A stretch of DNA of 41,294 nucleotides, from the IMG/VR virus record IMGVR_UViG_3300033074_000010, positions 1 to 41,294 of that record; one strand, given 5' to 3'. This DNA is from a virus (lineage: Duplodnaviria > Heunggongvirae > Uroviricota > Caudoviricetes). The position numbers and the translations under genes were made by a program. The notes beneath the pieces are model-generated. The model saw only the letters and a list, made by a program, of their open reading frames with translations, made no database searches and was not told the origin of the DNA. This document shows, piece by piece, positions 1 through 41,294 of this stretch (positions are counted from its first letter, which is position 1; each line of letters opens with the position of its first letter).

Positions 1-41
1 GCGGTGGAGACTGCGTAGGGTTCAGGGGCTTATGACCGAAA

Positions 42-68
42 CCCGGACCGCGAATCCGGGTTTTATTT
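42..68 (+). terminator. intrinsic terminator-like hairpin
   Basis: Stem CCCGGA(42-47)/TCCGGG(55-60) followed by TTTT(61-64). Confidence 0.4.
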
Positions 69-74
69 TACCAA

Positions 75-103
75 TTGACACCTAAGACTAATACGACGAT
101 ACT
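75..103 (+). promoter_or_regulatory. sigma70-like promoter
   Basis: TTGACA(75-80), 17-nt spacer, GATACT(98-103). Confidence 0.45.
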
Positions 104-144
104 TAAATCACCTCCTGTTCCATCCCTCTGCTCTCCAGTTTTAT

Positions 145-174
145 CCCGGCCCTGACCCAGCCGGGATTTTTTTT
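145..174 (+). terminator. rho-independent terminator
   Basis: Stem CCCGGC(145-150)/GCCGGG(160-165) followed by T8 run (167-174). Confidence 0.6.
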
Positions 175-196
175 ATCTATTTTCTGCAATGACTAG

Positions 197-225
197 TTGA
201 CTATTACCCTAGACCCTATTATATT
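197..225 (+). promoter_or_regulatory. sigma70-like promoter
   Basis: TTGACT(197-202), 17-nt spacer, TATATT(220-225); precedes first small ORF. Confidence 0.5.
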
Positions 226-258
226 TACTTCATCGACAACGAGAACGGAGTAGAGAAG

Positions 259-408
259 ATGAAAATCACAGATATCGAAGCATTCGAAGACGCACAACTG
301 ATGGCACGTATTGCCGTTCATAACCTGAGCAACAGTATTCCGGCGGACGAGATCTGGTTCGCAGCGATGCAGACACTTAAAGCAGCTTATGCAGGAGAGA
401 AGAAATGA
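259..408 (+). CDS. hypothetical small protein (49 aa)
   Basis: ATG with GGAG upstream; stop overlaps next start (ATGA); below the ORF-track size cutoff, read by hand. Confidence 0.45.
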   Translation: MKITDIEAFEDAQLMARIAVHNLSNSIPADEIWFAAMQTLKAAYAGEKK

Positions 409-563
409 GCGAACACGGTGAAGTAAGCCAACCATTACGAGTAGGCCGCAAAGTCAGTCATACCCCGTTCCCGACACGCGAGGAACTGATGAAACGCAAC
501 AGTTTCCCTGGGCCTGACAAGAACAAGTACCTAAATCGAATGTGGGGAGAGCGTAAAGTATGA
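405..563 (+). CDS. hypothetical small protein (52 aa)
   Basis: ATG 405 overlaps preceding stop; ends TGA 561-563 overlapping next ATG; hand-translated. Confidence 0.45.
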   Translation: MSEHGEVSQPLRVGRKVSHTPFPTREELMKRNSFPGPDKNKYLNRMWGERKV

Positions 564-733
564 CTAACAACGAATATGAGAAACTTAGCGTAGAATCCGC
601 GACCGGTGAATCTGAAATAGCATGGATTGACGCCCACATTGAGCACTACTTACGGCAAGTAGACGTCCTTATGGAACGCCGCCGTGAGCTTATTAACCGC
701 TTCAACCTGAACAAAGGTGACACTAATGCCTAA
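560..733 (+). CDS. hypothetical small protein (57 aa)
   Basis: ATG 560 in ATGA overlap; stop TAA 731-733; hand-translated. Confidence 0.45.
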   Translation: MTNNEYEKLSVESATGESEIAWIDAHIEHYLRQVDVLMERRRELINRFNLNKGDTNA

Positions 734-1004
734 AATCACAATCGCATCACTCGAACGCCGTATTCTGGTGCTTGAATCAGAGAAACAGACGTTAGGTGGG
801 CAACTGTCGATTAATGGTGAGTTTCAACTGGAGGCGTTTAAGCAGTTACTCACATTAACGGCGGACATAGAAAGTATGCTTTGGTTGCTGGGGTCGGGAG
901 AATGGGCCGAACATTGCGCTGAATCGGAGTTAGGCAAACGGCTTGAGTCAGAGATTACTAACATGCTGAGTGGTCTTGGGTGGTCTCCAGATGAAAGCGC
1001 CTGA
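726..1004 (+). CDS. hypothetical protein (92 aa)
   Basis: ORF track 717..1004; likely ATG at 726 after AAAGGTGA. Confidence 0.55.
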   Translation: MPKITIASLERRILVLESEKQTLGGQLSINGEFQLEAFKQLLTLTADIESMLWLLGSGEWAEHCAESELGKRLESEITNMLSGLGWSPDESA

Positions 1005-1173
1005 ACCGGTAGTTATTGATGGCGTCTTGTGGAAGCCTTACTCGGTTAACCACATCGACGCCGACGGGAAGAAGTTCAGCTTCTACATTTTTGCAATTAG
1101 CCGTGAGCACGCCGCCTGTGTGGTCGACGATATACGAGAAACGGCGTGGCTTGGCGATGAGATAGTGAGGTGA
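991..1173 (+). CDS. hypothetical protein (60 aa)
   Basis: ORF track 970..1173; ATG 991 overlaps upstream gene end. Confidence 0.5.
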   Translation: MKAPEPVVIDGVLWKPYSVNHIDADGKKFSFYIFAISREHAACVVDDIRETAWLGDEIVR

Positions 1174-1177
1174 GAGT

Positions 1178-1276
1178 ATGAGTATGAGTCTCGAGGTGGT
1201 TATTGGCCTTGTAGCAGCAGGTTATTTTATCGGCGTATTGATTGGGTTTATGTGGGGTAGAGACAGTGTTCAGTGA
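1178..1276 (+). CDS. possible small membrane protein (32 aa)
   Basis: Hand-translated MSMSLEVVIGLVAAGYFIGVLIGFMWGRDSVQ; one hydrophobic helix; GAGG upstream; overlaps ORF 1242..1436 in another frame. Confidence 0.3.
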   Translation: MSMSLEVVIGLVAAGYFIGVLIGFMWGRDSVQ

Positions 1277-1436
1277 CATCAACGCGGCAATCGAAGAAGC
1301 AATCTGGCGCCGATACAACGGCGAGCAACAACGCCACTTCTGCCTGGTGCAACGCGGTAACATGATTGCCGTAGTGCAGGACCGCGATAACAAATATCCG
1401 AATGCGATGTGGACAACGAGGAATTTCTTAGGATGA
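1242..1436 (+). CDS. hypothetical protein (64 aa)
   Basis: ORF track; no clear RBS; stop overlaps next ATG (ATGA at 1433-1436). Confidence 0.3.
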   Translation: MGLCGVETVFSDINAAIEEAIWRRYNGEQQRHFCLVQRGNMIAVVQDRDNKYPNAMWTTRNFLG

Positions 1437-1669
1437 TTACCAGCATTCCGAACCTGATTAAAGAATTTGGCACGATGGCGGAGACATGCCGACAAACTGG
1501 CATCAACGAAATGACGATTGCGAAGTACAGCAAAGATGTTGATTGCGAGCGCCACGTAATTTATAACAACCGTCTTATGACGCACGTTAAGACAAGCCCG
1601 GTGTTATTCACGCGCCGGGGTATCACTAAAACTGAGCAACGCATTGCTAAAGAGGAGAGCAGGGAATGA
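1433..1669 (+). CDS. hypothetical protein (78 aa)
   Basis: ORF track 1409..1669; ATG 1433 in ATGA overlap; AGGAA upstream. Confidence 0.5.
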   Translation: MITSIPNLIKEFGTMAETCRQTGINEMTIAKYSKDVDCERHVIYNNRLMTHVKTSPVLFTRRGITKTEQRIAKEESRE

Positions 1670-1767
1670 GACTGCTAATCATCCCCAACGCTTGGACCAT
1701 TACCGTAGCTAACGACCATTACGGCGGCGATGGTAAAAGAGCACCACGACACGGCCTGTATAACTGA
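1666..1767 (+). CDS. hypothetical small protein (33 aa)
   Basis: ATG 1666 in ATGA overlap with upstream stop; GGAGAG upstream; hand-translated. Confidence 0.35.
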   Translation: MRLLIIPNAWTITVANDHYGGDGKRAPRHGLYN

Positions 1768-1781
1768 TTGGAGAGTAAGAT

Positions 1782-2003
1782 ATGAAAATTAAGCTAATAT
1801 CGGATGATGATGTTATGAATTGTGTAGGTAAGATGCACCACGGAGAGCCTACTTATTACATCTGTAACGTATTAAAATACACATATCCGAATTTAGACAC
1901 ACCATCAGTTCTCCGTAAGATTAAGGATATGGAGAAAAGAGGCCTCGTAAAGCGAACTAAAAGTCCGCTCTTCAAAAATAGCATAACCTGGACCTCGGTA
2001 TAG
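1782..2003 (+). CDS. hypothetical protein (73 aa), AT-rich
   Basis: ORF track; RBS GGAGAG 1770-1775; followed by terminator; lower GC than neighbours. Confidence 0.55.
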   Translation: MKIKLISDDDVMNCVGKMHHGEPTYYICNVLKYTYPNLDTPSVLRKIKDMEKRGLVKRTKSPLFKNSITWTSV

Positions 2004-2012
2004 CCGCTACTT

Positions 2013-2034
2013 GCCCTCTACGGAGGGCTTTTCT
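2013..2034 (+). terminator. rho-independent terminator
   Basis: Stem GCCCTC(2013-2018)/GAGGGC(2023-2028), loop TACG, then TTTTCT. Confidence 0.6.
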
Positions 2035-2128
2035 GTACATCCCGCCCAATACCCTTATATAATCCCTTTAGACGCGTAGGGCGCGTCTGGTGCGCTCTGA
2101 TGGTCAGACGCATATGCAAGGGGATTCT

Positions 2129-2674
2129 ATGAAGCTGAAACTTAAGCAGCCATCGCCAGAGGTGGTGCAAGCTGCACATGAAGAAGCTGTTAGCGCAAAC
2201 CGTCGCCGTAACCGACCGCGCGGTAAACAGAGCCTTTATCAATCATCCCGTAATTCCGCCGCGTTATGGGACCTGGGCTATTGCGACGAATTGATTCGTT
2301 TCTTCGACCGCACGTCATGGGAGCTTGTGCCTACGTCCAAGGGTGACGAACGTCCGCTGATTCAGGATAAACCGCCATCACTGGCCCGCTTCGCCTTACA
2401 CATCGGCGTCACTATACCAATTATTAAGCTGTGGCTGCGCGAGATTCCCGCATTTGCAGAAGCCTATGAAACAGCACAGGCGCTGGAAGAGGCATACTTC
2501 ACCGAGACAGGGGCCGCGGGCATTTCGGCTACGTTTGCTGCTGCGAAACTGGGGCTTAGCAAAGAGAAACCGGTTGAATCCACCGAAGAAACAGCACCGA
2601 CCGAGATTGTTTTCAGTGTTGCAGAGCCTGTAGGTAAAATCGTAACAACTAACATGGGCGAGGTAGAGGAATGA
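2129..2674 (+). CDS. terminase small subunit (putative)
   Basis: ORF directly upstream of and overlapping large terminase (ATGA at 2671); basic N-terminal region; alternative in-frame ATG at 2114. Confidence 0.55.
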   Translation: MKLKLKQPSPEVVQAAHEEAVSANRRRNRPRGKQSLYQSSRNSAALWDLGYCDELIRFFDRTSWELVPTSKGDERPLIQDKPPSLARFALHIGVTIPIIKLWLREIPAFAEAYETAQALEEAYFTETGAAGISATFAAAKLGLSKEKPVESTEETAPTEIVFSVAEPVGKIVTTNMGEVEE

Positions 2675-3921
2675 GTATTCAGCTATCCGCGCCCCAGGCT
2701 CTGTTCCTGAATTGCGATAACAAGTACAAGGCCTACGTCGGTGGCTTCGGCAGCGGTAAGACATTTGTTGGCTGCCTTGACCTGCTTACATTTATGCTCA
2801 AACACCCCGGTACGCGCCTGGGCTACTTCGGCCCCACATACCCCGCTATCCGTGACATCTTCTACCCAACATTCGAGGAAGCGGCTAACCTGCTTGGCCT
2901 CGATGTGCTGGTTAAATCCGGCGACAAAGAAGTTGTGGTTACTCGCGGTAAGACTGTGCTCGGTACGGTTATCTGCCGTTCGATGGATAACCCCGGCTCG
3001 ATAGTCGGTTTCAAAATCGCGGCTGCGGTAGTGGATGAACTGGACGTATTGAGCCGCGAGAAAGCCGAGCTGGCGTGGAACAAAATCGTGGCCCGTATGC
3101 GTCTGGTTATACCGGGTGTAATTAACCACATCTCTGTCACCACAACGCCGGAAGGGTTCAAGTTCGTCTATGCCAAGTTCAAAGAGAATCCGACGCCAAG
3201 TTACTCAATGGTGCAGGCATCAACTCACGAGAATGCGCGGTTCCTGCCACCGGATTACATTAGCTCGCTGACAGAGACTTACCCTGCGCAACTGATTAAC
3301 GCGTATCTGAACGGCGAGTTTGTCAACCTGACCTCCGGCAGCGTGTATTACGCCTATGACCGCCGTAAGCACCGCAGCAAAGAGACAATTCAGCCGGGCG
3401 ACACGCTGTACATCGGTCAGGACTTCAACGTTACGAAGAACGCCAGCGCCGTGTATGTGCAACGTAAAGACGGCTGGCACGCGGTAGCAGAACTGAAAGG
3501 CCTGTTCGATACGCCGGACACCGTTAGAGTGATTACTGAGAAGTGGAAGTCGCAAGGCCACCGCATCGTCGTTTACCCCGACGCAAGCGGCAAGAACCGA
3601 AAAACCAACTCGGCGTCAATCTCTGATATTGCGTTACTCCAGCAGGCTGGTTTCGATGTTCGCGCTAAATCTGCCAACCCCCCGGTTAAAGACCGCGTTT
3701 TAGCCGTGAATACCGCGCTGGAAAAAGGTAAGCTGTGGGTTAATGACCACTTATGCCCTGAGATAGCCAAGACGCTGGAGCAGCAGGCATACGACGATAA
3801 CGGAGAGCCAGCTAAAGATGGCATCATTGACCACATGGCGGATGCCCTCGGCTATCCTGTAGTTTACGAGATGCCGGTGGTTAAACCAGTAATCAACATC
3901 CCGGTGACTTTCGCACTTTAA
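2671..3921 (+). CDS. terL: terminase large subunit
   Basis: Walker A GGFGSGKT near N-terminus; 416 aa; position before portal. Confidence 0.85.
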   Translation: MSIQLSAPQALFLNCDNKYKAYVGGFGSGKTFVGCLDLLTFMLKHPGTRLGYFGPTYPAIRDIFYPTFEEAANLLGLDVLVKSGDKEVVVTRGKTVLGTVICRSMDNPGSIVGFKIAAAVVDELDVLSREKAELAWNKIVARMRLVIPGVINHISVTTTPEGFKFVYAKFKENPTPSYSMVQASTHENARFLPPDYISSLTETYPAQLINAYLNGEFVNLTSGSVYYAYDRRKHRSKETIQPGDTLYIGQDFNVTKNASAVYVQRKDGWHAVAELKGLFDTPDTVRVITEKWKSQGHRIVVYPDASGKNRKTNSASISDIALLQQAGFDVRAKSANPPVKDRVLAVNTALEKGKLWVNDHLCPEIAKTLEQQAYDDNGEPAKDGIIDHMADALGYPVVYEMPVVKPVINIPVTFAL

Positions 3922-3932
3922 GAGGACAACAA

Positions 3933-5426
3933 ATGGTTTCCGCAAACATTAACGCAGGGCAAGGGCAGAACGTTAAAACGCGCCACCGCCAGTACGAAGA
4001 GTATTTCCCTAAGTGGCAGAAGGTGCGACATGCGCTTTCTGGCGACCTGACATCATATTTACGGGATGTGGGTAAGAATGAGCCGGACCCTGTGTATGGT
4101 CGCCAGCGTCAGGCTGAATACGAAGCGGGGGCAATTTGCTACAACTTCACCAAGCGAACGCTTTCCGGCATGGTCGGCAGCGTAATGCGCAAAGACCCAG
4201 AGATGATTATTCCGTCTCAGATGGAATACCTGACCACTAACTGTGACGGGTCGGGCGTTGGCCTGTGGCAGCACGCGCAGGATACCCTGTATGAGATTGA
4301 TGCTGTCGGTCGCGGCGGCTTGCTGGTGGACGCGCCCGCGGTAGAAGTCGCTACTATGGCGGAGCAAAACGAGGGCTTACTAAACCCTACAATTGCTTTC
4401 TACACTGCTGAGAACATCATTAACTGGCGTCTCCAGCGCGTCGGGTCGGTCAATCGTGTGGTTATGGTTGTATTGCGCGAAGAATACGAGTACACCGACG
4501 GAACTGACGAGTTCAGCCCCAACTACGGCGAACAATACCGCGTCCTTGATATTTTCGAAGGCCAGTATCGCCAGCGTCTGTACCGGTTTAACCAGAAAGG
4601 CGCACTGATGGAAGGAGGTTACATCGAAATCTTCCCGAAACTCGGTAACATCCCGGTCGGGGTGATTCCGTTTACGTTCATTGGGGCCGGGAATAATGAC
4701 TCGACCCCTGACGATGCACCTTTGCTGCCTCTGGCTGAACTTAATATCGGGCATTTCCGCAACAGTGCAGACAATGAGGAGTCCAGCTTCGTTGTAGGTC
4801 AACCCACTCTGTTCATTGCGCCGGGCGAGAATATGAGCATGGAGCAGTGGAAAGAAGCCAACCCTCACGGCGTCCGCATGGGGTCGCGTTCGGGCCATAA
4901 CATCGGTTACGGCGGCAATGCGTTTCTGGTTCAGGCGGAGGAGAACAACCTCGCTAAGCAGAACATGCTGGATAAAGAGAATCAGGCCATCCAGATTGGT
5001 GCGCAGCTTATCACCCCGACGCAGCAAATCACCGCTGAATCCGCCCGCCTGCAACGCGGCGCTGACACGTCCGTTATGGCGACAATTGCGCGTAATGTAA
5101 GCTCTGCGTATACCGATGCGCTGAAATGGGTTGCGGGTATGCTAGGATTGCGTGGAGACACAGAGATTGAGTTCAAGCTGAATATGGAGTTCTTCCTGCA
5201 GCCTATGACCGCCCAGGACCGCGCTCAGTGGATGGCGGACATTAACGCGGGCCTGTTACCTGCTACTGCTTACTACGCAGCGTTGCGTAAGGCGGGTGTA
5301 ACCGACTGGACGGATGAGGACCTTCAGAACGCTATCGAGGATGCGCCACTGCCGTTAGGTGCTGTTGCTCAGGTATCGGGGGAGATTCCGCAGTCGGCGC
5401 AGCAACAGGACACCACTCAGCAGTAA
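3933..5426 (+). CDS. portal protein
   Basis: 497-aa ORF immediately after terminase; RBS AAGAGGA; size and position typical of portal. Confidence 0.7.
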   Translation: MVSANINAGQGQNVKTRHRQYEEYFPKWQKVRHALSGDLTSYLRDVGKNEPDPVYGRQRQAEYEAGAICYNFTKRTLSGMVGSVMRKDPEMIIPSQMEYLTTNCDGSGVGLWQHAQDTLYEIDAVGRGGLLVDAPAVEVATMAEQNEGLLNPTIAFYTAENIINWRLQRVGSVNRVVMVVLREEYEYTDGTDEFSPNYGEQYRVLDIFEGQYRQRLYRFNQKGALMEGGYIEIFPKLGNIPVGVIPFTFIGAGNNDSTPDDAPLLPLAELNIGHFRNSADNEESSFVVGQPTLFIAPGENMSMEQWKEANPHGVRMGSRSGHNIGYGGNAFLVQAEENNLAKQNMLDKENQAIQIGAQLITPTQQITAESARLQRGADTSVMATIARNVSSAYTDALKWVAGMLGLRGDTEIEFKLNMEFFLQPMTAQDRAQWMADINAGLLPATAYYAALRKAGVTDWTDEDLQNAIEDAPLPLGAVAQVSGEIPQSAQQQDTTQQ

Positions 5427-5436
5427 GTTCACCTAT

Positions 5437-5457
5437 AGCCCCGAAAGGGGCTTTCTT
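5437..5457 (+). terminator. terminator-like hairpin
   Basis: Stem AGCCCC/GGGGCT with GAAA loop followed by TTCTT. Confidence 0.5.
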
Positions 5458-5462
5458 ATAGT

Positions 5463-6539
5463 ATGCTATTAACTTTAGCGCCACAGGGTTTATCTATGAG
5501 CTTACTTACATCTCTAATCAGCCACCAGATATGGCTGCAACGCACCGCATCCGGTGAAGTGAAAGGCCTCGCACCGTTCATTAAGGAGATGCGGGACGAA
5601 ATAAAACGGCAGGTTCTGTTATTCGGCGACGACGGGCGAAGCTCGCGCCGACTGAATAAATTGTTACGCGACCTTGAAGAAGCGCTAACCGGACTTACAG
5701 GCGACTGGCAAACAAAGCTGACAGAAGACCTTAAGGAACTGGCGGCGTATGAGGCGGAGTGGAACGTAAAGACGCTGACAGCTAACGTAGACGCGGAATT
5801 TGTCACGCCTACCGCGGAACAGGTGTGGGCCGCTGCCGAGTTTCAACCTCTGTCGCTAAGTGACAAGCCCGTTGACTTCACCAAGCTGATGTCAGGCTGG
5901 GGTGAAGCGGAGGTCGCGCGCCTTGTAACTGGCGTTAAGATGGGCTTTGTGCAAGGCCAAACCACACGGCAGATTGTTAAAGAAGTAGTTGGTAAAGGCG
6001 GCCTGGCTGACGTATCAGAGAAACACGCCGCTACAGTAATCCGCACCGCGCTGTCCCACGTGTCCAACGAAGCCCGTAATGAGACATACCGCCAGAACGA
6101 CGACATCATCGAGAAATACGAATGGGTGTCAACGCTGGACAGCCGCACCAGTACGATTTGCAGAGCCAGAGACGGAATGACGTGGGGAATCGGTAAAGGG
6201 CCAATGCCCCCTGCCCATCCGAACTGCCGGTCGTGCACGGCGCCCGTAATTAGCTCGGAGTTCGACTTCCTCGATAAAGGCGCAAAACGTGCGGCTAAGG
6301 GCGCGGACGGAGGTACTCAGGTAAGTGCGGACACCACCTATTACGAGTTCCTGAAACAACAACCGGCATGGTTTCAGGACCAGGCGCTCGGCCCTGTTCG
6401 CGGTAAGATTTTCCGTAACAGCGGTATATCGCCGGAAGAGTTTCGCGTAATATCTGTAGATGGTTTCGGTAATCCGCTGACGCTTAAGCAGATGGCGGAA
6501 CTCGATAAACGTGTTGCTGATTATCTGAAAGGGGATTAA
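5463..6539 (+). CDS. head morphogenesis / minor head protein (putative)
   Basis: 358-aa ORF after portal, gene-order analogy to SPP1 gp7 / Mu F-like; alternative ATG at 5496. Confidence 0.55.
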   Translation: MLLTLAPQGLSMSLLTSLISHQIWLQRTASGEVKGLAPFIKEMRDEIKRQVLLFGDDGRSSRRLNKLLRDLEEALTGLTGDWQTKLTEDLKELAAYEAEWNVKTLTANVDAEFVTPTAEQVWAAAEFQPLSLSDKPVDFTKLMSGWGEAEVARLVTGVKMGFVQGQTTRQIVKEVVGKGGLADVSEKHAATVIRTALSHVSNEARNETYRQNDDIIEKYEWVSTLDSRTSTICRARDGMTWGIGKGPMPPAHPNCRSCTAPVISSEFDFLDKGAKRAAKGADGGTQVSADTTYYEFLKQQPAWFQDQALGPVRGKIFRNSGISPEEFRVISVDGFGNPLTLKQMAELDKRVADYLKGD

Positions 6540-7000
6540 TGATGGGCTTTTTCAAAGTAACTGATGTGCCGTCGCGTCGCGTAGTCCAGTACGCTCGTGT
6601 GTCTGGCTCCGGTGAGAACGTGGTATTTATTGAAGATGAAAGTGTACTGGGTACACCAGTAGACGATATGCCGTTTGCGGACAAGACTGGTATTGCGCTG
6701 CCTGCGGCAGGTATGCTTTACGAGATTCCGTATCTGGCGGACGCTGGCGACGTGTATTTCTCTGCACAACCACAGGACGTCGAACTGGCAGACGGCAGCG
6801 CCACTATCACTGTCGAGGTTAAGGCGGGCAAAGCACCATACGCGCTGACCTGGTACAAAGACGGTAAGGAAGTGGTAAACGCCCCGGAAGAGGCTTTGTC
6901 TCTGACGGTTAATGCGGTGGGTGAATACTTCGTTAAAGTTACTGATGCCGATGGTGTAGAGGCCGTAAGCAAAGCGGCGAAGGTCACTAAGCCAGAATAA
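6539..7000 (+). CDS. hypothetical structural protein with Ig-like C-terminal region
   Basis: 153-aa ORF; C-terminal segment (ATITVEVKAGKAPYALTWYKDGKEV) resembles Ig-like domains. Confidence 0.4.
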   Translation: MMGFFKVTDVPSRRVVQYARVSGSGENVVFIEDESVLGTPVDDMPFADKTGIALPAAGMLYEIPYLADAGDVYFSAQPQDVELADGSATITVEVKAGKAPYALTWYKDGKEVVNAPEEALSLTVNAVGEYFVKVTDADGVEAVSKAAKVTKPE

Positions 7001-7006
7001 ACTGAA

Positions 7007-7025
7007 GCCCCGAAAGGGGCTTTTT
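7007..7025 (+). terminator. rho-independent terminator
   Basis: Stem GCCCC(7007-7011)/GGGGC(7016-7020), GAAA loop, T5 run. Confidence 0.65.
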
Positions 7026-7089
7026 AGCGCCTGTGACTATTCCAGTTATTCCACCGAATTGTAAATGTTAGAATAAACTATTCGAATAG

Positions 7090-7118
7090 TTGACTTTTCA
7101 CCAAAAATGTGCTAAGCT
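7090..7118 (+). promoter_or_regulatory. sigma70-like promoter (extended -10)
   Basis: TTGACT(7090-7095), 17 nt, TGcTAAGCT(7110-7118); 16-bp perfect palindrome AACTATTCGAATAGTT (7076-7091) overlaps the -35. Confidence 0.55.
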
Positions 7119-7121
7119 CCA

Positions 7122-7230
7122 CCTGAGCTTGTGAAGTATGAACAAGCGACCGCGGCACGGCAGGTAACGGAGCCGGACGTTAAGTCCGAGTGTAGTTACG
7201 CTGACGCGTTCGGAAGGGCCATACTCTATT
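7122..7230 (+). ncRNA. candidate structured RNA / cis-regulatory leader, copy A (family unassigned)
   Basis: No ORF of 60 aa or more; 5' 34 nt identical and 3' ~31 nt near-identical to 36852-36963; conserved hairpin GCTTGT-9nt-ACAAGC. Confidence 0.4.
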
Positions 7231-7297
7231 GCTTGTGTAAAAAGTAACTGGTTTACTGAGATTACGCCGTTTCTATGTTTAAATGATAAGGACTAGC

Positions 7298-7324
7298 GCC
7301 CCGCTTTAAGGCGGGGCTTTACTT
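7298..7324 (+). terminator. terminator-like hairpin (weak U tract)
   Basis: Stem GCCCCGC(7298-7304)/GCGGGGC(7311-7317) followed by TTTACTT. Confidence 0.35.
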
Positions 7325-7341
7325 ATCGAGAAAGGGGAAAC

Positions 7342-7728
7342 ATGAATCTTAAAGCAACTGTCGTAGCAGGAGCATGTTTCATCATCCTGTTATATGTACA
7401 CGGCTACTTTCAATACCGCAGCGGCTGGAACGAAGGCCGGGCGAATCTCGTTTCGCAGCAACAGCAGAAAGCACAGGCTGAGTTAGCGAAGAAAACACAA
7501 CGGCAGCAGCAGGATGAATCAAAGGCCGCGGCCGCCGACAGCGAAGGCAAGACGAAATCAGAGGTGATTACCCGTGAAGTCGTTAAGTACATTAAAACAC
7601 CTGGTCGCAGCGTGTGCACTTTCGACGATGCTCGCGTCCTGCTCAAGTCCCGCGCCGTCGCAAACGCCAATTCCATCCCCGGATACGACGATGATGCAGC
7701 CACCGTGCAAGCTGGCACCACCAAGTAG
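7342..7728 (+). CDS. i-spanin (Rz-like), putative
   Basis: N-terminal TM helix then charged coiled-coil-like region; contains embedded +1-frame lipoprotein ORF. Confidence 0.55.
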   Translation: MNLKATVVAGACFIILLYVHGYFQYRSGWNEGRANLVSQQQQKAQAELAKKTQRQQQDESKAAAADSEGKTKSEVITREVVKYIKTPGRSVCTFDDARVLLKSRAVANANSIPGYDDDAATVQAGTTK

Positions 7729-7837
7729 CGATGCTGACGAGGATTTAGCTATCGACGTTCAGAACGCCGAATGCGTACGGCAACTGAGACTGAAAGTGTT
7801 CATGTTGCAGGATTACGTGCGGAATATTCTGGAATAG
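7574..7837 (+). CDS. o-spanin (Rz1-like lipoprotein), putative
   Basis: GTG start after GAGGTGA; lipobox LASC; Pro-rich mature region with MMQPP; overlaps the Rz-like ORF in another frame and extends past it. Confidence 0.55.
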   Translation: MKSLSTLKHLVAACALSTMLASCSSPAPSQTPIPSPDTTMMQPPCKLAPPSSDADEDLAIDVQNAECVRQLRLKVFMLQDYVRNILE

Positions 7838-7916
7838 TTGCCTTGTGTGTTGGAATAATTTATTCTTGACATGTAAATCCGGGAGGCCCGGATTCCAACG
7901 TCCAGGGGACATACTG

Positions 7917-16365: not shown

Positions 16366-18547
16366 TACCGCATCGCTGGTAGCGAGAGTAACGGCGGAAG
16401 GTGCCGCTACTGCCGCCAAGCAATTAGATAACTTTGCTGCAAGTGCAACAAAGGCCGAAGCCGCTACCGATAAAATGACGCCGGCGGTTAAAGAAGCGGC
16501 GGCAACAACACCTAAATTCGGTAGCGCAGTAACAAACGTTTCCTACCAGTTGCAGGACTTTATTGTTCAGGTAAGCAGCGGGCAGTCCGCTTTACTTGCG
16601 TTTAGCCAACAAGCCCCCCAATTGCTCTCCGGCTTCGGTGCGCTCGGGGCGGTGCTGGGTATCGCCGCGGCTGCCACCAGTGTGTTGTATAACGCTTTTG
16701 GCTCGACTAACGAAGCCACTAAAAACCTTGAGTCATCTACTAAAGCGCTTAACGCTGTTATCCAGACATCTAAAACCGGTGTCACAGAGTTATCTGACAG
16801 CTACATCCAACTGGCTACCGGCGTAGAAACGGCAACCGCGTCACAGGCACAACTTGAAGCGGGCATTGCTGGTGCGGAAAACACGATTGCCGCTATGAAC
16901 GCCAAGCTGAAAGAAACGGCTGACATTAGCTATTTAATGTCCGGTTCTATCACTGGTGCTAATGATTCTCTGCAAAAAGGGCAGACCAACACCTCCAGCT
17001 ACACCGGATTCCTGTCGAGTCTGGCAGACCAGTTCGGTGTAACAAAACAGCAGGCAGAAGAGTTAATCCCGTTACTGGCGAGTGTAGCCGAGAAGCCTAC
17101 GCAAGATAACGTGCTGGCGCTTACCACTCGTATGGGCGAGCTTAGCTCTGTTACTGACAGCAAAGTCACCCCGGCGTTTCGTAATTTCCGTGCAGAGCTT
17201 CTCAACGCGATTGCTACACAAGATACTGCTAAAAAGTCGTTAGATATTCTCAAGGCGGCGCAATTAGGTCAGGCAGAAGCAACTAACTCCAGCACAGAAG
17301 CAACTAAGCAGAACATCACTAAGATGATTGAGTACGCCCAGGCCCAGTTACAAGGTGCTAAAGCGGTGCTCGCATTTAACGCTGCTCAGGACAAACAGCA
17401 ATTTGCTCAGTCCGGTGCTACAGCGGAGCAGATAGCGCAGTACAACGAATTAATTAACAAGCAGTACGAGAAAGACGTTGCTAACTACGACGCCGCTCAG
17501 CAGAAGAAAGCAGAGGCAGAAGCTAAATCGGCAGCGGCCCGCGCTAAGTCCGAAGCCGACAGACAAGCCGCGCAGGAAAAACAGGCAGATGCTTTCCTTA
17601 CGCTTGTTAAGAAACAGAACTCTTCGGAGGTAGAGCAAGTAACTATTGCTGCCGCGGAGAAGCAAAAGCAGTTAGACGATTATTACGCGAAAGGCCTGGT
17701 CTCTCAGCAAGAGTACGAAACGGCATCAGCAGATATAGCCAACGCTGCGCAAGAGAAAAAAGACGCTATTGTTGCTAAAGAACAAGAGCAACAGGCAAAA
17801 CGCCAGGAACAGGCTGACGCGTATCTGGCACAGTTACAGGCTAACTTCGAAGGTGAATCCGCAGAGCTTGACCGCCAGTATCAGGTAAAACAGGATAAGC
17901 TGGACAAGTTCCACGAAGAAGGCTTGATTAGCGAGGAAGATTACCAGAACGCTCTTGCGGACCTGCGCCAACAAAAAGCAGATGCACTAATCGCCGCCGA
18001 CCTGTCGACCTGGGGCACTATCGCGGCTAACGTTAAAAGTGCAGCGAGCGAGAACACCGCTTTGTATAAAGCCGCGGCTATCACCGAAGCCACCATTTCA
18101 ACATATCTGGCGGCTACAAAAGCACTGGCAACTGGCGGACCAATCCTCGGCCCAATCCTCGCGGCGTCGACTATCGCGCTCGGTCTGGCTAACGTGGCTA
18201 AAATAAGTTCCGCGCGTGAACAGGGCGGTCAGTTATCTGCGGGGCAGGCTTCCACCATCGCCGAACGCGGTAAACCAGAAGTTATCATGCCCGCTGGTGC
18301 GTCACGAGTGCGCACCGCGCAGCAGATGAAGGAAATTATGGGGCAAAACGGGTCTTCTTCCGGCCCGTCTAATGTTACTATTGTGAACAACACGAGTTCT
18401 CAAATCGGCAACGTATCCACCGAGCAAGATGATGAAGGCCGTTTACGCATCATCATCGAAGAGCAAGTGGCGGCATCTTTGCAGAACAGTAACAGTAAGA
18501 TTAGCAAGGCCAGAAAGGCCACAAGAAACTCGCCGGGGTTTAAATAA
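16358..18547 (+). CDS. tail tape measure protein
   Basis: 729-aa Ala/Gln/Glu-rich predicted helical protein with hydrophobic segments, after chaperone ORFs. Confidence 0.8.
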   Translation: MADTASLVARVTAEGAATAAKQLDNFAASATKAEAATDKMTPAVKEAAATTPKFGSAVTNVSYQLQDFIVQVSSGQSALLAFSQQAPQLLSGFGALGAVLGIAAAATSVLYNAFGSTNEATKNLESSTKALNAVIQTSKTGVTELSDSYIQLATGVETATASQAQLEAGIAGAENTIAAMNAKLKETADISYLMSGSITGANDSLQKGQTNTSSYTGFLSSLADQFGVTKQQAEELIPLLASVAEKPTQDNVLALTTRMGELSSVTDSKVTPAFRNFRAELLNAIATQDTAKKSLDILKAAQLGQAEATNSSTEATKQNITKMIEYAQAQLQGAKAVLAFNAAQDKQQFAQSGATAEQIAQYNELINKQYEKDVANYDAAQQKKAEAEAKSAAARAKSEADRQAAQEKQADAFLTLVKKQNSSEVEQVTIAAAEKQKQLDDYYAKGLVSQQEYETASADIANAAQEKKDAIVAKEQEQQAKRQEQADAYLAQLQANFEGESAELDRQYQVKQDKLDKFHEEGLISEEDYQNALADLRQQKADALIAADLSTWGTIAANVKSAASENTALYKAAAITEATISTYLAATKALATGGPILGPILAASTIALGLANVAKISSAREQGGQLSAGQASTIAERGKPEVIMPAGASRVRTAQQMKEIMGQNGSSSGPSNVTIVNNTSSQIGNVSTEQDDEGRLRIIIEEQVAASLQNSNSKISKARKATRNSPGFK

Positions 18548-19947
18548 TGACCGACTTATATTTCCCTCGTAGCCTTAAGCCTATTGTGTCGAAAGGCTAC
18601 TCAATGACCAGACGCAACAACGTCTGGAGTGTCGATTTAGCCGGCGGCGGGGTGCGTCAGGGCCGTGACACATATTACGACGTGTTCCCCGTTAGCGTAA
18701 CCCTGATTACATCCGCAATGGGGCGACAGGCGTTTCTGTCGTTCCTTGAGAAAGTCGATGGTGGTGCGTCAAGTTTCTGGATGGCGCACGACTTCGGCAT
18801 GGGAATTGAGGATTACCAAGTCACCATCACGTCCACTATAGCGGAGTCCACCGAAGACGGGATTAACTGGACAATCACTTTCACGGCAACCGCCGAGAAA
18901 TCGCCGTTCCAGGACCTTGAGAACCAGTGCCTGATTAACAATCTGCCAGATTTGTATGGTTGCTATGGGGACTGTCTGGGTAGTTTCCTGAAAATATATG
19001 CGAACTACGAGACGACGTTCCCGCGCATCTGGAGCAATGAAGGGCCTGCAGGATACCCGCCGATTAACCTTCTGGCGTCGACTCTTGATAGCCGCATTGT
19101 GTATGACGGGCCGCAGGTTTATTACATCAACCGAAACGGCAATCTTGTGCAGTCCGCCGCCGGTGAATGGCCGCTTACGTTTATCGATGGCTCGGCAGTT
19201 GGGCGTGTGCCACCGGAGGCATCAGTAACTAACAGATTCCTATATTCAAGCAATTTCTCTTCGTCAAACTGGAACAAAGGTTTGGTGAGTGTATCAGTAT
19301 CTGAAACAGGTGTTTTAACAGCCGCAGGCACGTACGACGTAACTGCTACCGCCACAAGCGGTAACCACCTAATAAACCAGACTGTAGATGTTAGCGTTGG
19401 TGTTGGCGACATGGTTACTTTTAGTTTCTTCGCAAAAGCAAACGGATACAATTTCATACGGATGTACGTGCGAGAACTTCCTACAGTATTAGGCTCAGCA
19501 GTTGTGGATTTGCGGGATGGTAGCATTTATTCCGGCCCAGGTGGTACAGATGTAACCGACGTAGGCGGAGGGTGGTTCCGAATATCGGAGACGATCACAG
19601 CAACAGAAGATAAAACAATGAGCATACGGATGGACGCATGGATATATTCAGACGGAGTTACCGGGTCATTTACGGGGGATGGCGTTTCAGGGGTTAAATT
19701 ATCCGCGGCTACTGTAGAGGTAAACCAAAATACAACATCCCCGGTAATAACCGATGCCGTTGTTGTCACCCGCTCGACAGCGTCCGCGAAAGTAACCATG
19801 AACGGTGCAACAAGCATCGACATTACCTATTCTGACGGCTCCGTGGTTAGCATCCCCGCAGTTGACGGTTACGCTACCATCCCACAGGCCGATTCTGCGT
19901 GGGGTAGTAAATACATCACTCGTATTGATTTTAATGTGGACGGCTAA
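18547..19947 (+). CDS. minor tail protein (lambda M-like N-terminal region, putative)
   Basis: First gene after tape measure; N-terminal ~110 aa resembles lambda gpM-type proteins; long C-terminal extension. Confidence 0.5.
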   Translation: MTDLYFPRSLKPIVSKGYSMTRRNNVWSVDLAGGGVRQGRDTYYDVFPVSVTLITSAMGRQAFLSFLEKVDGGASSFWMAHDFGMGIEDYQVTITSTIAESTEDGINWTITFTATAEKSPFQDLENQCLINNLPDLYGCYGDCLGSFLKIYANYETTFPRIWSNEGPAGYPPINLLASTLDSRIVYDGPQVYYINRNGNLVQSAAGEWPLTFIDGSAVGRVPPEASVTNRFLYSSNFSSSNWNKGLVSVSVSETGVLTAAGTYDVTATATSGNHLINQTVDVSVGVGDMVTFSFFAKANGYNFIRMYVRELPTVLGSAVVDLRDGSIYSGPGGTDVTDVGGGWFRISETITATEDKTMSIRMDAWIYSDGVTGSFTGDGVSGVKLSAATVEVNQNTTSPVITDAVVVTRSTASAKVTMNGATSIDITYSDGSVVSIPAVDGYATIPQADSAWGSKYITRIDFNVDG

Positions 19948-19950
19948 CTT

Positions 19951-20466
19951 ATGAGTCAGGAATCAGTAGAAGCTGCCTATCGCCGTAAGTTGGCATCAAA
20001 TCCCGACGGCGAGATGGACTACATCACGTTGCAAATCAGCCACCCGTTGCTGTCAAAGACGTACTATCTTGTGCGCGGACTACAGGAACTCACGGCAACA
20101 CTGGAGACGGGCGAAACTATCACGTTCGAACCAACCCCGATGGAGGCGTCGGGGGCTGCTAACAATAGCGACATGGACCAGACGACCACGTTTACTTTAC
20201 CGGATATTCTCAATCAACTGGACGATGAGATGGATAAAATCCCTATGAGTAACACCGAGTTGCCGAAATTCGTCTTCCGCCGGTACGTCAGCACCGACCT
20301 GTCTTATCCGGCTGACGGCCCGGTCGTGTACGAGTTGCAGGCCATCAACCAGGAGAAGGGCGAGTTCTCCGCAGATGTCGGTACACCTATGCTGAACCAA
20401 CGAAGCACTGGTATACTAATGACACCTAAAGAGATACCGTTATTACGCGGCCTGTTGACCACATGA
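19951..20466 (+). CDS. minor tail protein (putative)
   Basis: 171-aa ORF in distal-tail block; position only. Confidence 0.4.
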   Translation: MSQESVEAAYRRKLASNPDGEMDYITLQISHPLLSKTYYLVRGLQELTATLETGETITFEPTPMEASGAANNSDMDQTTTFTLPDILNQLDDEMDKIPMSNTELPKFVFRRYVSTDLSYPADGPVVYELQAINQEKGEFSADVGTPMLNQRSTGILMTPKEIPLLRGLLTT

Positions 20467-20828
20467 ATATTAACGACTACACGGGCATACCTTACGACTT
20501 TCGCAAACGCAATTGCTGGCATCACGTGCGCATTGTACGGGCGGATGCCGGGCTAGAAACTCCGGCGTTCGATGTTACAAGCCCAACGGCGATTAACGAA
20601 GCGTTTGACGAAGGGCATCGCGACACGAAGGGGCTTACGAAGATTGATAAGCCTGAAAACTTCTGTGCGGTGCTTATGGGGTATCGCCGTGGTGGTCGTA
20701 TCGTGTGGCACGCGGGAGTTTACTTCGACGGGATGGTGAGTCATTGCGAGCTTGCGTCCCGTCAGGTACGGCTTGACCGGCTGGCGGACCTCAGAGACAC
20801 GTACACGGAGATTGAATTTTGGCGATAA
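20463..20828 (+). CDS. tail assembly protein, NlpC/P60-like (putative)
   Basis: Cys/His-containing segments NCWHHV and WHAGVY; position equivalent to lambda K. Confidence 0.4.
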   Translation: MNINDYTGIPYDFRKRNCWHHVRIVRADAGLETPAFDVTSPTAINEAFDEGHRDTKGLTKIDKPENFCAVLMGYRRGGRIVWHAGVYFDGMVSHCELASRQVRLDRLADLRDTYTEIEFWR

Positions 20829-23374
20829 TCCTGCACTACACTCGAAATGCGGAAGGCGCTTTCGACCGTACGAAACACGTCGGGATGCCGATGGAATTTG
20901 TCGTTAACCGTATCCCGGACGGGGTGCCTGCGCGCGTCTACCTCGGCGAGATTGGCGATGATACTGATGTTACAGACGACTTCGAAGCGCTTAAAGACGA
21001 AGACGCCGTGTACCATATTATTGAGGGTGCGGGTAGCGGGGCGCTTGGTGCGGTTAGTAAGGTATTTGGTTTTATCCTTAAGCCAATCGCTAAGTTGTTC
21101 GGCCTGAACATGTCCGCTAACGCCAACTACACGGCGACTAACAACCAGACAACGTCACCGAATAACAGCCTTACAGACCGCTCAAACAAACCACGCCCTT
21201 ACGAGCGCTCCTATGACATCTGCGGGACTGTGCAGACAATCCCTAACGACCTGATGCAGACGTATAAAGCGTTCAACTCCACGGGTGCTTTGCTGGAGTA
21301 TTCGTATTATGACGTGGGGCGCGGGCATCTGCATATTGAGGCTGATGGCGTAACGGAAGGCGACACCCTGATAAGCGACATCACAGGTTCCTCTGTTGCC
21401 ATATACGCGCCGTATACGTCACCGAACAACACCACATCGCCGCAACTACAAATCGGCGACGTCATTGACCAGAAACTTTATGTGACATACTCCAACGACG
21501 ACGTTGATGGTATTGTACTGAAAGCGCCAAACGACATTGGAGCTAACCCAAGCGCCGACGGCACAGCTAAACGTATTTCAAACACCGGCTACATCTACGA
21601 CCCGTCAGGCGACTCCGCTTTTTCTGAGTTTCTTAGCGTCGGTGATATCGCGGTGCTGAGCAACTTTGACGTTGCTGACGTCACTAACCTGAACGGCTCG
21701 TTTGAGGTTTTATACGTTGACGACTTCGAAGTGAGATTAGCCGTAAACGGTGCGTCTAACTGGGCGGCGTTGACCAGCGGACAGACGTACACGTTAACAG
21801 AGCGTTCAGATACGTTTATCGGGCCGAGCAACACCTATGACGTATCACTGACCGACTGGTATTACATGGTGCGCGGGGAAGTTGACCGCGTGCTCGCTAA
21901 CGTAGCCGGGCAGAACGGCCTCTACAAATACGACGGCGGCTATAACCGCACCAGCGTAACTGTAGAACTCCAGTACCAGATGATTGATTCCCAGCGTAAC
22001 CCGTTGAGTGATATTTACACGGTACAGGCTACAATTACGGGCAACAATACGGATTACGTCGGTACGTCTATCTATGGGCAGTTGCCTACTTCATCGCGTT
22101 TCCGTGCCCGTATGCGCCGTATAACGAATTTCGATAAGGACTACGACGGTACAGTAAGCGACGAGATAACGTTCATCAACCTGTACGGGCAGTCGCTGGA
22201 CACAACCCCACACTATGGCAACCGAACTACCGTACATTGCGCCCGTAAACAGACTCCACGTGCCGCCAGTATCGATAACCCGGAACTGCGCATGATTGCA
22301 ACCGAGATGTGCTACAAATACTTAGGCAATGGGGTATTCGATACAGTAATGTCGCCAAACACGCAGGCAGTACAATCACTAATTCGACTGGCCCGCGACC
22401 CCGCAGTTGGCAATCTGGAACTGACAACGGCAAACATGGACAAATTACTTGCTGTGCAAGAAGAAATTGAGTCCTATTTTGGTAGCGAATTAGCCGGACA
22501 ATTCTGCTACACGTTCGACGACTACGACATCACGATGCAGGACATCGTTCAGACCATAGCGGAAGCCGTGTTCTGTACTGCGTACCGTAAAGGTGCGGAT
22601 ATTATGCTGCGATTCGACCGTCCTGTTGCTGGACCCGAAATGGTGTTCACCCACCGCAGCAAAACTACAGGTACGGAGAAATGGACCCGCACGTTCAACG
22701 ATTCGACAACCTACGATAGCCTGTCGTTCTCATACATCGACCCGGATACTAACGTACAGGAAACGATTTATATCCCGGAAGAACTCGGAGCAAACACCGA
22801 GGAATATGAATCGAAGGGCGTACGTAACTATCAGCAGGCATATTGGCTGGCGTGGCGCCGCTACCAGCGCAATGCGTTAAGTAAAGTTGTTGTAGAGTTC
22901 GAAGCTACTGAAGAGGGGGCACTCGCTACACCGGGCGGCGTAATCAGTGTGGTCAAAGGCTCACGTATTGCACCACAGGATGGTTACGTTGTTGCCGTTA
23001 ATGGGCTTACGCTGACACTGTCACAGCCGGTTACGTTTACCCCCGGCGATGACCACTCCATCATCCTCAAGAAGCGCGACGGCTCTGTGCAGAGTATCTC
23101 TGTTATCAAAGGAAGCCATGACCGCGAAGTGATTATGCTCTCCGCGCCGGAGGAGGCAATCTACACGGGGAATAGTGCGCTAAAAACTGAGTTTTCATTC
23201 GGCAACGAAGCAAGGCATAATGCTCAGAAGATAGTTGTTTCTTCAATCGACCCGGGCGACGACCGCACGGTCAAGATTACGGGCTACAACTATGACGACG
23301 GATTCTATAAATACGACGGCGTCGCGCCATACGGCAGCGGTTTCTCCGACGGATTCAGCAATGGTTTTAATTAA
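20819..23374 (+). CDS. tail tip / host specificity protein (lambda I-J-like, putative)
   Basis: 851-aa ORF, TTG start after GGAG; N-terminal Gly-rich hydrophobic segment like lambda gpI C-terminus, remainder J-like by position. Confidence 0.5.
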   Translation: MAIILHYTRNAEGAFDRTKHVGMPMEFVVNRIPDGVPARVYLGEIGDDTDVTDDFEALKDEDAVYHIIEGAGSGALGAVSKVFGFILKPIAKLFGLNMSANANYTATNNQTTSPNNSLTDRSNKPRPYERSYDICGTVQTIPNDLMQTYKAFNSTGALLEYSYYDVGRGHLHIEADGVTEGDTLISDITGSSVAIYAPYTSPNNTTSPQLQIGDVIDQKLYVTYSNDDVDGIVLKAPNDIGANPSADGTAKRISNTGYIYDPSGDSAFSEFLSVGDIAVLSNFDVADVTNLNGSFEVLYVDDFEVRLAVNGASNWAALTSGQTYTLTERSDTFIGPSNTYDVSLTDWYYMVRGEVDRVLANVAGQNGLYKYDGGYNRTSVTVELQYQMIDSQRNPLSDIYTVQATITGNNTDYVGTSIYGQLPTSSRFRARMRRITNFDKDYDGTVSDEITFINLYGQSLDTTPHYGNRTTVHCARKQTPRAASIDNPELRMIATEMCYKYLGNGVFDTVMSPNTQAVQSLIRLARDPAVGNLELTTANMDKLLAVQEEIESYFGSELAGQFCYTFDDYDITMQDIVQTIAEAVFCTAYRKGADIMLRFDRPVAGPEMVFTHRSKTTGTEKWTRTFNDSTTYDSLSFSYIDPDTNVQETIYIPEELGANTEEYESKGVRNYQQAYWLAWRRYQRNALSKVVVEFEATEEGALATPGGVISVVKGSRIAPQDGYVVAVNGLTLTLSQPVTFTPGDDHSIILKKRDGSVQSISVIKGSHDREVIMLSAPEEAIYTGNSALKTEFSFGNEARHNAQKIVVSSIDPGDDRTVKITGYNYDDGFYKYDGVAPYGSGFSDGFSNGFN

Positions 23375-23386
23375 AGAGGACTCTAT

Positions 23387-25144
23387 ATGTCAAGCGGATG
23401 TGGTGACGTTTTAAGCCTGGCGGATTTACAAACCGCCAAGAAACACCAGATTTTCGAAGCCGAGGTTATAACCGGTAAATCCGGCGGTGTCGCTGGTGGC
23501 GCTGATATCGATTACGCGACAAATCAGGTTACTGGACAGACCCAGAAGACGTTACCCGCCGTGTTGCGTGATGCTGGTTTTTCTCCTGTATCGTGGGACT
23601 TTTCCACCGGCGGTACGTTAACAGTTAATGACCGCGACAAAGTGGTGTATGACCCGGTAAGCAAGACGTGGTACTCGTATGCAGGTACGTTGCCGGTTGT
23701 CGTCCCAGCATCGTTTAACCCGGTTGGTAACGCTAACTGGAAGCCGCAGACTGACCCGAATTTACGGAATGACCTGGCAAACCCGGACGATGGTTTGGGT
23801 GCGGACCTTGTTGCGTACAGCGCTACGGAAGCGGTGAGGGATGCTATAAGCCGTATTGACGGTGACATGTTCCAGGACCCATTAACAGCATGGCCTCTTG
23901 GTGGAACGTTAAAAATTAAACAAGGTGTTTATGAAGTAACGTCAGCTTTGGTACTCGATTATGGAAACTATGACGCCGCTTTTATAGGCTCCCCAGGTGT
24001 TCGCGCCCATTACGAAGGTGAGAACATGGCAGAGACTATCTTTAACTGCCAGGTTGCTGATTTCAACATACAGATGTACGGGGATAGTACATTCACATCT
24101 CAACGAGTACATGCTTACGATTCTGTAGGCGGCTTCACCCTTAAGGGAAGCGCCACTTCTTACGGCATGCATATTAAAGGCAAGGCGTATACGCGCCTGC
24201 ATGACTTCGTATCGTACGGGCACACTAACGGCGAGGGCCTGCGTCTGGAGGATGTACTGACATCTGATGTAGATAATGTGTATCTGCAAGCTAACCGCAT
24301 TGGCCTTCGAGTGCTTGCTAGCAGTACAGGTTCAGAGTTAAACGCAGTTAGTTTTAACCGTATTACCGCAAGCGATAATTCAAATTGGGGCGTGTTAGGG
24401 GACCGCTGGGGCGCAGGTGATACCATTACAGGGTTAACCTGTGAAGGTAATGGCACGCAAGGTGATACCGGTACTGGCGGAATGAACATCGCTGTGAACG
24501 GTTTAAATGGTTCAGGTGCACTCGTTTTGAACAACCCGTATTTCGAAGCGAATAAGGGTGGGGCTGACCTTGTAATTGATAACACGGGAACGCGCCCGGT
24601 AACCGTAATTATTAACGGTGGAAACTTCCATCGTGTTAGTAGTACGGCGTACACATTAAATAACTTAAGTATTACAAGTTCTGGCGGTGGTAAGGTTACT
24701 GTAGTCCTCAATGGCACTACGTTTCAGAGCGTAGGCTCTTACGTGCCGAGTAGTACGAGGCCTTATTGGGTCACTGGACCTAACTGCGAAGTAATAGACA
24801 TCGGCTGCACGTTCATGGAAGAAACTAGTAAAGCAACATCCGTTTCCTCTGGTAGCATCCCTCGCTCTGGAAGAATTAACGCTAATGGTAGTATTGATGT
24901 AGCTCCAGGTGTGTCCTCAGTAAACGTGGTAGCTACAGGTGTTTATGACGTGACATTTTCTAGGCAATTAGCCGCGTTAACTAATGGGTATGTGGTACAG
25001 ATAACGCCAATATCAGCCCCTGATTCCGTTAGTTGTGATGTCATATATAGTAGCACAACCCGCTTCAGGGTCACATTAAGGAACACTATCAGCGGCGCTG
25101 GCATAGCGAGTGCCTTCGCTTTTAGTGTTACAAGACTCGTGTAA
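23387..25144 (+). CDS. tailspike / tail fibre protein (putative beta-helix)
   Basis: 585-aa last structural gene; Gly/Asn/Thr-rich repetitive region consistent with beta-helix; RBS AGAGGA. Confidence 0.55.
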   Translation: MSSGCGDVLSLADLQTAKKHQIFEAEVITGKSGGVAGGADIDYATNQVTGQTQKTLPAVLRDAGFSPVSWDFSTGGTLTVNDRDKVVYDPVSKTWYSYAGTLPVVVPASFNPVGNANWKPQTDPNLRNDLANPDDGLGADLVAYSATEAVRDAISRIDGDMFQDPLTAWPLGGTLKIKQGVYEVTSALVLDYGNYDAAFIGSPGVRAHYEGENMAETIFNCQVADFNIQMYGDSTFTSQRVHAYDSVGGFTLKGSATSYGMHIKGKAYTRLHDFVSYGHTNGEGLRLEDVLTSDVDNVYLQANRIGLRVLASSTGSELNAVSFNRITASDNSNWGVLGDRWGAGDTITGLTCEGNGTQGDTGTGGMNIAVNGLNGSGALVLNNPYFEANKGGADLVIDNTGTRPVTVIINGGNFHRVSSTAYTLNNLSITSSGGGKVTVVLNGTTFQSVGSYVPSSTRPYWVTGPNCEVIDIGCTFMEETSKATSVSSGSIPRSGRINANGSIDVAPGVSSVNVVATGVYDVTFSRQLAALTNGYVVQITPISAPDSVSCDVIYSSTTRFRVTLRNTISGAGIASAFAFSVTRLV

Positions 25145-25150
25145 AACTAA

Positions 25151-25172
25151 GGCCCCGTTTGGGGCCTTTTCT
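25151..25172. terminator. bidirectional rho-independent terminator
   Basis: Stem GGCCCC/GGGGCC, GTTT loop, T4 after stem; sits between convergent modules. Confidence 0.7.
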
Positions 25173-25310
25173 CTACTCTTCTGATAACTTCTCCAGTACA
25201 AACGCCAGTTGCGCATTAGCGGCGTCTCTTTGCTGCCGTAGTCGTAGAACCTCCTCCTCAAGTTCCTTGATACGTTTTTGCAATGCGGGAATCGGGGCTA
25301 TGATGTTCAT
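25173..25310 (-). CDS. hypothetical small coiled-coil protein (45 aa)
   Basis: Hand-translated MNIIAPIPALQKRIKELEEEVLRLRQQRDAANAQLAFVLEKLSEE; start overlaps helicase stop. Confidence 0.35.
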   Translation of the reverse strand: MNIIAPIPALQKRIKELEEEVLRLRQQRDAANAQLAFVLEKLSEE

Positions 25311-26731
25311 TTCTTACCTCTTCTCTTCATATAATTAAGCAATTCTTCCTGGACCGATTTCTTCTCGTCTGTACGCGCGGCAACAACCTCGTCAAGAGTG
25401 TCTTTAGCGACTATGTGATAAAGGAACACCGGGCGTTCGTGGCCTGCCTGCTTCTGGCGCGTTGGGCCTATGCGCTCGACAACCTGCAAATAGTGCTCAA
25501 GGTTCCAGCCTTGTGAGATGAACGCCAGATGATGTCCGCCGTCCTGTAAATTCAAACCATGACCGGCTGATGCGGGATGCACGCATAAGATTTCGATTTC
25601 ACCGCGGTTCCACGCTTCCATCTGCTTATTGCCCTTAGCGCCTTTGGCGAACGCCTGTGCTTGTGGGAATCGCTTAAGGATACGCTCCAGTTCGTGCTTA
25701 AACTGATAGGCTACCAGTAACGGTGCGCCCTGTAACTCCTCAACAATTGACTCGAGCGCATCCAGTTTCGTGTCGTGCACTTTCTCCCAGTCTTTGGTTG
25801 CTTCTCCGTCGTCACCCGTCACATACACGGCACCGGAAGCAATCTGTAAACACTTCGACGTCTTCGCCGCCGCGTTAGCCGCTTCAACTTCTCCGCTCTC
25901 CAGTTCCGCAAATAACTTCTCCTCCATATCGGTATATGCCTGACGCGCCTTCTTCGGCAGGTCAATTTCCACTGGCACGATAATCGGCGCTTCGCAACCA
26001 AACCACTCGGCGGCGTCAATCGTGAGACTAATGTCTTTCATCTTCTGGTGAATCTCATTATCCGCGCCCGGGCGTGCGTGGTACTCCCGCGCTATCGCCG
26101 ACTTGCCTTTCTGTACTGAGTTAAACCAGCGGTCGGTGAATGCCGTGTACGAAGAACCGAGGCGCTCGCCAGCGTCGATAAACCAGTTCTGCCCCCACAA
26201 GTCCTTGAGGCCATTTGGCGATGGTGTGCCTGTCAGGTTAATGAACCGCTTAACCTTGCCGAACGCCACTTTGCTTAGCGCCTTAGCCCGTTTGCTTCCT
26301 CCAGAACGGCTACGGAAAGATTTCAGCTTCGTGCTCTCATCAGCAACGATAACCGTAAAAGGCCAGTCGTCTTTGCCGTAGTAGTCAATCAGCCACTCGA
26401 TAACTTCGTAGTTTGTGCACACCACGTTAGCATCTGACTCCAGCGCCGCGATACGGCGCTTCTCTGAACCGGTTGCGTCTACGACACTCAGACAGGGGAA
26501 GTTCCAACGTGCCTGTTCCGCGGGCCACGTACCGGACGCAACGCGCAACGGGGCGAGAATTAACACGCGGTCGTCGTCCGTAAGTTGCCCGTTGCGGAAC
26601 AGGCGGTTTAAAGTCCACAGGACGCTGCCGGTCTTCCCGGCGCCCATGCTTGCCCATATGTTACAGCGATTGTGCTGCAACATGAACGAGGTCATGAGCT
26701 TCTGATAGGGCCTTCTAGTGAATTTACCCAT
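25307..26731 (-). CDS. SF2 helicase (SNF2/DEAD-like)
   Basis: Walker A MGAGKTG, motif II VIVADES, motif III-like INLTGTP. Confidence 0.8.
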   Translation of the reverse strand: MGKFTRRPYQKLMTSFMLQHNRCNIWASMGAGKTGSVLWTLNRLFRNGQLTDDDRVLILAPLRVASGTWPAEQARWNFPCLSVVDATGSEKRRIAALESDANVVCTNYEVIEWLIDYYGKDDWPFTVIVADESTKLKSFRSRSGGSKRAKALSKVAFGKVKRFINLTGTPSPNGLKDLWGQNWFIDAGERLGSSYTAFTDRWFNSVQKGKSAIAREYHARPGADNEIHQKMKDISLTIDAAEWFGCEAPIIVPVEIDLPKKARQAYTDMEEKLFAELESGEVEAANAAAKTSKCLQIASGAVYVTGDDGEATKDWEKVHDTKLDALESIVEELQGAPLLVAYQFKHELERILKRFPQAQAFAKGAKGNKQMEAWNRGEIEILCVHPASAGHGLNLQDGGHHLAFISQGWNLEHYLQVVERIGPTRQKQAGHERPVFLYHIVAKDTLDEVVAARTDEKKSVQEELLNYMKRRGKK

Positions 26732-27668
26732 TTATGGCCCCCATAAACGCCTTTATAAATTCGGCAGCTACTTGCGGGACGATGGCATTGCCGTAACCGC
26801 GCAATCGTCCCACTCTGGCGGGTATCCCATTAGCCAGCGGGAATGTGCCGGGTTCAACTGGCCGGAATTTTCCATCCCGGCAGCCGAGCCAGTCAGTATC
26901 TGACCAGAAGCCGCGATGCGAATTGGTTGCGTTATCGCCGCCGCTTGTGCCACGTCTTGAGGTCCACCCTTCCTCTGAATCTCCGATAGCGACCCCTCTA
27001 GTGTTCTCACGTTCTTTTCCCCATCCGAACTGCGAGGGGTGGGCCAATTCGTCAGTTTTAGCCCCTGTTCCGTTGAGTAGTCCAGCCTGTCGAATGTTCT
27101 GTCCTTCCCGTCCTTGCGGATAACAGTCTCTCCGCTCCCTTTGTAATCGTTCGCTGTCGGTGTAGGCCAGTTGGTACGCACCAAAGAAGAGTCGTTCTCT
27201 TTTGTGCGGAGCGCCGACGCTACAAGCTGGGAGTACGGCAAACCCGACGGCGTAGTCTTCTCCTTCCAGGTGAGTTTGTAAATCGCACATCCACGATTTT
27301 GCAATTGCTGGTGCAACCTGTTCCCCAAAGAGGACTGGAGGGTGGCACTCGCTGATGAGGTCGAGGAAGACTGGCGCGAGGTGTCTCGGGTCGAACTGTC
27401 CGAGTTGTTTTCCTGCCGCGCTAAACGGTTGGCAAGGCGGGCTTCCCGTCCAGAGAGGCGTATCTTCCGAAACTCCCGCAAGTCTGAGCGCGAGAGGCCA
27501 GCCGCCGATGCCAGCGAAAAAATGACACTGGGTGAACCCGTCAAGGTCTTCTGGCTTAACTTCGGTAATGCTTCTTTCATCTACAACTCCAAAAGGTATT
27601 TGACCCTGTTTTATTAATTCCCGCAGCCACGCAGCAGCGCCTTTATCCCATTCATTGTAATAGTTCAT
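26724..27668 (-). CDS. DNA (cytosine-5)-methyltransferase
   Basis: Motif I FFAGIGG, motif IV SPPCQPFS (PC dipeptide); 314 aa. Confidence 0.8.
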   Translation of the reverse strand: MNYYNEWDKGAAAWLRELIKQGQIPFGVVDERSITEVKPEDLDGFTQCHFFAGIGGWPLALRLAGVSEDTPLWTGSPPCQPFSAAGKQLGQFDPRHLAPVFLDLISECHPPVLFGEQVAPAIAKSWMCDLQTHLEGEDYAVGFAVLPACSVGAPHKRERLFFGAYQLAYTDSERLQRERRDCYPQGREGQNIRQAGLLNGTGAKTDELAHPSQFGWGKERENTRGVAIGDSEEGWTSRRGTSGGDNATNSHRGFWSDTDWLGCRDGKFRPVEPGTFPLANGIPARVGRLRGYGNAIVPQVAAEFIKAFMGAING

Positions 27669-27856
27669 TTGGCCACCAGAACTAACTCTTTACGCCCGAA
27701 CGCCGTAACGTTACCCGTTACATCTTCGATAACCAGTTTACCGTTCGACTCGACGAACACCGTATCAACGGCAACAGGACGGCGGGTCTTAACATTGAAA
27801 ATCATGTCACCTGGTACGATGTCGCGTGCTGGTTTGCGGTCATATTCGTGTTTCAT
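27665..27856 (-). CDS. hypothetical protein (63 aa)
   Basis: ORF track; RBS AAGGA; first gene after promoter at 27891-27919. Confidence 0.5.
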   Translation of the reverse strand: MKHEYDRKPARDIVPGDMIFNVKTRRPVAVDTVFVESNGKLVIEDVTGNVTAFGRKELVLVAK

Positions 27857-27887
27857 TTCTCAATTCCTTATATTGTTGGGGTATGTG

Positions 27888-28175
27888 TTAACTATAATAG
27901 TGTGCTATTAGGGTGTCAACCTGTTTAAACGAGCCAACGACAAAAACATTTGCACCACGTTTACGCATACGCTCGTGCTCTCGTAACTGGTGCGGGTCTG
28001 GCTTCGTGTTTTCGTCTTTCTTCACCTCGACAAACCAGACTATGCCGCCAGGGAGAATTACCAGCAGGTCTGGAGCGCCGGAGCGCCCCTCGTAGGAAAG
28101 TTTACGAACGAGGCCACCAATGGCCTCGAATCGCTCCTTCGTGTATTTCTGTATTTTGCCCTCAGGCGTACTCAT
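27888..28175 (-). CDS. VRR-NUC domain nuclease (putative)
   Basis: PD-(D/E)XK-like core GAPDLLVILPGGIVWFVEVKK; 95 aa. Confidence 0.65.
   Translation of the reverse strand: MSTPEGKIQKYTKERFEAIGGLVRKLSYEGRSGAPDLLVILPGGIVWFVEVKKDENTKPDPHQLREHERMRKRGANVFVVGSFKQVDTLIAHYYS
27891..27919 (-). promoter_or_regulatory. sigma70-like promoter with conserved box (site 2)
   Basis: Read on - strand: TTGACA (27914-27919), 17 nt, TATAGT (27891-27896); palindrome AATAGTGTGCTATT 27896-27909. Confidence 0.6.
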
Positions 28176-28256
28176 CTACACACCCCTCACGTTTCGTATG
28201 CTCAATCCCGCAGCGCGGACAGATTCGGAAGTCTTCTTCATATATCCAGTAAATTT

Positions 28257-28388
28257 TCATTCCAGCACCCATAGATAAATTGCGATGAACATGCCCAATA
28301 TGGCAACCATCATGCCATATTGGCCCTCGTGACAGTAGACACCGACAGCAAATCCCGCCAGTACTGCGATAATCAGTTTACTTAGCAT
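28257..28388 (-). CDS. possible small membrane protein (43 aa)
   Basis: Hand-translated MLSKLIIAVLAGFAVGVYCHEGQYGMMVAILGMFIAIYLWVLE; start overlaps end of polymerase gene. Confidence 0.3.
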   Translation of the reverse strand: MLSKLIIAVLAGFAVGVYCHEGQYGMMVAILGMFIAIYLWVLE

Positions 28389-30558
28389 AACGCTTCATCT
28401 CCGCACCTTCTGCTACAAGAGGGAACCCCTCAGCCCATTCCGGTAATTCGCACATCAATCGTTCCAGTTCTGCGACATTGTATTCTGGTAAATCTGGTGT
28501 CTCGCAGATAATCTCATCGTGAACATGAAGCACAATCGGGTAGCCGTTTGCCTCTACGTTCAGCAGCGCATTAGCCAGCAAATCACGGCACAGCGCCTGA
28601 GTGCAGTTTTCCACCAGTTTACCCGAGTAGGTGTACTGAAACCCCCACTGGCGGGTTAGCTGATTTTCACCCTGGTACTTGATGCGCACGTTGGTAGACA
28701 CCTTTCCATCTTCGTCTGTCTCTTTCGACACGCTCAATCCTACGCCTGGGTATGACATAACGCGACCCGACGGCAACGTCATGCGCAACCACCAACCGGC
28801 GACTTTGTTGCCGTTGTTGTCTGTTTCTACGCTACGCGAAAACTTAACGCCACGCGGCCCTGCGGTGAACTCTTTACCTGGATTACGGATAGCTGCCATA
28901 GCCGCGTCTTCAATATCTCGCCAGAAAGCTACTGTTTCCGGGTGTGACTCACGCCACATGCGCTTGATAGCGTCGCAGGTACGCCACACTTTCTTATCCA
29001 GAATATATGATGGCCGGTCGTCCTTTTCACCAGGCCGCGGGGGCCGCTTGGCTTCCTGAATACGCGCCCACTCATATCCACGTGCGGTAGCGGCCCAGAT
29101 GTGGTCGGGGAAAGTCCCGTCCATTGTTTTTGCCATATCAACAAGGTCAAGGCCGAGGTTCTTGGCGAACTGTACGAATGCTCCGACACCGCCAGCGTAG
29201 CCGAGGCCCAGTTCGCAGGCCTTGCCAATCTGGCGTAAGTCTTTACGTTCTTTCTTAATGTAATCCGGCTCCATGCCGAACATCTTACCCGCTGTTACGC
29301 AGTAAATATCCAGTCCGGCGCGGAACGTATCAAGCGCGGTTTCTTCACCCGCCAGCCACGCAAGCCCTCGGCCCTCAACGTTCGAGTAATCGGCGACGAC
29401 AAACTTATGCCCGGCTTCCGGTATTATGCAGCTACGAACCGTCGATGCAGTTAGTTTGGCTACATCAAAACGGCGATGCGCACGGCCTTTAAGTAACGCA
29501 GAAATGCCTTTATCCAGTTCATCATCATGGTAGTACCCGCGCGCCAGGTTCTGCGGCTGGAAGCCTTTACCAGCAAACCGTAACGTACGCTTTGCCCCAC
29601 CGTACTGGATACAACCGCGACGTCGGTCGTCCGAAGAGCGACCCAACAGCAGCGGGTTATATTTCGTGGACGCGGTGGACGCGGCCCCGAGGCGCATTTC
29701 GATAATTGTGCGCGCGTCGTCGGGTAGATCATCATCCGCAAGCAGGTCATTAAGCGTCGACTTCTGCGCATTGTGGATGCGGTGCGCTGGAGCAAGCTCA
29801 CGCAGAATAGGCAGAAAGTCTTTACCAGTAAGCGAGCCGCCGTATTTACGTTGAGCTTCTTCCTGTAACTGCGCTTTGTGTTTCTCTACGGCTTCAATCG
29901 CGGCTTCTGCCAGTGCAACGTCAACCTTAAACCCGCGGTCGTTGATTAACTGGTCCAACTCCAGTACACGGTCTTCGAACTCAGAGTTACCCCAACGCGG
30001 CAGCTTATGGAAGACTTCACGCATCGCAGTGATGTCGCTCACGGCGTACTTGATGAACAGCGCCCACTCATCCGGGTGCGTTTCAGCAGTGTAGCGGCGG
30101 ATTTTGTAGTTCTTCGGTGTCGGTTTAGAAAAACGCTGAATAAGCGCTTTGCCTCGTTTGTCTTTCGCGTTGTCTGCGGACACGCCAAGCACTTCACACA
30201 GCGCATCAAGAGAACCCGGCAGCGCGTGACGAAACGCCCAAATCATCGTATCAATGGTGTTGCTTACCGGAATATCAAAGTCCCAGCAATGCTTCATGAT
30301 GAGCCTATCGAAAAGTCCACCGTTGTGCCACACCATCTTGATGCGGCTGTTTGGTTTAACCAGGCGGCGCAAGGCGCGATGCAAATCCCCCGGCATGTCG
30401 CTGCCGTCGGTGCAGTCCCATACCTGTACAGGCTCGTCGTCAAAAGCATATGTGCAGATAAGCACTTCGGTGGTTGGGTGTTCGGCGTAAGCGTAGGAAC
30501 CGACTTTCTTTAAATCGGCTTCGGAGAATGTTTCAAAGTCCAGGTATAAGTAGCTCAT
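28378..30558 (-). CDS. DNA polymerase, family A, with 3'-5' exonuclease domain
   Basis: Exo motif YLYLDFETFS; Pol A motif A-like DYSNVEGR and motif C-like HVHDEI; start ATG 30558 after AAGGAAAAAGAA (track ORF extends to TTG 30612). Confidence 0.85.
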   Translation of the reverse strand: MSYLYLDFETFSEADLKKVGSYAYAEHPTTEVLICTYAFDDEPVQVWDCTDGSDMPGDLHRALRRLVKPNSRIKMVWHNGGLFDRLIMKHCWDFDIPVSNTIDTMIWAFRHALPGSLDALCEVLGVSADNAKDKRGKALIQRFSKPTPKNYKIRRYTAETHPDEWALFIKYAVSDITAMREVFHKLPRWGNSEFEDRVLELDQLINDRGFKVDVALAEAAIEAVEKHKAQLQEEAQRKYGGSLTGKDFLPILRELAPAHRIHNAQKSTLNDLLADDDLPDDARTIIEMRLGAASTASTKYNPLLLGRSSDDRRRGCIQYGGAKRTLRFAGKGFQPQNLARGYYHDDELDKGISALLKGRAHRRFDVAKLTASTVRSCIIPEAGHKFVVADYSNVEGRGLAWLAGEETALDTFRAGLDIYCVTAGKMFGMEPDYIKKERKDLRQIGKACELGLGYAGGVGAFVQFAKNLGLDLVDMAKTMDGTFPDHIWAATARGYEWARIQEAKRPPRPGEKDDRPSYILDKKVWRTCDAIKRMWRESHPETVAFWRDIEDAAMAAIRNPGKEFTAGPRGVKFSRSVETDNNGNKVAGWWLRMTLPSGRVMSYPGVGLSVSKETDEDGKVSTNVRIKYQGENQLTRQWGFQYTYSGKLVENCTQALCRDLLANALLNVEANGYPIVLHVHDEIICETPDLPEYNVAELERLMCELPEWAEGFPLVAEGAEMKRYAK

Positions 30559-30680
30559 TTCTTTTTCCTTAAATCCAGTGCCTTCGTTTCGCTGAGTCTT
30601 ATTTTCATACAATCACGGCAAATCCACACATGCCTGTACCCGGCCCGGTACTCATCCGCGTACCAAGGAAGCGGTTTCAT
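30555..30680 (-). CDS. possible small Cys-containing protein (41 aa)
   Basis: Hand-translated MKPLPWYADEYRAGYRHVWICRDCMKIRLSE...; stop overlaps polymerase ATG; no clear RBS. Confidence 0.25.
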   Translation of the reverse strand: MKPLPWYADEYRAGYRHVWICRDCMKIRLSETKALDLRKKK

Positions 30681-30725
30681 ATAGCGATAAACGTGTTTAC
30701 AGAAAAACATTATTTTCGACCCTTA

Positions 30726-30749
30726 GTAAAAAGGCCCAATGAAGGGCCT
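30726..30749 (-). terminator. rho-independent terminator (minus strand)
   Basis: On - strand stem AGGCCC/GGGCCT followed by U5; lies between SSB and polymerase genes. Confidence 0.55.
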
Positions 30750-30769
30750 TAGTTAAATTGATTCAGATA

Positions 30770-31396
30770 TTAGCGGCGGCGACGTTCGCGGCGCGGTGCT
30801 GCATCTTCTTCGTCGTCTTCAAGGTCATTGACGCTAGCAGCGACTTTAGAACCCCCGAACGCTTTACCTTCGCCGACGTATTTAATCGCCAGCAGGTTAA
30901 CACCGAGGACTTTGTATTTCTGGCTGAACCAGATTTCAACGCTTACGTTAGCAACGCAGCCACTGTAAACCTGTTCGCCTTCAATCTGTTCGCCGTCTAC
31001 ATTGAAGTCCTGCTCTACCTGAGTCTCACCTTTTTTAGAAGTTACAATCAGCGGCTGTTTCTGCGCTTTCGCTTTGAAGTAGAAGCCTTCCGGGAAGTCT
31101 TCAAACGGATTGTCGCGCTCAGCAATGTCTTTAATCGCGCATTTATCCATGTGCTTACCTTCGCCGTAGTTTGACTTCATCCACTTCTCGGCAGCGGCTG
31201 CGCCTAACGCTTCTTCAACTACAGCGTAAACAGTGTCGTATAGCGCATCGATTTGAGCATGGTCAGACGGCAGGATGATAGTCGCGCTGTACCGGCCTTT
31301 AGTGATTGAGCCATCATCGTTTTCACGGTCTTTTTCGCGTTCGAATACGTTTACCCAAGCAGTGTTTACTTTACGCAGATTCAGTTTAATACCCAT
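30770..31396 (-). CDS. ssDNA-binding protein (T7 gp2.5-like, putative)
   Basis: 208 aa; acidic C-terminal tail DLEDDEEDAA; resemblance to gp2.5-type SSBs; adjacent to nuclease and polymerase. Confidence 0.5.
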   Translation of the reverse strand: MGIKLNLRKVNTAWVNVFEREKDRENDDGSITKGRYSATIILPSDHAQIDALYDTVYAVVEEALGAAAAEKWMKSNYGEGKHMDKCAIKDIAERDNPFEDFPEGFYFKAKAQKQPLIVTSKKGETQVEQDFNVDGEQIEGEQVYSGCVANVSVEIWFSQKYKVLGVNLLAIKYVGEGKAFGGSKVAASVNDLEDDEEDAAPRRERRRR

Positions 31397-31449
31397 CTTA
31401 ATTTCTCGCTTTTCAGTTTACTCCGGGAACTGCCCGGCCAGTGATTAGA

Positions 31450-31478
31450 ACTATAATAGCTAACTATTCGGGTGTCAA
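31450..31478 (-). promoter_or_regulatory. sigma70-like promoter with conserved box (site 3)
   Basis: Read on - strand: TTGACA (31473-31478), 17 nt, TATAGT (31450-31455); palindrome AATAGCTAACTATT 31455-31468. Confidence 0.6.
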
Positions 31479-31482
31479 CACT

Positions 31483-32724
31483 TTATTCCAAATCTTCTTC
31501 ACTAACCTGATTCCACTCAGGACGTTTGTCGTCTGCCATTGCTACACATGGCGCACCTGGCTTGCGGGTGATGAAGTCTTTCAGTTCTTCTTCCGGTATT
31601 ACTTTAACAGCTTCGGTCGGTGTCATGAGCACTTCTTTAGTCAGCTTGTCGCCGTAGAGTTCTGTCACTTTCTCCGCGTCTTTCCACGCACGATTACCGG
31701 GGCGACCTTCAACCAGTTTGTATCCTGGCACTTTCTTACCTGAATGCAAAGCAGCAGCCATCGCTTTCTCAACCTTGTCGATGTGCTGGCGCAACAACGG
31801 CAGCTTCTCATACTCAGCGACGAGTTGCTCCGGCGTAAGTTCCAGTGCAAAGTCGTCCTCCAGTTCTTCTGCCAGCACCGCGTTAACGGTTTTTGTACGC
31901 GCAGCGCACTGTTCAGAGAACCGACACCACTGGCACCCATCGACCGACGGCTTGAAGTCCGACGCTTTCAAGTTCTTCTTGCCACGGGAATAAGCATCAA
32001 GAGCTAACAGTGCACGTTTCTGGGCAAACTTAGCGAACAGTTCCAGACCTTCAACCGAAATGTCCCATTCCGACGCGCCACCAGCGTACGGCTGGAAGAT
32101 AACCAGACGAACCACGGTGATGTTATAACGTCTCTTGAGTCGGCGATAAACACCGAGAGCGTAAAGCATAAGCTGCTTGTTTTCTTTCGCTTCGACACGA
32201 TGCCGTCCTGTTTTCAGGTCGCCGATTACGAGCATATGCCCGTCGGTGTTTGCCAGTTCCTGAACGGCAACAAGGTCGGCGGTCCCGAACGTCTCAACGC
32301 CTTCGTAGCCTTGGTGCAATACCTCGGTAAGATTGACGCGCATTTCCAGCTTAGCGTAAGTCGCTACGTCGATAATCGCTTTGCAATAGTCGGTGTACTT
32401 GCGCACCTGCTCAATCATGTCTGCCGTAATCAGTACAGCGCCTTTCATCGGGCTGATTAGCGCTTTAATCTGGCCTCTACCCTCATCCAGCACGTAAGCG
32501 CCTACTTCGCGCTCTAACGGCAACGCAGTTCCGCGTATATACGCGTTTAAATGATATTCAGAAATGCTATGCATCGCCGTACCTAACACGGCAGCCTTGC
32601 CTGATGTGTTAGGAATATCTTTCTCACAGGCCAGCGATGCGGCACAACTCAGCCATTTCTTGGCTCCTGATGGTGACAGTAAGGCGTGCACATCATTATT
32701 GCCGCCGCGTTCTTTTAGAATCAT
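31483..32724 (-). CDS. PD-(D/E)XK exonuclease, Cas4/RecB-like with C-terminal Cys cluster
   Basis: N-terminal LSPSGAKKWLSC motif; C-terminal CQWCRFSEQC cysteines; start ATG 32724 in ATGA overlap (track extends to 32739). Confidence 0.75.
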   Translation of the reverse strand: MILKERGGNNDVHALLSPSGAKKWLSCAASLACEKDIPNTSGKAAVLGTAMHSISEYHLNAYIRGTALPLEREVGAYVLDEGRGQIKALISPMKGAVLITADMIEQVRKYTDYCKAIIDVATYAKLEMRVNLTEVLHQGYEGVETFGTADLVAVQELANTDGHMLVIGDLKTGRHRVEAKENKQLMLYALGVYRRLKRRYNITVVRLVIFQPYAGGASEWDISVEGLELFAKFAQKRALLALDAYSRGKKNLKASDFKPSVDGCQWCRFSEQCAARTKTVNAVLAEELEDDFALELTPEQLVAEYEKLPLLRQHIDKVEKAMAAALHSGKKVPGYKLVEGRPGNRAWKDAEKVTELYGDKLTKEVLMTPTEAVKVIPEEELKDFITRKPGAPCVAMADDKRPEWNQVSEEDLE

Positions 32725-32993
32725 ACCCTGTTCTCCCACTGGTCAATTAAATGTCTGGTCTGGTGCTGGCAATGCATGGCCCATCCATACATCGACTCGA
32801 AGACATAAAAGTCAGGCTTGGCAAAAGTCGTGCGCTTAATCTGCGACACATGACGGCCTATATCTTTAGCCCGCGGTACTTTGCCTAAGTACGCCATCTC
32901 TTCCATCTGGTGCGCACCTGACGGCGCACGCAACAGCCACAACGCCTCTGTGTTATCCCGCCTGTCAACGGCGCGGTAGAGTTGGTAAATCAT
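32721..32993 (-). CDS. hypothetical protein (90 aa)
   Basis: ORF track; RBS GAGGG; translationally coupled to exonuclease. Confidence 0.5.
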   Translation of the reverse strand: MIYQLYRAVDRRDNTEALWLLRAPSGAHQMEEMAYLGKVPRAKDIGRHVSQIKRTTFAKPDFYVFESMYGWAMHCQHQTRHLIDQWENRV

Positions 32994-33036
32994 AATTACG
33001 ACCCTCAGTTAAAGCGGCCCGAAGGCCGCGAGATAA

Positions 33037-33519
33037 TTATTCTTCTTCGAAATACTTGTTCTTGATTGCTGTCAGGCGTTCCAGGTACTCGGCCAGGTCT
33101 TCGTCTTTAATCGCGGCAATCTTCATCTTCTTACCGGTGAACTCTTCCAGCAGTTCATCAGAATCGTCGCACGCGGCATCGCTCGGACCTTCGTTAATTG
33201 CATCGTCGATAGCCTGAATCTGGTCACGAAGAGACTGGTAATCGACTTCTTCTTTCTCTTCTTCCGGCTCTGGCGTTGGTTCCTCTACTTTAGCTTTACG
33301 CGGCTTACGTTTTGGCTTCTCTTCTTCTGCTGGTTTAGTGTCAACGACGTCTTCACCTTCTACCGGGATTTCTTTTGCTGTCTCGATTGTTGCGGTTTGT
33401 TCAACGACCTCTGCGACTAATGCAGTTTTTGCAACATTAACTTGTTTCGCACTATTCGCAGCAATCAGTTCATGGGCGACTACGAAACGTTCCAGTAATT
33501 TAATAAATTGTTCTAACAT
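33037..33519 (-). CDS. hypothetical acidic protein (160 aa)
   Basis: First gene after promoter site 4; RBS GAGGAGAG; Glu/Asp/Pro-rich central region. Confidence 0.6.
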   Translation of the reverse strand: MLEQFIKLLERFVVAHELIAANSAKQVNVAKTALVAEVVEQTATIETAKEIPVEGEDVVDTKPAEEEKPKRKPRKAKVEEPTPEPEEEKEEVDYQSLRDQIQAIDDAINEGPSDAACDDSDELLEEFTGKKMKIAAIKDEDLAEYLERLTAIKNKYFEEE

Positions 33520-33550
33520 TTGTTTCTCTCCTCTCGTTTGGTATGGGCTA

Positions 33551-33579
33551 ACTATAATAGTGAACTATTCACTTGTCAA
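33551..33579 (-). promoter_or_regulatory. sigma70-like promoter with conserved box (site 4)
   Basis: Read on - strand: TTGACA (33574-33579), 17 nt, TATAGT (33551-33556); palindrome AATAGTGAACTATT 33556-33569; divergent from the Cro-like gene. Confidence 0.6.
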
Positions 33580-33643
33580 TGGGCTTTTATAAAATAATTA
33601 ATATGGTACTATTCACATATCAACTGACTAAGGAGTAATTGAC

Positions 33644-33859
33644 ATGCAACCATCTGAACTAGGCATCCGTGTAGAGCAACGCCGTAAAGAACTCGGCATC
33701 TCCCAGCGCCGTCTGGCTGTCCTGACCGGCGTTTCTCAGGGCGCGATTAACCAACTGGCACTCGGCGTAACTCAGGACGTCCGCCCTGCAACGCTGTTTA
33801 AACTGGCGGAAGTGCTGGAAGTAGACGCCAAGTGGCTGGCGTTAGGTGAAGGGGCTTAA
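33644..33859 (+). CDS. HTH transcriptional regulator, XRE/Cro-like
   Basis: 71 aa; HTH ISQRRLAVLTGVSQGAINQL; strong RBS AAGGAG (33630-33635). Confidence 0.75.
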   Translation: MQPSELGIRVEQRRKELGISQRRLAVLTGVSQGAINQLALGVTQDVRPATLFKLAEVLEVDAKWLALGEGA

Positions 33860-33874
33860 AGCCCCTTTCTTTTT
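33851..33874 (+). terminator. rho-independent terminator
   Basis: Stem GGGGC/GCCCC around the stop codon followed by TTTCTTTTT. Confidence 0.55.
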
Positions 33875-33876
33875 AC

Positions 33877-36138
33877 CTACTCCAAATCCTCCTCTGTCAC
33901 CACCAGCATTTCATTTGGTTCGTATATTGTCTTCGGGATCTTGTTGTCGTTTATACCCCACGGCAACCGGTATTGCTTAGGGATAGGCCTGTTGTTGTTA
34001 TCCAGGCCTGAGACGATAACCCCAGCCTCGTGCATCTCTTCCAGTTTCTTTCGAAGGTCGTTATTAGCGTTAATCGGTACGCCGTAACTATCTTCTTTAG
34101 CGGCTTTGACGATAGCTGACATGGAAAACCCCCGCTTGTCGTCGCCCTGCTCCTGCAATTTACCCAATGCGTAAATAACCGTAGCTTCTTTGGTGTCCAG
34201 TTTCTCGAACTGGCCTACCTTTTCTTTAACGGCTTCCTTCTGTTCGTCGGTCATACCTTCTACTTTCTTCACGAAGACAGAGAAGGAGTTAAAGTTAACA
34301 AAGACATCGATGTGCGGATTTCCTGCGTCAAAATCTCGTACATCGTCACTACTGTACCCTTCCGGGAGTCCCATGAAGTTGTGAGTTGGTTCTTTCTTTT
34401 CTGGGGGCTCCGCTATCTGAATCTTCTGTATTACGAACCCTCTGGCTTTCTGCCGTTCTCCGTTTCGGTTCTTTATGTGATACAGATTTATCTCTAAGTT
34501 ATTGTCGTTGTCTGGTTTATGCAGGAACATCCCGTTATCGATGGAGTTGTGAAAGTCGCTCCCACCCTTCGGCATCATGCCGTTTTCGGACGGTACTGTT
34601 TCGTCGATGTTTTTAGTCGGGTGCACCATAGCGCCGACCGCAGCGTTAAGCGTTGCCGCTATTTCGTTAAGCGCCTGCGCCGCTTCTTTCATCGACCTGT
34701 TATCGTTTTCGTCGAAGCCCGGTATGCAAGTTTGTAGGGTATCAAACGTAACCTTTACAATTTTCTCTTCACCGGCAACACGGCGCATCATTCTCACCGC
34801 CTGGCGGCGCCACGCCTCATCAAGTAAATTACACCCATCGGCGACACAATCGATAATGTGCAAGCGGTCCAGGCTATCCCCGAGGGCAATCTGCAAAGAC
34901 TTTTTATGTCGCTCGAACGACTGCGCACCTTCACCCGCAAAAATGAACGCATGTCCTTCTGCGACCTCAGCCCCGCCGAACGCATATCTTTTTTCAGCGG
35001 CAATAGCGGCGTCAATCGCCATACTAAATGTTGACTTACCAGTGTGGGACTTTGCGCAAATGTAGAAGGATTCATTAGTCTGCATAAGGCCGTCTACGAC
35101 GGAGTAAGCAGGTTCTTTTTCTACTTCCGGCTCGTCTTCAAGGTCTTCCAGCGTGCAAGTTACAGGCTCTTCGTTCTCTGTGCGGTGCAATTCCTCAATC
35201 TCTTCGTCCGGTAAATCCGGCAAAGCCGCACGAATGCTGTTAATACTGATAGGTTGCTTGTCTACGTTAAGCTCGTCTGGCAGTCCGCACATACGCAAGG
35301 CCAAATGTTGTCGACGGTTAAGTTCAGTGCAAGCGCCGTTGTTTGTGTGCTGGCACACGAAGCGCACTTCTTTACCGTCAAGCATAATGCTGGTGGAACC
35401 TTTTCCGGTGTGCAGGTGTTCGTTAGGGCAAGGCACTTCGTACCCGCGGCCGGAAGATAGAGCGTCAAGACCTAACTCAGCTTCGCAGAAATGGGCTATA
35501 TCTGCGTTAAGCCCGTGCTCATCGGCAGCAAGCGTCTTAGCTTCACGCTTACGCAATCCCATCTCTTCGGCTTTCTTGATGTACCGCTCAGCACGGATAA
35601 CCCGCCCTTCTGTAACCGTTATCTTTGACTCTTTATGCGGCAGGTAGATAAGGCGATTGCCGTCTTCCGTGCAGTGGTCGCGCAATGCTTCGTCTATTTC
35701 TAACTCGGCACAAATAGCACGTTGCACCATCCACGCATCGTTAGAGTTAAACGGCGTGCGAGCCGGAACCAGAACGCGGAAGGCGTAATCCCCGTTTTTG
35801 CACGCGTGCCGGTGTGACGCCGTTGTATGCAGAATGTTGAAGAACGGCGCATTCTTAAATTTGCGTGTCAGGTTGCGGTACTGAGTACGGTTGAGATGGT
35901 CAAAGTCGAACTTAACCACACTGTCTTCCAGAATCGCGTTCTTACGGCGACCACCAACAGGTGCGATAGCTTTCTGTTTAATCTTGGCGGCGTCGTACTC
36001 TTCCTTAGTCCACGACGGGTCCACGGATAAACGCTTCGATGTATCACAGACATACTCTACGAACTGCTCCAGCGGCATTTCACGCGCTACAGGGTTTTTA
36101 TCGAATGTGTTACGCAGCGTTGCAAAAACAATATTCAT
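33877..36138 (-). CDS. DNA primase (AEP/PrimPol-like) with C-terminal P-loop NTPase domain
   Basis: DxD motif VVKFDFDHL; Cys/His zinc-binding cluster CPNEHLH...CQHTNNGAC; Walker A AKSHTGKST. Confidence 0.75.
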   Translation of the reverse strand: MNIVFATLRNTFDKNPVAREMPLEQFVEYVCDTSKRLSVDPSWTKEEYDAAKIKQKAIAPVGGRRKNAILEDSVVKFDFDHLNRTQYRNLTRKFKNAPFFNILHTTASHRHACKNGDYAFRVLVPARTPFNSNDAWMVQRAICAELEIDEALRDHCTEDGNRLIYLPHKESKITVTEGRVIRAERYIKKAEEMGLRKREAKTLAADEHGLNADIAHFCEAELGLDALSSGRGYEVPCPNEHLHTGKGSTSIMLDGKEVRFVCQHTNNGACTELNRRQHLALRMCGLPDELNVDKQPISINSIRAALPDLPDEEIEELHRTENEEPVTCTLEDLEDEPEVEKEPAYSVVDGLMQTNESFYICAKSHTGKSTFSMAIDAAIAAEKRYAFGGAEVAEGHAFIFAGEGAQSFERHKKSLQIALGDSLDRLHIIDCVADGCNLLDEAWRRQAVRMMRRVAGEEKIVKVTFDTLQTCIPGFDENDNRSMKEAAQALNEIAATLNAAVGAMVHPTKNIDETVPSENGMMPKGGSDFHNSIDNGMFLHKPDNDNNLEINLYHIKNRNGERQKARGFVIQKIQIAEPPEKKEPTHNFMGLPEGYSSDDVRDFDAGNPHIDVFVNFNSFSVFVKKVEGMTDEQKEAVKEKVGQFEKLDTKEATVIYALGKLQEQGDDKRGFSMSAIVKAAKEDSYGVPINANNDLRKKLEEMHEAGVIVSGLDNNNRPIPKQYRLPWGINDNKIPKTIYEPNEMLVVTEEDLE

Positions 36139-36263
36139 TTCTTTTTCTCCGCACGTTCTAAGGCTTCCTGCATACGGCGCATTGCGCGGTTCATCTTTAC
36201 CGGTGCGAAGAAATCAGCGCCGTGTTTCTGGCGGCGTAGCTGTGGAACTATTAACTTCGTCAT
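36135..36263 (-). CDS. hypothetical small basic protein (42 aa)
   Basis: Hand-translated MTKLIVPQLRRQKHGADFF...; RBS AAGGA; stop overlaps primase ATG. Confidence 0.4.
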   Translation of the reverse strand: MTKLIVPQLRRQKHGADFFAPVKMNRAMRRMQEALERAEKKK

Positions 36264-36313
36264 TGTATAATCCTTGTGCTTACTTTGATGATTTATGCTT
36301 CGGCCCCGACGTT

Positions 36314-36547
36314 CTAGCGTTGGGGTTTCTTTTGTCTACGCACCGCATTAACCCACTCCCCTTCGCTACGGTAAAAACTGCAATCAAGGATATCCTCTAT
36401 AGAAAATTTAACTATTTTAGTGGGTCCACAAAAGTTATAAGGGAAAAGTTCTACATAACACCCATCGTCGGTTATATTTGACGCAATCTTGAAATAATAT
36501 TTAATGCTGCCGTCTTCGCGGAAGCTACAACCCATACGCCCAATCAT
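36314..36547 (-). CDS. hypothetical protein (77 aa), AT-rich
   Basis: ORF track; start overlaps stop of AlpA-like gene. Confidence 0.45.
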   Translation of the reverse strand: MIGRMGCSFREDGSIKYYFKIASNITDDGCYVELFPYNFCGPTKIVKFSIEDILDCSFYRSEGEWVNAVRRQKKPQR

Positions 36548-36714
36548 TTCACGTTCTCCTTAATCCACGCTTCAACTTTATTACGGTCGAATGTTCCCGG
36601 CATCCGGCGACCCATTACTTTAACGCCGCAATCTGGAAACTTTCCACTCTTAATCCAGTTATTAATTGTCTGGCGGGTGACACCGATTAATTCTGCAACT
36701 TCATTGATAGTCAT
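36544..36714 (-). CDS. AlpA-like HTH DNA-binding protein
   Basis: MTINEVAELIGVTRQTINNWIKSGKFP matches AlpA/MerR-like phage regulator pattern; ATG 36714 after AGGAGA (track ORF extends to 36804). Confidence 0.65.
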   Translation of the reverse strand: MTINEVAELIGVTRQTINNWIKSGKFPDCGVKVMGRRMPGTFDRNKVEAWIKENVK

Positions 36715-36743
36715 TTCACGTTCTCCTATGTAAGATATACCGA

Positions 36744-36772
36744 AGTATAAGGCGGTAACTTTGTAAAAGCAA
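36744..36772 (-). promoter_or_regulatory. sigma70-like promoter for leftward early operon
   Basis: Read on - strand: TTGCTT (36767-36772), 17 nt, TATACT (36744-36749). Confidence 0.5.
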
Positions 36773-36794
36773 CCAAAACACCACACAAAGTTAC
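36755..36794. promoter_or_regulatory. inverted repeat, candidate operator
   Basis: 10-bp arms GTAACTTTGT (36755-36764) and ACAAAGTTAC (36785-36794) separated by 20 bp; left arm overlaps promoter spacer. Confidence 0.45.
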
Positions 36795-36819
36795 TAAAAT
36801 ACAAAAGATGCTACTAGTA

Positions 36820-36848
36820 TTGACTTTTACTGAGAAATATGGTAAGCT
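36820..36848 (+). promoter_or_regulatory. sigma70-like promoter (extended -10)
   Basis: TTGACT (36820-36825), 17 nt, TGgTAAGCT (36840-36848); same hexamers as promoter at 7090-7118. Confidence 0.55.
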
Positions 36849-36851
36849 CGT

Positions 36852-36963
36852 CCTGAGCTTGTGAAGTATGAACAAGCGACCGCGGTGCGCGGCAGGCGAA
36901 ACGAGCACGTCTCGACGTGTGGAGTGAGCCTCGCTGACGCATTCGGAAGGGCCATAGTCTATT
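36852..36963 (+). ncRNA. candidate structured RNA / cis-regulatory leader, copy B (family unassigned)
   Basis: Paralogue of 7122-7230; no ORF of 60 aa or more on + strand; identical 5' 34 nt and near-identical 3' block. Confidence 0.4.
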
Positions 36964-37118
36964 ATAATTCCCCGCCTAAATATCTAAGTTATTGATTTGC
37001 CGTAGGTCAGAACCGCAAGCTCACTCACTCACTCTTGGTGCCTTCGGCACCACGTTCGTTTCGTTTCGCTCGCTACCCCATTAAACAAAAGAATCACAAC
37101 GGCAACGTAACTAATCTC

Positions 37119-37147
37119 TTGCACACCCCAATATAATAGGGTACTAT
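37119..37147 (+). promoter_or_regulatory. promoter with conserved box (site 6)
   Basis: TTGCAC (37119-37124), 17 nt, TACTAT (37142-37147); box ATATAATAGGGTACTATTCAC; leader AAACGAGACAGAGGAG precedes ATG. Confidence 0.5.
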
Positions 37148-37181
37148 TCACTTATCGAAACGAGACAGAGGAGTGAGGGTT

Positions 37182-37373
37182 ATGTTTAAGAATGGTCAGT
37201 TGGTTAAATGCGCCGACGGTGAACACGGCATAATTGAATTAAAATCTAAGTTATTTCCCGGTGAGTACGTAGTGACCGTGCAAAAGGTGAGAGGGGTAAA
37301 TTCACAAATATACGTAGAAGAGGAGAACTTAAAACTCATCGGCAACAATTTTAAATTAAAAGGGGCGAAGTGA
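37182..37373 (+). CDS. hypothetical protein (63 aa), AT-rich
   Basis: ATG 37182 9 nt after GAGGAG; track ORF 37173..37373. Confidence 0.5.
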   Translation: MFKNGQLVKCADGEHGIIELKSKLFPGEYVVTVQKVRGVNSQIYVEEENLKLIGNNFKLKGAK

Positions 37374-37576
37374 TGGAAGAATTATTTGAAGAACTGAAAC
37401 ATCATGATTTCGAGGAAATATATTTCGTAGCTGAACGCTACGAGGTGCATTTATCGGACGGGATTACAATTATTACGATGGATAGCCAGCAAATGCTAAA
37501 TAGCTTACAGGCAATCAAAACGGCATCGAATCGTGATGCTTGTGCCGACGACTCTGAGGGAGGTTGCCGTGAATAA
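37373..37576 (+). CDS. hypothetical acidic protein (67 aa)
   Basis: ATG overlapping upstream stop; track ORF 37370..37576. Confidence 0.45.
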   Translation: MEELFEELKHHDFEEIYFVAERYEVHLSDGITIITMDSQQMLNSLQAIKTASNRDACADDSEGGCRE

Positions 37577-37636
37577 TTACCTGTTTATTTTAATAGTCAG
37601 CGCCGTTTATGTGGTGCACGCGTTGTGGGGGTTGAT

Positions 37637-37831
37637 ATGAGTCCTTATAACCGGTTTCGTCTGGAGCGTCTACGTCGCGGATTAAGTAACGCTAAATTAG
37701 CTCTCGATATATGGGAGAGTACGCCATATTCTTCCTCGAAGGCATGGTTTGTAGCCCGTGCTAAAGCGTCCGTACAGTATCGCGAGTACAAGTTAAACAG
37801 TTTCCTTAAACACCACGGGGTAGAGCTATGA
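37637..37831 (+). CDS. hypothetical protein (64 aa)
   Basis: ATG 37637 after GGGGG; track ORF 37625..37831. Confidence 0.45.
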   Translation: MSPYNRFRLERLRRGLSNAKLALDIWESTPYSSSKAWFVARAKASVQYREYKLNSFLKHHGVEL

Positions 37832-37977
37832 GAGAAGCATTTGAACGGTGGGCCGTCGTCGAGGGTCTGCCGGTTAACAAGGGCTCGAAGAAAGAGTACC
37901 TGAACGTTAAGACGCGTCTCGCGTGGCGGGCGTGGAAAGCAGGAGTGCAAGCTCGTGCTGGTGTAACAGGTCAATAG
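37828..37977 (+). CDS. hypothetical small protein (49 aa)
   Basis: Hand-translated MREAFERWAVVEGLPVNKGSKKEYLNVKTRLAWRAWKAGVQARAGVTGQ; ATGA overlap; followed by terminator. Confidence 0.4.
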   Translation: MREAFERWAVVEGLPVNKGSKKEYLNVKTRLAWRAWKAGVQARAGVTGQ

Positions 37978-38000
37978 TTTAAGATTTTACTGAGTGACTT

Positions 38001-38030
38001 ACGCTGCTACACAGCAGCGTATCATTTTTC
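38001..38030 (+). terminator. rho-independent terminator
   Basis: Stem ACGCTGCT/AGCAGCGT (38001-38020), ACAC loop, then ATCATTTTTC. Confidence 0.6.
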
Positions 38031-38114
38031 TCATTTTTGTTCTATTTCACCAAACGCAACAATCGAAGCGACTATTGCAGGAGATGCAACAATACAAACA
38101 CCAATAAAATTTAC

Positions 38115-38143
38115 TTGCACACTAAGATAGAATAGGCTACTAT
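38115..38143 (+). promoter_or_regulatory. promoter with conserved box (site 7)
   Basis: TTGCAC (38115-38120), 17 nt, TACTAT (38138-38143); box AGAATAGGCTACTATTCAT; leader AAACGAGAGGAGAGA precedes ATG. Confidence 0.5.
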
Positions 38144-38174
38144 TCATTTACACAAACGAGAGGAGAGACAGAAG

Positions 38175-38294
38175 ATGTATAAGTATCTGACGGTTGAGAA
38201 ACTGGAACAGCTTTATGCTGAGTTGCGAGTTTGCAGTGTATGCAGCGGCGACAACGAGCATGTTTACGGCGAACTGGAGGTAGCTGATGAGTAA
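38175..38294 (+). CDS. hypothetical small protein (39 aa)
   Basis: Hand-translated MYKYLTVEKLEQLYAELRVCSVCSGDNEHVYGELEVADE; RBS GAGAGGAGAG; stop overlaps next ATG. Confidence 0.4.
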   Translation: MYKYLTVEKLEQLYAELRVCSVCSGDNEHVYGELEVADE

Positions 38295-38712
38295 CAAAAA
38301 CGAAGTATTCGAGTACCTGATTGACCAGCTACGGCAGCAGGTAAACAGCAGCCCGTACAAGCAACAGTGTGAAGACCTGGCGCATGAGGTGTTGTCACTC
38401 AAGAATCAGTTACGTGATGCTTCGGCGCAGATTAAGGAGTTGCATCTGGCTCTGTCCCAAGCTACGGGTGACGTGGAGGCGTATAAACTTATCCGCAAAG
38501 GTGGGTACGTTTCCGCAGGCCAGCGCTACGTGGTTGGCGAACATGCGCCCGGGCCAACGGTAAATTGTCGGTGCACACAGACGCCTGTACCGCCGGAGCA
38601 ATCTGGTTGCCGTAAGGAAGATACGCAGGAGTGCCGCCACGACTTTGAATACATATACCCTGAAAGCGGGGTGCACCGTCATTGTATTAAATGTGGATGG
38701 ATAACCGAATGA
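38287..38712 (+). CDS. hypothetical protein with Cys-rich C-terminus (141 aa)
   Basis: ORF track; C-terminal cysteines (NCRC...GC...ECRHD...HCIKCGW) suggest a zinc-binding module. Confidence 0.55.
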   Translation: MSNKNEVFEYLIDQLRQQVNSSPYKQQCEDLAHEVLSLKNQLRDASAQIKELHLALSQATGDVEAYKLIRKGGYVSAGQRYVVGEHAPGPTVNCRCTQTPVPPEQSGCRKEDTQECRHDFEYIYPESGVHRHCIKCGWITE

Positions 38713-38912
38713 CCAGCATCCTATTTATATGGGTATTGTCTGCGGGCCAGATGCAACTCGCGGCATCAGAAACGTTTTACTCGATGGAGGCGTGCCAGTC
38801 AGCGGCACGCGCCGCAGAGAACGCGCACTTCCTGTTTCAGGGTGACAAGCCCAACGATTCAGAGGTACGCGCTATCTGCTCACCTAAGCGACTTGGTAAA
38901 CAGGAGAGATAA
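38709..38912 (+). CDS. hypothetical secreted or membrane-anchored protein (67 aa)
   Basis: ATG 38709 in ATGA overlap; N-terminal hydrophobic signal-like segment MTSILFIWVLSAGQMQLAA. Confidence 0.45.
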   Translation: MTSILFIWVLSAGQMQLAASETFYSMEACQSAARAAENAHFLFQGDKPNDSEVRAICSPKRLGKQER

Positions 38913-38913
38913 C

Positions 38914-39195
38914 ATGGTACAGAGATATGAGCTTAAAGATGTTAGTGAATACCCCTACGACCCGTATAACGACCTGGTGGAGAGTGACGAAGGTGTTTGG
39001 GTTAGCTACGAAGACTACAAGGAACTGGACAACAGATTCCAGGACTACGTAGTTACAACAGAGATGGAAGTAGCGGAACTTGTGGCAAGACTGGCAGAAG
39101 TAAATGCCGAGTTACAGAAATACAAAGACCAGTTTCCGGATTACGTCGAGTGCGCGAACTGTGGGTCAGTTACACATGTGGAAGGGGTGGAGTGA
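38914..39195 (+). CDS. hypothetical protein (93 aa), paralogue of next gene
   Basis: ATG 38914 after CAGGAGAG; N-terminus MVQRY and YEDYKEL motif shared with downstream ORF. Confidence 0.5.
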   Translation: MVQRYELKDVSEYPYDPYNDLVESDEGVWVSYEDYKELDNRFQDYVVTTEMEVAELVARLAEVNAELQKYKDQFPDYVECANCGSVTHVEGVE

Positions 39196-39398
39196 TGGTG
39201 CAGAGATATGTTGCGTCTTATAACGACTATTATACCCATGAAGACGGGGAATTTGTTACTTACGAAGACTACGTGGAACTCGAGACCGCCGTTATCGCAC
39301 TACTCGTGGATATAAACCGACGCTATCCTGGGGAAGGGTTTAAGTGCCCGTTAATACTTAAACTCGCGGAGATTGTGGAACATGAGCCTCGCAACTGA
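39195..39398 (+). CDS. hypothetical protein (67 aa), paralogue of previous gene
   Basis: ATG 39195 overlapping upstream stop; begins MVQRY, contains YEDYVEL. Confidence 0.5.
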   Translation: MVQRYVASYNDYYTHEDGEFVTYEDYVELETAVIALLVDINRRYPGEGFKCPLILKLAEIVEHEPRN

Positions 39399-39675
39399 CA
39401 TCCTGAAACGAAGCGGCCTTGCGCCGCTGTCACCGAGAGCGAACACCCGAATATACAAGCGCCGTCGTAACGCGCTGTACCCGGAGATACAAGAACGGCG
39501 CAAAGCTATCCGCGCCTGTGGGTTCCAGAACGGGAAGGCCGTGAACCTCGGTGAGTTCAAAACACAAGAGCGCGCCGCAATCGCTAATCGGTTATTTAAT
39601 TACTGGAAGTCGCTGGGGTACGATGATATTCCGACGAAACCACAGAGACGACAATACATCTGGAGACACAAATGA
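39382..39675 (+). CDS. hypothetical basic protein (97 aa)
   Basis: ATG 39382; Arg/Lys-rich; track ORF 39373..39675. Confidence 0.45.
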   Translation: MSLATDILKRSGLAPLSPRANTRIYKRRRNALYPEIQERRKAIRACGFQNGKAVNLGEFKTQERAAIANRLFNYWKSLGYDDIPTKPQRRQYIWRHK

Positions 39676-40109
39676 CTACTATCGCGTTCGACGGAAGGAC
39701 CATGGCCTGTGATACCCGAGTAGCCGGGGACCACATTTACAACACAGATACCAAGATATATGAGAACGAGTTTGTTGTTATCGGTGTGGCGGGTAATGCT
39801 GAAGCTGGTATCCTTTTAGTGAGGGACGATGGCATTTTAGTACCTAAGCATTATGATTTTGATTTCTCTGCTTTGGTGTACGTGAAAGACACGGAAAAGG
39901 TGTATAAAGTCGCATTTTATAAATCATGGGATTGTGCACTTAGTTCAGTTATTCCGATTGCTGATAGCTTTGCCGCCGTCGGCTCTGGTGCACCATATGC
40001 ACTAGCGGCTATGTATTTAGGCCATACAGCGACACGTTCTGTAACAGTAGCCACCCAATTCGACACCAACACCGGCGGCAAGATTATTACCAAACAACTA
40101 TTAGGATAA
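39672..40109 (+). CDS. HslV-like / proteasome-type Ntn-hydrolase peptidase (putative)
   Basis: N-terminus MTTIAFDG (Thr after initiator Met, as in HslV MTTIV); GSGAPYALAA matches HslV GSGGPYAQAA; 145 aa. Confidence 0.55.
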   Translation: MTTIAFDGRTMACDTRVAGDHIYNTDTKIYENEFVVIGVAGNAEAGILLVRDDGILVPKHYDFDFSALVYVKDTEKVYKVAFYKSWDCALSSVIPIADSFAAVGSGAPYALAAMYLGHTATRSVTVATQFDTNTGGKIITKQLLG

Positions 40110-40123
40110 TTCCTACCCGTGGT

Positions 40124-40163
40124 ATCCTCCAGTTACTGCATACTTAATACGCACCTGGAGGAT
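40124..40163 (+). promoter_or_regulatory. inverted repeat sequestering holin ribosome-binding site
   Basis: 9-bp arms ATCCTCCAG (40124-40132) and CTGGAGGAT (40155-40163), 22-nt loop; right arm contains GGAGGA 6 nt before the TTG start at 40169. Confidence 0.4.
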
Positions 40164-40168
40164 TCATC

Positions 40169-40477
40169 TTGGATAAATTTACTGAAACAGTGACGGGGTG
40201 GCTTCTCGCTGCCGCACTGGTCGGTGGATTGGTCGGACTAAGACAACATAAAAAGTCTATATCCGGGCCGATTGACGGACTGGTATTTCTTCTCACCGGC
40301 TTCGCGTGTGCTATTTTCGGCGCGCCTCTTGCCGCTCAATGGTTTGGAATCACTGGTGAGCGCGAGATAGCTGGCCTCGGATTCATCATTGCCATTCTCT
40401 GGATGCCAATCTATTCCCGCCTTTCTGGCATCGTATCTGGCGGCGATATTGCCCGCCCAGGAGGACCTCATGACTGA
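40169..40477 (+). CDS. holin (putative, three TM segments)
   Basis: 102 aa with three hydrophobic helices; TTG start; immediately upstream of endolysin block. Confidence 0.5.
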   Translation: MDKFTETVTGWLLAAALVGGLVGLRQHKKSISGPIDGLVFLLTGFACAIFGAPLAAQWFGITGEREIAGLGFIIAILWMPIYSRLSGIVSGGDIARPGGPHD

Positions 40478-40742
40478 GCTATTCTGGTTTGTCACAATGC
40501 TTTCAATGGGCGCTTCGTCCCTGTTCAACGTGTACAATGAACGCGTGGACGACGGGCTGTTCGGGCGTGTTCTCTATATCCTGACTGCTATCGTCTGTGC
40601 CGCCGGATGTATTCACCTGTTACAGGGCAGCATGTCACCCACGCTGCCTGAGACATTAATCACATTAGTTGCGCTGCGCCAGATTCGTCAGGCGTGGCTG
40701 TCGTACGGAGGACATAAGCGTGTCTCGAAACATTTCAGATAA
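40470..40742 (+). CDS. membrane protein, holin/antiholin-like (putative)
   Basis: ATG 40470 after GGAGGA, overlaps upstream stop; two hydrophobic helices; track ORF 40389..40742. Confidence 0.45.
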   Translation: MTELFWFVTMLSMGASSLFNVYNERVDDGLFGRVLYILTAIVCAAGCIHLLQGSMSPTLPETLITLVALRQIRQAWLSYGGHKRVSKHFR

Positions 40743-41205
40743 TGGATTGCATTTCACTGCTGCATTCGAGGGATTCCGCGGAACTGCGTATCGCGCTACG
40801 CCGAACGAGAAGTACCTGACTATTGGCTACGGGCATTACGGGCCTGACGTAACTCCAGGCAAGACCATCACTCCCGGGCAAGGCCTCCTGTTACTGAATC
40901 GTGATATGGCTAAGGCTGTAGCCGCGGTTGACGCAGCAGCACACCATTCACTGACACAGGCGCAGTTTGATGCTGTGTGCGACCTGGTCTATAACGCTGG
41001 TGCTGGCGTGATTGCGTCTACTACGGGCACGGGCAAGGCCCTGCGCTCAGGAGATATTGCAACACTGCGTGCCAAGCTGGCGCGGTTCATCAATCAGAAC
41101 GGCAAACCGTTACTTGGCCTGCGTCGCCGTACCGCAGGACGTCTGGCATTGTTCGACGGTAAACCGTGGCAGGAGGCTGAGGCTATTGGGAGAGCCGTTA
41201 AATGA
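40720..41205 (+). CDS. endolysin, GH24 lysozyme (P22 gp19 / T4 e-like)
   Basis: Catalytic region EGFRGTAYRATPNEKYLTIGYGHYG; C-terminal LLGLRRRTAGRLALF resembles P22 lysozyme; GTG 40720 7 nt after GGAGGA (track ORF begins TTG 40669). Confidence 0.8.
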   Translation: MSRNISDNGLHFTAAFEGFRGTAYRATPNEKYLTIGYGHYGPDVTPGKTITPGQGLLLLNRDMAKAVAAVDAAAHHSLTQAQFDAVCDLVYNAGAGVIASTTGTGKALRSGDIATLRAKLARFINQNGKPLLGLRRRTAGRLALFDGKPWQEAEAIGRAVK

Positions 41206-41294
41206 TGGACGAATACGAAGGCATTTAGTAAAATTACTTCCACGCTGCTTGTGCTTGCATACTAAGCCCTGGTAAACCCGAAGCAGCAGCCCAA

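Follow-up and report, generated by a model that had tools for sequence, protein, structure and literature searches.

A conserved promoter–terminator unit in Guernseyvirinae phages is probably the gene of a short regulatory RNA

Does a strong promoter that runs almost at once into a strong terminator, in the genome of a virulent phage, encode a small RNA, and if so, what would that RNA act on? Temperate phages and prophages have well-documented regulatory RNAs (OOP, DicF, StxS and AgvB), and lambda PreS, described in a bioRxiv preprint, is reportedly another. In strictly lytic siphoviruses of enterobacteria, to our knowledge, hardly any are known. The window analysed here, a stretch of 41,294 nucleotides, is the complete genome of a Kagunavirus (Guernseyvirinae), a virulent siphovirus of E. 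coli. Isolates of Kagunavirus and Jerseyvirus rank among the most frequently proposed phages for use in therapy and in the biocontrol of food.

An earlier note on this DNA had proposed that the unit yields a discrete non-coding RNA. We find that it probably represents a real, as yet uncharacterised phage regulatory RNA, judging by its architecture and its conservation. A literature search found no paper describing an sRNA in Guernseyvirinae, and a Kagunavirus RNA-seq time course (vB_Eco_K1B4) gives gene-level counts only (PMC12645636).

Layout of the locus

The promoter P1, the terminator T2, its T8 run and the second promoter P2, all described in the earlier note, are present (read from the sequence, with a promoter scan and a fold), and follow each other along the + strand up to a first ATG (Table 1). 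The unit was also rightly described as co-directional with the genes after it, since all neighbouring genes lie on the + strand, as do the genes throughout the 13 kb to the right.

Table 1. Features of the locus, with positions in the window
Feature	Position	Strand	Sequence and remarks
T1, intrinsic terminator-like hairpin	41..69	+	ACCCGGA / TCCGGGT, loop CCGCGAA, then TTTTATTTT; read from sequence
P1, sigma-70 promoter	75..103	+	-35 TTGACA 75-80, 17-nt spacer, -10 GATACT 98-103
P1 discriminator	104..109	+	TAAATC; varies by lineage (AAACCT, GGTGTC, GGTTTC in alignments)
Predicted RNA, 65 nt	110..174	+	5'-ACCUCCUGUUCCAUCCCUCUGCUCUCCAGUUUUAUCCCGGCCCUGACCCAGCCGGGAUUUUUUUU-3'; predicted from P1 and T2
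Block 1	112..117	+	CUCCUG; extreme 5' end; with its neighbours reads AUCACCUCCU
Variable linker	118..120	+	Kagunavirus UUC, CUC, CUU, UCC, UUU, UAU; Jerseyvirus 6-nt CUUAUU or UUGAUU
Block 2	121..129	+	CAUCCCUCU; most conserved segment of the RNA body
Block 3	130..136	+	GCUCUCC; AGCUCC in Jerseyvirus; third anti-Shine-Dalgarno-like stretch
U-rich stretch	138..144	+	GUUUUAU; immediately 5' of terminator hairpin; UUUAU conserved in both genera
T2, intrinsic terminator	143..174	+	8-bp stem 143-150 / 160-167, loop CCUGACCCA 151-159, U8 167-174
P2, promoter of downstream small genes	197..225	+	TTGACT-17-TATATT; promoter scan
P2 discriminator and purine-rich 5' UTR	226..258	+	SD GGAG 247-250; ATG at 259; right edge of the cassette

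Positions 75 to 258 form a conserved island flanked by mosaic DNA. The stretch from 60 to 260 is matched by 445 phage records, 316 of which cover at least 80% of it, and all 445 carry Guernseyvirinae-like names, chiefly those of Salmonella and Escherichia phages; many Kagunavirus records are homologous to the window only from 75 onward. T1 lies outside the conserved cassette, in a variable spacer that runs from the endolysin stop (41205) to P1; with T1, this spacer amounts to 163 nt in the window and to about 160 nt in the Kagunavirus Schulenburg. Jerseyviruses have no T1; their endolysin stop TAG lies one base upstream of the -35 TTGACA, and T2 is the sole terminator following their lysis genes. 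No pac- or ori-like repeats or signals were noticed on reading positions 1 to 260 by eye.

Promoters and terminator

T2 is the strongest intrinsic terminator in the genome. In a custom scan of both strands (a promoter of at least 10/12, followed within 10–100 nt by a perfect 7-bp G+C-rich stem and at least T6), P1–T2 was the only promoter–terminator unit found and T2 the only terminator at that stringency; 60 dinucleotide-preserving shuffles produced neither a unit nor a terminator of this kind. A standard terminator scan permits loops of 3–8 nt and thus skips T2, whose loop has 9. The Schulenburg annotation nevertheless places a terminator at the equivalent coordinates.

P1 should be a strong promoter for the host RNA polymerase with a lambda PL core: it scores 10/12 in the promoter scan, and its hexamers and spacing are identical to those of lambda PL in a sequence comparison. 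The pattern TTGAC[AT]-16..18-[TGC]A[TC]ANT occurs at only five sites genome-wide (chance expectation about 0.7, a hand estimate with no tool behind it), all intergenic and aimed at downstream genes in our own reading of the ORF map. Among 43 unique upstream regions of IMG/VR loci, which had been retrieved through P2 alone, P1 is retained in every one (41 identical, one with CATACT and one with TTGACG), always with a 17-bp spacer and always with T2 present. The locus with CATACT, L095, has an unrelated spacer and still keeps the hexamer spacing intact; because this spacer is wholly replaced, the hexamers and their distance, not the surrounding DNA, appear to be what is retained. The pattern supports the view that P1 is kept under selection.

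The discriminator is variable, and conservation sets in at the predicted +1. We place this start at A110 by analogy with lambda PL, whose +1 is presumably an A seven bases after GATACT.

P2 begins 23 nt past the T-run, is as conserved as P1 and coincides in position with a promoter in the annotation of phage AG11. Its hexamers are constant and its spacer variable among the examined loci, which were partly chosen by P2-hexamer patterns. In the segment that follows (226–258), the Kagunavirus and Jerseyvirus consensus sequences agree at 31 of 33 positions; the gene past the ATG differs among phages, and its first codons differ between loci. The earlier note had offered attenuation as an alternative role for the unit. 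An attenuator could operate here, but it is unnecessary, as the equally conserved P2 serves the downstream genes.

The predicted RNA and its conservation

The roughly 40 nt from P1 to T2 are C/U-rich and predicted to be unstructured. The 5' 33 nt are unpaired in the minimum-free-energy and consensus folds of three lineages, and the T2 hairpin (-13.8 kcal/mol; A143-U167, U144-A166, C145-G165, C146-G164, C147-G163, G148-C162, G149-C161, C150-G160) is the sole structure folded in the predicted transcript. RNAalifold likewise returns the terminator hairpin alone, with a single compensatory pair (C150:G160 to U:A in Jerseyvirus) in an alignment whose diversity is mostly split into two clades. The loop core CUGACCC is conserved.

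Kagunavirus and Jerseyvirus are 32–60% identical at the four-fold degenerate sites of nine genes, and 38–56% identical in genes with at least 19 such sites, values that place these sites near saturation. By hand alignment the RNA body is about 80% identical between the two genera, with CAUCCCUCU, UUUAU and the base of the hairpin unchanged. On this comparison, the stretch between P1 and T2 appears conserved far above neutral expectation, in three C/U-rich blocks. The polymorphism is located in the linkers separating the blocks. Block 2 is the same in both consensus sequences and single-base variants of it are rare; CUCCU occurs in every variant of block 1, with the Kagunavirus loci L069 and L076 reading CUCCUUG, not CUCCUG. 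The initial transcribed sequence is ACCUCCUGUU in Kagunavirus and GCUCCUGCUU in Jerseyvirus.

By eye, AUCACCUCCU around block 1 resembles what we take to be the 3' end of 16S rRNA (GAUCACCUCCUUA). At the other end of the RNA, UUUAU, hairpin and U8 together correspond to what we take to be the published Hfq-binding module, whose definition is said to go back to two studies of 2011 and 2012. Viewed in silico, the unit has the features of an Hfq-type sRNA: an independent promoter, a terminator with a tail of at least 7 U after a U-rich stretch, and an accessible conserved seed. Two other resemblances were set aside. Complementarity to 16S rRNA around 1170–1195 appears to be at chance level for purine-rich rRNA. 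The Jerseyvirus GCUCCUUUA resembles, by eye, what we take to be boxA (GCUCUUUA), but a boxA/nut-like element was rejected by inspection, as a 5-nt insertion in Kagunavirus (GCUCUCCAGUUUUA) interrupts it.

Coding potential

The absence of an ORF between promoter and terminator, as the earlier note had it, holds for conserved ORFs; a mechanical ORF list contains a 26-aa TTG ORF at 75–155 (+) and a 28-aa TTG ORF at 103–189 (-), and phage AG11 annotates ORF 59A over this stretch. A small protein was rejected for all candidates (AG11_59A, the 26-aa and 28-aa ORFs and a minus-strand mini-ORF), none being conserved as coding sequence. The ATG of 59A is missing in SE2, the lengths of indels between lineages are not divisible by three, and every reading frame is broken. 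The central proposal of a discrete, non-coding RNA of about 65 nt gains from promoter selection, from conservation that starts at +1 and from the compensatory stem change, and it keeps the standing of a prediction.

Relatives and targets

A host sRNA copy or prophage element was rejected after blastn of positions 70–260 against 5,426 complete E. coli genomes returned only three CRISPR spacers, and a search for the exact pattern in 185,579 species genomes matched only a Jerseyvirus contamination in one Bacteroidota assembly. Rfam gave no match to the whole window at gathering score. At E up to 10 there were sub-threshold matches only, driven by the terminator, and the best were C/U-rich sRNAs directed against ribosome-binding sites, with the 'toxic sRNA' family RF02278 first; membership in that family was rejected (25 bits, where the gathering score is 50, and a single hairpin).

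Searching the phage's own mRNAs for targets, a route suggested in the earlier note, led to no convincing candidate in the Schulenburg (Kagunavirus) or SE2 (Jerseyvirus) genomes. Neither genome contains complementarity of at least 12 nt outside the locus; the longest elsewhere is 11 nt, within the helicase gene and in Kagunavirus only. Duplex scans of 85 Schulenburg and 61 SE2 initiation regions gave no match common to both genera. The best Schulenburg match was equalled by 88 of 100 shuffled RNAs, and the best SE2 match, at the helicase initiation region, by 2 of 100, with no counterpart site in Kagunavirus. One cross-genus candidate, a gene at window 38287 whose product starts MSNKNEVFEY, was dropped, as its upstream region differs among Kagunaviruses with identical RNA. 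Pairing between the RNA and the P2 5' UTR reaches -20 kcal/mol in both genera and is marginal relative to shuffles (0.10 and 0.07).

Alternative explanations

The alternative that survives best, which we nonetheless consider unlikely, is an operon boundary with a 3'-UTR element: T2 would end the lysis transcript and shield P2, the short P1 transcript would be functionless, and any role of the C/U-rich stretch would be a cis-acting one within the endolysin 3' UTR, such as Rho loading or an effect on stability. The Jerseyvirus arrangement suits it, with T2 as the only terminator after the lysis genes and an endolysin stop that abuts the -35 box. In the related phage phiEap-2, a terminator and a promoter occupy the equivalent position but P1 and the C/U block are absent, which suggests that T2 and P2 can function as an operon boundary without the RNA, and the C/U-rich stretch, read from the sequence, is C-rich and G-poor. 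However, an operon boundary leaves unexplained both a P1 of lambda PL grade, with exact 17-bp spacing at all sampled loci, and the onset of conservation at the predicted +1. Moreover, T1 and the spacer lie between the lysis genes and the unit both in the window and in Schulenburg, and the unit there is unchanged. Should the RNA prove functionless, the locus would still be a clean natural tandem terminator–promoter insulator.

We regard as improbable a promoter under antitermination control, like lambda PR'-tR' (6S RNA) or StxS in Stx phages, in which P1 would be constitutive and transcription would stop at T2 until a phage factor allowed read-through to the terminase and structural genes. The layout agrees with this: a constitutive promoter would give a short terminated transcript, co-directional with and upstream of the packaging and structural genes, which start at about 2090. 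Against this, the curated Schulenburg annotation lists neither a Q-family nor any other antiterminator, Pfam scans of 20 small ORFs, drawn from the nin-like and pre-lysis regions and a few further sites, detected no antiterminator family, and the initially transcribed region has no -10-like pause hexamer common to Kagunavirus and Jerseyvirus. T2 is also not the sole route to the late genes, since the downstream genes can be reached independently from P2 and another terminator–promoter pair (2013–2063) lies upstream of the small terminase gene.

Less probable still is a functional minus strand carrying a leader-peptide-like mini-ORF of 6–7 codons. The reverse complement does read as an initiation region (GGAGAG, 7 nt, ATG) whose Shine-Dalgarno–spacer–ATG layout is retained; the mini-ORF would encode MEQEVI* in Kagunavirus and MNKQEQV* in Jerseyvirus, the linker indel between the genera is 3 nt, and both variants that alter CAT give CAC, turning ATG into GTG and preserving a start codon. 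Yet a scan of minus-strand positions 1–3000 found no promoter-like site, and the 13 kb of exclusively + strand genes to the right speak against it. The second codon is highly variable (E, K, G, I, N) whereas CAGGAG is fixed, third positions included, the stop codon is missing in AG11 and L095, and the whole pattern is the mirror image expected of a base-pairing target. Equally improbable is a DNA-level element, that is, a site bound by a phage or host protein or a packaging or replication signal that merely looks like promoter and terminator: the entire 185-bp cassette, bounded by mosaic breakpoints, is conserved even between the recognisable signals, but its variable positions are those that a promoter and an RNA tolerate (spacers, discriminator and linkers), and stem pairing is preserved through a double change.

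Proposed function

The reading that we prefer is an early, sigma-70-driven, trans-acting sRNA of about 65 nt that combines Hfq-type architecture with anti-Shine-Dalgarno blocks, to which we assign a probability of roughly 0.55. Host sigma-70 polymerase would fire P1 upon DNA entry and stop at T2, giving an abundant RNA. The free 5' part (CUCCUG ... CAUCCCUCU ... GCUCUCC) would be the reverse complement of a translation-initiation region, mirroring a Shine-Dalgarno sequence, a spacer of 7–8 nt, an AUG and the first codons, and the 3' part (UUUAU, G+C hairpin, U8) appears to be built like an Hfq-binding module. The most likely action would be base-pairing in trans at the ribosome-binding region of at least one mRNA, with translation blocked; host mRNAs would be the probable targets, and the adjacent P2 transcript a possible one. 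In Jerseyviruses, where the endolysin stop abuts the -35 box, the RNA sequence would double as 3' UTR for the lysis mRNA and use one terminator with it, in the manner of a DapZ-type 3'-UTR sRNA that has a promoter of its own. In the window, the extra spacer with its terminator T1 would make the unit free-standing.

A more specific version, which we advance as doubtful, is that of a virulent siphovirus 'anti-initiation-region' RNA, abundant from the first seconds, whose three C/U-rich blocks would either silence a specific host mRNA or act broadly, as competitors for strong Shine-Dalgarno sites. An example of such a specific mRNA would be that of a defence or envelope gene common to E. coli and Salmonella. 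If this version were true, lytic phages would have a conserved host-takeover sRNA, present in hundreds of therapeutic and biocontrol isolates.

A conserved and strongly expressed early sRNA, if confirmed, would offer a new handle on host reprogramming by these phages, and it would correct existing annotation, which treats the cassette as empty or as a spurious ORF. A 65-nt gene between two mosaic breakpoints also makes for easy genetics.

Comparison with known systems

Lambda OOP, to which the earlier note likened the unit, is likewise a short phage RNA (77 nt) with its own promoter and an intrinsic terminator. The likeness ends there: OOP is cis-antisense to the convergent cII, whereas the unit has no gene or conserved ORF opposite it, neighbours that all point one way, and no extended complementarity elsewhere in the phage genome. 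Lambda PR'-tR' (6S RNA) and StxS also pair a constitutive promoter with a short terminated transcript, co-directional and upstream of late genes, and the terminated StxS RNA is reportedly itself an Hfq-binding regulator. The unit differs from both in that no Q gene, Q-binding or pause element was found, in the presence of P2 after the terminator, and in its position after the lysis genes. DapZ is reportedly a type I 3'-UTR-derived sRNA, and the Jerseyvirus arrangement is like it, in that the promoter sits where the preceding coding sequence ends and the sRNA and that gene's mRNA have one terminator between them; in the window and several other Kagunaviruses, by contrast, the spacer with T1 uncouples the unit from the lysis mRNA.

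The best sub-threshold match in Rfam, RF02278, comprises the toxic or double-hairpin sRNAs of Betaproteobacteria, whose unpaired CU-rich stretches are complementary to ribosome-binding sites and which were named for inhibiting E. coli growth (PMC5688073). The match runs through the terminator hairpin and a UGUCUCC-like motif, but the unit has one hairpin, not two, and lacks about 20 model positions. Broad competition for Shine-Dalgarno sites would parallel these RNAs.

Also close in design are the Hfq-dependent trans-acting sRNAs of enterobacteria. The unit differs from them in being encoded by a virulent phage, in carrying three anti-Shine-Dalgarno-like blocks rather than one, and in having no sequence homologue in the 5,426 E. 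coli genomes or in Rfam. CyaR, whose seed we take to resemble the 16S 3' end, would be an example of such a C/U-rich anti-Shine-Dalgarno sRNA. Like these host RNAs, the unit has its own sigma-70 promoter and a predicted product of about 65 nt, and it shares with them a conserved, single-stranded, C/U-rich 5' seed and a 3' end in which a U-rich stretch is followed by a G+C hairpin and U8.

The promoter–terminator unit

The promoter P1, the terminator T2 and the promoter P2 are all found in the sequence at the coordinates given in the earlier note, whose promoter–terminator unit is confirmed as observed. P1 is identical in hexamers and spacing to lambda PL (TTGACA-17-GATACT), which starts transcription at an A seven bases past the −10 box; by analogy, the transcript is predicted to start at A110, giving a 65-nt product. 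On folding, the terminator hairpin is the sole structure of the predicted RNA (−13.8 kcal/mol), with the 5′ 33 nt unpaired. The terminator scan passes over T2 solely for its loop size, the limit being 8 nt. A custom genome scan, which looked for a promoter scoring 10/12 or better with, 10–100 nt further on, a perfect G+C-rich stem of 7 bp and a run of six or more T, returned P1–T2 as the genome's only such unit and T2 as its only terminator of that stringency, and 60 dinucleotide-preserving shuffles contained none of either.

All 355 phage records that match window 1–1200 carry Guernseyvirinae-like names, the nearest being Kagunavirus (E. coli), with Jerseyvirus (Salmonella) farther off. Position 1 corresponds to position 42283 of the Kagunavirus Schulenburg, about 90 nt past its endolysin stop, so that the window is a whole, circularly permuted genome. 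The P1–T2 unit sits in a gap with the lysis genes on one side and small 'nin-like' pre-terminase genes on the other.

Features of the window, with strand and basis
Feature	Position	Strand	Description	Basis
T1	41-69		Hairpin ACCCGGA/TCCGGGT, then TTTTATTTT	
P1	75-103	+	TTGACA 75-80, 17 nt, GATACT 98-103	sequence; promoter scan 10/12
Block 1	112-117	+	CUCCUG, C/U-rich	
Block 2	121-129	+	CAUCCCUCU, C/U-rich	
Block 3	130-136	+	GCUCUCC (AGCUCC in Jerseyvirus), C/U-rich	
T2	143-174	+	8-bp stem 143-150/160-167, 9-nt loop, T8 167-174	sequence
P2	197-225	+	TTGACT-17-TATATT	sequence; promoter scan 10/12
Second terminator–promoter pair	2013-2063		GCCCTCTACGGAGGGC then TTTTCT, then TGTACA-18-TATAAT	
Palindromic hairpin	13214-13233		AAGGCCCCTTTCGGGGCCTT; terminator score on both strands	
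Three promoters	33579-33551; 31478-31450; 27919-27891	−	TTGACA-17-TATAGT	11/12
Small genes, terminase, structural genes	259 to about 25,100	+		ORF map
Replication genes	about 25,300-38,000	−		ORF map
Holins and endolysin	40169-41205	+	End of a plus-strand block	ORF map

Several other elements were seen in passing. T1, a terminator-like hairpin just 5′ of P1, lies inside the spacer that follows endolysin; it is missing from Jerseyviruses, and in many Kagunaviruses other sequence takes its place. A second terminator-then-promoter pair, directly 5′ of the small terminase gene, repeats the T2–P2 boundary architecture but has no promoter upstream, and a palindromic hairpin lies at the junction of the plus-strand tail-tube gene with a block of ORFs on the minus strand. 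The three minus-strand promoters, upstream of replication-region ORFs, have spacer motifs in common (AATAG ... CTATTATAGT), and P2 shares CTATTATA; together they look like a phage-specific promoter family, which resembles the fBC-Eco01 consensus tgAATAGTa-ccTATTat-T (PMC9825357).

Conservation of the cassette

A 201-nt query (window 60–260) found 445 phage records, with identities of 93–97% for Kagunaviruses and 74–82% for Jerseyviruses. In many of them homology starts precisely where the −35 box does, at window 75, and on the right divergence sets in immediately past the ATG at 259; the conserved unit is thus a 185-bp cassette (P1, RNA, T2, P2 and 5′ UTR) flanked by two mosaic breakpoints. 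For background divergence we used nine genes orthologous between the window and the Salmonella phage SE2, whose four-fold degenerate sites are 32–60% identical (38–56% where a gene has 19 or more of them), which is close to saturation. Unchanged between Kagunavirus and Jerseyvirus are both P1 hexamers and their 17-bp spacing, CAUCCCUCU and UUUAU in the RNA, the hairpin base, loop core CUGACCC and U-tract, both P2 hexamers, and 31 of the 33 positions of the P2 5′ UTR.

As a guard against circularity, the pattern used to gather IMG/VR loci was confined to P2 and its UTR. P1 with its 17-bp spacer is present in 43/43 unique upstream regions, as is T2; the P1 hexamers are TTGACA/GATACT in 41, with TTGACG and CATACT in one region each. 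The CATACT locus (L095) keeps the promoter signals with a wholly different spacer and discriminator, which argues that selection maintains the signals themselves, and promoter conservation rules out a terminator accompanied by an accidental promoter as the whole explanation. Scanning with the RNA body and terminator as anchor recovered almost entirely the same loci: P1, RNA body, T2 and P2 always occur together.

Variation falls in the spacers of P1 and P2, in the linker that joins block 1 to block 2, and in the discriminator (TAAATC, AAACCT, GGTGTC or GGTTTC). Conservation restarts 1–3 bases from the predicted +1, except in L095, where four extra bases come first, and the RNA would begin A-CCUCCUG in Kagunavirus and G-CUCCUG in Jerseyvirus. 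Such a pattern would be expected for a transcript with a functional 5′ end, not for a DNA site or protein-coding sequence. Indels between the genera measure 1, 3 and 4 nt, and no ORF across the RNA locus, on either strand, is preserved between them. An annotated 39-aa CDS, AG11_59A (Salmonella phage AG11, JX297445.1 39926–40045; L002 562–681), spans the P1 spacer, RNA, T2 and part of P2; its ATG is absent in SE2, and the annotation is very probably a false gene prediction across the RNA locus.

Across 22 distinct sequences, RNAalifold predicts the terminator hairpin as the sole structure. Its stem shows a single compensatory change, C150:G160 being replaced by U:A in 6 sequences, and a single G-U variant. 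The CUGACCC core of the T2 loop (151–159) is kept between genera despite a changed stem top; for termination, no particular loop sequence is required. The complement of this core, GGGTCAG, is found once on the plus strand, at 39163, and once on the minus strand, at 23757.

Form and possible targets of the predicted RNA

The three C/U-rich blocks are followed by GUUUUAU, the G+C hairpin and U8. The reverse complement of the single-stranded part reads as a textbook translation-initiation region, GGAGAG-CAGAGGG-AUG-GAA-CAGGAGGU in Kagunavirus and AGGAG-CUAGAGGG-AUG-AAU-AAG-CAGGAGC in Jerseyvirus, in which the 'coding'-side linker differs by exactly 3 nt and the 'UTR' side by 1 and 4 nt. A real minus-strand mini-ORF is unlikely: the promoter scan found no minus-strand promoter-like site in 1–3000, the neighbouring genes are all plus-strand, codon 2 is hypervariable yet CAGGAG is fixed even at wobble positions, and the stop codon is gone in AG11 and L095. 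More simply, the RNA may be the antisense image of the kind of site that it binds.

The search for targets in the phage genomes turned up no firm candidate. Outside its own locus, the longest perfect complementarity to the RNA falls within the helicase gene in Kagunavirus (11 nt) and, in Jerseyvirus, at a place non-homologous to the Kagunavirus site (10 nt). As the RNA has no antisense partner, the likeness to lambda OOP that had been proposed is wrong, and an OOP-type antisense RNA is excluded. Duplex scans with shuffled-RNA controls covered all annotated initiation regions of Schulenburg (n = 85) and SE2 (n = 61). The best Schulenburg match is at chance level (reached by 88 of 100 shuffles); that of SE2, at the helicase start, was reached by 2 of 100 and is without counterpart in Kagunavirus. 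One orthologous gene, whose product starts MSNKNEVFEY, came top in Schulenburg and second in SE2 and seemed at first to co-vary with the RNA; it was rejected because its upstream region differs widely among Kagunaviruses with identical RNA. The neighbouring P2 5′ UTR and start codon remain a weak candidate: in either genus they could form a duplex of about −20 kcal/mol with the RNA, which in Jerseyvirus engages GGAG, UAGAG and GAUGAA with a single bulge, but 7–10% of shuffled RNAs reach that energy and other initiation regions score better.

Relatives and distribution

The −35 box directly follows the endolysin stop codon in the Jerseyviruses SE2 and EnJE6, so that the RNA sequence doubles as the lysis-mRNA 3′ UTR and T2 is common to both; in the window and Schulenburg, about 160 nt including T1 separate endolysin from P1. 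The C/U stretch could have a cis role in this 3′ UTR, which is compatible with a coexisting small RNA. An antitermination unit like lambda PR′–tR′ would fit the geometry, but no Q-type protein was found in the curated annotation of Schulenburg or among 20 small window ORFs, no pause element is shared, and P2 makes read-through unnecessary.

Enterobacter phage phiEap-2 (KT287080.2; L100 3534–3772), unclassified within the same subfamily and with a portal protein 82.5% identical, carries at this position a terminator (GCCCCGGTTCTCCAGACCGGGGC then T10) plus a promoter-like site, with no recognisable P1 and no C/U block. The boundary therefore exists without the RNA in this phage; either phiEap-2 lost the RNA gene or the Kagunavirus/Jerseyvirus lineage acquired it.

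Neither 5,426 complete E. coli genomes nor 185,579 species (one genome each) contain the unit, barring three contaminant contigs in the species set; this disposes of a captured host small RNA or prophage element. Those contigs, from Taishania pollutisoli CZZ-1 (Bacteroidota; NZ_JACVEL010000022.1, ...47.1 and ...45.1), carry two different Jerseyvirus-type cassette versions and have almost certainly entered the assembly as contaminating Salmonella-phage DNA. CRISPR-annotated features of three complete E. coli genomes (NZ_CP110511.1, NZ_AP045796.1 and NZ_CM177971.1) hold a 30-nt sequence 93% identical to window 177–206, which lies between T2 and P2; they look like natural spacers directed at the conserved intergenic cassette.

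Comparison with known small RNAs

Literature searches returned no description of a small RNA in Guernseyvirinae, and the sole Kagunavirus transcriptome paper found gives gene-level counts only (PMC12645636). The discrete RNA of about 65 nt suggested by the earlier note gains comparative support from the conserved P1, T2 and RNA body and remains a sequence-based candidate; the same comparisons support reading the P1–T2 unit as a small-RNA gene. An Hfq-binding module comprises a U-rich stretch, a hairpin and at least 7 U, and the 3′ end of the RNA, with its U-rich stretch, hairpin and U tail, matches this by sequence. The SE2 and EnJE6 arrangement is that of a 3′-UTR small RNA with its own promoter. 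The best sub-threshold Rfam matches are C/U-rich small RNAs, headed by RF02278, the betaproteobacterial 'toxic small RNA', which scores 25 bits where the gathering score is 50. This family was named for growth inhibition of E. coli, and its members are reported to have unpaired CU-rich stretches complementary to ribosome-binding sites (PMC5688073). The likeness to it would be one of functional analogy, not of family membership. The appeal of the candidate lies mainly in its wide conservation in lytic phages used for therapy and in how cheap it is to test, and it would belong with the phage-encoded small RNAs, an already known kind.

Follow-up and report, generated by a model that had tools for sequence, protein, structure and literature searches.

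Knowledge of runs of small, interlinked accessory genes dates from the description of the lambda nin region, which Kroger and Hobom called a 'chain of interlinked genes' and which can be deleted whole with plaques still forming (PMC10695390). In phage P22, deletions of ninB-ninH and of orf25-orf80 are viable (PMC11016777). The orf25-orf80 locus is non-essential, and an effect on host physiology and on the phage carrier state is reported for it in the part of PMC11016777 that cites Cenens et al. 2013. In the lambdoid phages, the nin region is flanked by the replication genes (O/P or 18/12) and by the late antiterminator gene Q/23, within the N-antiterminated PR operon. The locus analyzed here lies elsewhere. 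The window, a stretch of 41,294 nucleotides (positions 1 to 41,294 of IMG/VR record IMGVR_UViG_3300033074_000010), is the near-complete genome of a Kagunavirus (Guernseyvirinae), a phage of E. coli, in which a cassette of small genes sits between the endolysin gene and the small terminase gene, with its own promoter and terminator. We consider it likely that this cassette is a self-contained operon of small accessory genes occupying a fixed slot, the Guernseyvirinae counterpart of the lambdoid nin/ea regions.

The cassette is embedded in a rightward gene array, downstream of the lysis genes and directly upstream of the terminase. The original prediction had placed it at the left end of the sequence, which is an arbitrary break of the window and not a physical genome end: the endolysin gene ends at position 41205, and the cassette comes right after it across the break. 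PhageTerm detected no termini in the sister phage fBC-Eco01, and on this ground we did not adopt a genome end at window position 166, which the shared start of four metagenomic contigs could suggest.

The tiny overlapping ORFs are real phage genes, members of an operon of ten that extends over ~1.8 kb. Nine consecutive plus-strand ORFs of 32-92 aa had been proposed between positions 259 and 1767; their coordinates hold, and dN/dS, Shine-Dalgarno (SD) sequences, and tiling identify them as coding. The count of nine was one short, as a tenth ORF, o10 (1782-2003), precedes the closing terminator. Plus-strand ORFs of at least 32 aa tile 95.8% of positions 230-1800, compared with 56 ± 13% (maximum 89.6%) in 1000 first-order Markov randomizations matched for dinucleotide frequencies, none of which reached the observed value. 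Coding density over 259-2003 is 99%. All nine starts are preceded by a purine-rich SD 5-12 nt upstream, and the successive junctions from o1 to o10 measure -4, -4, -8, -14, +4, -11, -4, -4, and +14 nt. The ATGA overlaps at 405-408, 560-563, 1433-1436, and 1666-1669 are all read directly in the sequence, as had been claimed; the number of ORFs below 60 aa, given as four, is five by the longest-ORF definition or six with homology-supported starts.

Conservation of the reading frames in relatives, the check named in the original prediction, was examined in ~50 related phages. Pooled dN/dS values of 0.05-0.21, from comparisons with 17-52 relatives, reveal purifying selection on all nine ORFs, each of which also displays an excess of third-position substitutions; the same two signals are seen for o10 in one comparison. 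A long antisense ORF on the minus strand (1097-1585) is interrupted by stops in 36 of 45 relatives. The overlaps are maintained as well: where the two neighbors are adjacent, the o7/o8 junction reads ATGA or TTGA in 32/32 relatives and the o1/o2 junction reads ATGA in 23 of 26. All but one of the ten ORFs have a PHROG match, and the same CDSs are annotated in relatives, with the phage Schulenburg record also marking ribosome-binding sites. Six of the ten products gave no informative homolog or fold match in sequence and structure searches, neither NCBIfam nor PADLOC returned anything informative for any of the ten proteins, and PDB sequence searches with o1, o4, o5 (profile), o7, o8, and o10 found no match below E 0.1. 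The statement that no function is recognizable was nevertheless too strong, given that o2 belongs to DUF2737, o8 is NinH-like, o3 is NinZ-like, and o10 weakly resembles MarR/winged-helix proteins.

The probable limits of the transcript are set by promoters and intrinsic terminators, all on the plus strand. Promoters P1 (75-103; TTGACA-17 nt-GATACT) and P2 (197-225; TTGACT-17 nt-TATATT) each match the consensus at 10 of 12 positions, and the hexamers of P2 are invariant. Among 15 diverse Guernseyvirinae loci, both P1 hexamers are invariant and the spacer is variable; the homology block common to relatives starts exactly at 75, where P1 begins. P1 is followed by a short C/U-rich, G-poor leader that ends in an intrinsic terminator (110-174; stem 143-150/160-167, T-run 167-174, T8) with a hairpin dG of -13.8 kcal/mol and a z-score of -2.35. 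The segment CATCCCTCT in this leader/terminator region is invariant, and one pair of the terminator changes in a compensatory manner (C-G to T-A) between Kagunavirus and Jersey-like loci. Thus, two promoters do precede the ORFs, as had been proposed, with good consensus matches and invariant hexamers, but the terminator between them leaves P2 alone to serve the genes directly. Because this conserved terminator intervenes, P1 probably yields a short RNA, a candidate species of ~65 nt (110-174). An Rfam search of the leader gave only weak matches, below threshold. A specific target of the candidate RNA in the phage genome was considered and rejected, the best duplex reaching -29.8 kcal/mol versus -31.2 ± 2.8 for shuffled seeds.

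P2, a strong sigma-70 promoter, is the promoter of the operon. It matches TTGACW-N13-CTATTATAKT, a consensus of 16 specified bases that the 41-kb genome contains just four times, against 0 copies expected by chance. The remaining three occurrences are found in the replication module, upstream of the C5-methylase gene, of the genes encoding the ssDNA-binding protein plus DNA polymerase A, and of a PD-(D/E)XK exonuclease gene. Sharing a promoter family with the replication genes makes an early or middle accessory role possible for the cassette, which may be co-regulated with them. The only Kagunavirus transcriptome, that of phage K1B4, is a misfit with this shared-promoter argument: the NinH gene is classed as 'middle', outside the four early genes, and the DNA polymerase and methylase as 'late', in a coarse study that defines classes by peak time over 120 min and whose Glimmer annotation misses most small genes. 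On the distal side, the operon is closed by an intrinsic terminator (2013-2036; hairpin 2013-2028, GCCCTC-TACG-GAGGGC followed by TTTTCTG) whose conservation extends over 48 loci; in Jersey-like phages, a T-A pair is replaced by G-C in a compensatory manner. Promoter P3 (2034-2063; TGTACA-18 nt-TATAAT) of the terminase/structural operon marks the right edge of the cassette. In relatives, its -35 hexamer is invariant and its -10 hexamer is TATAAT or TACAAT.

Comparison across relatives divides the cassette into a backbone and a cargo. Four genes (o1, o2, o3, and o8) are present in 51-52 of 52 loci, as opposed to 1-39 of 52 for o4-o7, o9, and o10. Among the loci of 35 relatives, the slot accommodates 6-13 genes in 1.2-3.0 kb, drawn from ~58 ORF families, and the gene order is fixed. 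The first backbone gene, o1 (49 aa, 259-408), matches phrog_2180 with an E of 1e-25, occurs in 51/52 loci with a dN/dS of 0.20, and has homologs in 625 phage records, nearly all from Guernseyvirinae. The 'head protein' label that it carries in the EC3-1 record finds no support in any profile and was discarded. The second, o2 (52 aa, 405-563; 51/52 loci, dN/dS 0.12), is a member of DUF2737 by its score against Pfam PF10930, which is above the gathering score (E 8.6e-10, 38.8 bits versus a cutoff of 25). We know of no DUF2737 family member with a tested function. Lambdoid phage ES18 carries a homolog of o2, gene 44, which is situated in the early-left 'ea' region and adjoins abc2; the ES18 record notes a similarity of gene 44 to P22 orf56. 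The third, o3 (57 aa, 560-733), is a helical protein similar to P22 NinZ, with 42% identity over 43 aa (E 1e-8) in a pairwise alignment and 33% over 52 aa in a set of 24 sequences. It is found in 51/52 loci as divergent alleles of 45-95% identity. No Pfam model exists for the NinZ family.

The fourth backbone gene, o8 (78 aa, 1433-1669), starts at an ATG, is present in 52/52 loci with a dN/dS of 0.15, and encodes a divergent NinH-like protein with a Fis-type helix-turn-helix (HTH) and a β-hairpin. This assignment is based on a weak match to Pfam NinH (PF06322; E 5.5e-5, 23.4 bits, under the gathering score of 29.8) together with 33% identity to lambda NinH over 51 aa (about 30-33%). P22 NinH was also matched, and close cluster relatives of o8 have precomputed PF06322 matches. 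The AF2 model of o8, built like that of o5 on a shallow alignment for which the homolog search gave close relatives only, places helices at residues 5-12, 15-22, and 26-32 and strands at 38-44 and 47-53, with a pLDDT of 78-88 over residues 1-40. Three helices followed by a β-hairpin are the architecture of the published model of NinH (PMC7166090), which in lambda is a Fis-like mimic of a nucleoid-associated protein. A Foldseek search of o8 against the PDB had no match at E ≤ 0.001 and retrieved generic HTH domains at E > 0.4 (N15 Cro and the LysR and TyrR DNA-binding domains).

At the residue level, o8 keeps T32 and K35 of lambda NinH, which contact DNA, and H45 and H55 of the dimer interface; G17 is also conserved. 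It differs at N18 (T), R30 (E, invariant in the clade), R34 (A), and R56 (V), so that only two of the five residues with which lambda NinH contacts DNA (N18, R30, T32, R34, and K35) remain, and the dimer residue R56 is gone as well. In lambda NinH, R30A and R56A each abolish DNA binding (PMC7166090). With key contact residues missing, DNA binding by o8 is not to be assumed. An in-frame fusion of 117-118 aa, which joins the N-terminal 44 aa of o3 to the NinH-like o8, is encoded by some Jerseyviruses (loci L042, L046, and L047, and ER23 gp27), and its existence explains why o3 and o8 both match phrog_268. Because these relatives make a single fused protein, o3 and o8 most likely act jointly as one small putative DNA-binding factor.

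The remaining six genes appear, from their distribution, to be interchangeable accessory genes that are also found in unrelated phage groups. The longest, o4 (92 aa, 726-1004, ATG start; dN/dS 0.15), is a chimeric, mosaic gene with a conserved N-terminal segment of 42-47 aa and an exchangeable C-terminal half; it is present in 36/52 loci, which mostly have residues 1-42 alone in common, and is covered to at least 80% in only 28 of 137 phage records. A relationship between o4 and P22 orf80 was judged too weak, the alignment covering 28 aa at 32% identity with an E of 0.02 in a database of 24 sequences. Gene o5 (60 aa, 991-1173, ATG start), found in 39/52 loci with a dN/dS of 0.05, has a predicted small β-β-β-α-β fold (AF2 pLDDT 84). 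Its homologs occur in Pectobacterium, Cronobacter, and Serratia phages of 145-155 kb and in one Pseudomonas phage, and a Foldseek search against the PDB yielded no match at E ≤ 0.001. The ORF o6 (32 aa, 1178-1276) encodes a predicted single-pass hydrophobic micropeptide that is 30 aa long from the second ATG at 1184, the start used in relatives. It is found in 17/52 loci (dN/dS 0.12) as two allelic variants, 27-30 aa long, whose C-terminus is always F[LM]WG[RK], and it has no PHROG or Pfam match. P22 NinA, also a tiny membrane peptide ending in WGR, was rejected as a homolog of o6, with an E of 0.06 in the 24-sequence database and no alignment by pairwise BLASTP.

The accessory ORF o7 (56 aa, 1266-1436) uses a GTG start, as do 4 relatives, the start being ATG in 29 others. 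It occurs in 36/52 loci with a dN/dS of 0.13 and has homologs of 44-47% identity in Escherichia/Shigella phages of ~70 kb, among them Bas96, a Gamaleyavirus according to the BASEL paper. The micro-gene o9 (33 aa, 1666-1767; phrog_32259, E 4.5e-17) is present in 34/52 loci, Jersey-like ones included, with a dN/dS of 0.10. Finally, o10 (73 aa, 1782-2003) is a rare gene, found in 1/52 loci and in 30 phage records that include Salmonella phages of 42-44 kb and Klebsiella phages of 46-49 kb. Its product is a putative winged-helix protein (MarR/ArsR-like), with a Pfam MarR match under the cutoff (E 4.6e-4) and a homolog labeled 'ArsR-like HTH' in phage Shelanagig. No profile supports the label 'ferric uptake regulation protein' given to o10 in the EC3-1 record, and we rejected it.

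We used these data to formulate a model of how the accessory operon would work. First, host sigma-70 RNA polymerase would start at P2 (197-225) and stop at the terminator at 2013-2036. Second, the ten cistrons would be translated as a coupled chain, each from its own SD and mostly from a start that overlaps the previous stop, an arrangement that allows re-initiation by ribosomes and could permit the expression of ORFs as short as 30 aa. Third, the accessory cistrons would be swapped by recombination at or within gene boundaries. The products would be small, individually dispensable tuners of DNA transactions, gene expression, or host physiology, serving no structural, replication, or lysis function. 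The retention of the backbone genes in essentially every relative could, on this comparative evidence, signal importance instead of dispensability.

The original prediction regarded coupled micro-ORFs as typical of host-takeover modules, which would make the products immediate-early proteins that redirect or shut off host transcription, translation, division, or nucleoid function. The T7 class I, T4 immediate-early, and N4 early clusters do resemble the cassette in having small, packed ORFs of unknown function and host-type promoters. The overlaps themselves are undiagnostic, since 4-nt start/stop overlaps also join terminase, head, and tail genes of the window (2671/2674, 11232/11235, 11624/11627, 12037/12040, and 20463/20466). 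Unlike the takeover clusters, the cassette has no match to known shut-off or takeover proteins in profile searches of all ten products, and it lies away from a first-injected end: it follows the lysis genes and precedes the terminase, with no entering genome end and no termini detected, and a separate run of small ORFs occupies the divergent control region at ~36.8-39.7 kb. The absence of the NinH gene from the four early genes of K1B4, in the coarse study cited above, points in the same direction. Moreover, most cistrons come and go between close, even near-identical, relatives that infect the same species. We regard a takeover module as unlikely.

An accessory operon whose variable cistrons form a counter-defense island, inhibiting host defense systems or toxin-antitoxin modules, would account for their rapid turnover and horizontal spread. 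The hypervariable presence and absence of cistrons within conserved promoter and terminator borders is in line with such a role, as is the occurrence of the accessory genes in unrelated phages. So are the weak similarity of the predicted o5 fold to Dmd, Acr proteins, and p56 and the position of the o2 homolog in ES18 next to the anti-RecBCD gene abc2. On this evidence, we hold a dedicated counter-defense function to be a doubtful, minority explanation.

A late-gene timing switch is less probable again. It would have the NinZ-like and NinH-like proteins, possibly with o10, bind repeats at the P3/terminase leader and activate or anti-terminate the structural operon. The cassette is directly upstream of P3, which combines a poor -35 (TGTACA) with a spacer of 18 nt, a layout typical of promoters that depend on an activator; inverted repeats at 2070-2111, near P3 and the terminase leader, are conserved; the backbone is kept subfamily-wide; and no late regulator is annotated elsewhere in the genome. 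The argument is, however, purely positional, NinH is not a late regulator in lambda, and o8 is devoid of the key DNA-contact arginines. An elaborated version, to which we give a slimmer chance still, sees the backbone as a dedicated regulatory device in which the NinZ-like and NinH-like halves of one putative DNA-binding protein, whose recognition helix is changed (R30 to E) and which is expressed from a replication-class promoter, would time late genes at the P3/terminase leader repeats, and the P1 RNA (~65 nt) would add a second layer as an sRNA or a lambda-6S-like attenuated leader. If true, this device would supply the Guernseyvirinae with an early-to-late switch and NinZ with a first function. 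The notion that the ORFs are chance open frames within a non-coding or regulatory spacer, which their very short length (30-92 aa) and the six products with no functional annotation might invite, is effectively refuted by the comparative data, namely dN/dS of 0.05-0.21 with third-position excess throughout, tiling reached by 0/1000 shuffles, conserved start codons, SDs, and overlaps, and PHROG matches for 9/10 ORFs.

The result is an ordinary one, as hundreds of Kagunavirus/Jerseyvirus records already contain the cassette, with its products labeled hypothetical proteins. What is gained is a cleaner annotation: ten genes with homology-supported starts, one operon with its borders, and a split between backbone and cargo. 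The natural NinZ::NinH fusion gives a testable hint of what NinZ does and of the way in which NinH-like proteins may work without canonical DNA-contact arginines. Small phages of this kind are already in use as chassis for synthetic biology and therapy, and the combination of conserved borders with freely exchanged content suggests that the slot is a natural insertion site for engineering.

We return to the favored reading, an accessory operon akin to the lambdoid nin/ea regions, to compare the cassette with its described counterparts. In position, it matches the P22 orf25-orf80 (pid) locus, a group of small ORFans that likewise separates the lysis cassette from the small terminase gene; there is no convincing homology between the two loci, and P22 is temperate. 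The lambdoid DUF2737 genes of the 'ea' region, exemplified by ES18 gene 44, have in common with o2 the segment formed by residues 20-51. They belong to the PL operon and lie beside recombination/anti-RecBCD genes, whereas o2 is the second cistron of a post-lysis cassette. In a 24-sequence comparison, NinB, C, D, E, F, G, I, X, and Y had no match among the cassette proteins. Compared with lambda NinH, o8 has a longer, basic C-terminal tail, and in some relatives, a NinZ-like N-terminal helix is fused to it. The ninH and ninZ genes are adjacent in P22, as are the NinH-like and NinZ-like genes in Jersey-like relatives of the cassette, although the cassette order, NinZ-like then NinH-like, is the reverse of that in P22. 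What the cassette shares with the lambda and P22 nin region is its makeup: small genes on the same strand, linked by stop/start overlaps, mosaic in content, and mostly of unknown function.

The ten small + strand ORFs of the cassette (o1–o10), which fill 259–2003 at a coding density of 99%, are genes. Nine of them and four ATGA overlaps lie exactly where the original prediction placed them. With starts picked by homology, these are o1 (259–408, 49 aa), o2 (405–563, 52 aa), o3 (560–733, 57 aa), o4 (726–1004, 92 aa), o5 (991–1173, 60 aa), o6 (1178/1184–1276, 32/30 aa), o7 (1266–1436, 56 aa), o8 (1433–1669, 78 aa) and o9 (1666–1767, 33 aa). All nine begin with ATG except o7 (GTG), and a Shine-Dalgarno sequence of the GGAG/GAGG type lies upstream of every start. 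A tenth, o10 (1782–2003, 73 aa), prolongs the chain. Plus-strand ORFs of 32 aa or more occupy 95.8% of the region versus 56 ± 13% in randomisations, a coverage reached by none of 1000. Conservation of the reading frames, proposed at the outset as a check, was confirmed against 50 related IMG/VR loci and two GenBank relatives: substitutions fall mostly at third positions, and pooled dN/dS is 0.05–0.21, a purifying pattern in every ORF. Stops break the frame of a 162-aa antisense ORF in 36 of 45 relatives. Nine of the ten ORFs match PHROG families of unknown function, and related public records already carry cassette ORFs as annotated genes. The feature itself is real and was correctly observed.

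Public annotation of these genes is uneven. In phage EC3-1, the homologues of o6 and o7 (2735–2990) are unannotated, though its o7 is 98% identical, and the labels ‘head protein’ for o1, ‘host nuclease inhibitor’ for o5 and ‘ferric uptake regulation protein’ for o10 found no profile support.

Window positions 1–2100 match 376 phage records, best of all E. coli Kagunavirus isolates (86–94% identity), followed at lower identity by Salmonella Jersey-like phages. The window runs from a + strand block of small ORFs, terminase, head and tail genes, through a − strand block encoding DNA polymerase A, helicase-primase, exonuclease and methylase, to a + strand block of further small ORFs, holins and endolysin that ends at 41205. 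Complete Kagunavirus genomes have this gene order, so the window represents such a genome, nearly complete and opened at an arbitrary point. The ‘left end’ location first given to the cluster has to be abandoned: it sits between the endolysin and small terminase subunit genes, as it does in EC3-1 and Schulenburg. For the sister phage fBC-Eco01, PhageTerm detected no defined termini. Four independent contigs of metagenome 3300045988 (L007, L008, L014, L023) share an identical first base at window 166–167, directly after the hairpin that terminates transcription from P1, the first promoter upstream of o1 (contig start ATTTTTTTTATC...); this could be a physical end, the start of a packaging series or an assembly artefact. 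Downstream of the endolysin gene, a hairpin of 10 bp with a U-rich tract behind it (38–64, +) is likely the lysis cassette terminator. Only 5–8 of 50 relatives share window 1–74, which makes the stretch ahead of position 75 a variable one. Between the divergent control region and the holins there is another, longer run of small ORFs (~36800–39700, +; Bas74_0055–0067 in a relative), whose position makes it likelier than the cassette to contain the earliest genes.

Two promoters had been placed upstream of o1, and both stood up: P1 (75–103, +) and P2 (197–225, +) are sigma-70-type, each matching 10/12 consensus positions. In an alignment of 15 diverse loci, their hexamers are invariant and their spacers variable, the usual signature of real promoters. 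Between them lies an intrinsic terminator (stem 143–150/160–167, +), a conserved hairpin followed by eight T residues, which the scanning tool overlooked because of its 9-nt loop; one stem pair is C-G in one of the two genera and T-A in the other. P1 therefore most likely gives a short, terminated, C/U-rich RNA. P2 is most likely the operon promoter. Its phage-specific consensus, TTGACW-N13-CTATTATAKT, has four copies in the genome where chance predicts none, and the other three copies (27891–27919, 31450–31478 and 33551–33579, all −) precede genes for a C5-methylase, for ssDNA-binding protein and DNA polymerase A, and for a PD-(D/E)XK exonuclease. This shared consensus links the cassette to DNA-metabolism genes and is the best timing evidence here; the cassette is probably co-regulated with them and transcribed by unmodified host polymerase. 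A strong intrinsic terminator (2013–2028, +), kept in 48 loci, with a compensatory change of T-A to G-C in the Jersey-like phages, closes the operon, and P3, the terminase operon promoter, follows directly; a conserved regulatory block thus stands on either side of the cassette. Just downstream of P3, the small-terminase leader contains conserved overlapping inverted repeats (2070–2111, +; arms AGACGCG/CGCGTCT and GCGTCTG/CAGACGC), retained in Jersey-like phages, which might serve as an operator, an RNA structure or a signal for packaging.

The conserved P1 RNA is the least explained element near the cassette. Its leader is C/U-rich and G-poor over ~35 nt, with CATCCCTCT invariant, and the intrinsic terminator comes next; the predicted product would be ~65 nt long and lie immediately upstream of the operon promoter. 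The 75–174 block is 90–98% identical across Kagunavirus and 74–82% in Jersey-like phages. Rfam matches are weak and sub-threshold (Betaproteobacteria toxic sRNA, 25 bits against a gathering score of 50; anti-hemB, 19.6 bits), and no specific target was found in the phage. The candidate might act as an sRNA or be an attenuated leader of the lambda-6S type.

Among the cassette proteins, o2 belongs to DUF2737, with a Pfam score above threshold; its lambdoid homologue is gene 44 of ES18, a neighbour of abc2 in the early-left ‘ea’ region. The o3 product is 42% identical to P22 NinZ over 43 residues (E 1e-8). That of o8 shares about 30–33% identity with lambda and P22 NinH; its Pfam NinH match (E 5.5e-5) falls under the gathering score, and close relatives have precomputed NinH matches. 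The AF2 model of o8 has three helices and then a beta-hairpin (pLDDT 78–88 for the first 40 residues), the same arrangement as in the published model of NinH, a homodimeric Fis-like DNA-bending protein (PMC7166090). Only T32, K35, H45 and H55 of the lambda NinH key residues are kept in o8: R30 is replaced by Glu (invariant in the clade), R34 by Ala or Ser, and neither N18 nor R56 is retained. We therefore call o8 NinH-like and do not assume Fis-like DNA binding. In three Jersey-like loci (L042, L046 and L047, 2872–3228) and in RefSeq phage ER23 (NC_073197, 1201–1554), the o3 homologue contributes its first 44 residues to an in-frame fusion with the o8 homologue, a NinZ::NinH protein of 117–118 aa (gp27, 117 aa, in ER23). 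Because of this natural fusion, o3 and o8 match different halves of phrog_268; it is the origin of the 119-position PHROG 268 profile. The two genes abut in other Jersey-like phages, and ninH and ninZ adjoin in P22; natural fusion of such neighbours argues that the o3 and o8 products work together. For o10 there is a weak winged-helix match (MarR/ArsR-like), and o6 is a hydrophobic peptide of 27–32 aa with a conserved F[LM]WG[RK] end, whose likeness to P22 NinA failed a pairwise test. NCBIfam and PADLOC scans returned nothing informative for o1, o4, o7 and o9, nor did PDB sequence searches for o1, o4 and o7.

Conservation divides the cassette into backbone and cargo. The backbone genes o1, o2, o3 and o8 occur in 51–52 of 52 loci in constant order; the others are found in 36 (o4), 39 (o5), 17 (o6), 36 (o7), 34 (o9) and one (o10). 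In the 35 loci that have both flanking genes, the slot between endolysin and small terminase measures 1.2–3.0 kb and holds 6–13 ORFs, roughly 58 families by crude chaining and clustering. Several signs point to exchange among cassette genes. Only the first 42–47 residues of o4 are common to most relatives, so a recombination joint lies inside it. Relatives of o5 occur in Pectobacterium, Cronobacter and Serratia phages of ~150 kb, those of o7 in ~70-kb Escherichia/Shigella phages, among them Bas96 (assigned to Gamaleyavirus in the BASEL paper), and those of o10 in Salmonella (42–44 kb) and Klebsiella (46–49 kb) phages. Overlaps are conserved wherever the same two genes adjoin: 4 nt for o7/o8 (32 of 32), ATGA for o1/o2 (23/26), 8 nt for o3/o4 (26/35) and 14 nt for o4/o5 (24/31).

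Translationally coupled micro-ORFs of this kind had been read as typical of host-takeover modules, a role we consider unlikely here. The promoter class is compatible with early or middle expression, and overproduced NinH is toxic (PMC7166090), but nothing specific speaks for takeover: ATGA overlaps also join the window's terminase, head and tail genes, none of the known takeover proteins was matched, the cluster does not lie at an end by which the genome enters the cell, and the divergent control region has another small-ORF run. The NinH gene is ‘middle’, outside the four early genes, in the only Kagunavirus transcriptome, a study too coarse to weigh heavily because DNA polymerase is also classed ‘late’ there. 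Counter-defence is an equally plausible, and no better supported, role for the cargo genes; BASEL Kagunaviruses are still highly sensitive to restriction-modification systems (BASEL paper).

We favour an operon of small regulatory or modulatory proteins. Host RNA polymerase would transcribe one ~1.8-kb mRNA from P2 to the terminator at ~2036, and ribosomes would translate its ten cistrons in a coupled series. Within the backbone set, o3 and o8 probably make up a two-part DNA-binding factor; the cargo set is variable and moves horizontally. The cassette is ordinary, a well-known kind of phage gene arrangement annotated already in many public genomes, to which we make three small additions: the limits of the operon, its division into backbone and cargo, and the NinZ::NinH fusion.

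The lambdoid nin and ea regions have the same build as proposed here. The lambda nin region is ‘a chain of interlinked genes’ whose whole deletion leaves plaque formation intact (PMC10695390). In P22, ninB–ninH is deletable and so is the orf25–orf80 locus (PMC11016777), which occupies the same lysis-to-terminase slot as the cassette. Two or three gene families are common to the cassette and the lambdoid nin and ea regions. By position, and by most of its content, the cassette is not a nin region; by analogy, it would work as the lambdoid nin and ea regions do.

Follow-up and report, generated by a model that had tools for sequence, protein, structure and literature searches.

Genomic context of the locus

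The window, that is the whole stretch of 41,294 nucleotides analysed here, is an essentially complete Kagunavirus (Guernseyvirinae) genome. The phage is virulent and carries no lysogeny module. Over the 1.5 kb tested (6500 to 8000), the sequence is 92-94% identical to E. coli K1-type siphophages, e.g. K1H and BUCT789. In this region, a promoter that drives copy A of a structured RNA is placed between the terminator of a Hoc-like gene and the spanin, scaffold and capsid genes. The terminator is a hairpin (7005-7022) at the 3' end of the upstream gene, which encodes a Hoc-like head decoration protein. A second hairpin, G+C-rich and followed by a weak T-run, lies on the plus strand between the structured RNA and the spanin gene (7298-7317), and its stem is retained in SETP3 through compensatory changes.

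Many relatives, including fBC-Eco01 and K1H, bear two small leftward genes with their own box-type promoter. These genes are located between the Hoc-gene terminator and a pair of TATTCC repeats, a place corresponding to 7023-7037, and they are missing in the window; this insertion was compared against positions 620-1190 of one relative's contig. The copy A intergenic block can also be mosaic. In the Salmonella Jerseyvirus FSL SP-101 (positions 4151-4500) the block is of the Kagunavirus type, with 94% identity, while the flanking proteins and both helix-turn-helix (HTH) regulators are of the SETP3 type.

The copy A promoter

The copy A promoter consists of a -35 hexamer TTGACT (7090-7095, plus strand), a 17-nt spacer and an extended -10 element TGcTAAGCT (7110-7118, plus strand), in which TG occupies 7110-7111 and TAAGCT 7113-7118. 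The -35 matches the consensus at five of six positions; TAAGCT matches TATAAT at three of six, too few for a simple promoter scan to pick it up. Across 34 genomes, nucleotide diversity is 0.01 in the -35 and 0 in both the TG and the -10, while the base between TG and -10 is highly variable (0.49) and parts of the spacer vary freely. The elements expected of a sigma-70 extended -10 promoter are thus all present, namely a -35-like hexamer, a spacer of 17 +/- 1, TGn, TAnnnT and conservation of these elements. SETP3-type Jerseyviruses have TAGACT-17-TGtTACGCT at the same place. In fBC-Eco01, TTGACT...TAAGCT carries a host promoter prediction in the GenBank record. The copy A promoter is real, and its conservation pattern is typical of a functional promoter. 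The region upstream of it is A+T-rich, without long tracts in this phage; in the SETP3 type, CAAAAAG occupies about -42 to -36.

Two other features were considered in this region and rejected. A divergent leftward promoter, TTTACA-18-AATAGT, might have explained the conserved bases at 7036-7066; its -10 coincides with positions that differ from one relative to the next, and the leftward genes, where relatives have them, use their own box-type promoter further left. A conserved small ORF in the copy A transcript was discarded as well, its ATG being missing in the SETP3 type.

A perfect 16-bp palindrome overlaps the -35

Immediately upstream of the promoter lies the perfect palindrome AACTATTCGAATAGTT (7076-7091), which cannot be extended. 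Its last two bases at the 3' end are the first two of TTGACT (7090-7095). Both the palindrome and its overlap with the -35, as reported in the initial annotation, are therefore present, the overlap being 2 bp. If transcription starts near 7125, the palindrome spans about -49 to -34. Its centre falls between 7083 and 7084, which is -41.5 only if the start is 7125, a start placed from the position of the -10.

The palindrome is the sole one in the window that is perfect and has arms of at least 8. Dinucleotide shuffles gave 0.8 such palindromes per genome, and at least one in 55% of the shuffles, so that the count by itself is not significant; for the non-coding DNA alone, some 3.9 kb, about 0.05 would be expected. 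A role as RNA hairpin or terminator was rejected on inspection only: there are no loop bases, and the stem would be short and A+U-rich.

Conservation of the palindrome

The motif comparison with relatives suggested by the initial annotation gave a divided answer. On the one hand, 30 of the 35 contigs of Kagunavirus type carry the palindrome unchanged, and in an alignment of 34 genomes of this type its nucleotide diversity is 0.022, with 0.015 in the left arm and 0.029 in the right. The value for the whole palindrome is about 10 times below the third codon positions of the two flanking genes, where diversity is 0.17-0.32; at first and second positions it is 0.06-0.085. Neutral sites within the copy A block, such as 7112, are saturated (0.49 at that position), and the low diversity of the palindrome therefore reflects selection rather than recent common ancestry. 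The palindrome sequence is under purifying selection.

On the other hand, the symmetry is not kept. All five palindrome variants are one-sided changes that break it. It is also missing in SETP3-type phages, which keep the same early box (described below): their homologous 16 bp, CTTTATTCAAAAAGTA, has three of eight symmetric pairs left. The SETP3 type still retains the flanking TATTCC-AGT-TATTCC, TGTAAAT, GGAATA and TATTC. A third haplotype, which might have shown compensatory changes, was sought in IMG/VR and a phage collection, and two haplotypes plus single-base variants were the only forms encountered. Among the 35 Kagunavirus-type contigs and the SETP3-type lineage, no evidence was found for selection on symmetry itself.

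The early box and the box-like site at 7084-7099

The pentamers of the palindrome also occur in a 14-bp box, AATAG-N4-CTATT, that recurs at early promoters. The window contains six exact and five one-mismatch copies of this early box, against 0.98 expected, and words resembling GAATAGTTGACT are enriched as well (7 against 2.7 expected). All six exact copies, at 33556-33569 and at 15450, 27896, 31455, 37135 and 38131, have a 4-bp spacer and 14 bp in total; one-mismatch copies are found at promoters at 192 and 33600. The box takes up three registers. In TTGACA-17-TATAGT promoters it lies within the spacer and the -10, in TTGCAC-17-TACTAT promoters it lies over the -10, and in the promoter at 196-224 over the -35. 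Such variable placement indicates that the box is a protein site in its own right rather than an element read by RNA polymerase. It is conserved in SETP3.

Two copies with one mismatch deserve mention in their own right. A promoter TTGACT-17-TATATT (192-224), upstream of the first ORF of a rightward cluster running into the terminase genes, carries ACTAG-TTGA-CTATT over its -35; in the SETP3 counterpart, the mismatch is in the other half-site (AATAG-TTGA-CTAGT). Another copy, TATAGTATGCTATT (5457-5470), lies directly 3' of a terminator hairpin and over the start of a head morphogenesis ORF, and is conserved in K1H.

The same motif family has been noticed in other phages. In the Kagunavirus fBC-Eco01, a repeated 'phage promoter' motif tgAATAGTa-ccTATTat-T was read as a promoter for a phage polymerase (PMC9825357), and in phage Golestan seven PHIRE motifs were treated as promoters of a phage RNA polymerase (PMC7203180). 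These motifs belong to the box family of the six exact copies in the window. No phage RNA polymerase is annotated in the K1H or SETP3 records. The palindrome is mentioned in neither PMC9825357 nor PMC7203180, and the string 'palindrom' does not occur in the Golestan paper. A full-text literature search for CTATTCGAATAG returned no paper, and none mentioning the palindrome was found.

Compared with this box family, the palindrome shares the overlap with a core promoter element (2 bp of the -35) and differs in the rest. The initial annotation had described CTATT/AATAG half-sites without a central spacer. The pentamers are indeed those of the early box, but this description needs correction, since the palindrome reads CTATT-CG-AATAG, with two bases between the pentamers, whereas the box reads AATAG-N4-CTATT. 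The order of the half-sites is thus swapped and the N4 spacing is replaced by 2 bp.

The arrangement that does resemble the box is a degenerate site, GAATAG-TTGA-CTTTTC (7084-7099), made of the right arm of the palindrome and the -35 hexamer, which it covers entirely. It matches GAATAG-N4-CTATTC at 11 of 12 positions, and its inner part (7085-7098) has one mismatch to AATAG-N4-CTATT, with TTGA as N4 and the pentamers in the head-to-head order. Its register is that of ACTAG-TTGA-CTATT at 192-205, over the -35. With a weight matrix trained only on relatives, the site ranks 10th in the window, and the nine higher-scoring sites are all in intergenic contexts of promoter type. Its score of 9.9 bits is weak, 0.7 equally good sites being expected per shuffled genome. 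SETP3 and Jersey have a one-mismatch box at the copy A promoter with the register shifted by 3 bp, which means that the putative operator is not strictly homologous between the lineages.

Two clusters of GAATA/TATTC motifs

The palindrome is also part of a cluster of GAATA and TATTC motifs. A GAATA-N3-TATTC dyad, GAATA-AAC-TATTC (7071-7083), contributes its right half as the left arm of the palindrome; the arms of this dyad are kept in both lineages, and its spacer is CTT in SETP3. The distal part of the cluster is a direct repeat, TATTCC-AGT-TATTCC (7038-7052), conserved in both lineages, and a conserved TGTAAAT block (7060-7066) separates the two groups of motifs.

A density of five GAATA/TATTC motifs per 60 bp is reached at two places only, 7038-7089 and 7821-7866. 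Both clusters are conserved in K1H; the second is also conserved in SETP3, where the first keeps four motifs. The second cluster, located 750 bp downstream of the palindrome, reads GGAATATTC-TG-GAATAG-TTGCCT, followed by a 17-nt spacer and TATTCT; its TATTC-TG-GAATAG abuts TTGCCT on the plus strand (7825-7843). It overlaps the end of the o-spanin gene, the last five codons of which are invariant even at third positions. This invariance within 7821-7866 indicates a regulatory site overlapping the coding sequence. The second cluster resembles the palindrome region, and TATTC-(0 or 2 bp)-GAATAG abutting a -35 is thereby found twice. TTGCCT (7838-7843) and TATTCT (7861-7866), 17 nt apart, form a putative promoter ahead of the scaffold and capsid genes, with a promoter-like conservation pattern.

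Copy B and the two-copy structured RNA

The genome has a second promoter with the same core as copy A. The copy B promoter, TTGACT-17-TGgTAAGCT (36820-36848, plus strand), has neither the palindrome nor upstream GAATA motifs, and relatives differ from one another in the bases directly before its -35. An operator at copy B was ruled out, the upstream TACTAGTA not being conserved among relatives. The lack of motifs at copy B and the variability there indicate that the GAATA/TATTC cluster is a control specific to copy A.

Each of these promoters is directly followed by a structured RNA of about 100 nt, copy A at 7125-7224 (plus strand) and copy B at 36855-36957, behind the shared TTGACT-17-TGnTAAGCT. 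Copy A comprises a 5' hairpin, a long bulged hairpin and a conserved, single-stranded AAGGGCC tail, and four sequence variants fold alike into the 5' hairpin and then the long bulged hairpin. The long hairpin is closed by CCG.GGYGC/GCRUUCGG, and its closing helix covaries (U-A, C-G, A-U). Rfam gave no match at gathering thresholds over the whole window, and noise only at E-values up to 10 over 7000-7345; ARAGORN found no tRNA. A tRNA-Ser annotated in phage wast is unrelated, being on the opposite strand over the end of an upstream putative tail protein gene. SETP3-type phages have copy A of the structured RNA only, and one Jersey strain has an internal deletion in it. The RNA is a possible put/nut-like antiterminator or regulatory leader. 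This promoter-driven, two-copy structured RNA is a more unusual object than the palindrome.

A further small transcription unit was observed at 75-180 and is conserved in K1H and SETP3. It has a TTGACA-17-GATACT promoter and about 70 nt of C/U-rich sequence (CACCTCCT, CATCCCTCT), and ends in a strong terminator with a run of eight T (148-178). The unit is a small RNA candidate, parts of which resemble the anti-Shine-Dalgarno sequence.

Candidate regulators

Two genes encode candidate regulators. The first (33644-33859, plus strand) is flanked by two early boxes and encodes a 71-aa HTH_3 protein (XRE/434-Cro-like), the candidate ligand of the box. Among proteins of solved structure, its best relatives are 434 Cro and the 434 repressor. 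A homologue is one of four early genes in an RNA-seq study of phage K1B4 (PMC12645636). The second (36544-36714, minus strand) encodes a 56-aa HTH_17 protein (excisionase/MerR-like).

Covariation between the palindrome allele and the alleles of these regulators was ruled out by FSL SP-101, which has the perfect palindrome, yet an HTH_3 protein identical to that of SETP3 and an HTH_17 protein of the SETP3 type. The palindrome allele therefore follows the allele of neither regulator, which would agree with a ligand of a specificity that the two lineages share, as they share the box, or with no specific ligand at all. Moreover, a 434-Cro-like dimer could not read the palindrome as a box, because the half-sites are swapped and closer than in the 14-bp box.

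Comparison with known systems

The operators of 434 Cro and the 434 repressor are 14-bp dyads of 5-4-5 geometry that overlap early promoters. The early box has the same 5-4-5 geometry and length, overlaps core promoter elements and surrounds a 434-Cro-like gene, and the predicted site at 7084-7099 fits this geometry with one mismatch. The palindrome differs in its swapped half-sites with only CG between the pentamers, and the phage differs in being virulent and without a lysogeny module.

Class II activator sites, such as those of CRP and FNR, are another possible model. As in these sites, the dyad would be centred at about -41.5 and overlaps the -35, the start being placed from the -10. Unlike them, the copy A promoter has a near-consensus -35 and an extended -10, not the poor -35 that goes with activator dependence, and copy B has the same core without the dyad. 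The palindrome is also unlike what we take to be the CRP and FNR consensus sites. A likeness to lambda nut and HK022 put, where a structured RNA is present twice, each time close behind the promoter of a long operon, concerns the transcript and not the palindrome: the two-hairpin RNA exists in two copies here, and the one transcribed from this promoter precedes a hairpin and a long operon, but there is no sequence or Rfam match. The palindrome is probably an uncharacterised example of a familiar class, the promoter-proximal operator-like dyads of phages, and thus an ordinary type of element.

Possible roles of the palindrome

Several readings of the palindrome were weighed. It could itself be the operator of a dimeric regulator, either another protein or another binding mode, acting from about -41.5 as a class-II-type activator or as a repressor, and acting on the scaffold/capsid promoter through TATTC-TG-GAATAG. 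The perfect symmetry, the constraint on both arms and a centre at -41.5, if the start is indeed at 7125, are what such an operator would display. A comparable inverted repeat, without variation even at synonymous sites, lies directly against the -35 of the putative promoter at 7838-7866, whose weak core hexamers could need activation. The spacing differs between the two copies, however (0 against 2 bp), and no relative shows a compensatory change preserving symmetry; in the SETP3 type, with its three of eight pairs, the region is conserved nonetheless. Activation also seems unnecessary at copy A, because its core is near consensus (TTGACT plus TG) and its twin, copy B, does without the site. 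As the palindrome allele, in addition, co-varies with neither HTH regulator, we regard a dimeric operator as rather unlikely.

In the SETP3-type haplotype the symmetry is missing and an A-tract takes up this position, as would be expected if no dedicated regulator existed, the A+T-rich DNA acting as an UP-like or DNA-shape element that tunes RNA polymerase and the palindrome being a chance feature fixed in one haplotype. About 0.8 perfect 16-mer palindromes are expected per genome, and the whole block 7038-7341 is of low diversity and moves between lineages as a unit. Yet the diversity of the palindrome is as low as that of the -35 and -10 hexamers, which is stricter than usual for UP elements, the non-coding expectation is only 0.05, the pentamer cluster recurs at a second promoter, and the half-site is common to a clearly non-random box family. 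The absence of a dedicated regulator appears distinctly improbable. That box family also bears on the idea that the ligand of the palindrome site is a protein of the host, either a transcription factor or a nucleoid protein, that E. coli and Salmonella share. One and the same block serves phages of either host, alongside differing alleles of the phage regulators, as a host ligand would allow, but the half-site belongs also to the phage-specific box surrounding the phage HTH gene. In addition, the sites that we presume to be the consensus for ArgR, CRP, IHF, TrpR and DnaA do not fit the palindrome region, where GAAT-N5-ATTC stands against the N4 that we take to be typical of ARG boxes. A host ligand is very unlikely in our opinion.

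The reading that we prefer, tentatively and with a little more doubt than confidence, is that the palindrome is the promoter-proximal end of a copy A-specific GAATA/TATTC regulatory array (7038-7099), bound by a phage HTH protein and lowering transcription. The sequence, promoter architecture, conservation, motif relationships and presence of candidate regulators are observed, as described above; that a protein binds here, which protein it is and in which direction it regulates are inferences. The cluster 7038-7099 would be a protein-binding control region on a host sigma-70 extended -10 promoter, from which transcription would run through the structured leader RNA into the spanin, scaffold and capsid genes. 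The perfect 16-mer would consist of two adjacent elements, a left arm that is half of GAATA-N3-TATTC and a right arm that forms the degenerate box with the -35, and would arise because this box-like site abuts the TATTC half of the neighbouring dyad. The ligand would be a phage HTH protein reading GAATAG, the best candidate being the early 71-aa 434-Cro-like protein. When bound to GAATAG-TTGA-CTTTTC, such a protein would lie over the -35, with less transcription of copy A and of the genes that follow as the result, while copy B, with the same core and without such sites, would stay unregulated. The array is probably repressive: by its sequence the core promoter looks strong, and its twin at copy B has no such site, both of which speak more for repression than for activation.

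The constrained arms of the palindrome, the non-random early box family, the motif cluster seen twice, the contrast with copy B and the box-flanked regulator gene all count for this array. Against it stands the weak score of the site at 7085 (9.9 bits, 0.7 expected per shuffled genome). The exact mirroring of the left arm by the right arm is left unexplained by the model, and the timing is awkward, as a repressor made early would also shut a promoter of structural genes.

The initial annotation had suggested that the palindrome could be an operator through which the regulator of the early box represses the promoter. This idea is partly supported. The overlap with the -35, the purifying selection, the shared GAATAG/CTATTC half-site and the absence of the palindrome at copy B all agree with it, but the geometry of the palindrome is wrong for box-like binding. 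The likely ligand of the box could not bind the palindrome itself as it does the box, the half-sites being swapped and closer; the box-like site is the overlapping 7084-7099, with its weak score.

It is also conceivable, though we would give it little credence, that the Cro-like protein reads GAATAG in two ways. Head-to-head early boxes would mediate repression, and tail-to-tail dyads near -42 (7076-7091 and 7825-7837) would activate or time the promoters of the structural region.

Significance

The use of Kagunavirus and Jerseyvirus phages in therapy and food safety is widely suggested. To our knowledge, nothing is known experimentally about expression timing by the host polymerase alone in these phages. 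The present analysis offers a regulatory map for them, comprising a 14-bp box at at least nine promoters, a candidate Cro-like ligand, and two GAATA/TATTC clusters at promoters of the structural region. Copy B provides a natural control, as it has the same core promoter without the cluster sites. If GAATAG were indeed read in two arrangements, this would amount to an early-to-late switch in a virulent siphophage that has no RNA polymerase of its own, and it would be linked to a new structured RNA with two copies, possibly a put/nut-like antiterminator.

Follow-up and report, generated by a model that had tools for sequence, protein, structure and literature searches.

The window, by which we mean the whole stretch of DNA analysed (41,294 nucleotides), is essentially the whole, near-complete genome of a Kagunavirus (Guernseyvirinae; K1G-like siphophages of E. 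coli), as judged by BLAST, and its gene map was taken from the annotated relatives Shashou (Kagunavirus) and SETP3 (Jerseyvirus). Two plus-strand promoters, PA and PB, are each followed by a copy of the same leader element. The unit downstream of copy A contains the genes for the spanins, the scaffold, the capsid, and the head-tail and tail-tube proteins, and the genes at the end of the copy-B operon are those for the holin, antiholin, and endolysin. The two units jointly hold a split lysis cassette (spanins in the former, holin and endolysin in the latter) plus the late structural genes. In lambda, the set of lysis and late structural genes is placed under antitermination. The features at the two loci are as follows.

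7005-7022: terminator ending the terminase-portal-head unit, before PA
7090-7118, plus strand: promoter PA, with -35 TTGACT, 17-nt spacer, and extended -10 TGcTAAGCT
7122-7230, plus strand: leader RNA element, copy A, 109 nt (covariance model)
7127-7147, plus strand: P1 hairpin, GCUUGU, 9-nt loop, ACAAGC (MFE folds of single representatives)
7150-7213, plus strand: long hairpin P2 (folds and covariation count)
7214-7232, plus strand: single-stranded 3' tail AAGGGCCAUACUCUAUUGC (RAGG-SCC...CUAUUG; unpaired in folds, conserved across types)
7233-7297, plus strand: remaining A leader, which contains a small hairpin (AGUAAC-UGG-UUUACU) and two conserved blocks, AGAUUACGCCGU and AUGUUUA (alignment)
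7298-7327, plus strand: tA, GC-rich hairpin GCCCCGC-UUUAA-GCGGGGC (7298-7317), then UUUACUUAUC (terminator score)
9538-9562, plus strand: canonical terminator GGGGC-UUCG-GCCCC-UUUUUAC (hairpin 9538-9557), after the major capsid gene
36820-36848, plus strand: promoter PB, TTGACT-17-TGgTAAGCT
36852-36963, plus strand: leader RNA element, copy B, 112 nt (P1 36857-36877, P2 36880-36946, tail from 36947)
37036-37052, plus strand: stable hairpin GGUGCC-UUCG-GGCACC with the tail CGUUCGUUUCG, about 70 nt past the B element
37119-37147, plus strand: further promoter, TTGCAC-17-TACTAT, with the palindromic operator AATAGGGTACTATT overlapping it

Sequence comparison within the window placed the two same-strand copies at 7122-7230 and 36852-36963, as in a preliminary description of this DNA. 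The repeat also has the make-up given there: the first 34 nt (from 7122 and 36852) are identical, the 32-nt 3' blocks (7199-7230 and 36932-36963) differ at two positions, and the middle of about 45 nt is diverged, with a similar overall length in the two copies (109 and 112 nt). The similarity starts upstream of the element, since the 66-nt block 7090-7155 is repeated at 36820-36885, where the promoter part is 86% alike. A covariance model of the element had only two matches in the window, copy A (110 bits, E = 3e-20) and copy B (97 bits, E = 1e-17).

At both sites, the element starts about 3 nt past the -10 of a promoter of the form TTGACTTTT-N-TGnTAAGCT. The consensus TTGACTTTT-N6-AAATNTGNTAAGCT occurs at only two sites in the window, which are PA and PB, and 0.00 sites are expected from shuffled sequences. 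The TTGACT-17-TAAGCT promoter noted earlier is thus present at both copies, with the correction that TAAGCT is used with an extended TG. TAAGCT matches TATAAT at only three of the six positions; a generic promoter scan misses PA and PB because their -10 is a poor hexamer rescued by the extended TG. Jerseyvirus keeps the architecture of PA as TAGACT-17-TGtTACGCT. Transcription from PA would start at about 7124-7126. The palindromes GAATAAACTATTC and CTATTCGAATAG (7066-7089) abut the -35 of PA, and Jerseyvirus keeps GAATACTTTATTC in the equivalent place; they may be a regulator site specific to PA.

As read from the sequence, the leader is about 220 nt long after PA and about 320 nt after PB, and all other strong promoters in the window lie 25-45 nt from their gene. 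In the A leader, the approximately 65 nt between the element and tA (7233-7297) are nearly invariant in Kagunavirus, and some blocks are common to Jerseyvirus. Since near-invariance extends over the full 220-nt A leader, well beyond the element alone, the functional unit may be larger than the element or different from it. The mini-ORF AUG UUU AAA UGA (AUGUUUAAAUGA) at 7275-7286 ends beside the tA hairpin, and its Jerseyvirus counterpart has 8 codons (L054, about 1011-1037); the mini-ORF has no Shine-Dalgarno sequence, and its AUG is lost in one variant. The terminator score of tA (d = +14) is like those of operon-end terminators, and its stem has the compensatory variants GCCCAGC/GCUGGGC and GCCCUGC/GCAGGGC. 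The i-spanin start codon is at 7342, 24 nt past tA. The ribosome-binding site of the next gene directly follows the terminator at 9538-9562. We found no promoter in the window sequence between PA and the tail-tube gene, which leaves PA as the only promoter for 7342-13209; because no promoter lies between, PA transcripts must pass both tA and the post-capsid terminator.

PB stands back-to-back with a leftward promoter. The hairpin at 37036-37052 has no U tract and a terminator score of d = -40, and it is not terminator-like. In other Kagunaviruses, a second version of the B leader has the hairpin GGGUGGGC-UAAC-GCCCACCC, likewise with no U tract, and the equivalent hairpins in the B leader of Jerseyvirus and the A leader of Cornellvirus also fail to score as terminators. 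The promoter at 37119-37147 lies about 60 nt past the B hairpin, and another of the same type is found at 38115-38143 (plus strand), after the terminator at 38000; the type recurs at 15479-15451 (minus strand). Because the promoters at 37119-37147 and 38115-38143 can serve them, the B genes are not strictly dependent on PB. The earlier view that both units must cross several intrinsic terminators therefore holds for copy A (tA and 9538-9557), but not for copy B, with its hairpin without a U tract and its own downstream promoters.

Some further observations concern these promoters and leaders. The 14-bp palindrome AATAGnnnnCTATT occurs in two promoter families, TTGACA-4-AATAGnnnnCTATT-ATAGT and TTGCRC-17-TACTAT, at 27896-27919, 31455-31478, and 33556-33579 (minus strand), at 37119-37147 and 38115-38143 (plus strand), and at 15451-15479 (minus strand). 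It is probably the operator of the Cro-like helix-turn-helix (HTH) protein encoded at 33644-33859. PA and PB do not contain it. The B leader of Jerseyvirus SETP3 (37529-37716) has other hairpins and then the tail-like GGGCGAGCUAUAUU, and the A leader of Cornellvirus VSiP (L194, 800-969) has other hairpins and then the tail-like GGGGAUAGUCUAUU; these two leaders may be functional analogues of the element. The Jerseyvirus B promoter also carries TGTAAGTT.

When seven representatives were folded one by one, each gave the same P1, P2, and single-stranded AAGGGCC... tail, and the MFE fold of copy B is this consensus architecture. P1 has 6 bp and begins 2-3 nt from the predicted 5' end. It is the GCTTGT-9nt-ACAAGC pairing that had been proposed for the 5' block, and it is present in the MFE folds of the representatives. 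In Jerseyvirus, four of its six pairs are fully exchanged (ACGCU-UUC-AGCGU), and a U-A pair is changed to U-G in variants.

P2 is an irregular hairpin of about 65-75 nt. Its base is near-invariant: CCG(C)GGNGCG pairs with CGCN'UUCGG (at the foot, ACCGCGG with UUCGG), one C is bulged, and two of the pairs are fixed as G-U. At the N-N' position, C-G, U-A, and A-U were all seen. Above the base follow an internal loop and about 8 more pairs with a one-nucleotide bulge (in copy A, CAG/CUG and an inner 5-bp stem). The loop flanked by G-A is GGA/GUA, GAA/GUA, or GA/GA across the variants, with GGA/GUA in copy A. The upper part begins with a 2-bp helix (GC/GU in copy A), continues with a conserved RA bulge, and ends in a tip hairpin of variable sequence, whose helix has five different sequences, every one of which pairs. 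The hairpin first noticed in the middle of copy A is the P2 tip, CGGAC-GUUAA-GUCCG. In the case of copy B, the CGAG-CACGT-CTCG hairpin proposed at first is replaced in the folds by CACGU-CUCG-ACGUG; we rejected CGAG/CUCG because the Shashou sequence, CACG-UGUAG-CGUG, keeps the CACGU/ACGUG pairing and destroys the other.

The tail is unpaired in the folds of the representatives, in which the folded sequences were cut at GGGCC. It is conserved across the types, with the variants AAGGCCC and GAGGCCC, and the B leader of Jerseyvirus and the A leader of Cornellvirus, which are not homologous to it, have a similar motif. Unlike the P2 base and the tail, which are conserved, the tip varies freely. 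A pseudoknot between the P1 loop and the tail (AGUAUG/CAUACU), seen in the copy-A MFE fold, is not kept in copy B, the D type, or Jerseyvirus and was rejected.

In a hand-made structural alignment of 28 distinct variants, which was fitted to the structure and is thus biased towards it, and which represents only about 5-6 independent lineages, 98.8% of 819 cells pair, and 15 of the 32 pairs are changed on both sides. The covariation score was 0.447 versus 0.143 in shuffles, none of 500 of which reached 0.447. When the 3' partners were slid by 1-3 columns, pairing fell to 30-45%. RNAalifold on a sequence-only MAFFT alignment recovered only the P2 base, with the same covarying pair. Compensatory changes among homologues thus bear out the suggestion that the structure is conserved with covariation. 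The plus strand is the functional one, since the G-U pairs would become A-C on the other strand. Both copies are real structured RNAs on the plus strand, located at promoters and confined to the PA and PB units.

A small protein gene is hardly credible as an alternative. Plus-strand ORFs of 38 and 44 codons span the two copies; a frame of 36-44 codons ending in '...AFGRAILYC' is open in most variants and in Jerseyvirus and is annotated as a hypothetical protein in Shashou and further GenBank records. However, the D type (at least 12 loci) does not keep the frame intact, nor do L015, L026, and L145, and the start and N-terminal frame of copy A in the window differ from those of the common variant. 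Among the 17 distinct substitutions, 15 are non-synonymous and two synonymous, with 9, 6, and 2 at the first, second, and third codon positions, the reverse of coding constraint. Whole helix sequences are swapped with pairing kept, which also argues against coding, the ORF lacks a Shine-Dalgarno sequence, and at 58% G+C an open frame as long as this one is nothing unusual. The frames of the homologues thus show no protein-coding constraint, in line with the RNA-like element described earlier. That neither copy is covered by an ORF of at least 60 amino acids is correct, except that the first 57 nt of copy B lie within a minus-strand ORF of 60 amino acids (36726-36908). The 'hypothetical protein' coding sequences drawn over the A and B elements in many records (in Shashou, 5621-5731 and 37530-37637; one of these coding sequences is on the wrong strand) are probably spurious.

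In 183 phage records, the promoter and element together have an identity of at least 92%. The flanking genes are less conserved than the element: for the Salmonella ER phages, identity is 94% over the element versus 85% across the surrounding 1.1 kb. Searching viral and metagenome collections by pattern gave the A, B, C, D, and Shashou types in Kagunavirus and a divergent type in Jerseyvirus, whose copy is in the equivalent place, between the Hoc-like gene and the spanins. With the covariance model, we found two copies per Kagunavirus genome and one in Jerseyvirus SETP3 (A site only); the model found no element in the Jerseyvirus B leader or in VSiP, the one Cornellvirus examined. Because the C-type core is present at A and B sites alike, the A and B copies exchange sequence. 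A second pattern match inside some Jerseyvirus genomes (L056, L058, L068) was discarded after the model gave no match in L056 and L058, the two searched, and so were the sequences L096 and L097, which have no model match.

Among one genome each from 100,044 bacterial and archaeal species, the element was found only on two small contigs of phage contamination. The search for distant homologues in viral sequences gave only Kagunavirus- and Jerseyvirus-type contexts plus chance GC-rich matches, and the metagenome pattern scan gave only Kagunavirus types plus chance GC-rich matches. From these scans, the element appears to be private to Guernseyvirinae, without a host counterpart.

The earlier statement that the element belongs to no recognised RNA family agrees with a scan of the whole window against Rfam 15, which had no match at the gathering score; at permissive E-values there were only chance-level matches, none of them over the element core. 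ARAGORN predicted no tRNA or tmRNA gene in the window. A tRNA-Ser is annotated in two Jerseyvirus records (L053, 762-840; L193, 482-559; minus strand) over the terminator upstream of PA, which is probably a false positive, because ARAGORN gives none in the window. Several known motifs and roles were considered and rejected: an RfaH ops-like GGCAGGUAACGG is not conserved in B or Jerseyvirus types, GGA motifs of the CsrA type are not conserved in Jerseyvirus, and a tRNA-like CCA end is not conserved. An origin or other DNA-level role was rejected as well, since GC skew merely tracks gene orientation and the G-U pairs argue for RNA. We found no description of the element in Rfam or the searchable literature; the supplementary data of a catalogue that lists over 10,000 candidate structured RNAs from viruses (PMC10690425) lay outside this search, so an anonymous prior listing is possible. 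Judged from the comparative sequence evidence, the element is a well-supported new structured RNA family.

The preliminary description had compared the arrangement with the put RNAs of phage HK022. Two paralogous copies do lie just past the promoters of rightward units, but the comparison does not extend to homology with putL or putR. With the covariance model, no score above 4.5 bits (E = 1.7) was obtained in the PL-nun region of HK022, which contains putL, and Smith-Waterman scores of putL and putR against copies A and B and the Jerseyvirus copy were no better than those of shuffles; homology was therefore rejected.

Our best explanation, held tentatively and at less than even confidence, is that the element is a put-like cis-acting leader RNA that modifies the transcribing polymerase. 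The first approximately 110 nt of transcripts from the two special sigma-70 promoters PA and PB would form the leader, which would fold co-transcriptionally into two adjacent local hairpins. The near-invariant P2 base and the purine-rich tail would then engage the RNA polymerase that has just made them, and elongation would become resistant to pausing and termination. Transcripts from PA could pass tA and the post-capsid terminator, so that the spanins, scaffold, capsid, and head-tail/tail-tube proteins would be expressed, and transcripts from PB could pass the terminator at 38000 and reach the holin and endolysin genes. Polymerase binding and antitermination are here proposed by analogy. Action on the nascent RNA suits the element because both helices are local and begin 2-3 nt from the predicted 5' end. 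The conservation of the base and tail, with a varying tip and the C tip at both sites, suggests a generic partner rather than site-specific pairing targets. The reading also draws on the fact that only the two units with long leaders carry the element, on the terminators of the A unit, and on the lack of a recognisable antiterminator protein among the 10 phage proteins tested (see below). Several observations speak against antitermination. The operon at 2090-7000, with a terminator inside it at 5437, carries no such leader. On the B side, the hairpins are not terminator-like, and the genes have promoters of their own downstream of the element. The Jerseyvirus B leader and the examined Cornellvirus are without the element.

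HK022 put shares several properties with the element. Its genome likewise has a pair of paralogous copies, each in the leader of a different operon (Jerseyvirus has only one copy of the element), and putL starts at the 5' end of the transcript and has two stem-loops with non-canonical pairs (PMC9378689). Both RNAs are made of a pair of neighbouring stem-loops that contain bulges and non-canonical G-A and G-U pairs, in different proportions, and both phages use the host RNA polymerase with no known antiterminator protein (PMC9378689). Terminators lie downstream of put and, in the window, of copy A, whereas the hairpin after copy B is not terminator-like and the B genes have their own promoters. 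In contrast, put is about 70-74 nt long, and the element is about 110 nt, with one short hairpin, one very long hairpin, and a conserved tail. Moreover, put belongs to the early PL and PR units of temperate lambdoid phages, unlike the element, which is found in lysis and late units of virulent Guernseyvirinae. The factor-independent action of put through the beta' zinc-binding domain would apply to the element by analogy only.

EAR and natural RNA polymerase aptamers are other nascent leader RNAs that act on the elongation complex. The conAn leader of pLS20 is an example of a nascent leader RNA altering the elongation complex over a long operon (PMC8191782). These RNAs differ from the element in that they work in other hosts and have unrelated structures, and conAn needs a protein partner.

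A protein partner is central to a different reading, in which the element would be a nut-like site that recruits a phage-encoded RNA-binding antiterminator, with or without Nus factors; transcription would stop or be attenuated early and read through later, delaying the lysis and capsid genes in the style of lambda N or Q. We consider this unlikely. Lambda PR'-qut-tR' has the 194-nt '6S' leader, a terminator, and then lysis and morphogenesis genes, and the A unit parallels this order with its strong promoter, leader of about 200 nt, terminator-like hairpin, and lysis and late genes. The existence of tA is better accounted for than by a constitutive antiterminator, which would leave tA pointless. 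As with lambda and P22 nut, a promoter-proximal RNA signal made of a hairpin and a linear conserved motif occurs in two operons, and the near-invariant base and tail resemble a protein recognition site. The B operon has many small ORFs of unknown function, including a 68-amino-acid plus-strand ORF at 37625-37831 with an Arg-rich N-terminus (SPYNRFRLERLRRG) and no family match, which would be a candidate RNA-binding partner if the element needs one. However, the 10 proteins tested against Pfam and PHROGs (nine B-operon ORFs and the Cro-like HTH protein) gave no antiterminator family, with neither an N-like protein nor a match to a Q-family model. Conserved boxA (CGCUCUUA) is missing from the leader alignments, in which the sole similar run is CACUCUU in one B-leader version, with none in the A leaders or the other B version, and P1 and P2 are unlike the 15-nt boxB. 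Q uses a DNA site and a sigma-dependent pause, whereas the conservation of the element follows RNA pairing, and the -10-like AAGUAT in the initial transcribed region (in the P1 loop), as a Q-type pause would need, is lost in the D and Jerseyvirus types.

The terminator-like hairpin bears on a further reading, a riboswitch-like sensor or leader-peptide attenuator controlling tA, which we regard as very improbable. Aptamers typically combine covarying helices with conserved nucleotides in junctions and internal loops, copy A is followed by a terminator-like hairpin, and the mini-ORFs of the Kagunavirus and Jerseyvirus A leaders end near the hairpin. On the other hand, about 70 nt separate the tA hairpin from the element, we saw no conserved alternative pairing of the element with a hairpin arm (the GCGGGGC that it needs is not in the window copy), the B hairpins are not terminators, and the element has no Rfam match; as for attenuation, it would have to work with mini-ORFs that lack a Shine-Dalgarno sequence and, in one variant, the AUG.

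The functional product could also be a small RNA on its own, which would work in trans by binding a host or phage factor or by serving as a decoy for one. It would be either a domain of about 100 nt cleaved at the conserved AU-rich CUAUU tail or a transcript of about 195 nt from PA to tA. This is quite unlikely in our judgement. The fold is compact and stable, tA scores as a terminator, the tail motif, as expected of a processing site, recurs in two leaders that are otherwise unrelated (Jerseyvirus B and Cornellvirus A), and the B element is upstream of an independent gene promoter, so that PB, the element, and the hairpin could be a separate unit. Against this, the A leader must also be part of an mRNA, because no promoter lies between tA and the spanin gene; the B hairpins have no U tracts, and hence no defined 3' end is predicted there; and the 100,044 bacterial and archaeal species genomes contain no homologue to suggest mimicry of a host RNA.

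Protection of the mRNA from 5'-end-dependent decay, or control of the processing or translation of the first genes, is improbable as the role of the leader. It would fit with P1 beginning so close to the predicted 5' end and with the stable hairpin just before the first ribosome-binding site, which the A leaders of Kagunavirus, Jerseyvirus, and Cornellvirus all have, including those in which the hairpin is not terminator-like. However, a simple 5' hairpin suffices for this purpose, which leaves the 75-nt P2, its near-invariant base, the fixed G-U pairs, and the G-A loop unexplained, and the element is more than 100 nt from the ribosome-binding site.

If the put-like function that we prefer holds, the element would be a new variant of the put kind. 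HK022 put and its close relatives are almost the sole phage RNAs known to make the host RNA polymerase terminator-resistant unaided. A broader proposal, possible but rather doubtful at present, is that the element represents a second, evolutionarily independent class of polymerase-reprogramming leader RNA, put-like in function, unrelated in structure, and protein-free, which couples the split lysis genes and the capsid genes of virulent Guernseyvirinae to terminator-resistant transcription. If so, RNA-only terminator resistance would have evolved more than once, and a new RNA-polymerase interface would be available for study. Phages of both genera, Kagunavirus and Jerseyvirus, are widely isolated for therapeutic and food-safety use, and some GenBank records label the RNA as a hypothetical protein. 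Even with another function, the structured RNA family would stand, with its invariant nucleotides clear.

Two other observations were made in the window. A stand-alone plus-strand unit at 75-175, conserved in 445 phage records, consists of a promoter (TTGACA-17-GATACT), an unstructured CU-rich stretch of about 35 nt, and a strong terminator at 143-170 with 8 U. The CU-rich stretch starts with CACCUCCU, which is like the 3' end of 16S rRNA (UCACCUCCUGUUCCAUCCCUCUGCUCUCCAG), and is complementary to phage ribosome-binding sites of the GAGAGGAGAG type. In addition, a 45-nt direct repeat with 73% identity (38985-39029 and 39239-39283) lies inside the adjacent small genes 38842-39195 and 39150-39398, which look like tandem paralogues.

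Follow-up and report, generated by a model that had tools for sequence, protein, structure and literature searches.

The stretch of DNA analyzed here (the window) is 41,294 nucleotides long and, at about 41.3 kb, represents a complete genome of a Kagunavirus (Guernseyvirinae) with ~94% nucleotide identity to the coliphages BUCT789 and K1H. Near its left end lie two overlapping genes that a first-pass annotation had proposed to be a spanin pair. The genes and their translation signals, both Shine-Dalgarno sites being read from the sequence, are as follows.

7333 to 7338, plus strand: Shine-Dalgarno sequence AGGGGA of the i-spanin gene, 3 nt 5' of its ATG
7342 to 7728, plus strand: i-spanin gene, ATG start, 128 amino acids
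7561 to 7566, plus strand: Shine-Dalgarno sequence GAGGTG of the o-spanin gene, 7 nt 5' of its GTG and within the i-spanin coding sequence
7574 to 7837, plus strand: o-spanin gene, GTG start, 87-aa precursor, +1 frame relative to the i-spanin gene
7574 to 7642, plus strand: signal peptidase II signal of the o-spanin, with lipobox LASC encoded at 7631 to 7642 and Cys23

The longer ORF was described in the first-pass annotation as encoding an N-terminal transmembrane helix and a charged helical region, and both were found. Its product begins with a hydrophobic stretch (residues 1-23; 19-aa Kyte-Doolittle mean of 1.88) in which the inner-membrane anchor occupies approximately residues 3-23, and a helical region rich in Gln, Lys and Ala comes next. 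Since Lys4 precedes the hydrophobic stretch, an N-in/C-out orientation is implied, and the protein has one periplasmic Cys, C92. A single-sequence AF2 model places a continuous helix at residues 3-63 (pLDDT 75-95), spanning the anchor and the first periplasmic helix, and gives the C-terminal half a pLDDT below 50. In the i-spanin of K1H, which is 90% identical to this one, a coiled coil was reported at residues 33-66 (Kongari Table S3, PMC6139136), and the corresponding Shine-Dalgarno site is marked in Table S1 of the same work. The protein matched phrog_2536 ("Rz-like spanin") over its full length with an E-value of 3e-56, and is 90.6% identical to K1H gp06 (YP_009168838, "Rz-like spanin") and 66% identical to its Jersey counterpart; tblastn found matches in 626 phage records. 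These matches are to spanin families and not to a structural protein, homology to which had been named at the outset as a reason to abandon the proposal.

The second ORF shares 155 nt with the i-spanin gene and runs 109 nt past its end, in agreement with the earlier description of a frame that extends beyond the outer one. The N-terminus of its product reads MKSLSTLKHLVAACALSTMLAS/CSS. It has K2 in its n-region and, with Cys23 as the lipobox cysteine, conforms to PROSITE PS51257, the rule for lipoproteins. LASC is the correct lipobox, as had been claimed, and the lack of a lipoprotein signal that would have told against the proposal is not seen under this rule. Cys23 would be the lipid-modified first residue of the predicted mature protein, and it aligns with C22 of the K1H, S102 and Jersey homologues. 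An alternative lipobox, VAAC (Cys14), was considered and rejected; its hydrophobic core comprises only four residues and it does not align with Cys22 of the homologues. The residue at +2 is Ser rather than Asp, so that there is no inner-membrane retention signal, and this predicts sorting by the Lol system to the inner leaflet of the outer membrane. All signal and membrane-segment assignments made here rest on the PROSITE rule and on hydropathy.

The mature o-spanin would comprise 65 amino acids. It has the Pro-rich body with MMQPP that was noted earlier, with nine Pro residues, all of them in the first 32 positions, and the Cys residues of the precursor are at positions 14, 23, 45 and 67. Single-sequence AF2 modeling predicts a signal helix (residues 4-23), a disordered Pro-rich linker (24-54) and a confident C-terminal helix (55-86) that is amphipathic; the models of both spanins are of low overall confidence (mean pLDDT 62-64). 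The GAGGTG site upstream of the GTG is conserved in K1H, BUCT789 and Golestan. The protein matched two PHROGs annotated "Rz-like spanin", phrog_1267 (3e-18) and phrog_5672 (4.5e-30), and is 89.7% identical to K1H gp07 (also "Rz-like spanin") and 67% identical to the Jersey protein, with tblastn matches in 665 phage records.

Two-component spanins were recognized here by the features set out by Summer et al. 2007 and Kongari et al. 2018. The i- and o-spanin genes are adjacent in that order on one strand in an overlapped arrangement; the i-spanin has an N-terminal membrane helix, the o-spanin has a lipobox and Cys without Asp at +2, and periplasmic Cys residues (C92, C45 and C67) are available for predicted homotypic disulfides. 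Kongari et al. 2018 (BMC Bioinformatics 19:326, PMC6139136) define a single "Jersey" family of i-/o-spanins in the overlapped class, whose members include Jersey, SETP3, SETP13, K1G, K1H, K1ind1-3, HK578, SSL-2009a and others. The family is characterized by a 155-bp overlap and by constant Cys45 and Cys67 in the o-spanin, with a "separated" variant (8-bp overlap) in FSL_SP-031, and the o-spanins of K1G and K1H are given as 87 aa with a 21-aa signal, the start and overlap being as in the window (PMC6139136, Tables S1 and S4). The pair studied here agrees with this family in its 128-aa i-spanin with a single periplasmic Cys, its 87-aa o-spanin in the +1 frame with Cys45 and Cys67, its 155-bp overlap, its sequence (~90% identity to K1H and about 65% to Jersey) and its position between head-decoration and scaffold genes. 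The differences amount to few substitutions and nothing of substance; for example, the lipobox is LASC in the window and LSAC in K1H, and the extra Cys14 in the signal peptide is also found in K1H and K1G. Based on these observations, we assign the two genes to the two-component spanin of a Kagunavirus, of the "Jersey" spanin family, with a probability of about 0.93.

Databases and the literature already record this gene pair, the family to which it belongs, the overlap and the unusual placement in the head module. The RefSeq record of K1H annotates both orthologues as "Rz-like spanin" and notes "overlapping gene", and GenBank records from 2010 name the orthologues "putative spanin". Scans of both proteins against Pfam and NCBIfam gave no spanin family above cut-off (the best Pfam match, DUF2514, had an E-value of 0.0065 and fell below its cut-off), so that recognition came from PHROGs only. 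Our search of the experimental literature on the "Jersey" family found no complementation, lysis-defective mutant or lipid-labelling result. The paper on KL1 and AH2 mentions K1H for its structural proteins only. The spanin result is of little importance beyond correct annotation, and the proteins themselves leave no novelty.

The position of the pair relative to the other lysis genes required a correction. The holin and endolysin functions had been placed at 40169-41205, and three genes were found there.

40169 to 40477, plus strand: holin gene, 102 aa (phrog_2359 holin, 2.4e-32; K1H gp46, annotated "holin")
40470 to 40742, plus strand: second holin or antiholin gene, 90 aa from the ATG at 40470 (phrog_2508 holin, 2.3e-34; K1H gp47)
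40720 to 41205, plus strand: endolysin gene of the phage lysozyme family (PF00959, 5e-28; PHROG endolysin families; K1H gp48)

The endolysin is of the soluble type, without an N-terminal SAR helix; its GTG start was placed by analogy with K1H, the longest ORF beginning at 40669. The first-pass annotation put the spanins 33 kb from this cassette; that figure holds in window coordinates only and is an artefact of where the genome was linearised. Segments of the circular K1H record are colinear with the window: its holin-endolysin region corresponds to 40092-41190, and the sequence just 3' of its endolysin gene to position 75. The alignment therefore indicates that the window is a complete genome linearised right after the endolysin gene. 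Measured around the circle, 89 + 7341 nt (~7.4 kb) separate the endolysin stop codon from the start of the i-spanin gene, which is downstream on the same strand; the corresponding distance in K1H is 7.55 kb.

The claim that the spanins sit between head genes was borne out, the pair being flanked by a Hoc-like decoration gene (6539-7000) and a scaffold gene (7917-8543). A nucleotide search with 1.2 kb around the pair matched 300 phage records, with Escherichia phages BUCT789 (95.3%), ULINTec2, K1H and other Kagunavirus as the best matches. In six of six relatives checked for position (K1H, BUCT789, Jersey, Pantoea phage AH01, Klebsiella phage VLCpiS11a and Serratia phage Otaku), the spanins have head-morphogenesis and Hoc-like decoration genes on one side and scaffold and major capsid genes on the other, and in the Dhillonvirus GeorgBuechner the pair is placed after the minor capsid gene. 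To judge from these gene orders, the head-module position is conserved across Guernseyvirinae and Dhillonvirus. The separation of spanins from holin and endolysin genes was already remarked in the 2019 genome announcement of phage Schulenberg, and it is also evident in the Golestan paper, where the holins and endolysin are ORF66-68 and the spanins ORF7-8. These data support the view that the spanin genes form part of the head module and are genetically apart from the holin and endolysin genes.

With such a location, a membrane protein and a lipoprotein might serve some purpose other than lysis, such as superinfection exclusion, receptor masking (compare the T5 Llp and Cor lipoproteins) or morphogenesis. 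In addition to the placement among head genes and away from holin and endolysin, such a role would fit the lack of Pfam Rz or Rz1 membership and the terminators that flank the pair in several relatives, in the manner of an autonomous "moron" cassette. However, a type II membrane protein obligately paired with an overlapping +1-frame lipoprotein, with conserved periplasmic Cys in both, is the spanin signature, and T4 provides a precedent for spanin genes that are unlinked (pseT.3/pseT.2; PMC6139136). Moreover, the genome encodes a holin and an endolysin and contains no other candidate for outer-membrane disruption: we found no second spanin candidate 3' of the endolysin gene (41206-41294 and 1-2000, across the circular junction) or elsewhere in the genome. 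A non-lysis role is therefore very unlikely, and the genome can be read as encoding all three predicted steps of lysis (holin, endolysin and spanin), the spanins being in the head module as in its relatives.

Both halves of the pair are kept in 14 of 14 genomes compared, from phages of Escherichia, Salmonella, Klebsiella, Serratia and Pantoea. Each has a protein with a transmembrane domain followed by an ORF, in the +1 frame or downstream, with a hydrophobic signal and Cys, and the i-spanin always carries a single periplasmic Cys and the o-spanin a pair of them (C92; C45 and C67 conserved). Eleven of the o-spanin lipoboxes are canonical and three are LNGC, and 8-nt-overlap variants occur in GRNsp27, St162 and AH01.

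These comparisons also bear on the length of the second product. It could be argued that only a short ORF of 47 aa is made from an internal ATG at 7694 (MMQPPCK...), which would not be a lipoprotein; SETP13, Golestan and S102 do annotate a 47-48-aa product, and phrog_5672, a family 47 residues long, aligns with residues 41-87. Against this, the signal-peptide part upstream of that ATG retains its signal and lipobox Cys in all 14 genomes even though identity there is only 41-49%, and the GTG is preceded at 7 nt by the GAGGTG Shine-Dalgarno sequence. In the relatives with an 8-nt overlap, an ATG stands right before the signal peptide, and the 87-aa form is the one curated by Kongari et al. (PMC6139136). 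We consider the short product extremely unlikely to be the only one, and favor translation of the full-length lipoprotein precursor. This bears on correct annotation, since many GenBank records of related phages carry the truncated 47-aa o-spanin without its lipoprotein signal.

That both frames are genuine genes was examined by codon position, using the variable sites across eight genomes of like architecture and a binomial p. In the segment that encodes the i-spanin only, 48 of 99 variable sites fall at position 3 of the i-frame (p = 1.3e-3), and in the non-overlapped segment that encodes the o-spanin only, position 3 of the o-frame holds 21 of 33 (p = 3.5e-4); within the overlap the i-frame is dominant (29/60 variable sites). 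The third-position bias in each frame indicates that both are translated and under purifying selection. We used these tests and conservation in place of the PROSITE lipobox rule, which is weak alone and was uninformative as a stand-alone significance test, being passed by six ORFs of the window against a mean of 2.9 in triplet shuffles. The same figures are what would favor the view that the second frame is open, and has a lipobox, by accident within a genuine gene for a membrane protein, but the o-frame bias beyond the overlap, the 665 phage records with tblastn matches and the 86-97% identity of the C-terminal 36 residues across Kagunavirus and Jerseyvirus leave that reading next to no probability, and we regard it as effectively refuted by the conservation data.

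The o-spanin is predicted to be translated from the internal GTG, which has a Shine-Dalgarno site of its own and lies in the +1 frame relative to the i-spanin gene. By analogy with lambda Rz/Rz1 and T4 PseT.3/PseT.2, we predict the following for the action of the pair. The inner membrane would hold the i-spanin and the outer membrane the lipidated o-spanin, and the two would bind through their C-terminal parts to give periplasm-spanning complexes threaded through the peptidoglycan, which C92, C45 and C67 could link by homotypic disulfide bonds. The peptidoglycan is expected to cage these complexes until the holin frees the endolysin (40720-41205) to degrade it. Once uncaged, the complexes could move laterally and collapse, bringing about fusion of the inner and outer membranes and removing the last barrier to phage release.

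Two features upstream of the pair bear on the transcriptional route by which the spanins are expressed from inside the head cluster.

7090 to 7232, plus strand: sigma-70-like promoter followed by an RNA-like element of ~105 nt (copy A), read from the sequence
7298 to 7325, plus strand: terminator-like hairpin GCCCCGC-TTTAA-GGCGGGGC, then TTTACTTA, found in a hairpin scan; the hairpin proper spans 7298 to 7317

The first-pass annotation suggested that the spanins are co-transcribed with late structural genes. The pair and the scaffold gene are on the same strand, and no U-run terminator occurs between 7837 and the scaffold gene; a conserved hairpin (CCGGG-N3-CCCGG) follows 7837 without a U-run and is succeeded by the scaffold ribosome-binding site, which makes read-through into the head genes plausible in this genome. 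By contrast, in St162, AH01 and GeorgBuechner reverse-strand genes follow the spanins and set them apart from the scaffold gene, and a true terminator is present there in St162 and AH01. On the upstream side, the terminator-like hairpin at 7298-7317 lies 24 nt 5' of the i-spanin ATG, and with TTTACTTA included the element ends 17 nt before the ATG, just ahead of the ribosome-binding site. The hairpin is GC-rich and conserved in Kagunavirus, and Jersey and PK2 keep it by compensatory changes. The hairpin and the i-spanin gene are too close for a promoter to fit in between, so spanin mRNA would need read-through. Overall, co-transcription of the spanins with head genes is plausible.

Farther upstream, the plus strand between the endolysin and the spanins holds terminator-like hairpins at 2013-2028, 5437-5452 and ~7005-7022, in addition to the one at 7298-7317, and several sigma-70-like promoter matches as well. 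Given these intervening hairpins and promoters, the holin-endolysin and spanin modules probably belong to separate transcription units. Of the candidate promoters upstream, the one closest to the spanins consists of TTGACT (7090-7095), a 17-nt spacer and TGcTAAGCT ending at 7118. The spanins are probably expressed late together with the head genes, from transcripts that start at this promoter-like site (7090-7118) or farther upstream and read through the hairpin. Published transcription maps of Guernseyvirinae were sought in the literature, and nothing relevant turned up.

The RNA-like element is a feature apart from the spanin pair, and it is the sole part of the locus with potential novelty. 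It was found directly upstream of the pair, as the first-pass annotation had it. A second copy (copy B, 36820-36963), 78% identical to copy A, is located at a divergent early promoter region beside an HTH gene. The two copies share an invariant hairpin (GCTTGT-N9-ACAAGC), a long hairpin and a conserved tail; the tip of the long hairpin differs in sequence between them with pairing retained. A terminator-like hairpin occurs ~70 nt past each copy, giving predicted RNAs of ~200 nt for both. Matches to the element were found at 224 places in 181 phage records, so that some records must have more than one copy, and mostly no annotated feature underlies the match. Rfam searches of the whole window at the gathering threshold, and of both copies at E-values up to 10, yielded nothing credible. 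RNAalifold on nine copies gave only two base pairs in which both partners had changed in a compensating way, so that covariation support is weak; the tip of the variable hairpin is out of register in the alignment. The MFE z-scores were only -1.4 to -1.7, and these data are no more than suggestive of an RNA structure.

The put RNAs of HK022 offer a comparable logic for a leader that acts in cis as an antiterminator. It is conceivable, if rather unlikely, that the promoter at 7090-7118, the ~105-nt RNA and the hairpin at 7298-7317 constitute such a cis-acting antiterminator leader or, alternatively, a 200-nt small RNA with regulated read-through. If true, this upstream unit would govern when and how strongly the spanin and head genes are expressed, without dependence on the holin and endolysin genes.

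The o-spanin was likened in the first-pass annotation to lambda Rz1, and the likeness holds as functional analogy but not as sequence homology. A Pfam scan at E-values up to 1 recovered neither PF03245 (Phage_lysis, Rz) nor PF06085 (Rz1), and BLASTP of the i-spanin against lambda Rz gave no alignment. The match to lambda Rz1 (38 residues, E = 0.007) is compositional only, covering the signal peptide and the Pro-rich stretch with MQPP. In the absence of sequence homology, the pair is a functional analogue of Rz/Rz1 only. It shares with Rz/Rz1 the predicted topology (a type II protein in the inner membrane, a lipoprotein in the outer membrane), the location of the o-spanin in the +1 frame of the i-spanin gene, a Pro-rich o-spanin with an MQPP motif, and periplasmic Cys residues available for disulfide-linked dimers. 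In contrast, the Rz1 gene is embedded in Rz, whereas the o-spanin gene described here is overlapped and runs on for 109 nt past the end of its partner; no secondary structure is predicted for Rz1, whereas this o-spanin has a predicted C-terminal helix; and Rz/Rz1 end the holin-endolysin cassette, whereas this pair is not adjacent to it and lies ~7.4 kb from the endolysin.

Other known systems match on some of these points. Like LysB/LysC of P2, the pair is overlapped, with an o-spanin gene that begins inside the i-spanin gene and ends beyond it, but LysB/LysC belong to another sequence family and their genes are inside the lysis cassette. The spanin genes of T4, PseT.3/PseT.2, are likewise unlinked from the holin (t) and endolysin (e) genes, and PseT.2 is an o-spanin larger than Rz1 with a predicted C-terminal helix (PMC6139136, Fig. 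8 legend). T4 differs in that its spanin genes are separated and of another sequence family, and in that it is a myovirus whose holin and endolysin genes are also scattered. Taken together, the C-terminal helix of the o-spanin and the separation of the pair from the lysis cassette resemble T4 PseT.2 more closely than they do Rz1.

Just 5′ of the i-spanin gene (7342-7728, + strand), the window carries an unannotated unit that is present in two copies:

7090-7325, copy A, ending immediately before the i-spanin gene
36820-37062, copy B

The unit opens with a sigma-70-like promoter (TTGACT-N17-TGnTAAGCT), which is followed by ~105 nt of conserved, structured, RNA-like sequence and, ~70 nt beyond that sequence, by a terminator-like hairpin; the RNAs predicted from it are ~200 nt long. 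Its RNA-like part has an invariant GCTTGT-N9-ACAAGC hairpin, a second, long hairpin whose tip is variable yet paired, and a tail, TTCGGAAGGGCCATA(C/G)TCTATT. A search of Rfam gave no match for the unit. It was found at 224 places in 181 phage records, indicating that some records hold more than one copy, and mostly no feature is annotated at the match. The unit may produce a small RNA or act as a leader in read-through/antitermination.

Further features concern the genes and intergenic sequence around the spanin pair, in the window or in another phage:

6539-7000, Hoc-like head-decoration gene (153 aa, Ig-like domain), upstream of the spanin unit
7838-7916, strongly conserved intergenic segment that separates the o-spanin gene from the scaffold gene
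1640-2311 of the Salmonella phage MB78 locus (X87092), homologue of the scaffold gene at window 7917-8543

The Hoc-like protein matches phrog_3945 at 2e-86, its Pfam Ig/BiPBP_C matches are weak, and older records label its gene 'tail protein' or 'fibritin'. The conserved segment contains GGAATAATTTATTCTTGACA, a CCGGG-N3-CCCGG hairpin and GTCCAGGGGACATA(C/T)TGA. Even Serratia phage Otaku has a recognisable version of the segment's hairpin and ribosome-binding-site part; this conservation suggests that a site for regulation or RNA processing lies 5′ of the scaffold and capsid genes. In MB78, p11.5 is a spanin homologue, and the 1995 record lists two products, p26 and p28, from the gene downstream of it, attributing both to 'ribosomal frame shifting', the site of which it marks.

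The window represents a whole genome cut directly 3′ of the endolysin gene (junction 41294/1), and the circular map of the close coliphage relative K1H is continuous across this point. As a consequence, the distances between features near the window's two ends are misleading.

Several GenBank and RefSeq records give the o-spanin as a 47-48 aa protein that starts at an internal ATG and is without a lipoprotein signal. Three such short calls are equivalent to window 7694-7837:

SETP13 locus, 1253-1396
Golestan locus, 1253-1396
S102 locus, 1250-1396

The o-spanin is not annotated at all in the records of BUCT789, VLCpiS11a, Otaku and PK2. It appears that phrog_5672 (47 positions) was built from the shortened calls.

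Comparison of window 7574-7728 with six loci from relatives (L011, L012, L006, L008, L007 and L005) revealed that the length of the i/o overlap differs inside a single homologous spanin family. Kagunavirus and Jerseyvirus share an overlap of 155 nt, against 143 and 134 nt in the Klebsiella and Serratia phages compared, 98 nt in Dhillonvirus and, counted from the ATG start, just 8 nt in GRNsp27, St162 and AH01. No mention of the intermediate lengths (143, 134 and 98 nt) was found in the available portion of the paper on the 'Jersey' spanin family (Kongari et al. 2018, PMC6139136), which already treats the contrast between overlaps of 155 and 8.

Follow-up and report, generated by a model that had tools for sequence, protein, structure and literature searches.

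The tail locus and its genomic setting

The tail operon of the window (by which we mean the whole stretch of DNA analysed, 41,294 nucleotides) carries two adjacent reading frames that the first-pass annotation had placed exactly, one of 851 aa (20819-23374, plus strand) and one of 585 aa (23387-25144, plus strand). The distal tail protein (DTP) and two small proteins in the positions of lambda gpL and gpK are encoded ahead of them, and the terminator that ends the operon is followed by a convergent SNF2 helicase gene (25307-26731, minus strand). All the features are collected in Table 1. The window is about 91% identical in nucleotide sequence to the K1H-like phages, and positions 1-25000 in particular are 89-92% identical over 64-74% to K1H, P AB-2017, UTI89UKE1 and others, which makes it a Kagunavirus genome (Guernseyvirinae), both by genome-wide nucleotide similarity and by synteny with the type members. 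The order DTP, L-like protein, K-like protein, 851-aa protein is common to the window, K1H and a second metagenome contig. Both genes are ordinary Kagunavirus parts, a tail-tip hub and an exchangeable tailspike of a putatively sugar-cutting kind, in a K1H-like E. coli phage, and the sole unusual point of this phage is its tailspike head, which is otherwise known from Shigella phages.

Table 1. Features of the tail-tip region, with the matches or predictions on which each is based.
Feature	Position	Strand	Basis
DTP, 466 aa	18547..19947	+	K1H DTP, Sf11 gp17, Rcc01080
DTP N-terminal ring domain and putative spike-docking helix, aa 1-162	18547-19032	+	K1H identity
DTP C-terminal appendage, aa 163-466	19033-19947	+	Sf11 gp17, GTA spike fibre
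Hub protein 1, 171 aa, DUF1833 minor tail protein, lambda gpL position	19951..20466	+	Pfam DUF1833, phrog_396
gpK-position protein, 121 aa	20463..20828	+	phrog_329, E 6e-12
Hub protein 2, 851 aa, I-J fusion, TipJ family	20819..23374	+	NF040662, 9occ_E, phrog_469, K1H homologue
Ubiquitin-like beta-grasp, hub aa 1-70	20819..21028	+	Predicted model
Gly-rich hydrophobic/amphipathic helix, hub aa 70-97, counterpart of the gpI hydrophobic helices	21026..21109	+	Model, composition
SPNNxLxxRxNxxRxxxRxxDIxGxV motif, hub aa 113-145	21155..21253	+	Conservation, profile alignments
TipJ-related hub domains, aa 354-831	21878..23311	+	NF040662; BLASTP to lambda J
Tailspike, 585 aa	23387..25144	+	9occ_G, AF2, Foldseek, ribosome-binding site
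Kagunavirus-type anchor, aa 1-127: helical N-terminal part (1-64), then neck domain (65-127)	23387..23767	+	K1H identity, match ends
Exchanged receptor-binding module	23768..25141	+	Identity to Sf11 gp13 and Sf101 spike
Tailspike beta-helix, aa 174-472	23906-24802	+	AF2 strands
Tailspike C-terminal beta-sandwich, aa 493-583	24863-25135	+	Part of exchanged module
Intrinsic terminator, end of tail operon	25150..25175	+	AGGCCCC-GTTT-GGGGCCT then T-rich run, direct sequence reading

Hub protein 1 matches Pfam DUF1833 (E 1e-16) and phrog_396, a 'minor tail protein' family (E 1e-51), and BLASTP finds no similarity between it and Sf11 gp16. As for the gpK-position protein, its relatives are annotated as peptidoglycan endopeptidases, and it has a weak similarity to the Cys motif of lambda gpK (E 0.22). 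A Pfam search with it returned zero matches, whereas lambda gpK gives both Prok-JAB and NLPC_P60, so that the pair of domains that defines gpK is not found in the 121-aa protein. From the weak similarity and the annotation of its relatives, it is probably an NlpC/P60-type peptidase domain alone, with no detectable JAB domain.

The hub protein

The 851-aa protein is a hub protein 2 of the TipJ family. It matches NCBIfam NF040662 (TipJ) with 380 bits over aa 354-831, for a cut-off of 140, as well as PDB 9occ_E (Sf11 gp14; E 1.6e-25) and phrog_469 (E 3.5e-255), while Pfam Phage-tail_3 reaches only 17.9 bits, below its cut-off of 23. The Sf11 protein is present in three copies per virion and is modelled over residues 81 to 827 only (PDB 9OCC; PMC12724387). 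The start codon of the gene is TTG, that of the 585-aa frame being ATG. This TTG is supported by several observations: a GGAG lies 8 nt upstream (20807-20810), the K1H homologue is annotated with an identical length and the same 10-nt overlap with the K-like gene, aa 1-22 are kept in relatives of 67% identity that lack an internal Met (P0112), and aa 3-21 make up strands one and two of a beta-grasp that is predicted with confidence. Internal ATG starts, which would give proteins of 827-829 aa as in about 70% of the database homologues, were rejected, since they would delete these two strands and since a relative of 67% identity lacks Met at that place.

The BLASTP alignment to lambda J covers hub aa 330-762 and J residues 86-533 (E 2e-6), and the hub chain ends about 90 aa past it, while J is 1132 residues long. 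The hub is therefore devoid of the FNIII, fibre and receptor-binding parts of J, and the C-terminal central fibre and receptor-binding domain of TipJ/gpJ are not found in it.

A gpI-like organisation at the N-terminus of the hub

It had been proposed that the 851-aa protein begins with a Gly-rich hydrophobic segment like the C-terminus of lambda gpI, reflecting either a fusion or a missing I gene. The segment is real (aa 66-97 are 72% A/V/L/I/F/M/G, with 19% Gly), but it does not begin the protein, as it is preceded by a 70-aa ubiquitin-like domain, and its match is to the middle of gpI instead, where the hydrophobic helices lie (residues ~96-155). In lambda, gpI plugs the lumen of the tip and is predicted to have membrane helices. 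The N-terminal domain of the hub is a ThiS/MoaD-like beta-grasp, as in lambda gpI and the TAPI proteins, and at its end a conserved Gly is followed by the Gly-rich hydrophobic region: the window reads HIIEGAGSGALGAV, and the consensus of 95 relatives has PG and then a hydrophobic stretch. A conserved Gly after the last TAPI beta-grasp strand was described by Iyer et al. 2006 (PMC1779556). The model places a helix at aa 75-93. The stretch around it (aa 70-97) is the most variable among 120 close homologues, in which both transmembrane-like and amphipathic alleles occur; the allele of the window is amphipathic, with a Kyte-Doolittle value of 1.36, and is not clearly membrane-spanning. Beyond the helix, S113, N123, R126 and G136 of the polar motif are invariant in 95 diverse relatives, and profile alignments place this motif against gpI 153-203, which suggests it as a candidate for the plug and first strand, with gpI ~159-200 as the equivalent.

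The module is encoded between K and J, like gpI, but it opens the J-like gene, whose 5' end overlaps the K-like gene by 10 nt. A gpI-like N-terminus is indeed what we find in the hub, and the window, K1H, the second metagenome contig and Sf11 have no separate I gene. In 180 clusters, the module stands at the beginning of proteins of 800-1500 aa. Hits of only 122-268 aa, which could have been stand-alone gpI-like relatives, all break off within the J-like body and come from the ends of contigs. Matches of aa 27-79 to designed alpha-repeat/HEAT proteins of the PDB were likewise set aside as a composition artefact of 'LGEIGDD..ALKDED', in a region that is predicted to be beta-grasp. An I-J fusion beside a K-like gene without detectable JAB domain is not new: it has been known since 2006, when TAPI-TAPJ fusions with NlpC-only K proteins were described by Iyer et al. 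(PMC1779556).

The resemblance to gpI could also be convergent or superficial, the beta-grasp and helix being an unrelated assembly or chaperone module devoid of any plug or membrane role. Pfam and NCBIfam give zero matches on the hub N-terminus and, in particular, PF06805 (Lambda_tail_I) gives none up to E 10 with hub aa 1-130, hub aa 1-230 or the Sf11 gp14 N-terminus, for an E of 1e-28 with lambda gpI itself; a Foldseek search with the N-terminal model in a database of viral structure predictions (BFVD) returned close relatives only, with no gpI-like protein among them; and Gly/Ala-rich hydrophobic segments can align through composition alone. The hhalign alignments to the gpI family are weak (P 0.0016-0.003, probability only 11-16%), but they are colinear and in constant register, and the gpI HMM, run on 116 family N-termini, hits 6 at E < 0.01, again in a consistent register, the window sequence not being one of them. 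This shared register, which is seen in many independent family members and includes the polar motif after the helix, argues against an accident of composition, as do the same order of the three elements, the same position between a K-like gene and a J-like body, the conserved Gly after the last beta-grasp strand, and the TAPI-TAPJ fusions on record in the literature. We therefore consider a convergent origin unlikely.

The tailspike and its exchanged head

The AAAGAGGA ribosome-binding site precedes the ATG of the tailspike gene. The reading of the 585-aa protein as a beta-helix tailspike, which had been based on its Gly/Asn/Thr-rich repeats, holds in composition as in structure. Indeed, G/N/T/S make up 40% of aa 174-472, for 20-27% in the tape measure and two replication-side proteins, and the AF2 monomer (mean pLDDT 84.5) has beta-helix strands from aa 174 to 472. 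Structure prediction and Foldseek agree on this point, the latter giving 83 PDB hits at E <= 0.001, with TM-scores of only 0.2-0.44, of which the top ones are all phage tailspikes, the Sf6 TSP included. The protein belongs to the family of Sf11 gp13, as it matches PDB 9occ_G (E 2.3e-245) and phrog_17420 (E 2e-195).

The spike is a mosaic. Its aa 1-64 are identical to the K1H spike, and the nucleotide matches to relatives end at 23581 or at 23766-23772. With Sf11 gp13, the first 38 aa cannot be aligned, aa 39-138 are 29% identical to the N-domain (E 2e-8), and the receptor-binding part is 71% identical, for 68% with the Sf101 tailspike. The exchanged module is in no Kagunavirus record of the phage collection searched, and among homologues it is found behind several different N-terminal anchors. 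E353, E387 and D394, which do not vary across 69 homologues, are candidate catalytic residues; the Sf11 gp13-type family, the window spike included, would have a glycanase activity. In Sf11, only residues 4-59 of the spike were modelled experimentally (PDB 9OCC); each virion has 18 copies of the spike, attached to the DTP through a helix of the latter that binds the tailspike N-termini (PMC12724387).

The distal tail protein and its appendage

The DTP of the window is also made of two parts. Over aa 1-162 it shares 91% identity with the DTP of K1H, which is 166 aa long, and the rest forms an appendage. Here DTP aa 159-464 match Sf11 gp17 (PDB 9occ_C; E 7e-91) and aa 221-432 match Rcc01080, the head spike fibre of RcGTA (6tb9; E 2.4e-11), with a further match to NCBIfam GTA_spike_fiber (E 1e-25). 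Kagunavirus genomes differ in whether they have this appendage, and its versions group in identity classes of ~91-96%, 57% and 51-53%. A joint transfer of spike head and appendage from an Sf11-like phage was considered and rejected: K1ind1-3 pair the same appendage allele (95% identity) with other spikes, and the appendages of most Kagunavirus genomes are diverged.

Receptor use

From the two proteins, the first-pass annotation had deduced a dual receptor recognition. This does not follow, because the hub is not established as a second receptor-binding protein. The related phages that have been studied gave only glycan dependence among the candidates tested. Sf11 fails on waaC, waaG and waaL mutants, which means that full-length LPS is essential to it, while it does not need OmpA, OmpC or OmpF (PMC12724387); BASEL Kagunavirus isolates depend completely on O-antigen; and for the Jerseyvirus PhSAL5, OmpC, BtuB and FliC are all dispensable.

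That the hub could nevertheless be a second, independent adhesin, engaging a specific secondary receptor once the spike has dealt with the glycan, so that two receptors would be needed, is suggested by the use of the central tip for a protein receptor in related siphophages (lambda, T5), and by hub aa 241-340. Among relatives that are 81-87% identical, this segment is only 20-45% identical between flanks of 95-100%, and thus looks like a replaced internal cassette, a pattern typical of host-contact surfaces. Yet the chain stops short of the lambda J fibre and receptor-binding part, its C-terminal half shows 94-99% conservation among 120 homologues, and the hub is 98% identical to that of K1H, although K1H attacks the K1 capsule with a different spike, an endosialidase; the hub is therefore not the specificity determinant. 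With the glycan dependence described above, this makes the hub improbable as a second adhesin. The better candidate for this role is the DTP appendage of 300 aa, which might bind a surface polysaccharide and aid adsorption beside the tailspike. It resembles the GTA head spike fibre, it varies in presence and in identity class among Kagunavirus, and in Sf11 it projects outwards from the tail (PMC12724387). On the other hand, the same allele goes with different spikes in K1ind1-3 and is thus not tuned to the glycan of the spike, and K1H does without it, so that we regard this reading as possible but somewhat doubtful. A more elaborate arrangement, in which the spike head, the DTP appendage and hub aa 241-340 would be three independently exchangeable host-contact modules, and in which the K-like peptidase would clip the ubiquitin-like domain of the hub and so free the helix into the outer membrane, seems very unlikely to us.

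A model of the tail tip

We consider it highly probable that the tip combines an I-J fusion hub, which closes the tube, with a swapped beta-helix tailspike of the Sf11 type, which sets the host range. The 851-aa protein would act as hub protein 2 of the baseplate, a trimer that closes the tail tube, with lambda gpI and the hub part of gpJ in one polypeptide, in the order ubiquitin-like domain, hydrophobic helix, conserved plug-like motif and hub domains. [quoted passage not shown] By analogy with the cryo-EM structure of Sf11, six tailspike trimers may dock by their N-termini on the helix of a hexameric DTP; this docking is an extrapolation, since the Sf11 tip is a distant one, with a dissimilar gp16 and a spike to which the first 38 aa cannot be aligned. 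The C-terminal 460 aa of the spike, as a horizontally exchanged module, would bind and probably cleave an O-antigen related to that of Shigella flexneri, and would thereby set the host range.

The window thus adds one more case in which the host range of a small siphophage is set by the swap of a tailspike head at a conserved junction, and one and the same head is passed among siphophages and podophages that infect E. coli and Shigella. In phage therapy or engineering, the window offers a natural Kagunavirus chassis with a Shigella-type spike, and the I-J fusion gives a useful natural comparison when the role of lambda gpI is to be tested.

Comparison with known systems

The tailspikes of Sf6, P22, HK620 and CBA120 share with that of the window a right-handed beta-helix, a C-terminal beta-sandwich and an exchangeable N-terminal anchor, but their identity to it is only 10-14%, and a PDB sequence search with the window spike gave no match apart from Sf11 gp13. 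With lambda gpI and gpJ, the window hub has in common the N-terminal layout and the match to the J hub domains; it differs in that the parts are fused in one chain, with one hydrophobic helix where lambda has two, with no PF06805 match, and without the FNIII, fibre and LamB-binding parts of J. The TAPI-TAPJ fusions (Iyer, Burroughs & Aravind 2006, PMC1779556) have the same architecture and a K-like neighbour with undetectable JAB, but those examples are prophages, while the window is a Kagunavirus of virulent type whose N-terminus is too diverged for the Pfam model.

Sf11 (PDB 9OCC; J Virol 2025, PMC12724387) has a spike receptor-binding part that is 71% identical to that of the window, a homologous DTP appendage, and a homologous hub protein 2 that has the same N-terminal beta-grasp and hydrophobic helix. 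It is, however, of another genus (Cedarrivervirus), with a different first spike helix, no K-like gene, and a hub protein 1 that is not detectably similar. The K1H/K1G group (Kagunavirus, Guernseyvirinae) shares with the window its gene order, about 91% of its nucleotides, 98% of its hub and an identical spike aa 1-64; the difference is that K1H has a 984-aa endosialidase spike and a 166-aa DTP, whereas the window has a 585-aa spike of the Sf11 type and a 466-aa DTP.

Genome context and tail operon

Judged by nucleotide identity, the window is a Kagunavirus (Guernseyvirinae) genome: the relatives K1H, P AB-2017, UTI89UKE1 and others match 64-74% of its first 25 kb at 89-92% identity. The tail gene order is common to the window and K1H, and in both an 851-aa protein gene overlaps a K-like gene by 10 nt. 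The 851-aa and 585-aa ORFs called in the first-pass annotation both exist, and they close the tail operon; beyond the terminator lies a convergent SNF2 helicase gene. The identical 585-aa protein, with the same neighbours, occurs a second time in an unrelated sequencing run.

Features of the tail region
Feature	Coordinates	Strand	Remark
Opposite-strand genes	13935-15622	-	between tail tube region and tail chaperones
Tail chaperones	15587-16365	+	two adjacent ORFs, 138 aa and 117 aa, upstream of tape measure
Tape measure	16358-18547		
Distal tail protein (DTP)	18547-19947	+	
DUF1833 minor tail protein	19951-20466		
gpK-position protein	20463-20828	+	121 aa
Hub protein	20819-23374	+	851 aa, TTG start
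5' end of hub gene	20819-20890	+	includes first two strands of ubiquitin-like domain
Hydrophobic helix of hub	21044-21118	+	hub aa 76-100
Internal cassette of hub	21539-21838	+	hub aa 241-340
Tailspike	23387-25144	+	585 aa
Tailspike junction	23749-23800	+	tailspike aa 122-138
Hairpin terminator	25150-25175		clear; 3' of 585-aa gene

The chaperone ORFs are the counterpart of a K1H pair that is annotated as joined and frameshifted (compare lambda G/GT). The opposite-strand genes split the structural module, and the matching K1H block is annotated as exonuclease, polynucleotide kinase and ATP-binding protein.

The hub as a probable I-J fusion

The NCBIfam 'TipJ family' model matches aa 354-831 of the 851-aa protein far over its cut-off, gp14 of the Shigella siphophage Sf11 ('baseplate hub 2 protein', PDB 9OCC) matches it at E 1.6e-25, and residues 86-533 of lambda J align with aa 330-762 by BLASTP. 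Lambda J goes on for 600 more residues, which hold its FNIII domains, central fibre and LamB-binding domain; the 851-aa protein lacks that region and ends about 90 aa after the alignment, so that it is a hub with no lambda-type adhesin.

We place its start at the TTG, because a GGAG lies 8 nt upstream, aa 1-22 are kept in relatives at 67% identity, including one that lacks a Met at the internal positions, and aa 3-9 and 15-21 are modelled as strands one and two of a domain with pLDDT >90. An internal ATG, giving an 824-829-aa product, is the annotated start in about 70% of database homologues; we rejected it, as it removes both strands of the ubiquitin-like domain, and its annotation looks like a systematic gene-calling error due to the TTG start.

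The first-pass annotation had proposed that this protein begins with a gpI-like segment, through fusion or loss of a separate I gene. The fusion idea was right in substance: the layout is gpI-like, and no separate I gene was found in the window, K1H, Sf11 or a second contig. The hydrophobic segment had been described slightly inaccurately, since it does not open the protein and does not correspond to the C-terminus of gpI. In lambda gpI, the N-terminal domain (Pfam Lambda_tail_I, aa 14-97) is not resolved structurally; the protein also has a pair of hydrophobic helices, a plug at aa 159-175 and strands pairing with gpJ. Profile alignments set the hub helix and the invariant SPNN..R.N..R...DI.G motif opposite the H2 helix, the plug and the first strand of gpI, in an identical register in many family members, though with weak statistics: hhalign gave P 0.002-0.003, and a ten-sequence gpI HMM found 6 of 116 family N-termini, Sf11 gp14 among them, at E 8e-5 to 0.01. 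Pfam PF06805 did not match the hub N-terminus, and Foldseek against viral models found no gpI-like protein. The N-terminal module starts 800-1500-aa proteins in 180 clusters (50% identity clustering); short matches considered as stand-alone gpI-like proteins proved to be fragments.

Such fusions are already known. In TAPI as Iyer, Burroughs and Aravind (2006, PMC1779556) described it, a ubiquitin-like domain is followed by a Gly-rich linker and then a C-terminal domain, and they described TAPI-TAPJ fusions as accompanied by NlpC-only K proteins; the window fits this description as far as its K-like protein can be assigned. The gpK-position protein, whose adjoining hub carries the ubiquitin-like domain, resembles lambda gpK only weakly, in a Cys motif, and has no match in Pfam or NCBIfam. 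Sf11, unlike the window, has no such gene.

A tailspike with an exchanged head

In an AF2 model (mean pLDDT 84.5) the predicted beta-helix of the 585-aa protein spans aa 174-472; it is preceded by an N-terminal helix and a small beta domain at aa 43-120, and the C-terminal part folds as a beta-sandwich. Foldseek returned phage tailspikes throughout, with the Sf6 TSP having the best target-normalised TM-score (0.44). Residues E353, E387 and D394, invariant in 69 homologues, are candidate catalytic residues; the spike is probably enzymatically active.

The first 64 residues are identical to K1H, the nucleotide similarity of the gene to relatives ends at 23581 or 23766-23772, and the Sf11 spike neck is distantly homologous to aa 39-138. 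The receptor-binding head is 71% identical to the Sf11 spike, gp13, and 68% to that of podophage Sf101, and was found in no Kagunavirus of a 50,697-genome collection. In a large protein database the same head lies behind several anchors, including the Kagunavirus and Sf11 types, the P22 head-binding domain and the T7 tail-fibre N-terminus. Spikes with unrelated heads and unrelated anchors almost all share D123, L130 and G138, which mark the conserved junction of head exchange.

One adhesin or two

It had been claimed that hub and tailspike are two adhesins implying dual receptor recognition. This is not supported, and most of the evidence is against the hub as a second adhesin. Besides lacking a lambda-type adhesin, it shares 98% identity with the K1H hub, although K1H has an endosialidase spike directed at the K1 capsule, and its C-terminal half is 94-99% conserved over 120 homologues. 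Experiments on relatives found glycan dependence alone: the Kagunavirus isolates of the BASEL collection are fully O-antigen-dependent, the BASEL authors taking the spike as the terminal-receptor binder; Sf11 requires full-length LPS, with OmpA, OmpC and OmpF dispensable (PMC12724387); and Jerseyvirus PhSAL5 requires O-antigen, with OmpC, BtuB and FliC dispensable. Slight support for a hub adhesin comes from its aa 241-340, which are swapped between near-identical flanks in 81-87%-identical relatives, and from the two alleles of its hydrophobic helix.

The aa 241-340 segment, at 20-45% identity in five such homologues (P0104, P0106, P0108, P0110 and P0111) whose C-terminal 400 aa are 95-100% identical, behaves as an exchangeable internal cassette. 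Among 120 close homologues no stretch varies more than the helix, which has flanks of more than 90% identity and falls into a transmembrane-like class (GALVVGALVALVVVAATVLL, about 85 of 121 sequences) and an amphipathic one, to which the window belongs.

The DTP is by its sequence a chimera: its aa 1-162 share 91% identity with the 166-aa K1H protein, while aa 163-466 form an appendage with homology to that of Sf11 gp17 and to the head spike fibre of RcGTA (PDB 6tb9). As a candidate accessory glycan binder, this appendage is preferable to the hub. Some Kagunavirus genomes have the appendage, some lack it and some carry a strongly diverged form; we tested whether it travels with spike type, and it does not.

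Proposed mechanism and comparison with known tails

By analogy with the Sf11 structure, six spike trimers would be docked on a helix of the hexameric DTP. The structures of Sf11 and lambda suggest that the spikes bind and probably cut O-antigen, drawing the tip up to the membrane, and that the hub trimer opens and its N-terminal helix and plug exit the lumen with the tape measure. The tail tip is an ordinary one of a known phage genus, new only in that a Kagunavirus chassis carries a spike head of the Sf11/Sf101 type.

Follow-up and report, generated by a model that had tools for sequence, protein, structure and literature searches.

The locus examined here raises the question of what a solitary Cro-like gene regulates in a phage that lives lytically. 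The window, meaning the whole stretch of DNA that was analysed (41,294 nucleotides), is that of a lytic siphophage resembling the genus Kagunavirus (Guernseyvirinae), a phage family for which a lytic lifestyle has been described. Phages of the genera Kagunavirus and Jerseyvirus have been put forward widely as agents of therapy and biocontrol, and synthetic biology employs them as chassis. The records are at odds over a "repressor" in these phages: according to some papers there is none, whereas GenBank entries for relatives name the gene Cro, DicA or repressor. Both the gene and the palindromic boxes in its upstream region are already annotated in relatives, and literature searches found no experimental study of the gene.

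The cro-like gene, its product and its neighbours

The features of the locus, in window coordinates, are as follows.

33037-33519, minus strand: gene for a 160-aa acidic protein (phrog_3127), divergent from cro and called "13.88 kDa late protein" in some relatives
33551-33579, minus strand: leftward sigma-70 promoter of class A, TTGACA(33579-33574)-17-TATAGT(33556-33551), an 11/12 match
33556-33569: box 4, AATAGTGAACTATT, palindromic without mismatch, in the spacer of the leftward promoter
33583-33603: A/T-rich block that separates the two promoters and hardly varies among 33 loci
33600-33613: box 5, AATATGGTACTATT, a palindrome with one mismatch, containing the proposed cro -10
33630-33635, plus strand: ribosome-binding site AAGGAG, 8 nt 5' of the ATG, read from the sequence
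33644-33859, plus strand: cro-like gene, encoding a 71-aa single-domain HTH_3 protein
33848-33875, plus strand only: intrinsic cro terminator, a hairpin (33848-33868) followed by a T-run
33877-36138, minus strand: primase/helicase gene (AAA_25; phrog_3228), convergent with cro
36544-36717, minus strand: gene heading the primase operon; it encodes a 57-aa HTH_17 (excisionase/MerR-like) protein, which rivals Cro as candidate binder of the box

An XRE/Cro-like gene on the plus strand had been proposed in an earlier note on this DNA, and it is a real gene under purifying selection, since 391 of the 443 differences among 31 alleles fall at third codon positions. Its AAGGAG ribosome-binding site is invariant across relatives from all three genera. 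The product matches Pfam HTH_3 (PF01381) over residues 11-65 with 47.2 bits (E = 2.3e-12; gathering cut-off 23 bits), and its best solved relatives in a phmmer search against the PDB were 434 Cro and the N-terminal domain of the 434 repressor (E ~1e-5). An AF2 model (pLDDT 76.8), built on a shallow alignment of 9 sequences because the homologue search gave 20 close clusters only, predicts a compact fold of five helices (5-17, 21-28, 32-39, 48-57 and 62-66), of which helices 2 and 3 form the helix-turn-helix. The top Foldseek matches of this model were 1pra, 2cro and 3cro (TM 0.73-0.80), and further matches included CapH, HipB, SinR and C-proteins. Helices 2-3 are invariant even among variants with 77-80% overall identity, and outside the subfamily the nearest homologues are CI/Cro proteins of temperate phages, at ~35-45% identity.

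Such resemblances might also mean that the protein acts on the host, on resident prophages or on defence systems, and not on phage promoters, by mimicking DicA, CI, CapH or HipB-type repressors. The "DicA" annotation in relatives, the Foldseek matches and the temperate-phage homologues all point that way, but they are generic to HTH_3, and the "DicA" label arose from a database similarity match, which is not evidence of orthology. No partner toxin, restriction-modification or defence gene adjoins cro, whose neighbours are the primase and 160-aa genes, and the cytosine methyltransferase of relatives is encoded elsewhere in the genome, with no endonuclease partner beside cro. The gene is monocistronic, with its own promoter and terminator, and thus differs from a HigA/HipB-like antitoxin gene in having no co-transcribed adjacent toxin. 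Given also that two operator-like boxes lie in its own promoter region and that no host target was identified, we regard a host-directed role as highly improbable.

Among protein genes, and judging by the annotations of relatives, cro is indeed the sole plus-strand gene of the leftward replication module, as had been claimed. Just past the 36.7 kb limit that had been given for this module, the plus strand holds a conserved non-coding element (36822-37060) with its own promoter and terminator; it matched no Rfam family. The cro terminator hairpin (-17.6 kcal/mol, z = -3.4) carries the cro stop TAA within its loop and adjoins the primase stop TAG (33879-33877), which bears out the earlier description of a terminator overlapping the one stop codon and abutting the other. 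No T-run follows the hairpin on the minus strand. The hairpin is kept in 33 relatives, with a variable loop, whichever gene follows. In Cornellvirus cro is followed directly by the primase gene, encoded by the same strand, which marks the antisense layout as derived; this layout appears to stem from replacement or inversion of the primase block and not from a designed overlap.

On the other side of cro, no Pfam domain or helix-turn-helix was found in the divergent 160-aa protein. Its label in some relatives comes from Salmonella phage MB78, for which work of the Chakravorty laboratory reportedly describes a promoter interacting with a phage factor.

Back-to-back promoters and a palindromic box

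The leftward promoter drives the genes for the 160-aa protein, a 90-aa protein and an exonuclease. Its -35 (33574-33579) had been recognized in the earlier note and is upheld, TGTCAA being invariant in relatives. The rightward -35 said to overlap it (TTGTCA, 33573-33578) fared differently: most Kagunavirus relatives have A or G in place of its first T, and no acceptable -10 is found 16-18 nt downstream. Because the hexamer is not conserved and lacks a -10 at the right distance, the promoters need not overlap; they stand back to back instead, with starts ~75 bp apart. A more likely -10 for cro is TACTAT (33607-33612), within box 5, where a TG at 33604-33605 would make it an extended -10. In a base-by-base comparison the box 5 region lines up with the class B promoters TTGCAC-17-TACTAT-TCAC at 37119-37147, 38138 and 15456 (minus strand), and the Jerseyvirus counterpart of the cro promoter has TTGCGT or TTGCAC at 17-nt spacing. 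In Kagunavirus, TTCACT-16-TAAAAT (33568-33595) may be an alternative cro promoter. A second leftward promoter in box 5 (TTGATA-18-AATTAT) was rejected, since Jerseyvirus does not keep its -35. From its position and composition, we infer that the A/T-rich block serves as the UP element of the leftward promoter and as the -35/spacer region of the cro promoter.

The box has the sequence AATAG-N4-CTATT, a palindrome of 14 bp with a 5-4-5 geometry. In an unbiased palindrome scan it was the most enriched palindrome of the window, with six perfect copies against 0.036 expected, and the same scan found five copies in Jerseyvirus AG11 (0.04 expected). When up to one mismatch is allowed, the window holds 11 sites, compared with 0.98 in shuffles. 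The two copies previously placed upstream of cro are both present, box 4 as a perfect palindrome and box 5 with one mismatch; of the 17 nt in the spacer of the leftward promoter, box 4 takes up 13, and it also includes the first base of the -10. Elsewhere in the window, boxes were located at the following positions, two of them in the spacers of further class A promoters.

15450-15463: covering the -10 of a leftward class B promoter in the structural region, upstream of a metallophosphatase cluster
27896-27909: in the spacer of a class A promoter (27919-27891, minus strand)
31455-31468: in the spacer of a class A promoter (31478-31450, minus strand), upstream of the DUF2815 and DNA polymerase genes
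37135-37148: covering the -10 of a rightward class B promoter, TTGCAC(37119-37124)-17-TACTAT(37142-37147)
38131-38144: covering the -10 of another rightward class B promoter

Several of these sites are conserved. The box at 31455-31468 is kept in Kagunavirus and Jerseyvirus loci; that at 37135-37148, which also falls within the spacer of a putative leftward promoter (TCGATA-17-TATATT), is kept in relatives; and the site orthologous to 15450-15463 is found at position 6873 in the Cornellvirus Shemara. Across 33 Kagunavirus relatives the half-sites of box 4 are invariant, with a central tetranucleotide of CGAA, TGAA, CTAA, CAAA, CTAG or CGAG, and the 3-5 nt between box 4 and the -35 vary, with indels. 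The central tetranucleotide takes 18 forms in 98 Kagunavirus boxes. Box 5 is nearly invariant in 33 Kagunavirus loci, which may be due merely to the -10 that it encloses. An outer palindrome around box 4 (GTGAA-N3-TTCAC) proved specific to the window and was set aside, and on inspection by eye none of the host transcription-factor sites considered (ArgR, LexA, IHF) fits the boxes.

Every box overlaps a promoter-like site, in one of two registers: in the spacer of leftward class A promoters or over the -10 of class B promoters. The box could accordingly be an intrinsic feature of sigma-70 promoters, serving polymerase binding or DNA shape and unread by any repressor, with cro a vestige of a temperate ancestor that has a minor role or none. 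This would agree with the listing of the same elements as promoters by PHIRE in phage Golestan and with the right half-site of class B boxes being the -10 itself. However, polymerase recognition has no dyad symmetry, and the left half-site is invariant although it lies in an uncontacted spacer, while the centre varies. The two registers argue for an operator, because RNA polymerase contacts would not demand two of them, and the flank of the box has changed in concert at all sites between genera. As for a vestige, cro is under strong purifying selection and its helix-turn-helix is invariant. An intrinsic promoter feature is therefore an improbable explanation, and the fixed half-sites, free centre and two registers relative to the -35 and -10 suggest, at the level of sequence, that the boxes are operator-like.

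Candidate binders of the box

The bases flanking the box differ between genera, being T..C in 95 of 98 Kagunavirus boxes and T..A in all 24 Jerseyvirus boxes. This change tracks the recognition helix of Cro (SQGAINQL versus SQSLITHL), a co-variation that amounts to essentially one evolutionary split. The Cro proteins of the two genera share only 49% identity, and of the four residues presumed to read bases three are different, yet the AATAG core is common to both. A clean co-variation of the core half-site with the Cro helix over three genera was consequently discarded: AATAG is shared despite different helices, and only the flank co-varies.

The palindrome could instead be the operator of another phage protein, most plausibly the 57-aa HTH_17 protein, in which case Cro would act only locally or on something unrelated. 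Between Kagunavirus and Jerseyvirus, HTH_17 shows 80% identity, which suits the AATAG core common to both genera better than the 49% of Cro. It is confined to these two genera (443 records), and the clade possessing it is exactly the one in which the box takes its AATAG form; in Cornellvirus, where HTH_17 is absent, AATAG-N4-CTATT has no match. Small MerR/Xis-like proteins can, moreover, repress genes of lytic phages, as Gp36 of mycobacteriophage D29 does (PMC12266134). Against this, the HTH_17 recognition helix occurs in four variants within Kagunavirus (among them TRQTINNW, TRRTLNNW and STMTLNRW) while box and flank stay unchanged, and the Kagunavirus variant TRRTLNNWLKSG is almost the Jerseyvirus sequence, though the box flanks differ. 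Proteins of the HTH_17 type without a dimerisation domain also typically bind head-to-tail direct repeats and not 14-bp palindromes. A likeness of HTH_17 to AlpA of Pseudomonas, an antiterminator with its binding site between the -35 and -10, was considered and dropped, AlpA being a larger Q-like monomer with a 6-bp asymmetric site.

Cornellvirus bears on both candidates. An all-against-all 18-mer search of Shemara (PHIRE-like) returned GC-rich coding noise only, and its intergenic regions were then read directly. A related palindrome, AWTAS-N4-STAWT, was found at orthologous promoters (5 copies versus 0.60 expected, for a pattern defined post hoc). Shemara has cro and lacks HTH_17, and none of ten early proteins tested has another recognisable helix-turn-helix. 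HTH_17 thus neither accompanies the palindrome system in Cornellvirus nor co-varies in its helix with the box, and we consider it a fairly unlikely binder.

A proposed early shut-off and its known counterparts

Our preferred reading, to which we assign a probability of about one half, is that the orphan Cro represses all box-bearing early promoters and autoregulates. Host sigma-70 RNA polymerase would transcribe cro as a short monocistronic mRNA, starting from the promoter with its -10 in box 5 and stopping at the gene's own terminator. As Cro accumulates, its dimers would bind the palindrome AATAG-N4-CTATT, which is built into nearly all early and replication promoters, including the leftward one back to back with cro, and their presence at these promoters would damp early transcription. 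At the imperfect box 5, negative autoregulation would be weaker; the order would be as in lambda and 434 Cro, with the divergent promoter repressed first and the own promoter next. Two boxes flank cro's own promoter, an arrangement usual for autoregulated repressors. That the box is bound by Cro and not by another protein, that binding represses, and the timing of these events are what we infer from the comparisons above.

The layout had also been likened to a minimal immunity or early-switch region. Its early-switch half is supported, a 434-Cro-like protein being encoded next to operator-like palindromes over two back-to-back promoter cores. These same features could suggest a working immunity or lysogeny switch, but no CI-type repressor, integrase or excision module is found in the window, as had been noted before, or in fully annotated relatives; no prophage copy occurs in 5,426 complete E. 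coli genomes; and the divergent gene encodes the acidic 160-aa protein without a helix-turn-helix. The hallmarks of a 434-type Cro/CI bistable switch, namely a divergent CI gene, a tripartite operator and integration/excision with a temperate lifestyle, are all missing. The immunity half is hence scarcely credible and already contradicted by the data.

A bolder version of the Cro reading, which we hold to be doubtful, would make the orphan Cro the master timer of the whole lytic subfamily, acting through one 14-bp operator in every early sigma-70 promoter, in two registers, and combining convergent transcription with repression into a CI-less switch. The gene sits antisense between two leftward transcription units, with no leftward terminator ahead of it; transcription running on from the primase operon would therefore collide with that of cro, and Cro would in turn silence the leftward promoters. 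Cro supplied in trans should then render cells "immune" to a strictly lytic phage family. Were cro shown to be an early shut-off regulator and not a lysogeny function, a recurring question of safety annotation would be settled, and one protein with one 14-bp site would offer a simple handle to control or contain these phages.

Elements of this system have been listed before. The "conserved promoter sequences" reported by PHIRE for phage VB_EcoS-Golestan are the same elements, with two copies "Before ORF48", TAATAGCGAACTATTCACAT and TAATATGGTACTATTCACAT (PMC7203180, Supplementary Table S4). They appear there as 20-mers called promoters, and their dyad symmetry, two registers, link to a helix-turn-helix gene and concerted change between genera are not noted. 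E. coli DicA, the Qin prophage repressor whose name several GenBank records use, is of the same HTH_3 repressor class, but exceeds the present protein in length and is accompanied by a divergent dicC/dicB partner locus. The C proteins (C.AhdI, C.BclI), structural neighbours of the Cro model, are likewise small HTH_3 dimers that set timing via operators at their own promoters; no restriction-modification genes are adjacent here, and C-boxes differ in sequence and arrangement. D29 Gp36 is a small repressor from a lytic phage and lowers the expression of phage genes at an early stage of infection; it is a MerR/Xis-like winged-helix protein binding GC-rich direct repeats at two loci (PMC12266134). 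The present system differs in its HTH_3 domain and in having AT-rich palindromes at most early promoters.

Lambda PR/PRM shares the divergent promoters, whose starts are ~82 bp apart in lambda and ~75 bp here, and the placing of the better operator on the divergent promoter and the weaker one on the regulator's own. The fold of lambda Cro is different, and instead of a repressor gene the divergent promoter here has replication and recombination genes under its control.

The closest parallel is 434 Cro (2cro, 3cro; 434 repressor 1pra, 2or1), whose base contacts with its operator are well established structurally. The protein equals it in length (71 aa), shares its five-helix HTH_3 fold with 36-39% identity in structural alignment and keeps the Gln that opens the recognition helix. 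The operators are both 14-bp dyads, ACAA-N6-TTGT in 434 and the candidate AATAG-N4-CTATT here, with A at half-site positions 1 and 4 in each. In contrast to 434, this Cro is an orphan without a CI partner in a lytic phage, and there are two sites instead of three (OR1-OR3), with centres 44 bp apart; the invariant A/T-rich block between boxes 4 and 5 contains no third box. The same operator recurs at at least six further promoters across the genome. If the preferred reading is true, this would be a further, and unsurprising, case of a Cro-type regulator retained after the loss of lysogeny.

The cro gene, its product and its terminator

For the segment 32900-34400, matches at about 90-95% identity came from 438 phage records, almost all of them Escherichia Kagunavirus or Salmonella Jerseyvirus, both in subfamily Guernseyvirinae; the right-hand 16 kb of the window gave the same match pattern. 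The following genes are discussed here:

33037-33519, - strand: acidic 160-aa protein, divergent from cro
33644-33859, + strand: cro, 71-aa HTH_3 protein
33877-36138, - strand: primase/helicase, convergent with cro
36544-36717, - strand: HTH_17, 57-aa excisionase/MerR-like protein heading the primase operon

The cro start codon is preceded by AAGGAG at a distance of 8 nt, and 391 of the 443 nucleotide differences among its 31 distinct alleles (33 Kagunavirus contigs) fall at third codon positions, so cro is a real gene. The earlier note had described it as the lone + strand gene of the leftward module, and annotated relatives indeed have no other protein gene on the + strand from the tailspike to the divergent early region. 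The labels given to cro there are 'transcriptional regulator Cro', 'transcriptional repressor DicA', 'repressor' or 'hypothetical protein'.

The product belongs to the HTH_3 family (E = 2.3e-12) and to PHROG families annotated as 'transcriptional repressor/regulator'. Its best solved relatives, aligned over residues 6-68, are 434 Cro (71 aa) and the DNA-binding domain of 434 repressor. An AF2 model built on a shallow alignment has five helices (pLDDT 76.8); its top Foldseek matches were 1pra, 2cro and 3cro (TM 0.73-0.80), followed by restriction-modification controller proteins, SinR, HipB, CapH and P22 c2. Helices 2-3 (LSQRRLA..GVSQGAINQLALGVTQDVR) are unchanged even in variants 77-80% identical overall, and in Kagunavirus, Jerseyvirus and Cornellvirus alike the recognition helix begins with the same Gln.

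The cro terminator consists of a hairpin (33848-33868) and a T-run, with a folding energy of -17.6 kcal/mol (z = -3.4). As had been proposed, it overlaps the cro stop codon, which lies in the hairpin loop, and abuts the primase gene, ending two bases short of the primase TAG (33879-33877). Hairpin and T-run are kept in all relatives, with a variable loop, and the identity of the downstream gene makes no difference. The terminator acts one way, since its - strand version has no T-run; a terminator scan and folding found no leftward terminator between the primase gene and cro, so read-through from the primase operon would be antisense to cro. A strong terminator-like + strand hairpin with T-run also lies within the leftward primase operon (36302-36327), at the 3' end of a 77-aa gene; it corresponds to T12 in the list for phage Golestan (PMC7203180), and no + strand gene ends there.

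A palindromic box in two classes of promoter

The box, the 14-bp sequence AATAG-N4-CTATT, ranked first in the window in an unbiased scan of all 5-N(0-8)-5 palindromes, with 6 perfect copies against 0.036 expected; allowing one mismatch, 11 sites were found against 0.98 in shuffles. Both copies reported upstream of cro were recovered, one perfect (box 4) and one, AATATGGTACTATT, with a single mismatch (box 5). The 'conserved promoter sequences' listed by PHIRE in phage Golestan are the same elements, two of them 'Before ORF48', its DicA-like gene (PMC7203180, Supplementary Table S4), and thus the observation is real but not new.

Boxes and box-bearing promoters in the window
Perfect boxes: 15450, 27896, 31455, 33556 (box 4, 33556-33569), 37135, 38131
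Box 5, one mismatch: 33600-33613
Class A promoters, all leftward: 33579, 31478, 27919; TTGACA, 3-4 nt, palindrome, then TATAGT
Class B promoters: 37119-37147 and 38138 rightward, 15456 leftward; TTGCAC or TTGCGC, 17 nt, TACTAT
Half-sites in other arrangements, at non-early promoters: 7075-7090, 192-205, 7085-7098, 36815-36827

The leftward promoter next to cro, TTGACA (33579-33574), 17 nt, TATAGT (33556-33551), matches at 11 of 12 positions; it is one of three such leftward sites, and other promoter-like matches in the region are at chance level. In class A the box fills the spacer and reaches the first -10 base, whereas in class B its right half is the -10 and its left half lies in the spacer, so the register of the box against -35 and -10 is shifted by six bases between the classes.

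Box 5 matches class B base for base (...GG TACTAT TCAC...), and its -10 lies 31 nt from the cro start codon, compared with 34 and 31 nt at the two other rightward class B promoters. The Jerseyvirus element next to cro includes a genuine class B -35 (TTGCGT or TTGCAC) at 17-nt spacing, Kagunavirus has an invariant A/T-rich block in place of the -35 and a TG one base upstream of the hexamer (extended -10), and Cornellvirus has a TTGTNN-18-TATA(C/T)T promoter at the same place. A third candidate, TTCACT-16-TAAAAT (33568-33595), is possible in Kagunavirus but has no Jerseyvirus counterpart. From the sequence, we favour the box 5 TACTAT as the cro -10. Inferred starts would then lie at about 33544 (leftward) and about 33619 (rightward), roughly 75 bp apart, which makes the promoters back-to-back, not overlapping. 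The overlap previously suggested between the leftward -35 and a rightward -35, TTGTCA (33573-33578), did not hold up: most Kagunavirus relatives have A or G as the first base of this hexamer, and there is no usable -10 after it. The hexamer is just what the invariant leftward TTGACA, nearly a palindrome, gives when read in reverse.

Counted by hand from start to start, boxes 4 and 5 lie 44-45 bp apart in Kagunavirus (about 4.2 helical turns), 55 bp apart in Jerseyvirus (about 5.2) and about 64 bp apart in Cornellvirus (about 6.1), which may reflect helical phasing or chance.

Several features make the box a candidate protein-binding site. It is a symmetric dyad laid out 5-4-5, like operators of the 434 type. 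At orthologous promoters of 33 Kagunavirus and 11 Jerseyvirus contigs its half-sites are essentially invariant, while its centre is free (18 tetranucleotides in 98 perfect Kagunavirus boxes) and the few bases separating it from the -35 vary, length included. It occurs in two registers, with its left half-site in the promoter spacer, which sigma-70 does not read. Finally, the base flanking the right half-site changed at all sites together between genera (T..C in 95 of 98 Kagunavirus boxes, T..A in 24 of 24 Jerseyvirus boxes), a concerted change that independent promoter drift would not bring about. Together these point to a protein-binding site rather than mere promoter sequence.

Elsewhere, an everted perfect palindrome of half-sites, AACTATTC/GAATAGTT, lies at 7075-7090, and a half-site abuts the -35 (A[A/C]TAG(TA)TTGACT) at three TTGACT promoters (197, 7091, 36822). 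These arrangements may be due to chance, or the same factor may act there in another way. The latter two promoters (TTGACT-17-TAAGCT, TG upstream, sigma-70-like) open paralogous non-coding + strand elements (7091-7325 and 36822-37060), each with a conserved structured core of about 115-130 nt followed by an intrinsic terminator (7298-7317; 37036-37052) and each heading a long rightward transcription unit. RNAalifold on 10 sequences gave 33 pairs, 8 with compensatory changes; no Rfam family matched. The element could act in cis, as a leader or as an antiterminator RNA of the HK022 put kind, or it could be a small RNA. Its covariance model matched Salmonella phage AG11 at 5800-5912 (E = 9.5e-5), within AG11_07 (5764-5955), annotated as a 'hypothetical protein', at the site that corresponds by orthology to the 7-kb copy. 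This CDS may be a mis-called RNA element; with default filters, Cornellvirus phage Shemara gave no match. Between core and terminator of the second copy, a (CTCA)n-like repeat, CTCACTCACTCACTC (37016-37035), differs in copy number among relatives.

Cro and HTH_17 as candidate readers of the box

Dimers of 434-type HTH_3 proteins recognise 14-bp palindromes, and the box flank type tracks the Cro helix type with zero exceptions. We give Cro about an even chance of being the protein that binds the box, and no higher: the co-variation represents a single evolutionary split, and Kagunavirus and Jerseyvirus Cro differ at 3 of 4 presumed base-reading positions.

HTH_17, the sole further protein nearby that is recognisable as DNA-binding, is an unlikely reader. 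In its favour, the Kagunavirus and Jerseyvirus copies are 80% identical (Cro, 49%), and the protein is confined to these genera, the same clade as the AATAG form of the box; Shemara has neither HTH_17 nor any AATAG-N4-CTATT copy. Shemara does, however, carry a related palindrome, AWTAS-N4-STAWT, in 5 copies against 0.60 expected, a statistic weakened by the pattern having been defined after inspection. All five lie at orthologous promoters, including the one divergent from cro, and the window's six boxes also fit the pattern. The palindrome system is therefore older than HTH_17, with cro present throughout; ten Shemara early proteins examined included no further HTH protein. Within Kagunavirus the HTH_17 recognition helix has four variants (TRQTINNWIKSG, TRQTINNWLRSG, TRRTLNNWLKSG and S[TP]MTLNRWLRSG), yet box and flank are unchanged, and TRRTLNNWLKSG nearly matches the Jerseyvirus sequence despite the different flanks. 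Moreover, the box is a palindrome, whereas small MerR/Xis-like proteins without a dimerisation domain (BldC, Xis, D29 Gp36) usually bind head-to-tail direct repeats (PMC12266134).

Derived gene order, proposed regulation and known systems

In Cornellvirus (Shemara, VSiP) the primase/helicase gene is on the + strand directly downstream of cro, which heads a long rightward unit opposite leftward replication genes, as is usual for a divergent early region. HTH_17, small genes and primase form a block of the opposite orientation in Kagunavirus and Jerseyvirus. Identity among the three genera is 29-31% for primase/helicase and 41-49% for Cro, against 70-91% for the genes flanking them and, where primase/helicase is compared with neighbouring replication genes, 56-91% for the latter. 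This contrast indicates that a module replacement or inversion left cro stranded, its antisense embedding being a by-product of mosaic evolution and no evidence of a special overlapping design. In comparisons of the window with AG11 and a Cornellvirus relative, 33877-36138 is a mosaic hot spot.

Kagunavirus and Jerseyvirus phages are small siphophages, lytic by description, with no lysogeny genes reported. As the earlier note had observed for the window, no CI or integrase was found, nor an excisionase-integrase pair, there or in annotated relatives. Among 5,426 complete E. coli genomes searched, no prophage copy of 33037-36138 was present; the sole match was an exact one of 35 nt between cro (33807-33841) and a spacer region of an iap-linked CRISPR array in one strain (2017.09.02CC). 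Of the proposed minimal immunity or early-switch region, these absences leave the immunity part unsupported; the early-switch part is supported by a 434-Cro-like protein and operator-like boxes over back-to-back promoters.

We propose that, as infection starts, transcription by host polymerase would start both from the strong promoters that carry the box and from the weaker promoter of cro. The short cro RNA would end at its own terminator, which would shield the convergent primase gene from antisense transcription. Accumulating Cro would fill the perfect boxes and so obstruct, at the spacer or the -10, those promoters of both classes that serve the genes for exonuclease, DUF2815, polymerase and helicase, the small early genes transcribed rightward, and the metallophosphatase cluster. 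As its level rose further, Cro would also occupy the imperfect box 5 and limit its own synthesis. The invariant A/T block (33583-33603) may be an UP element of the leftward promoter; as it overlaps the cro -35 region, the two promoters may compete. The 160-aa protein (phrog_3127) has a Lys/Glu/Pro-rich centre, without a detected Pfam domain or HTH; some records call it '13.88 kDa late protein', a legacy label from Salmonella phage MB78. If it is truly late, the class A promoter ahead of it is not a simple early promoter.

The cro gene and the repeated elements were already known from public annotation. New here are the dyad reading of the box with its two registers, the relocated cro promoter, the concerted flank change tracking Cro, and the recognition of the gene order as derived. 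The region differs from a Cro/CI switch in lacking CI, a tripartite operator and lysogeny functions. Some lytic phages are known to encode a small repressor that acts on their own early genes, as D29 does with Gp36 (PMC12266134), and in working principle the closest system is the Cro-operator arrangement of 434 or lambda.
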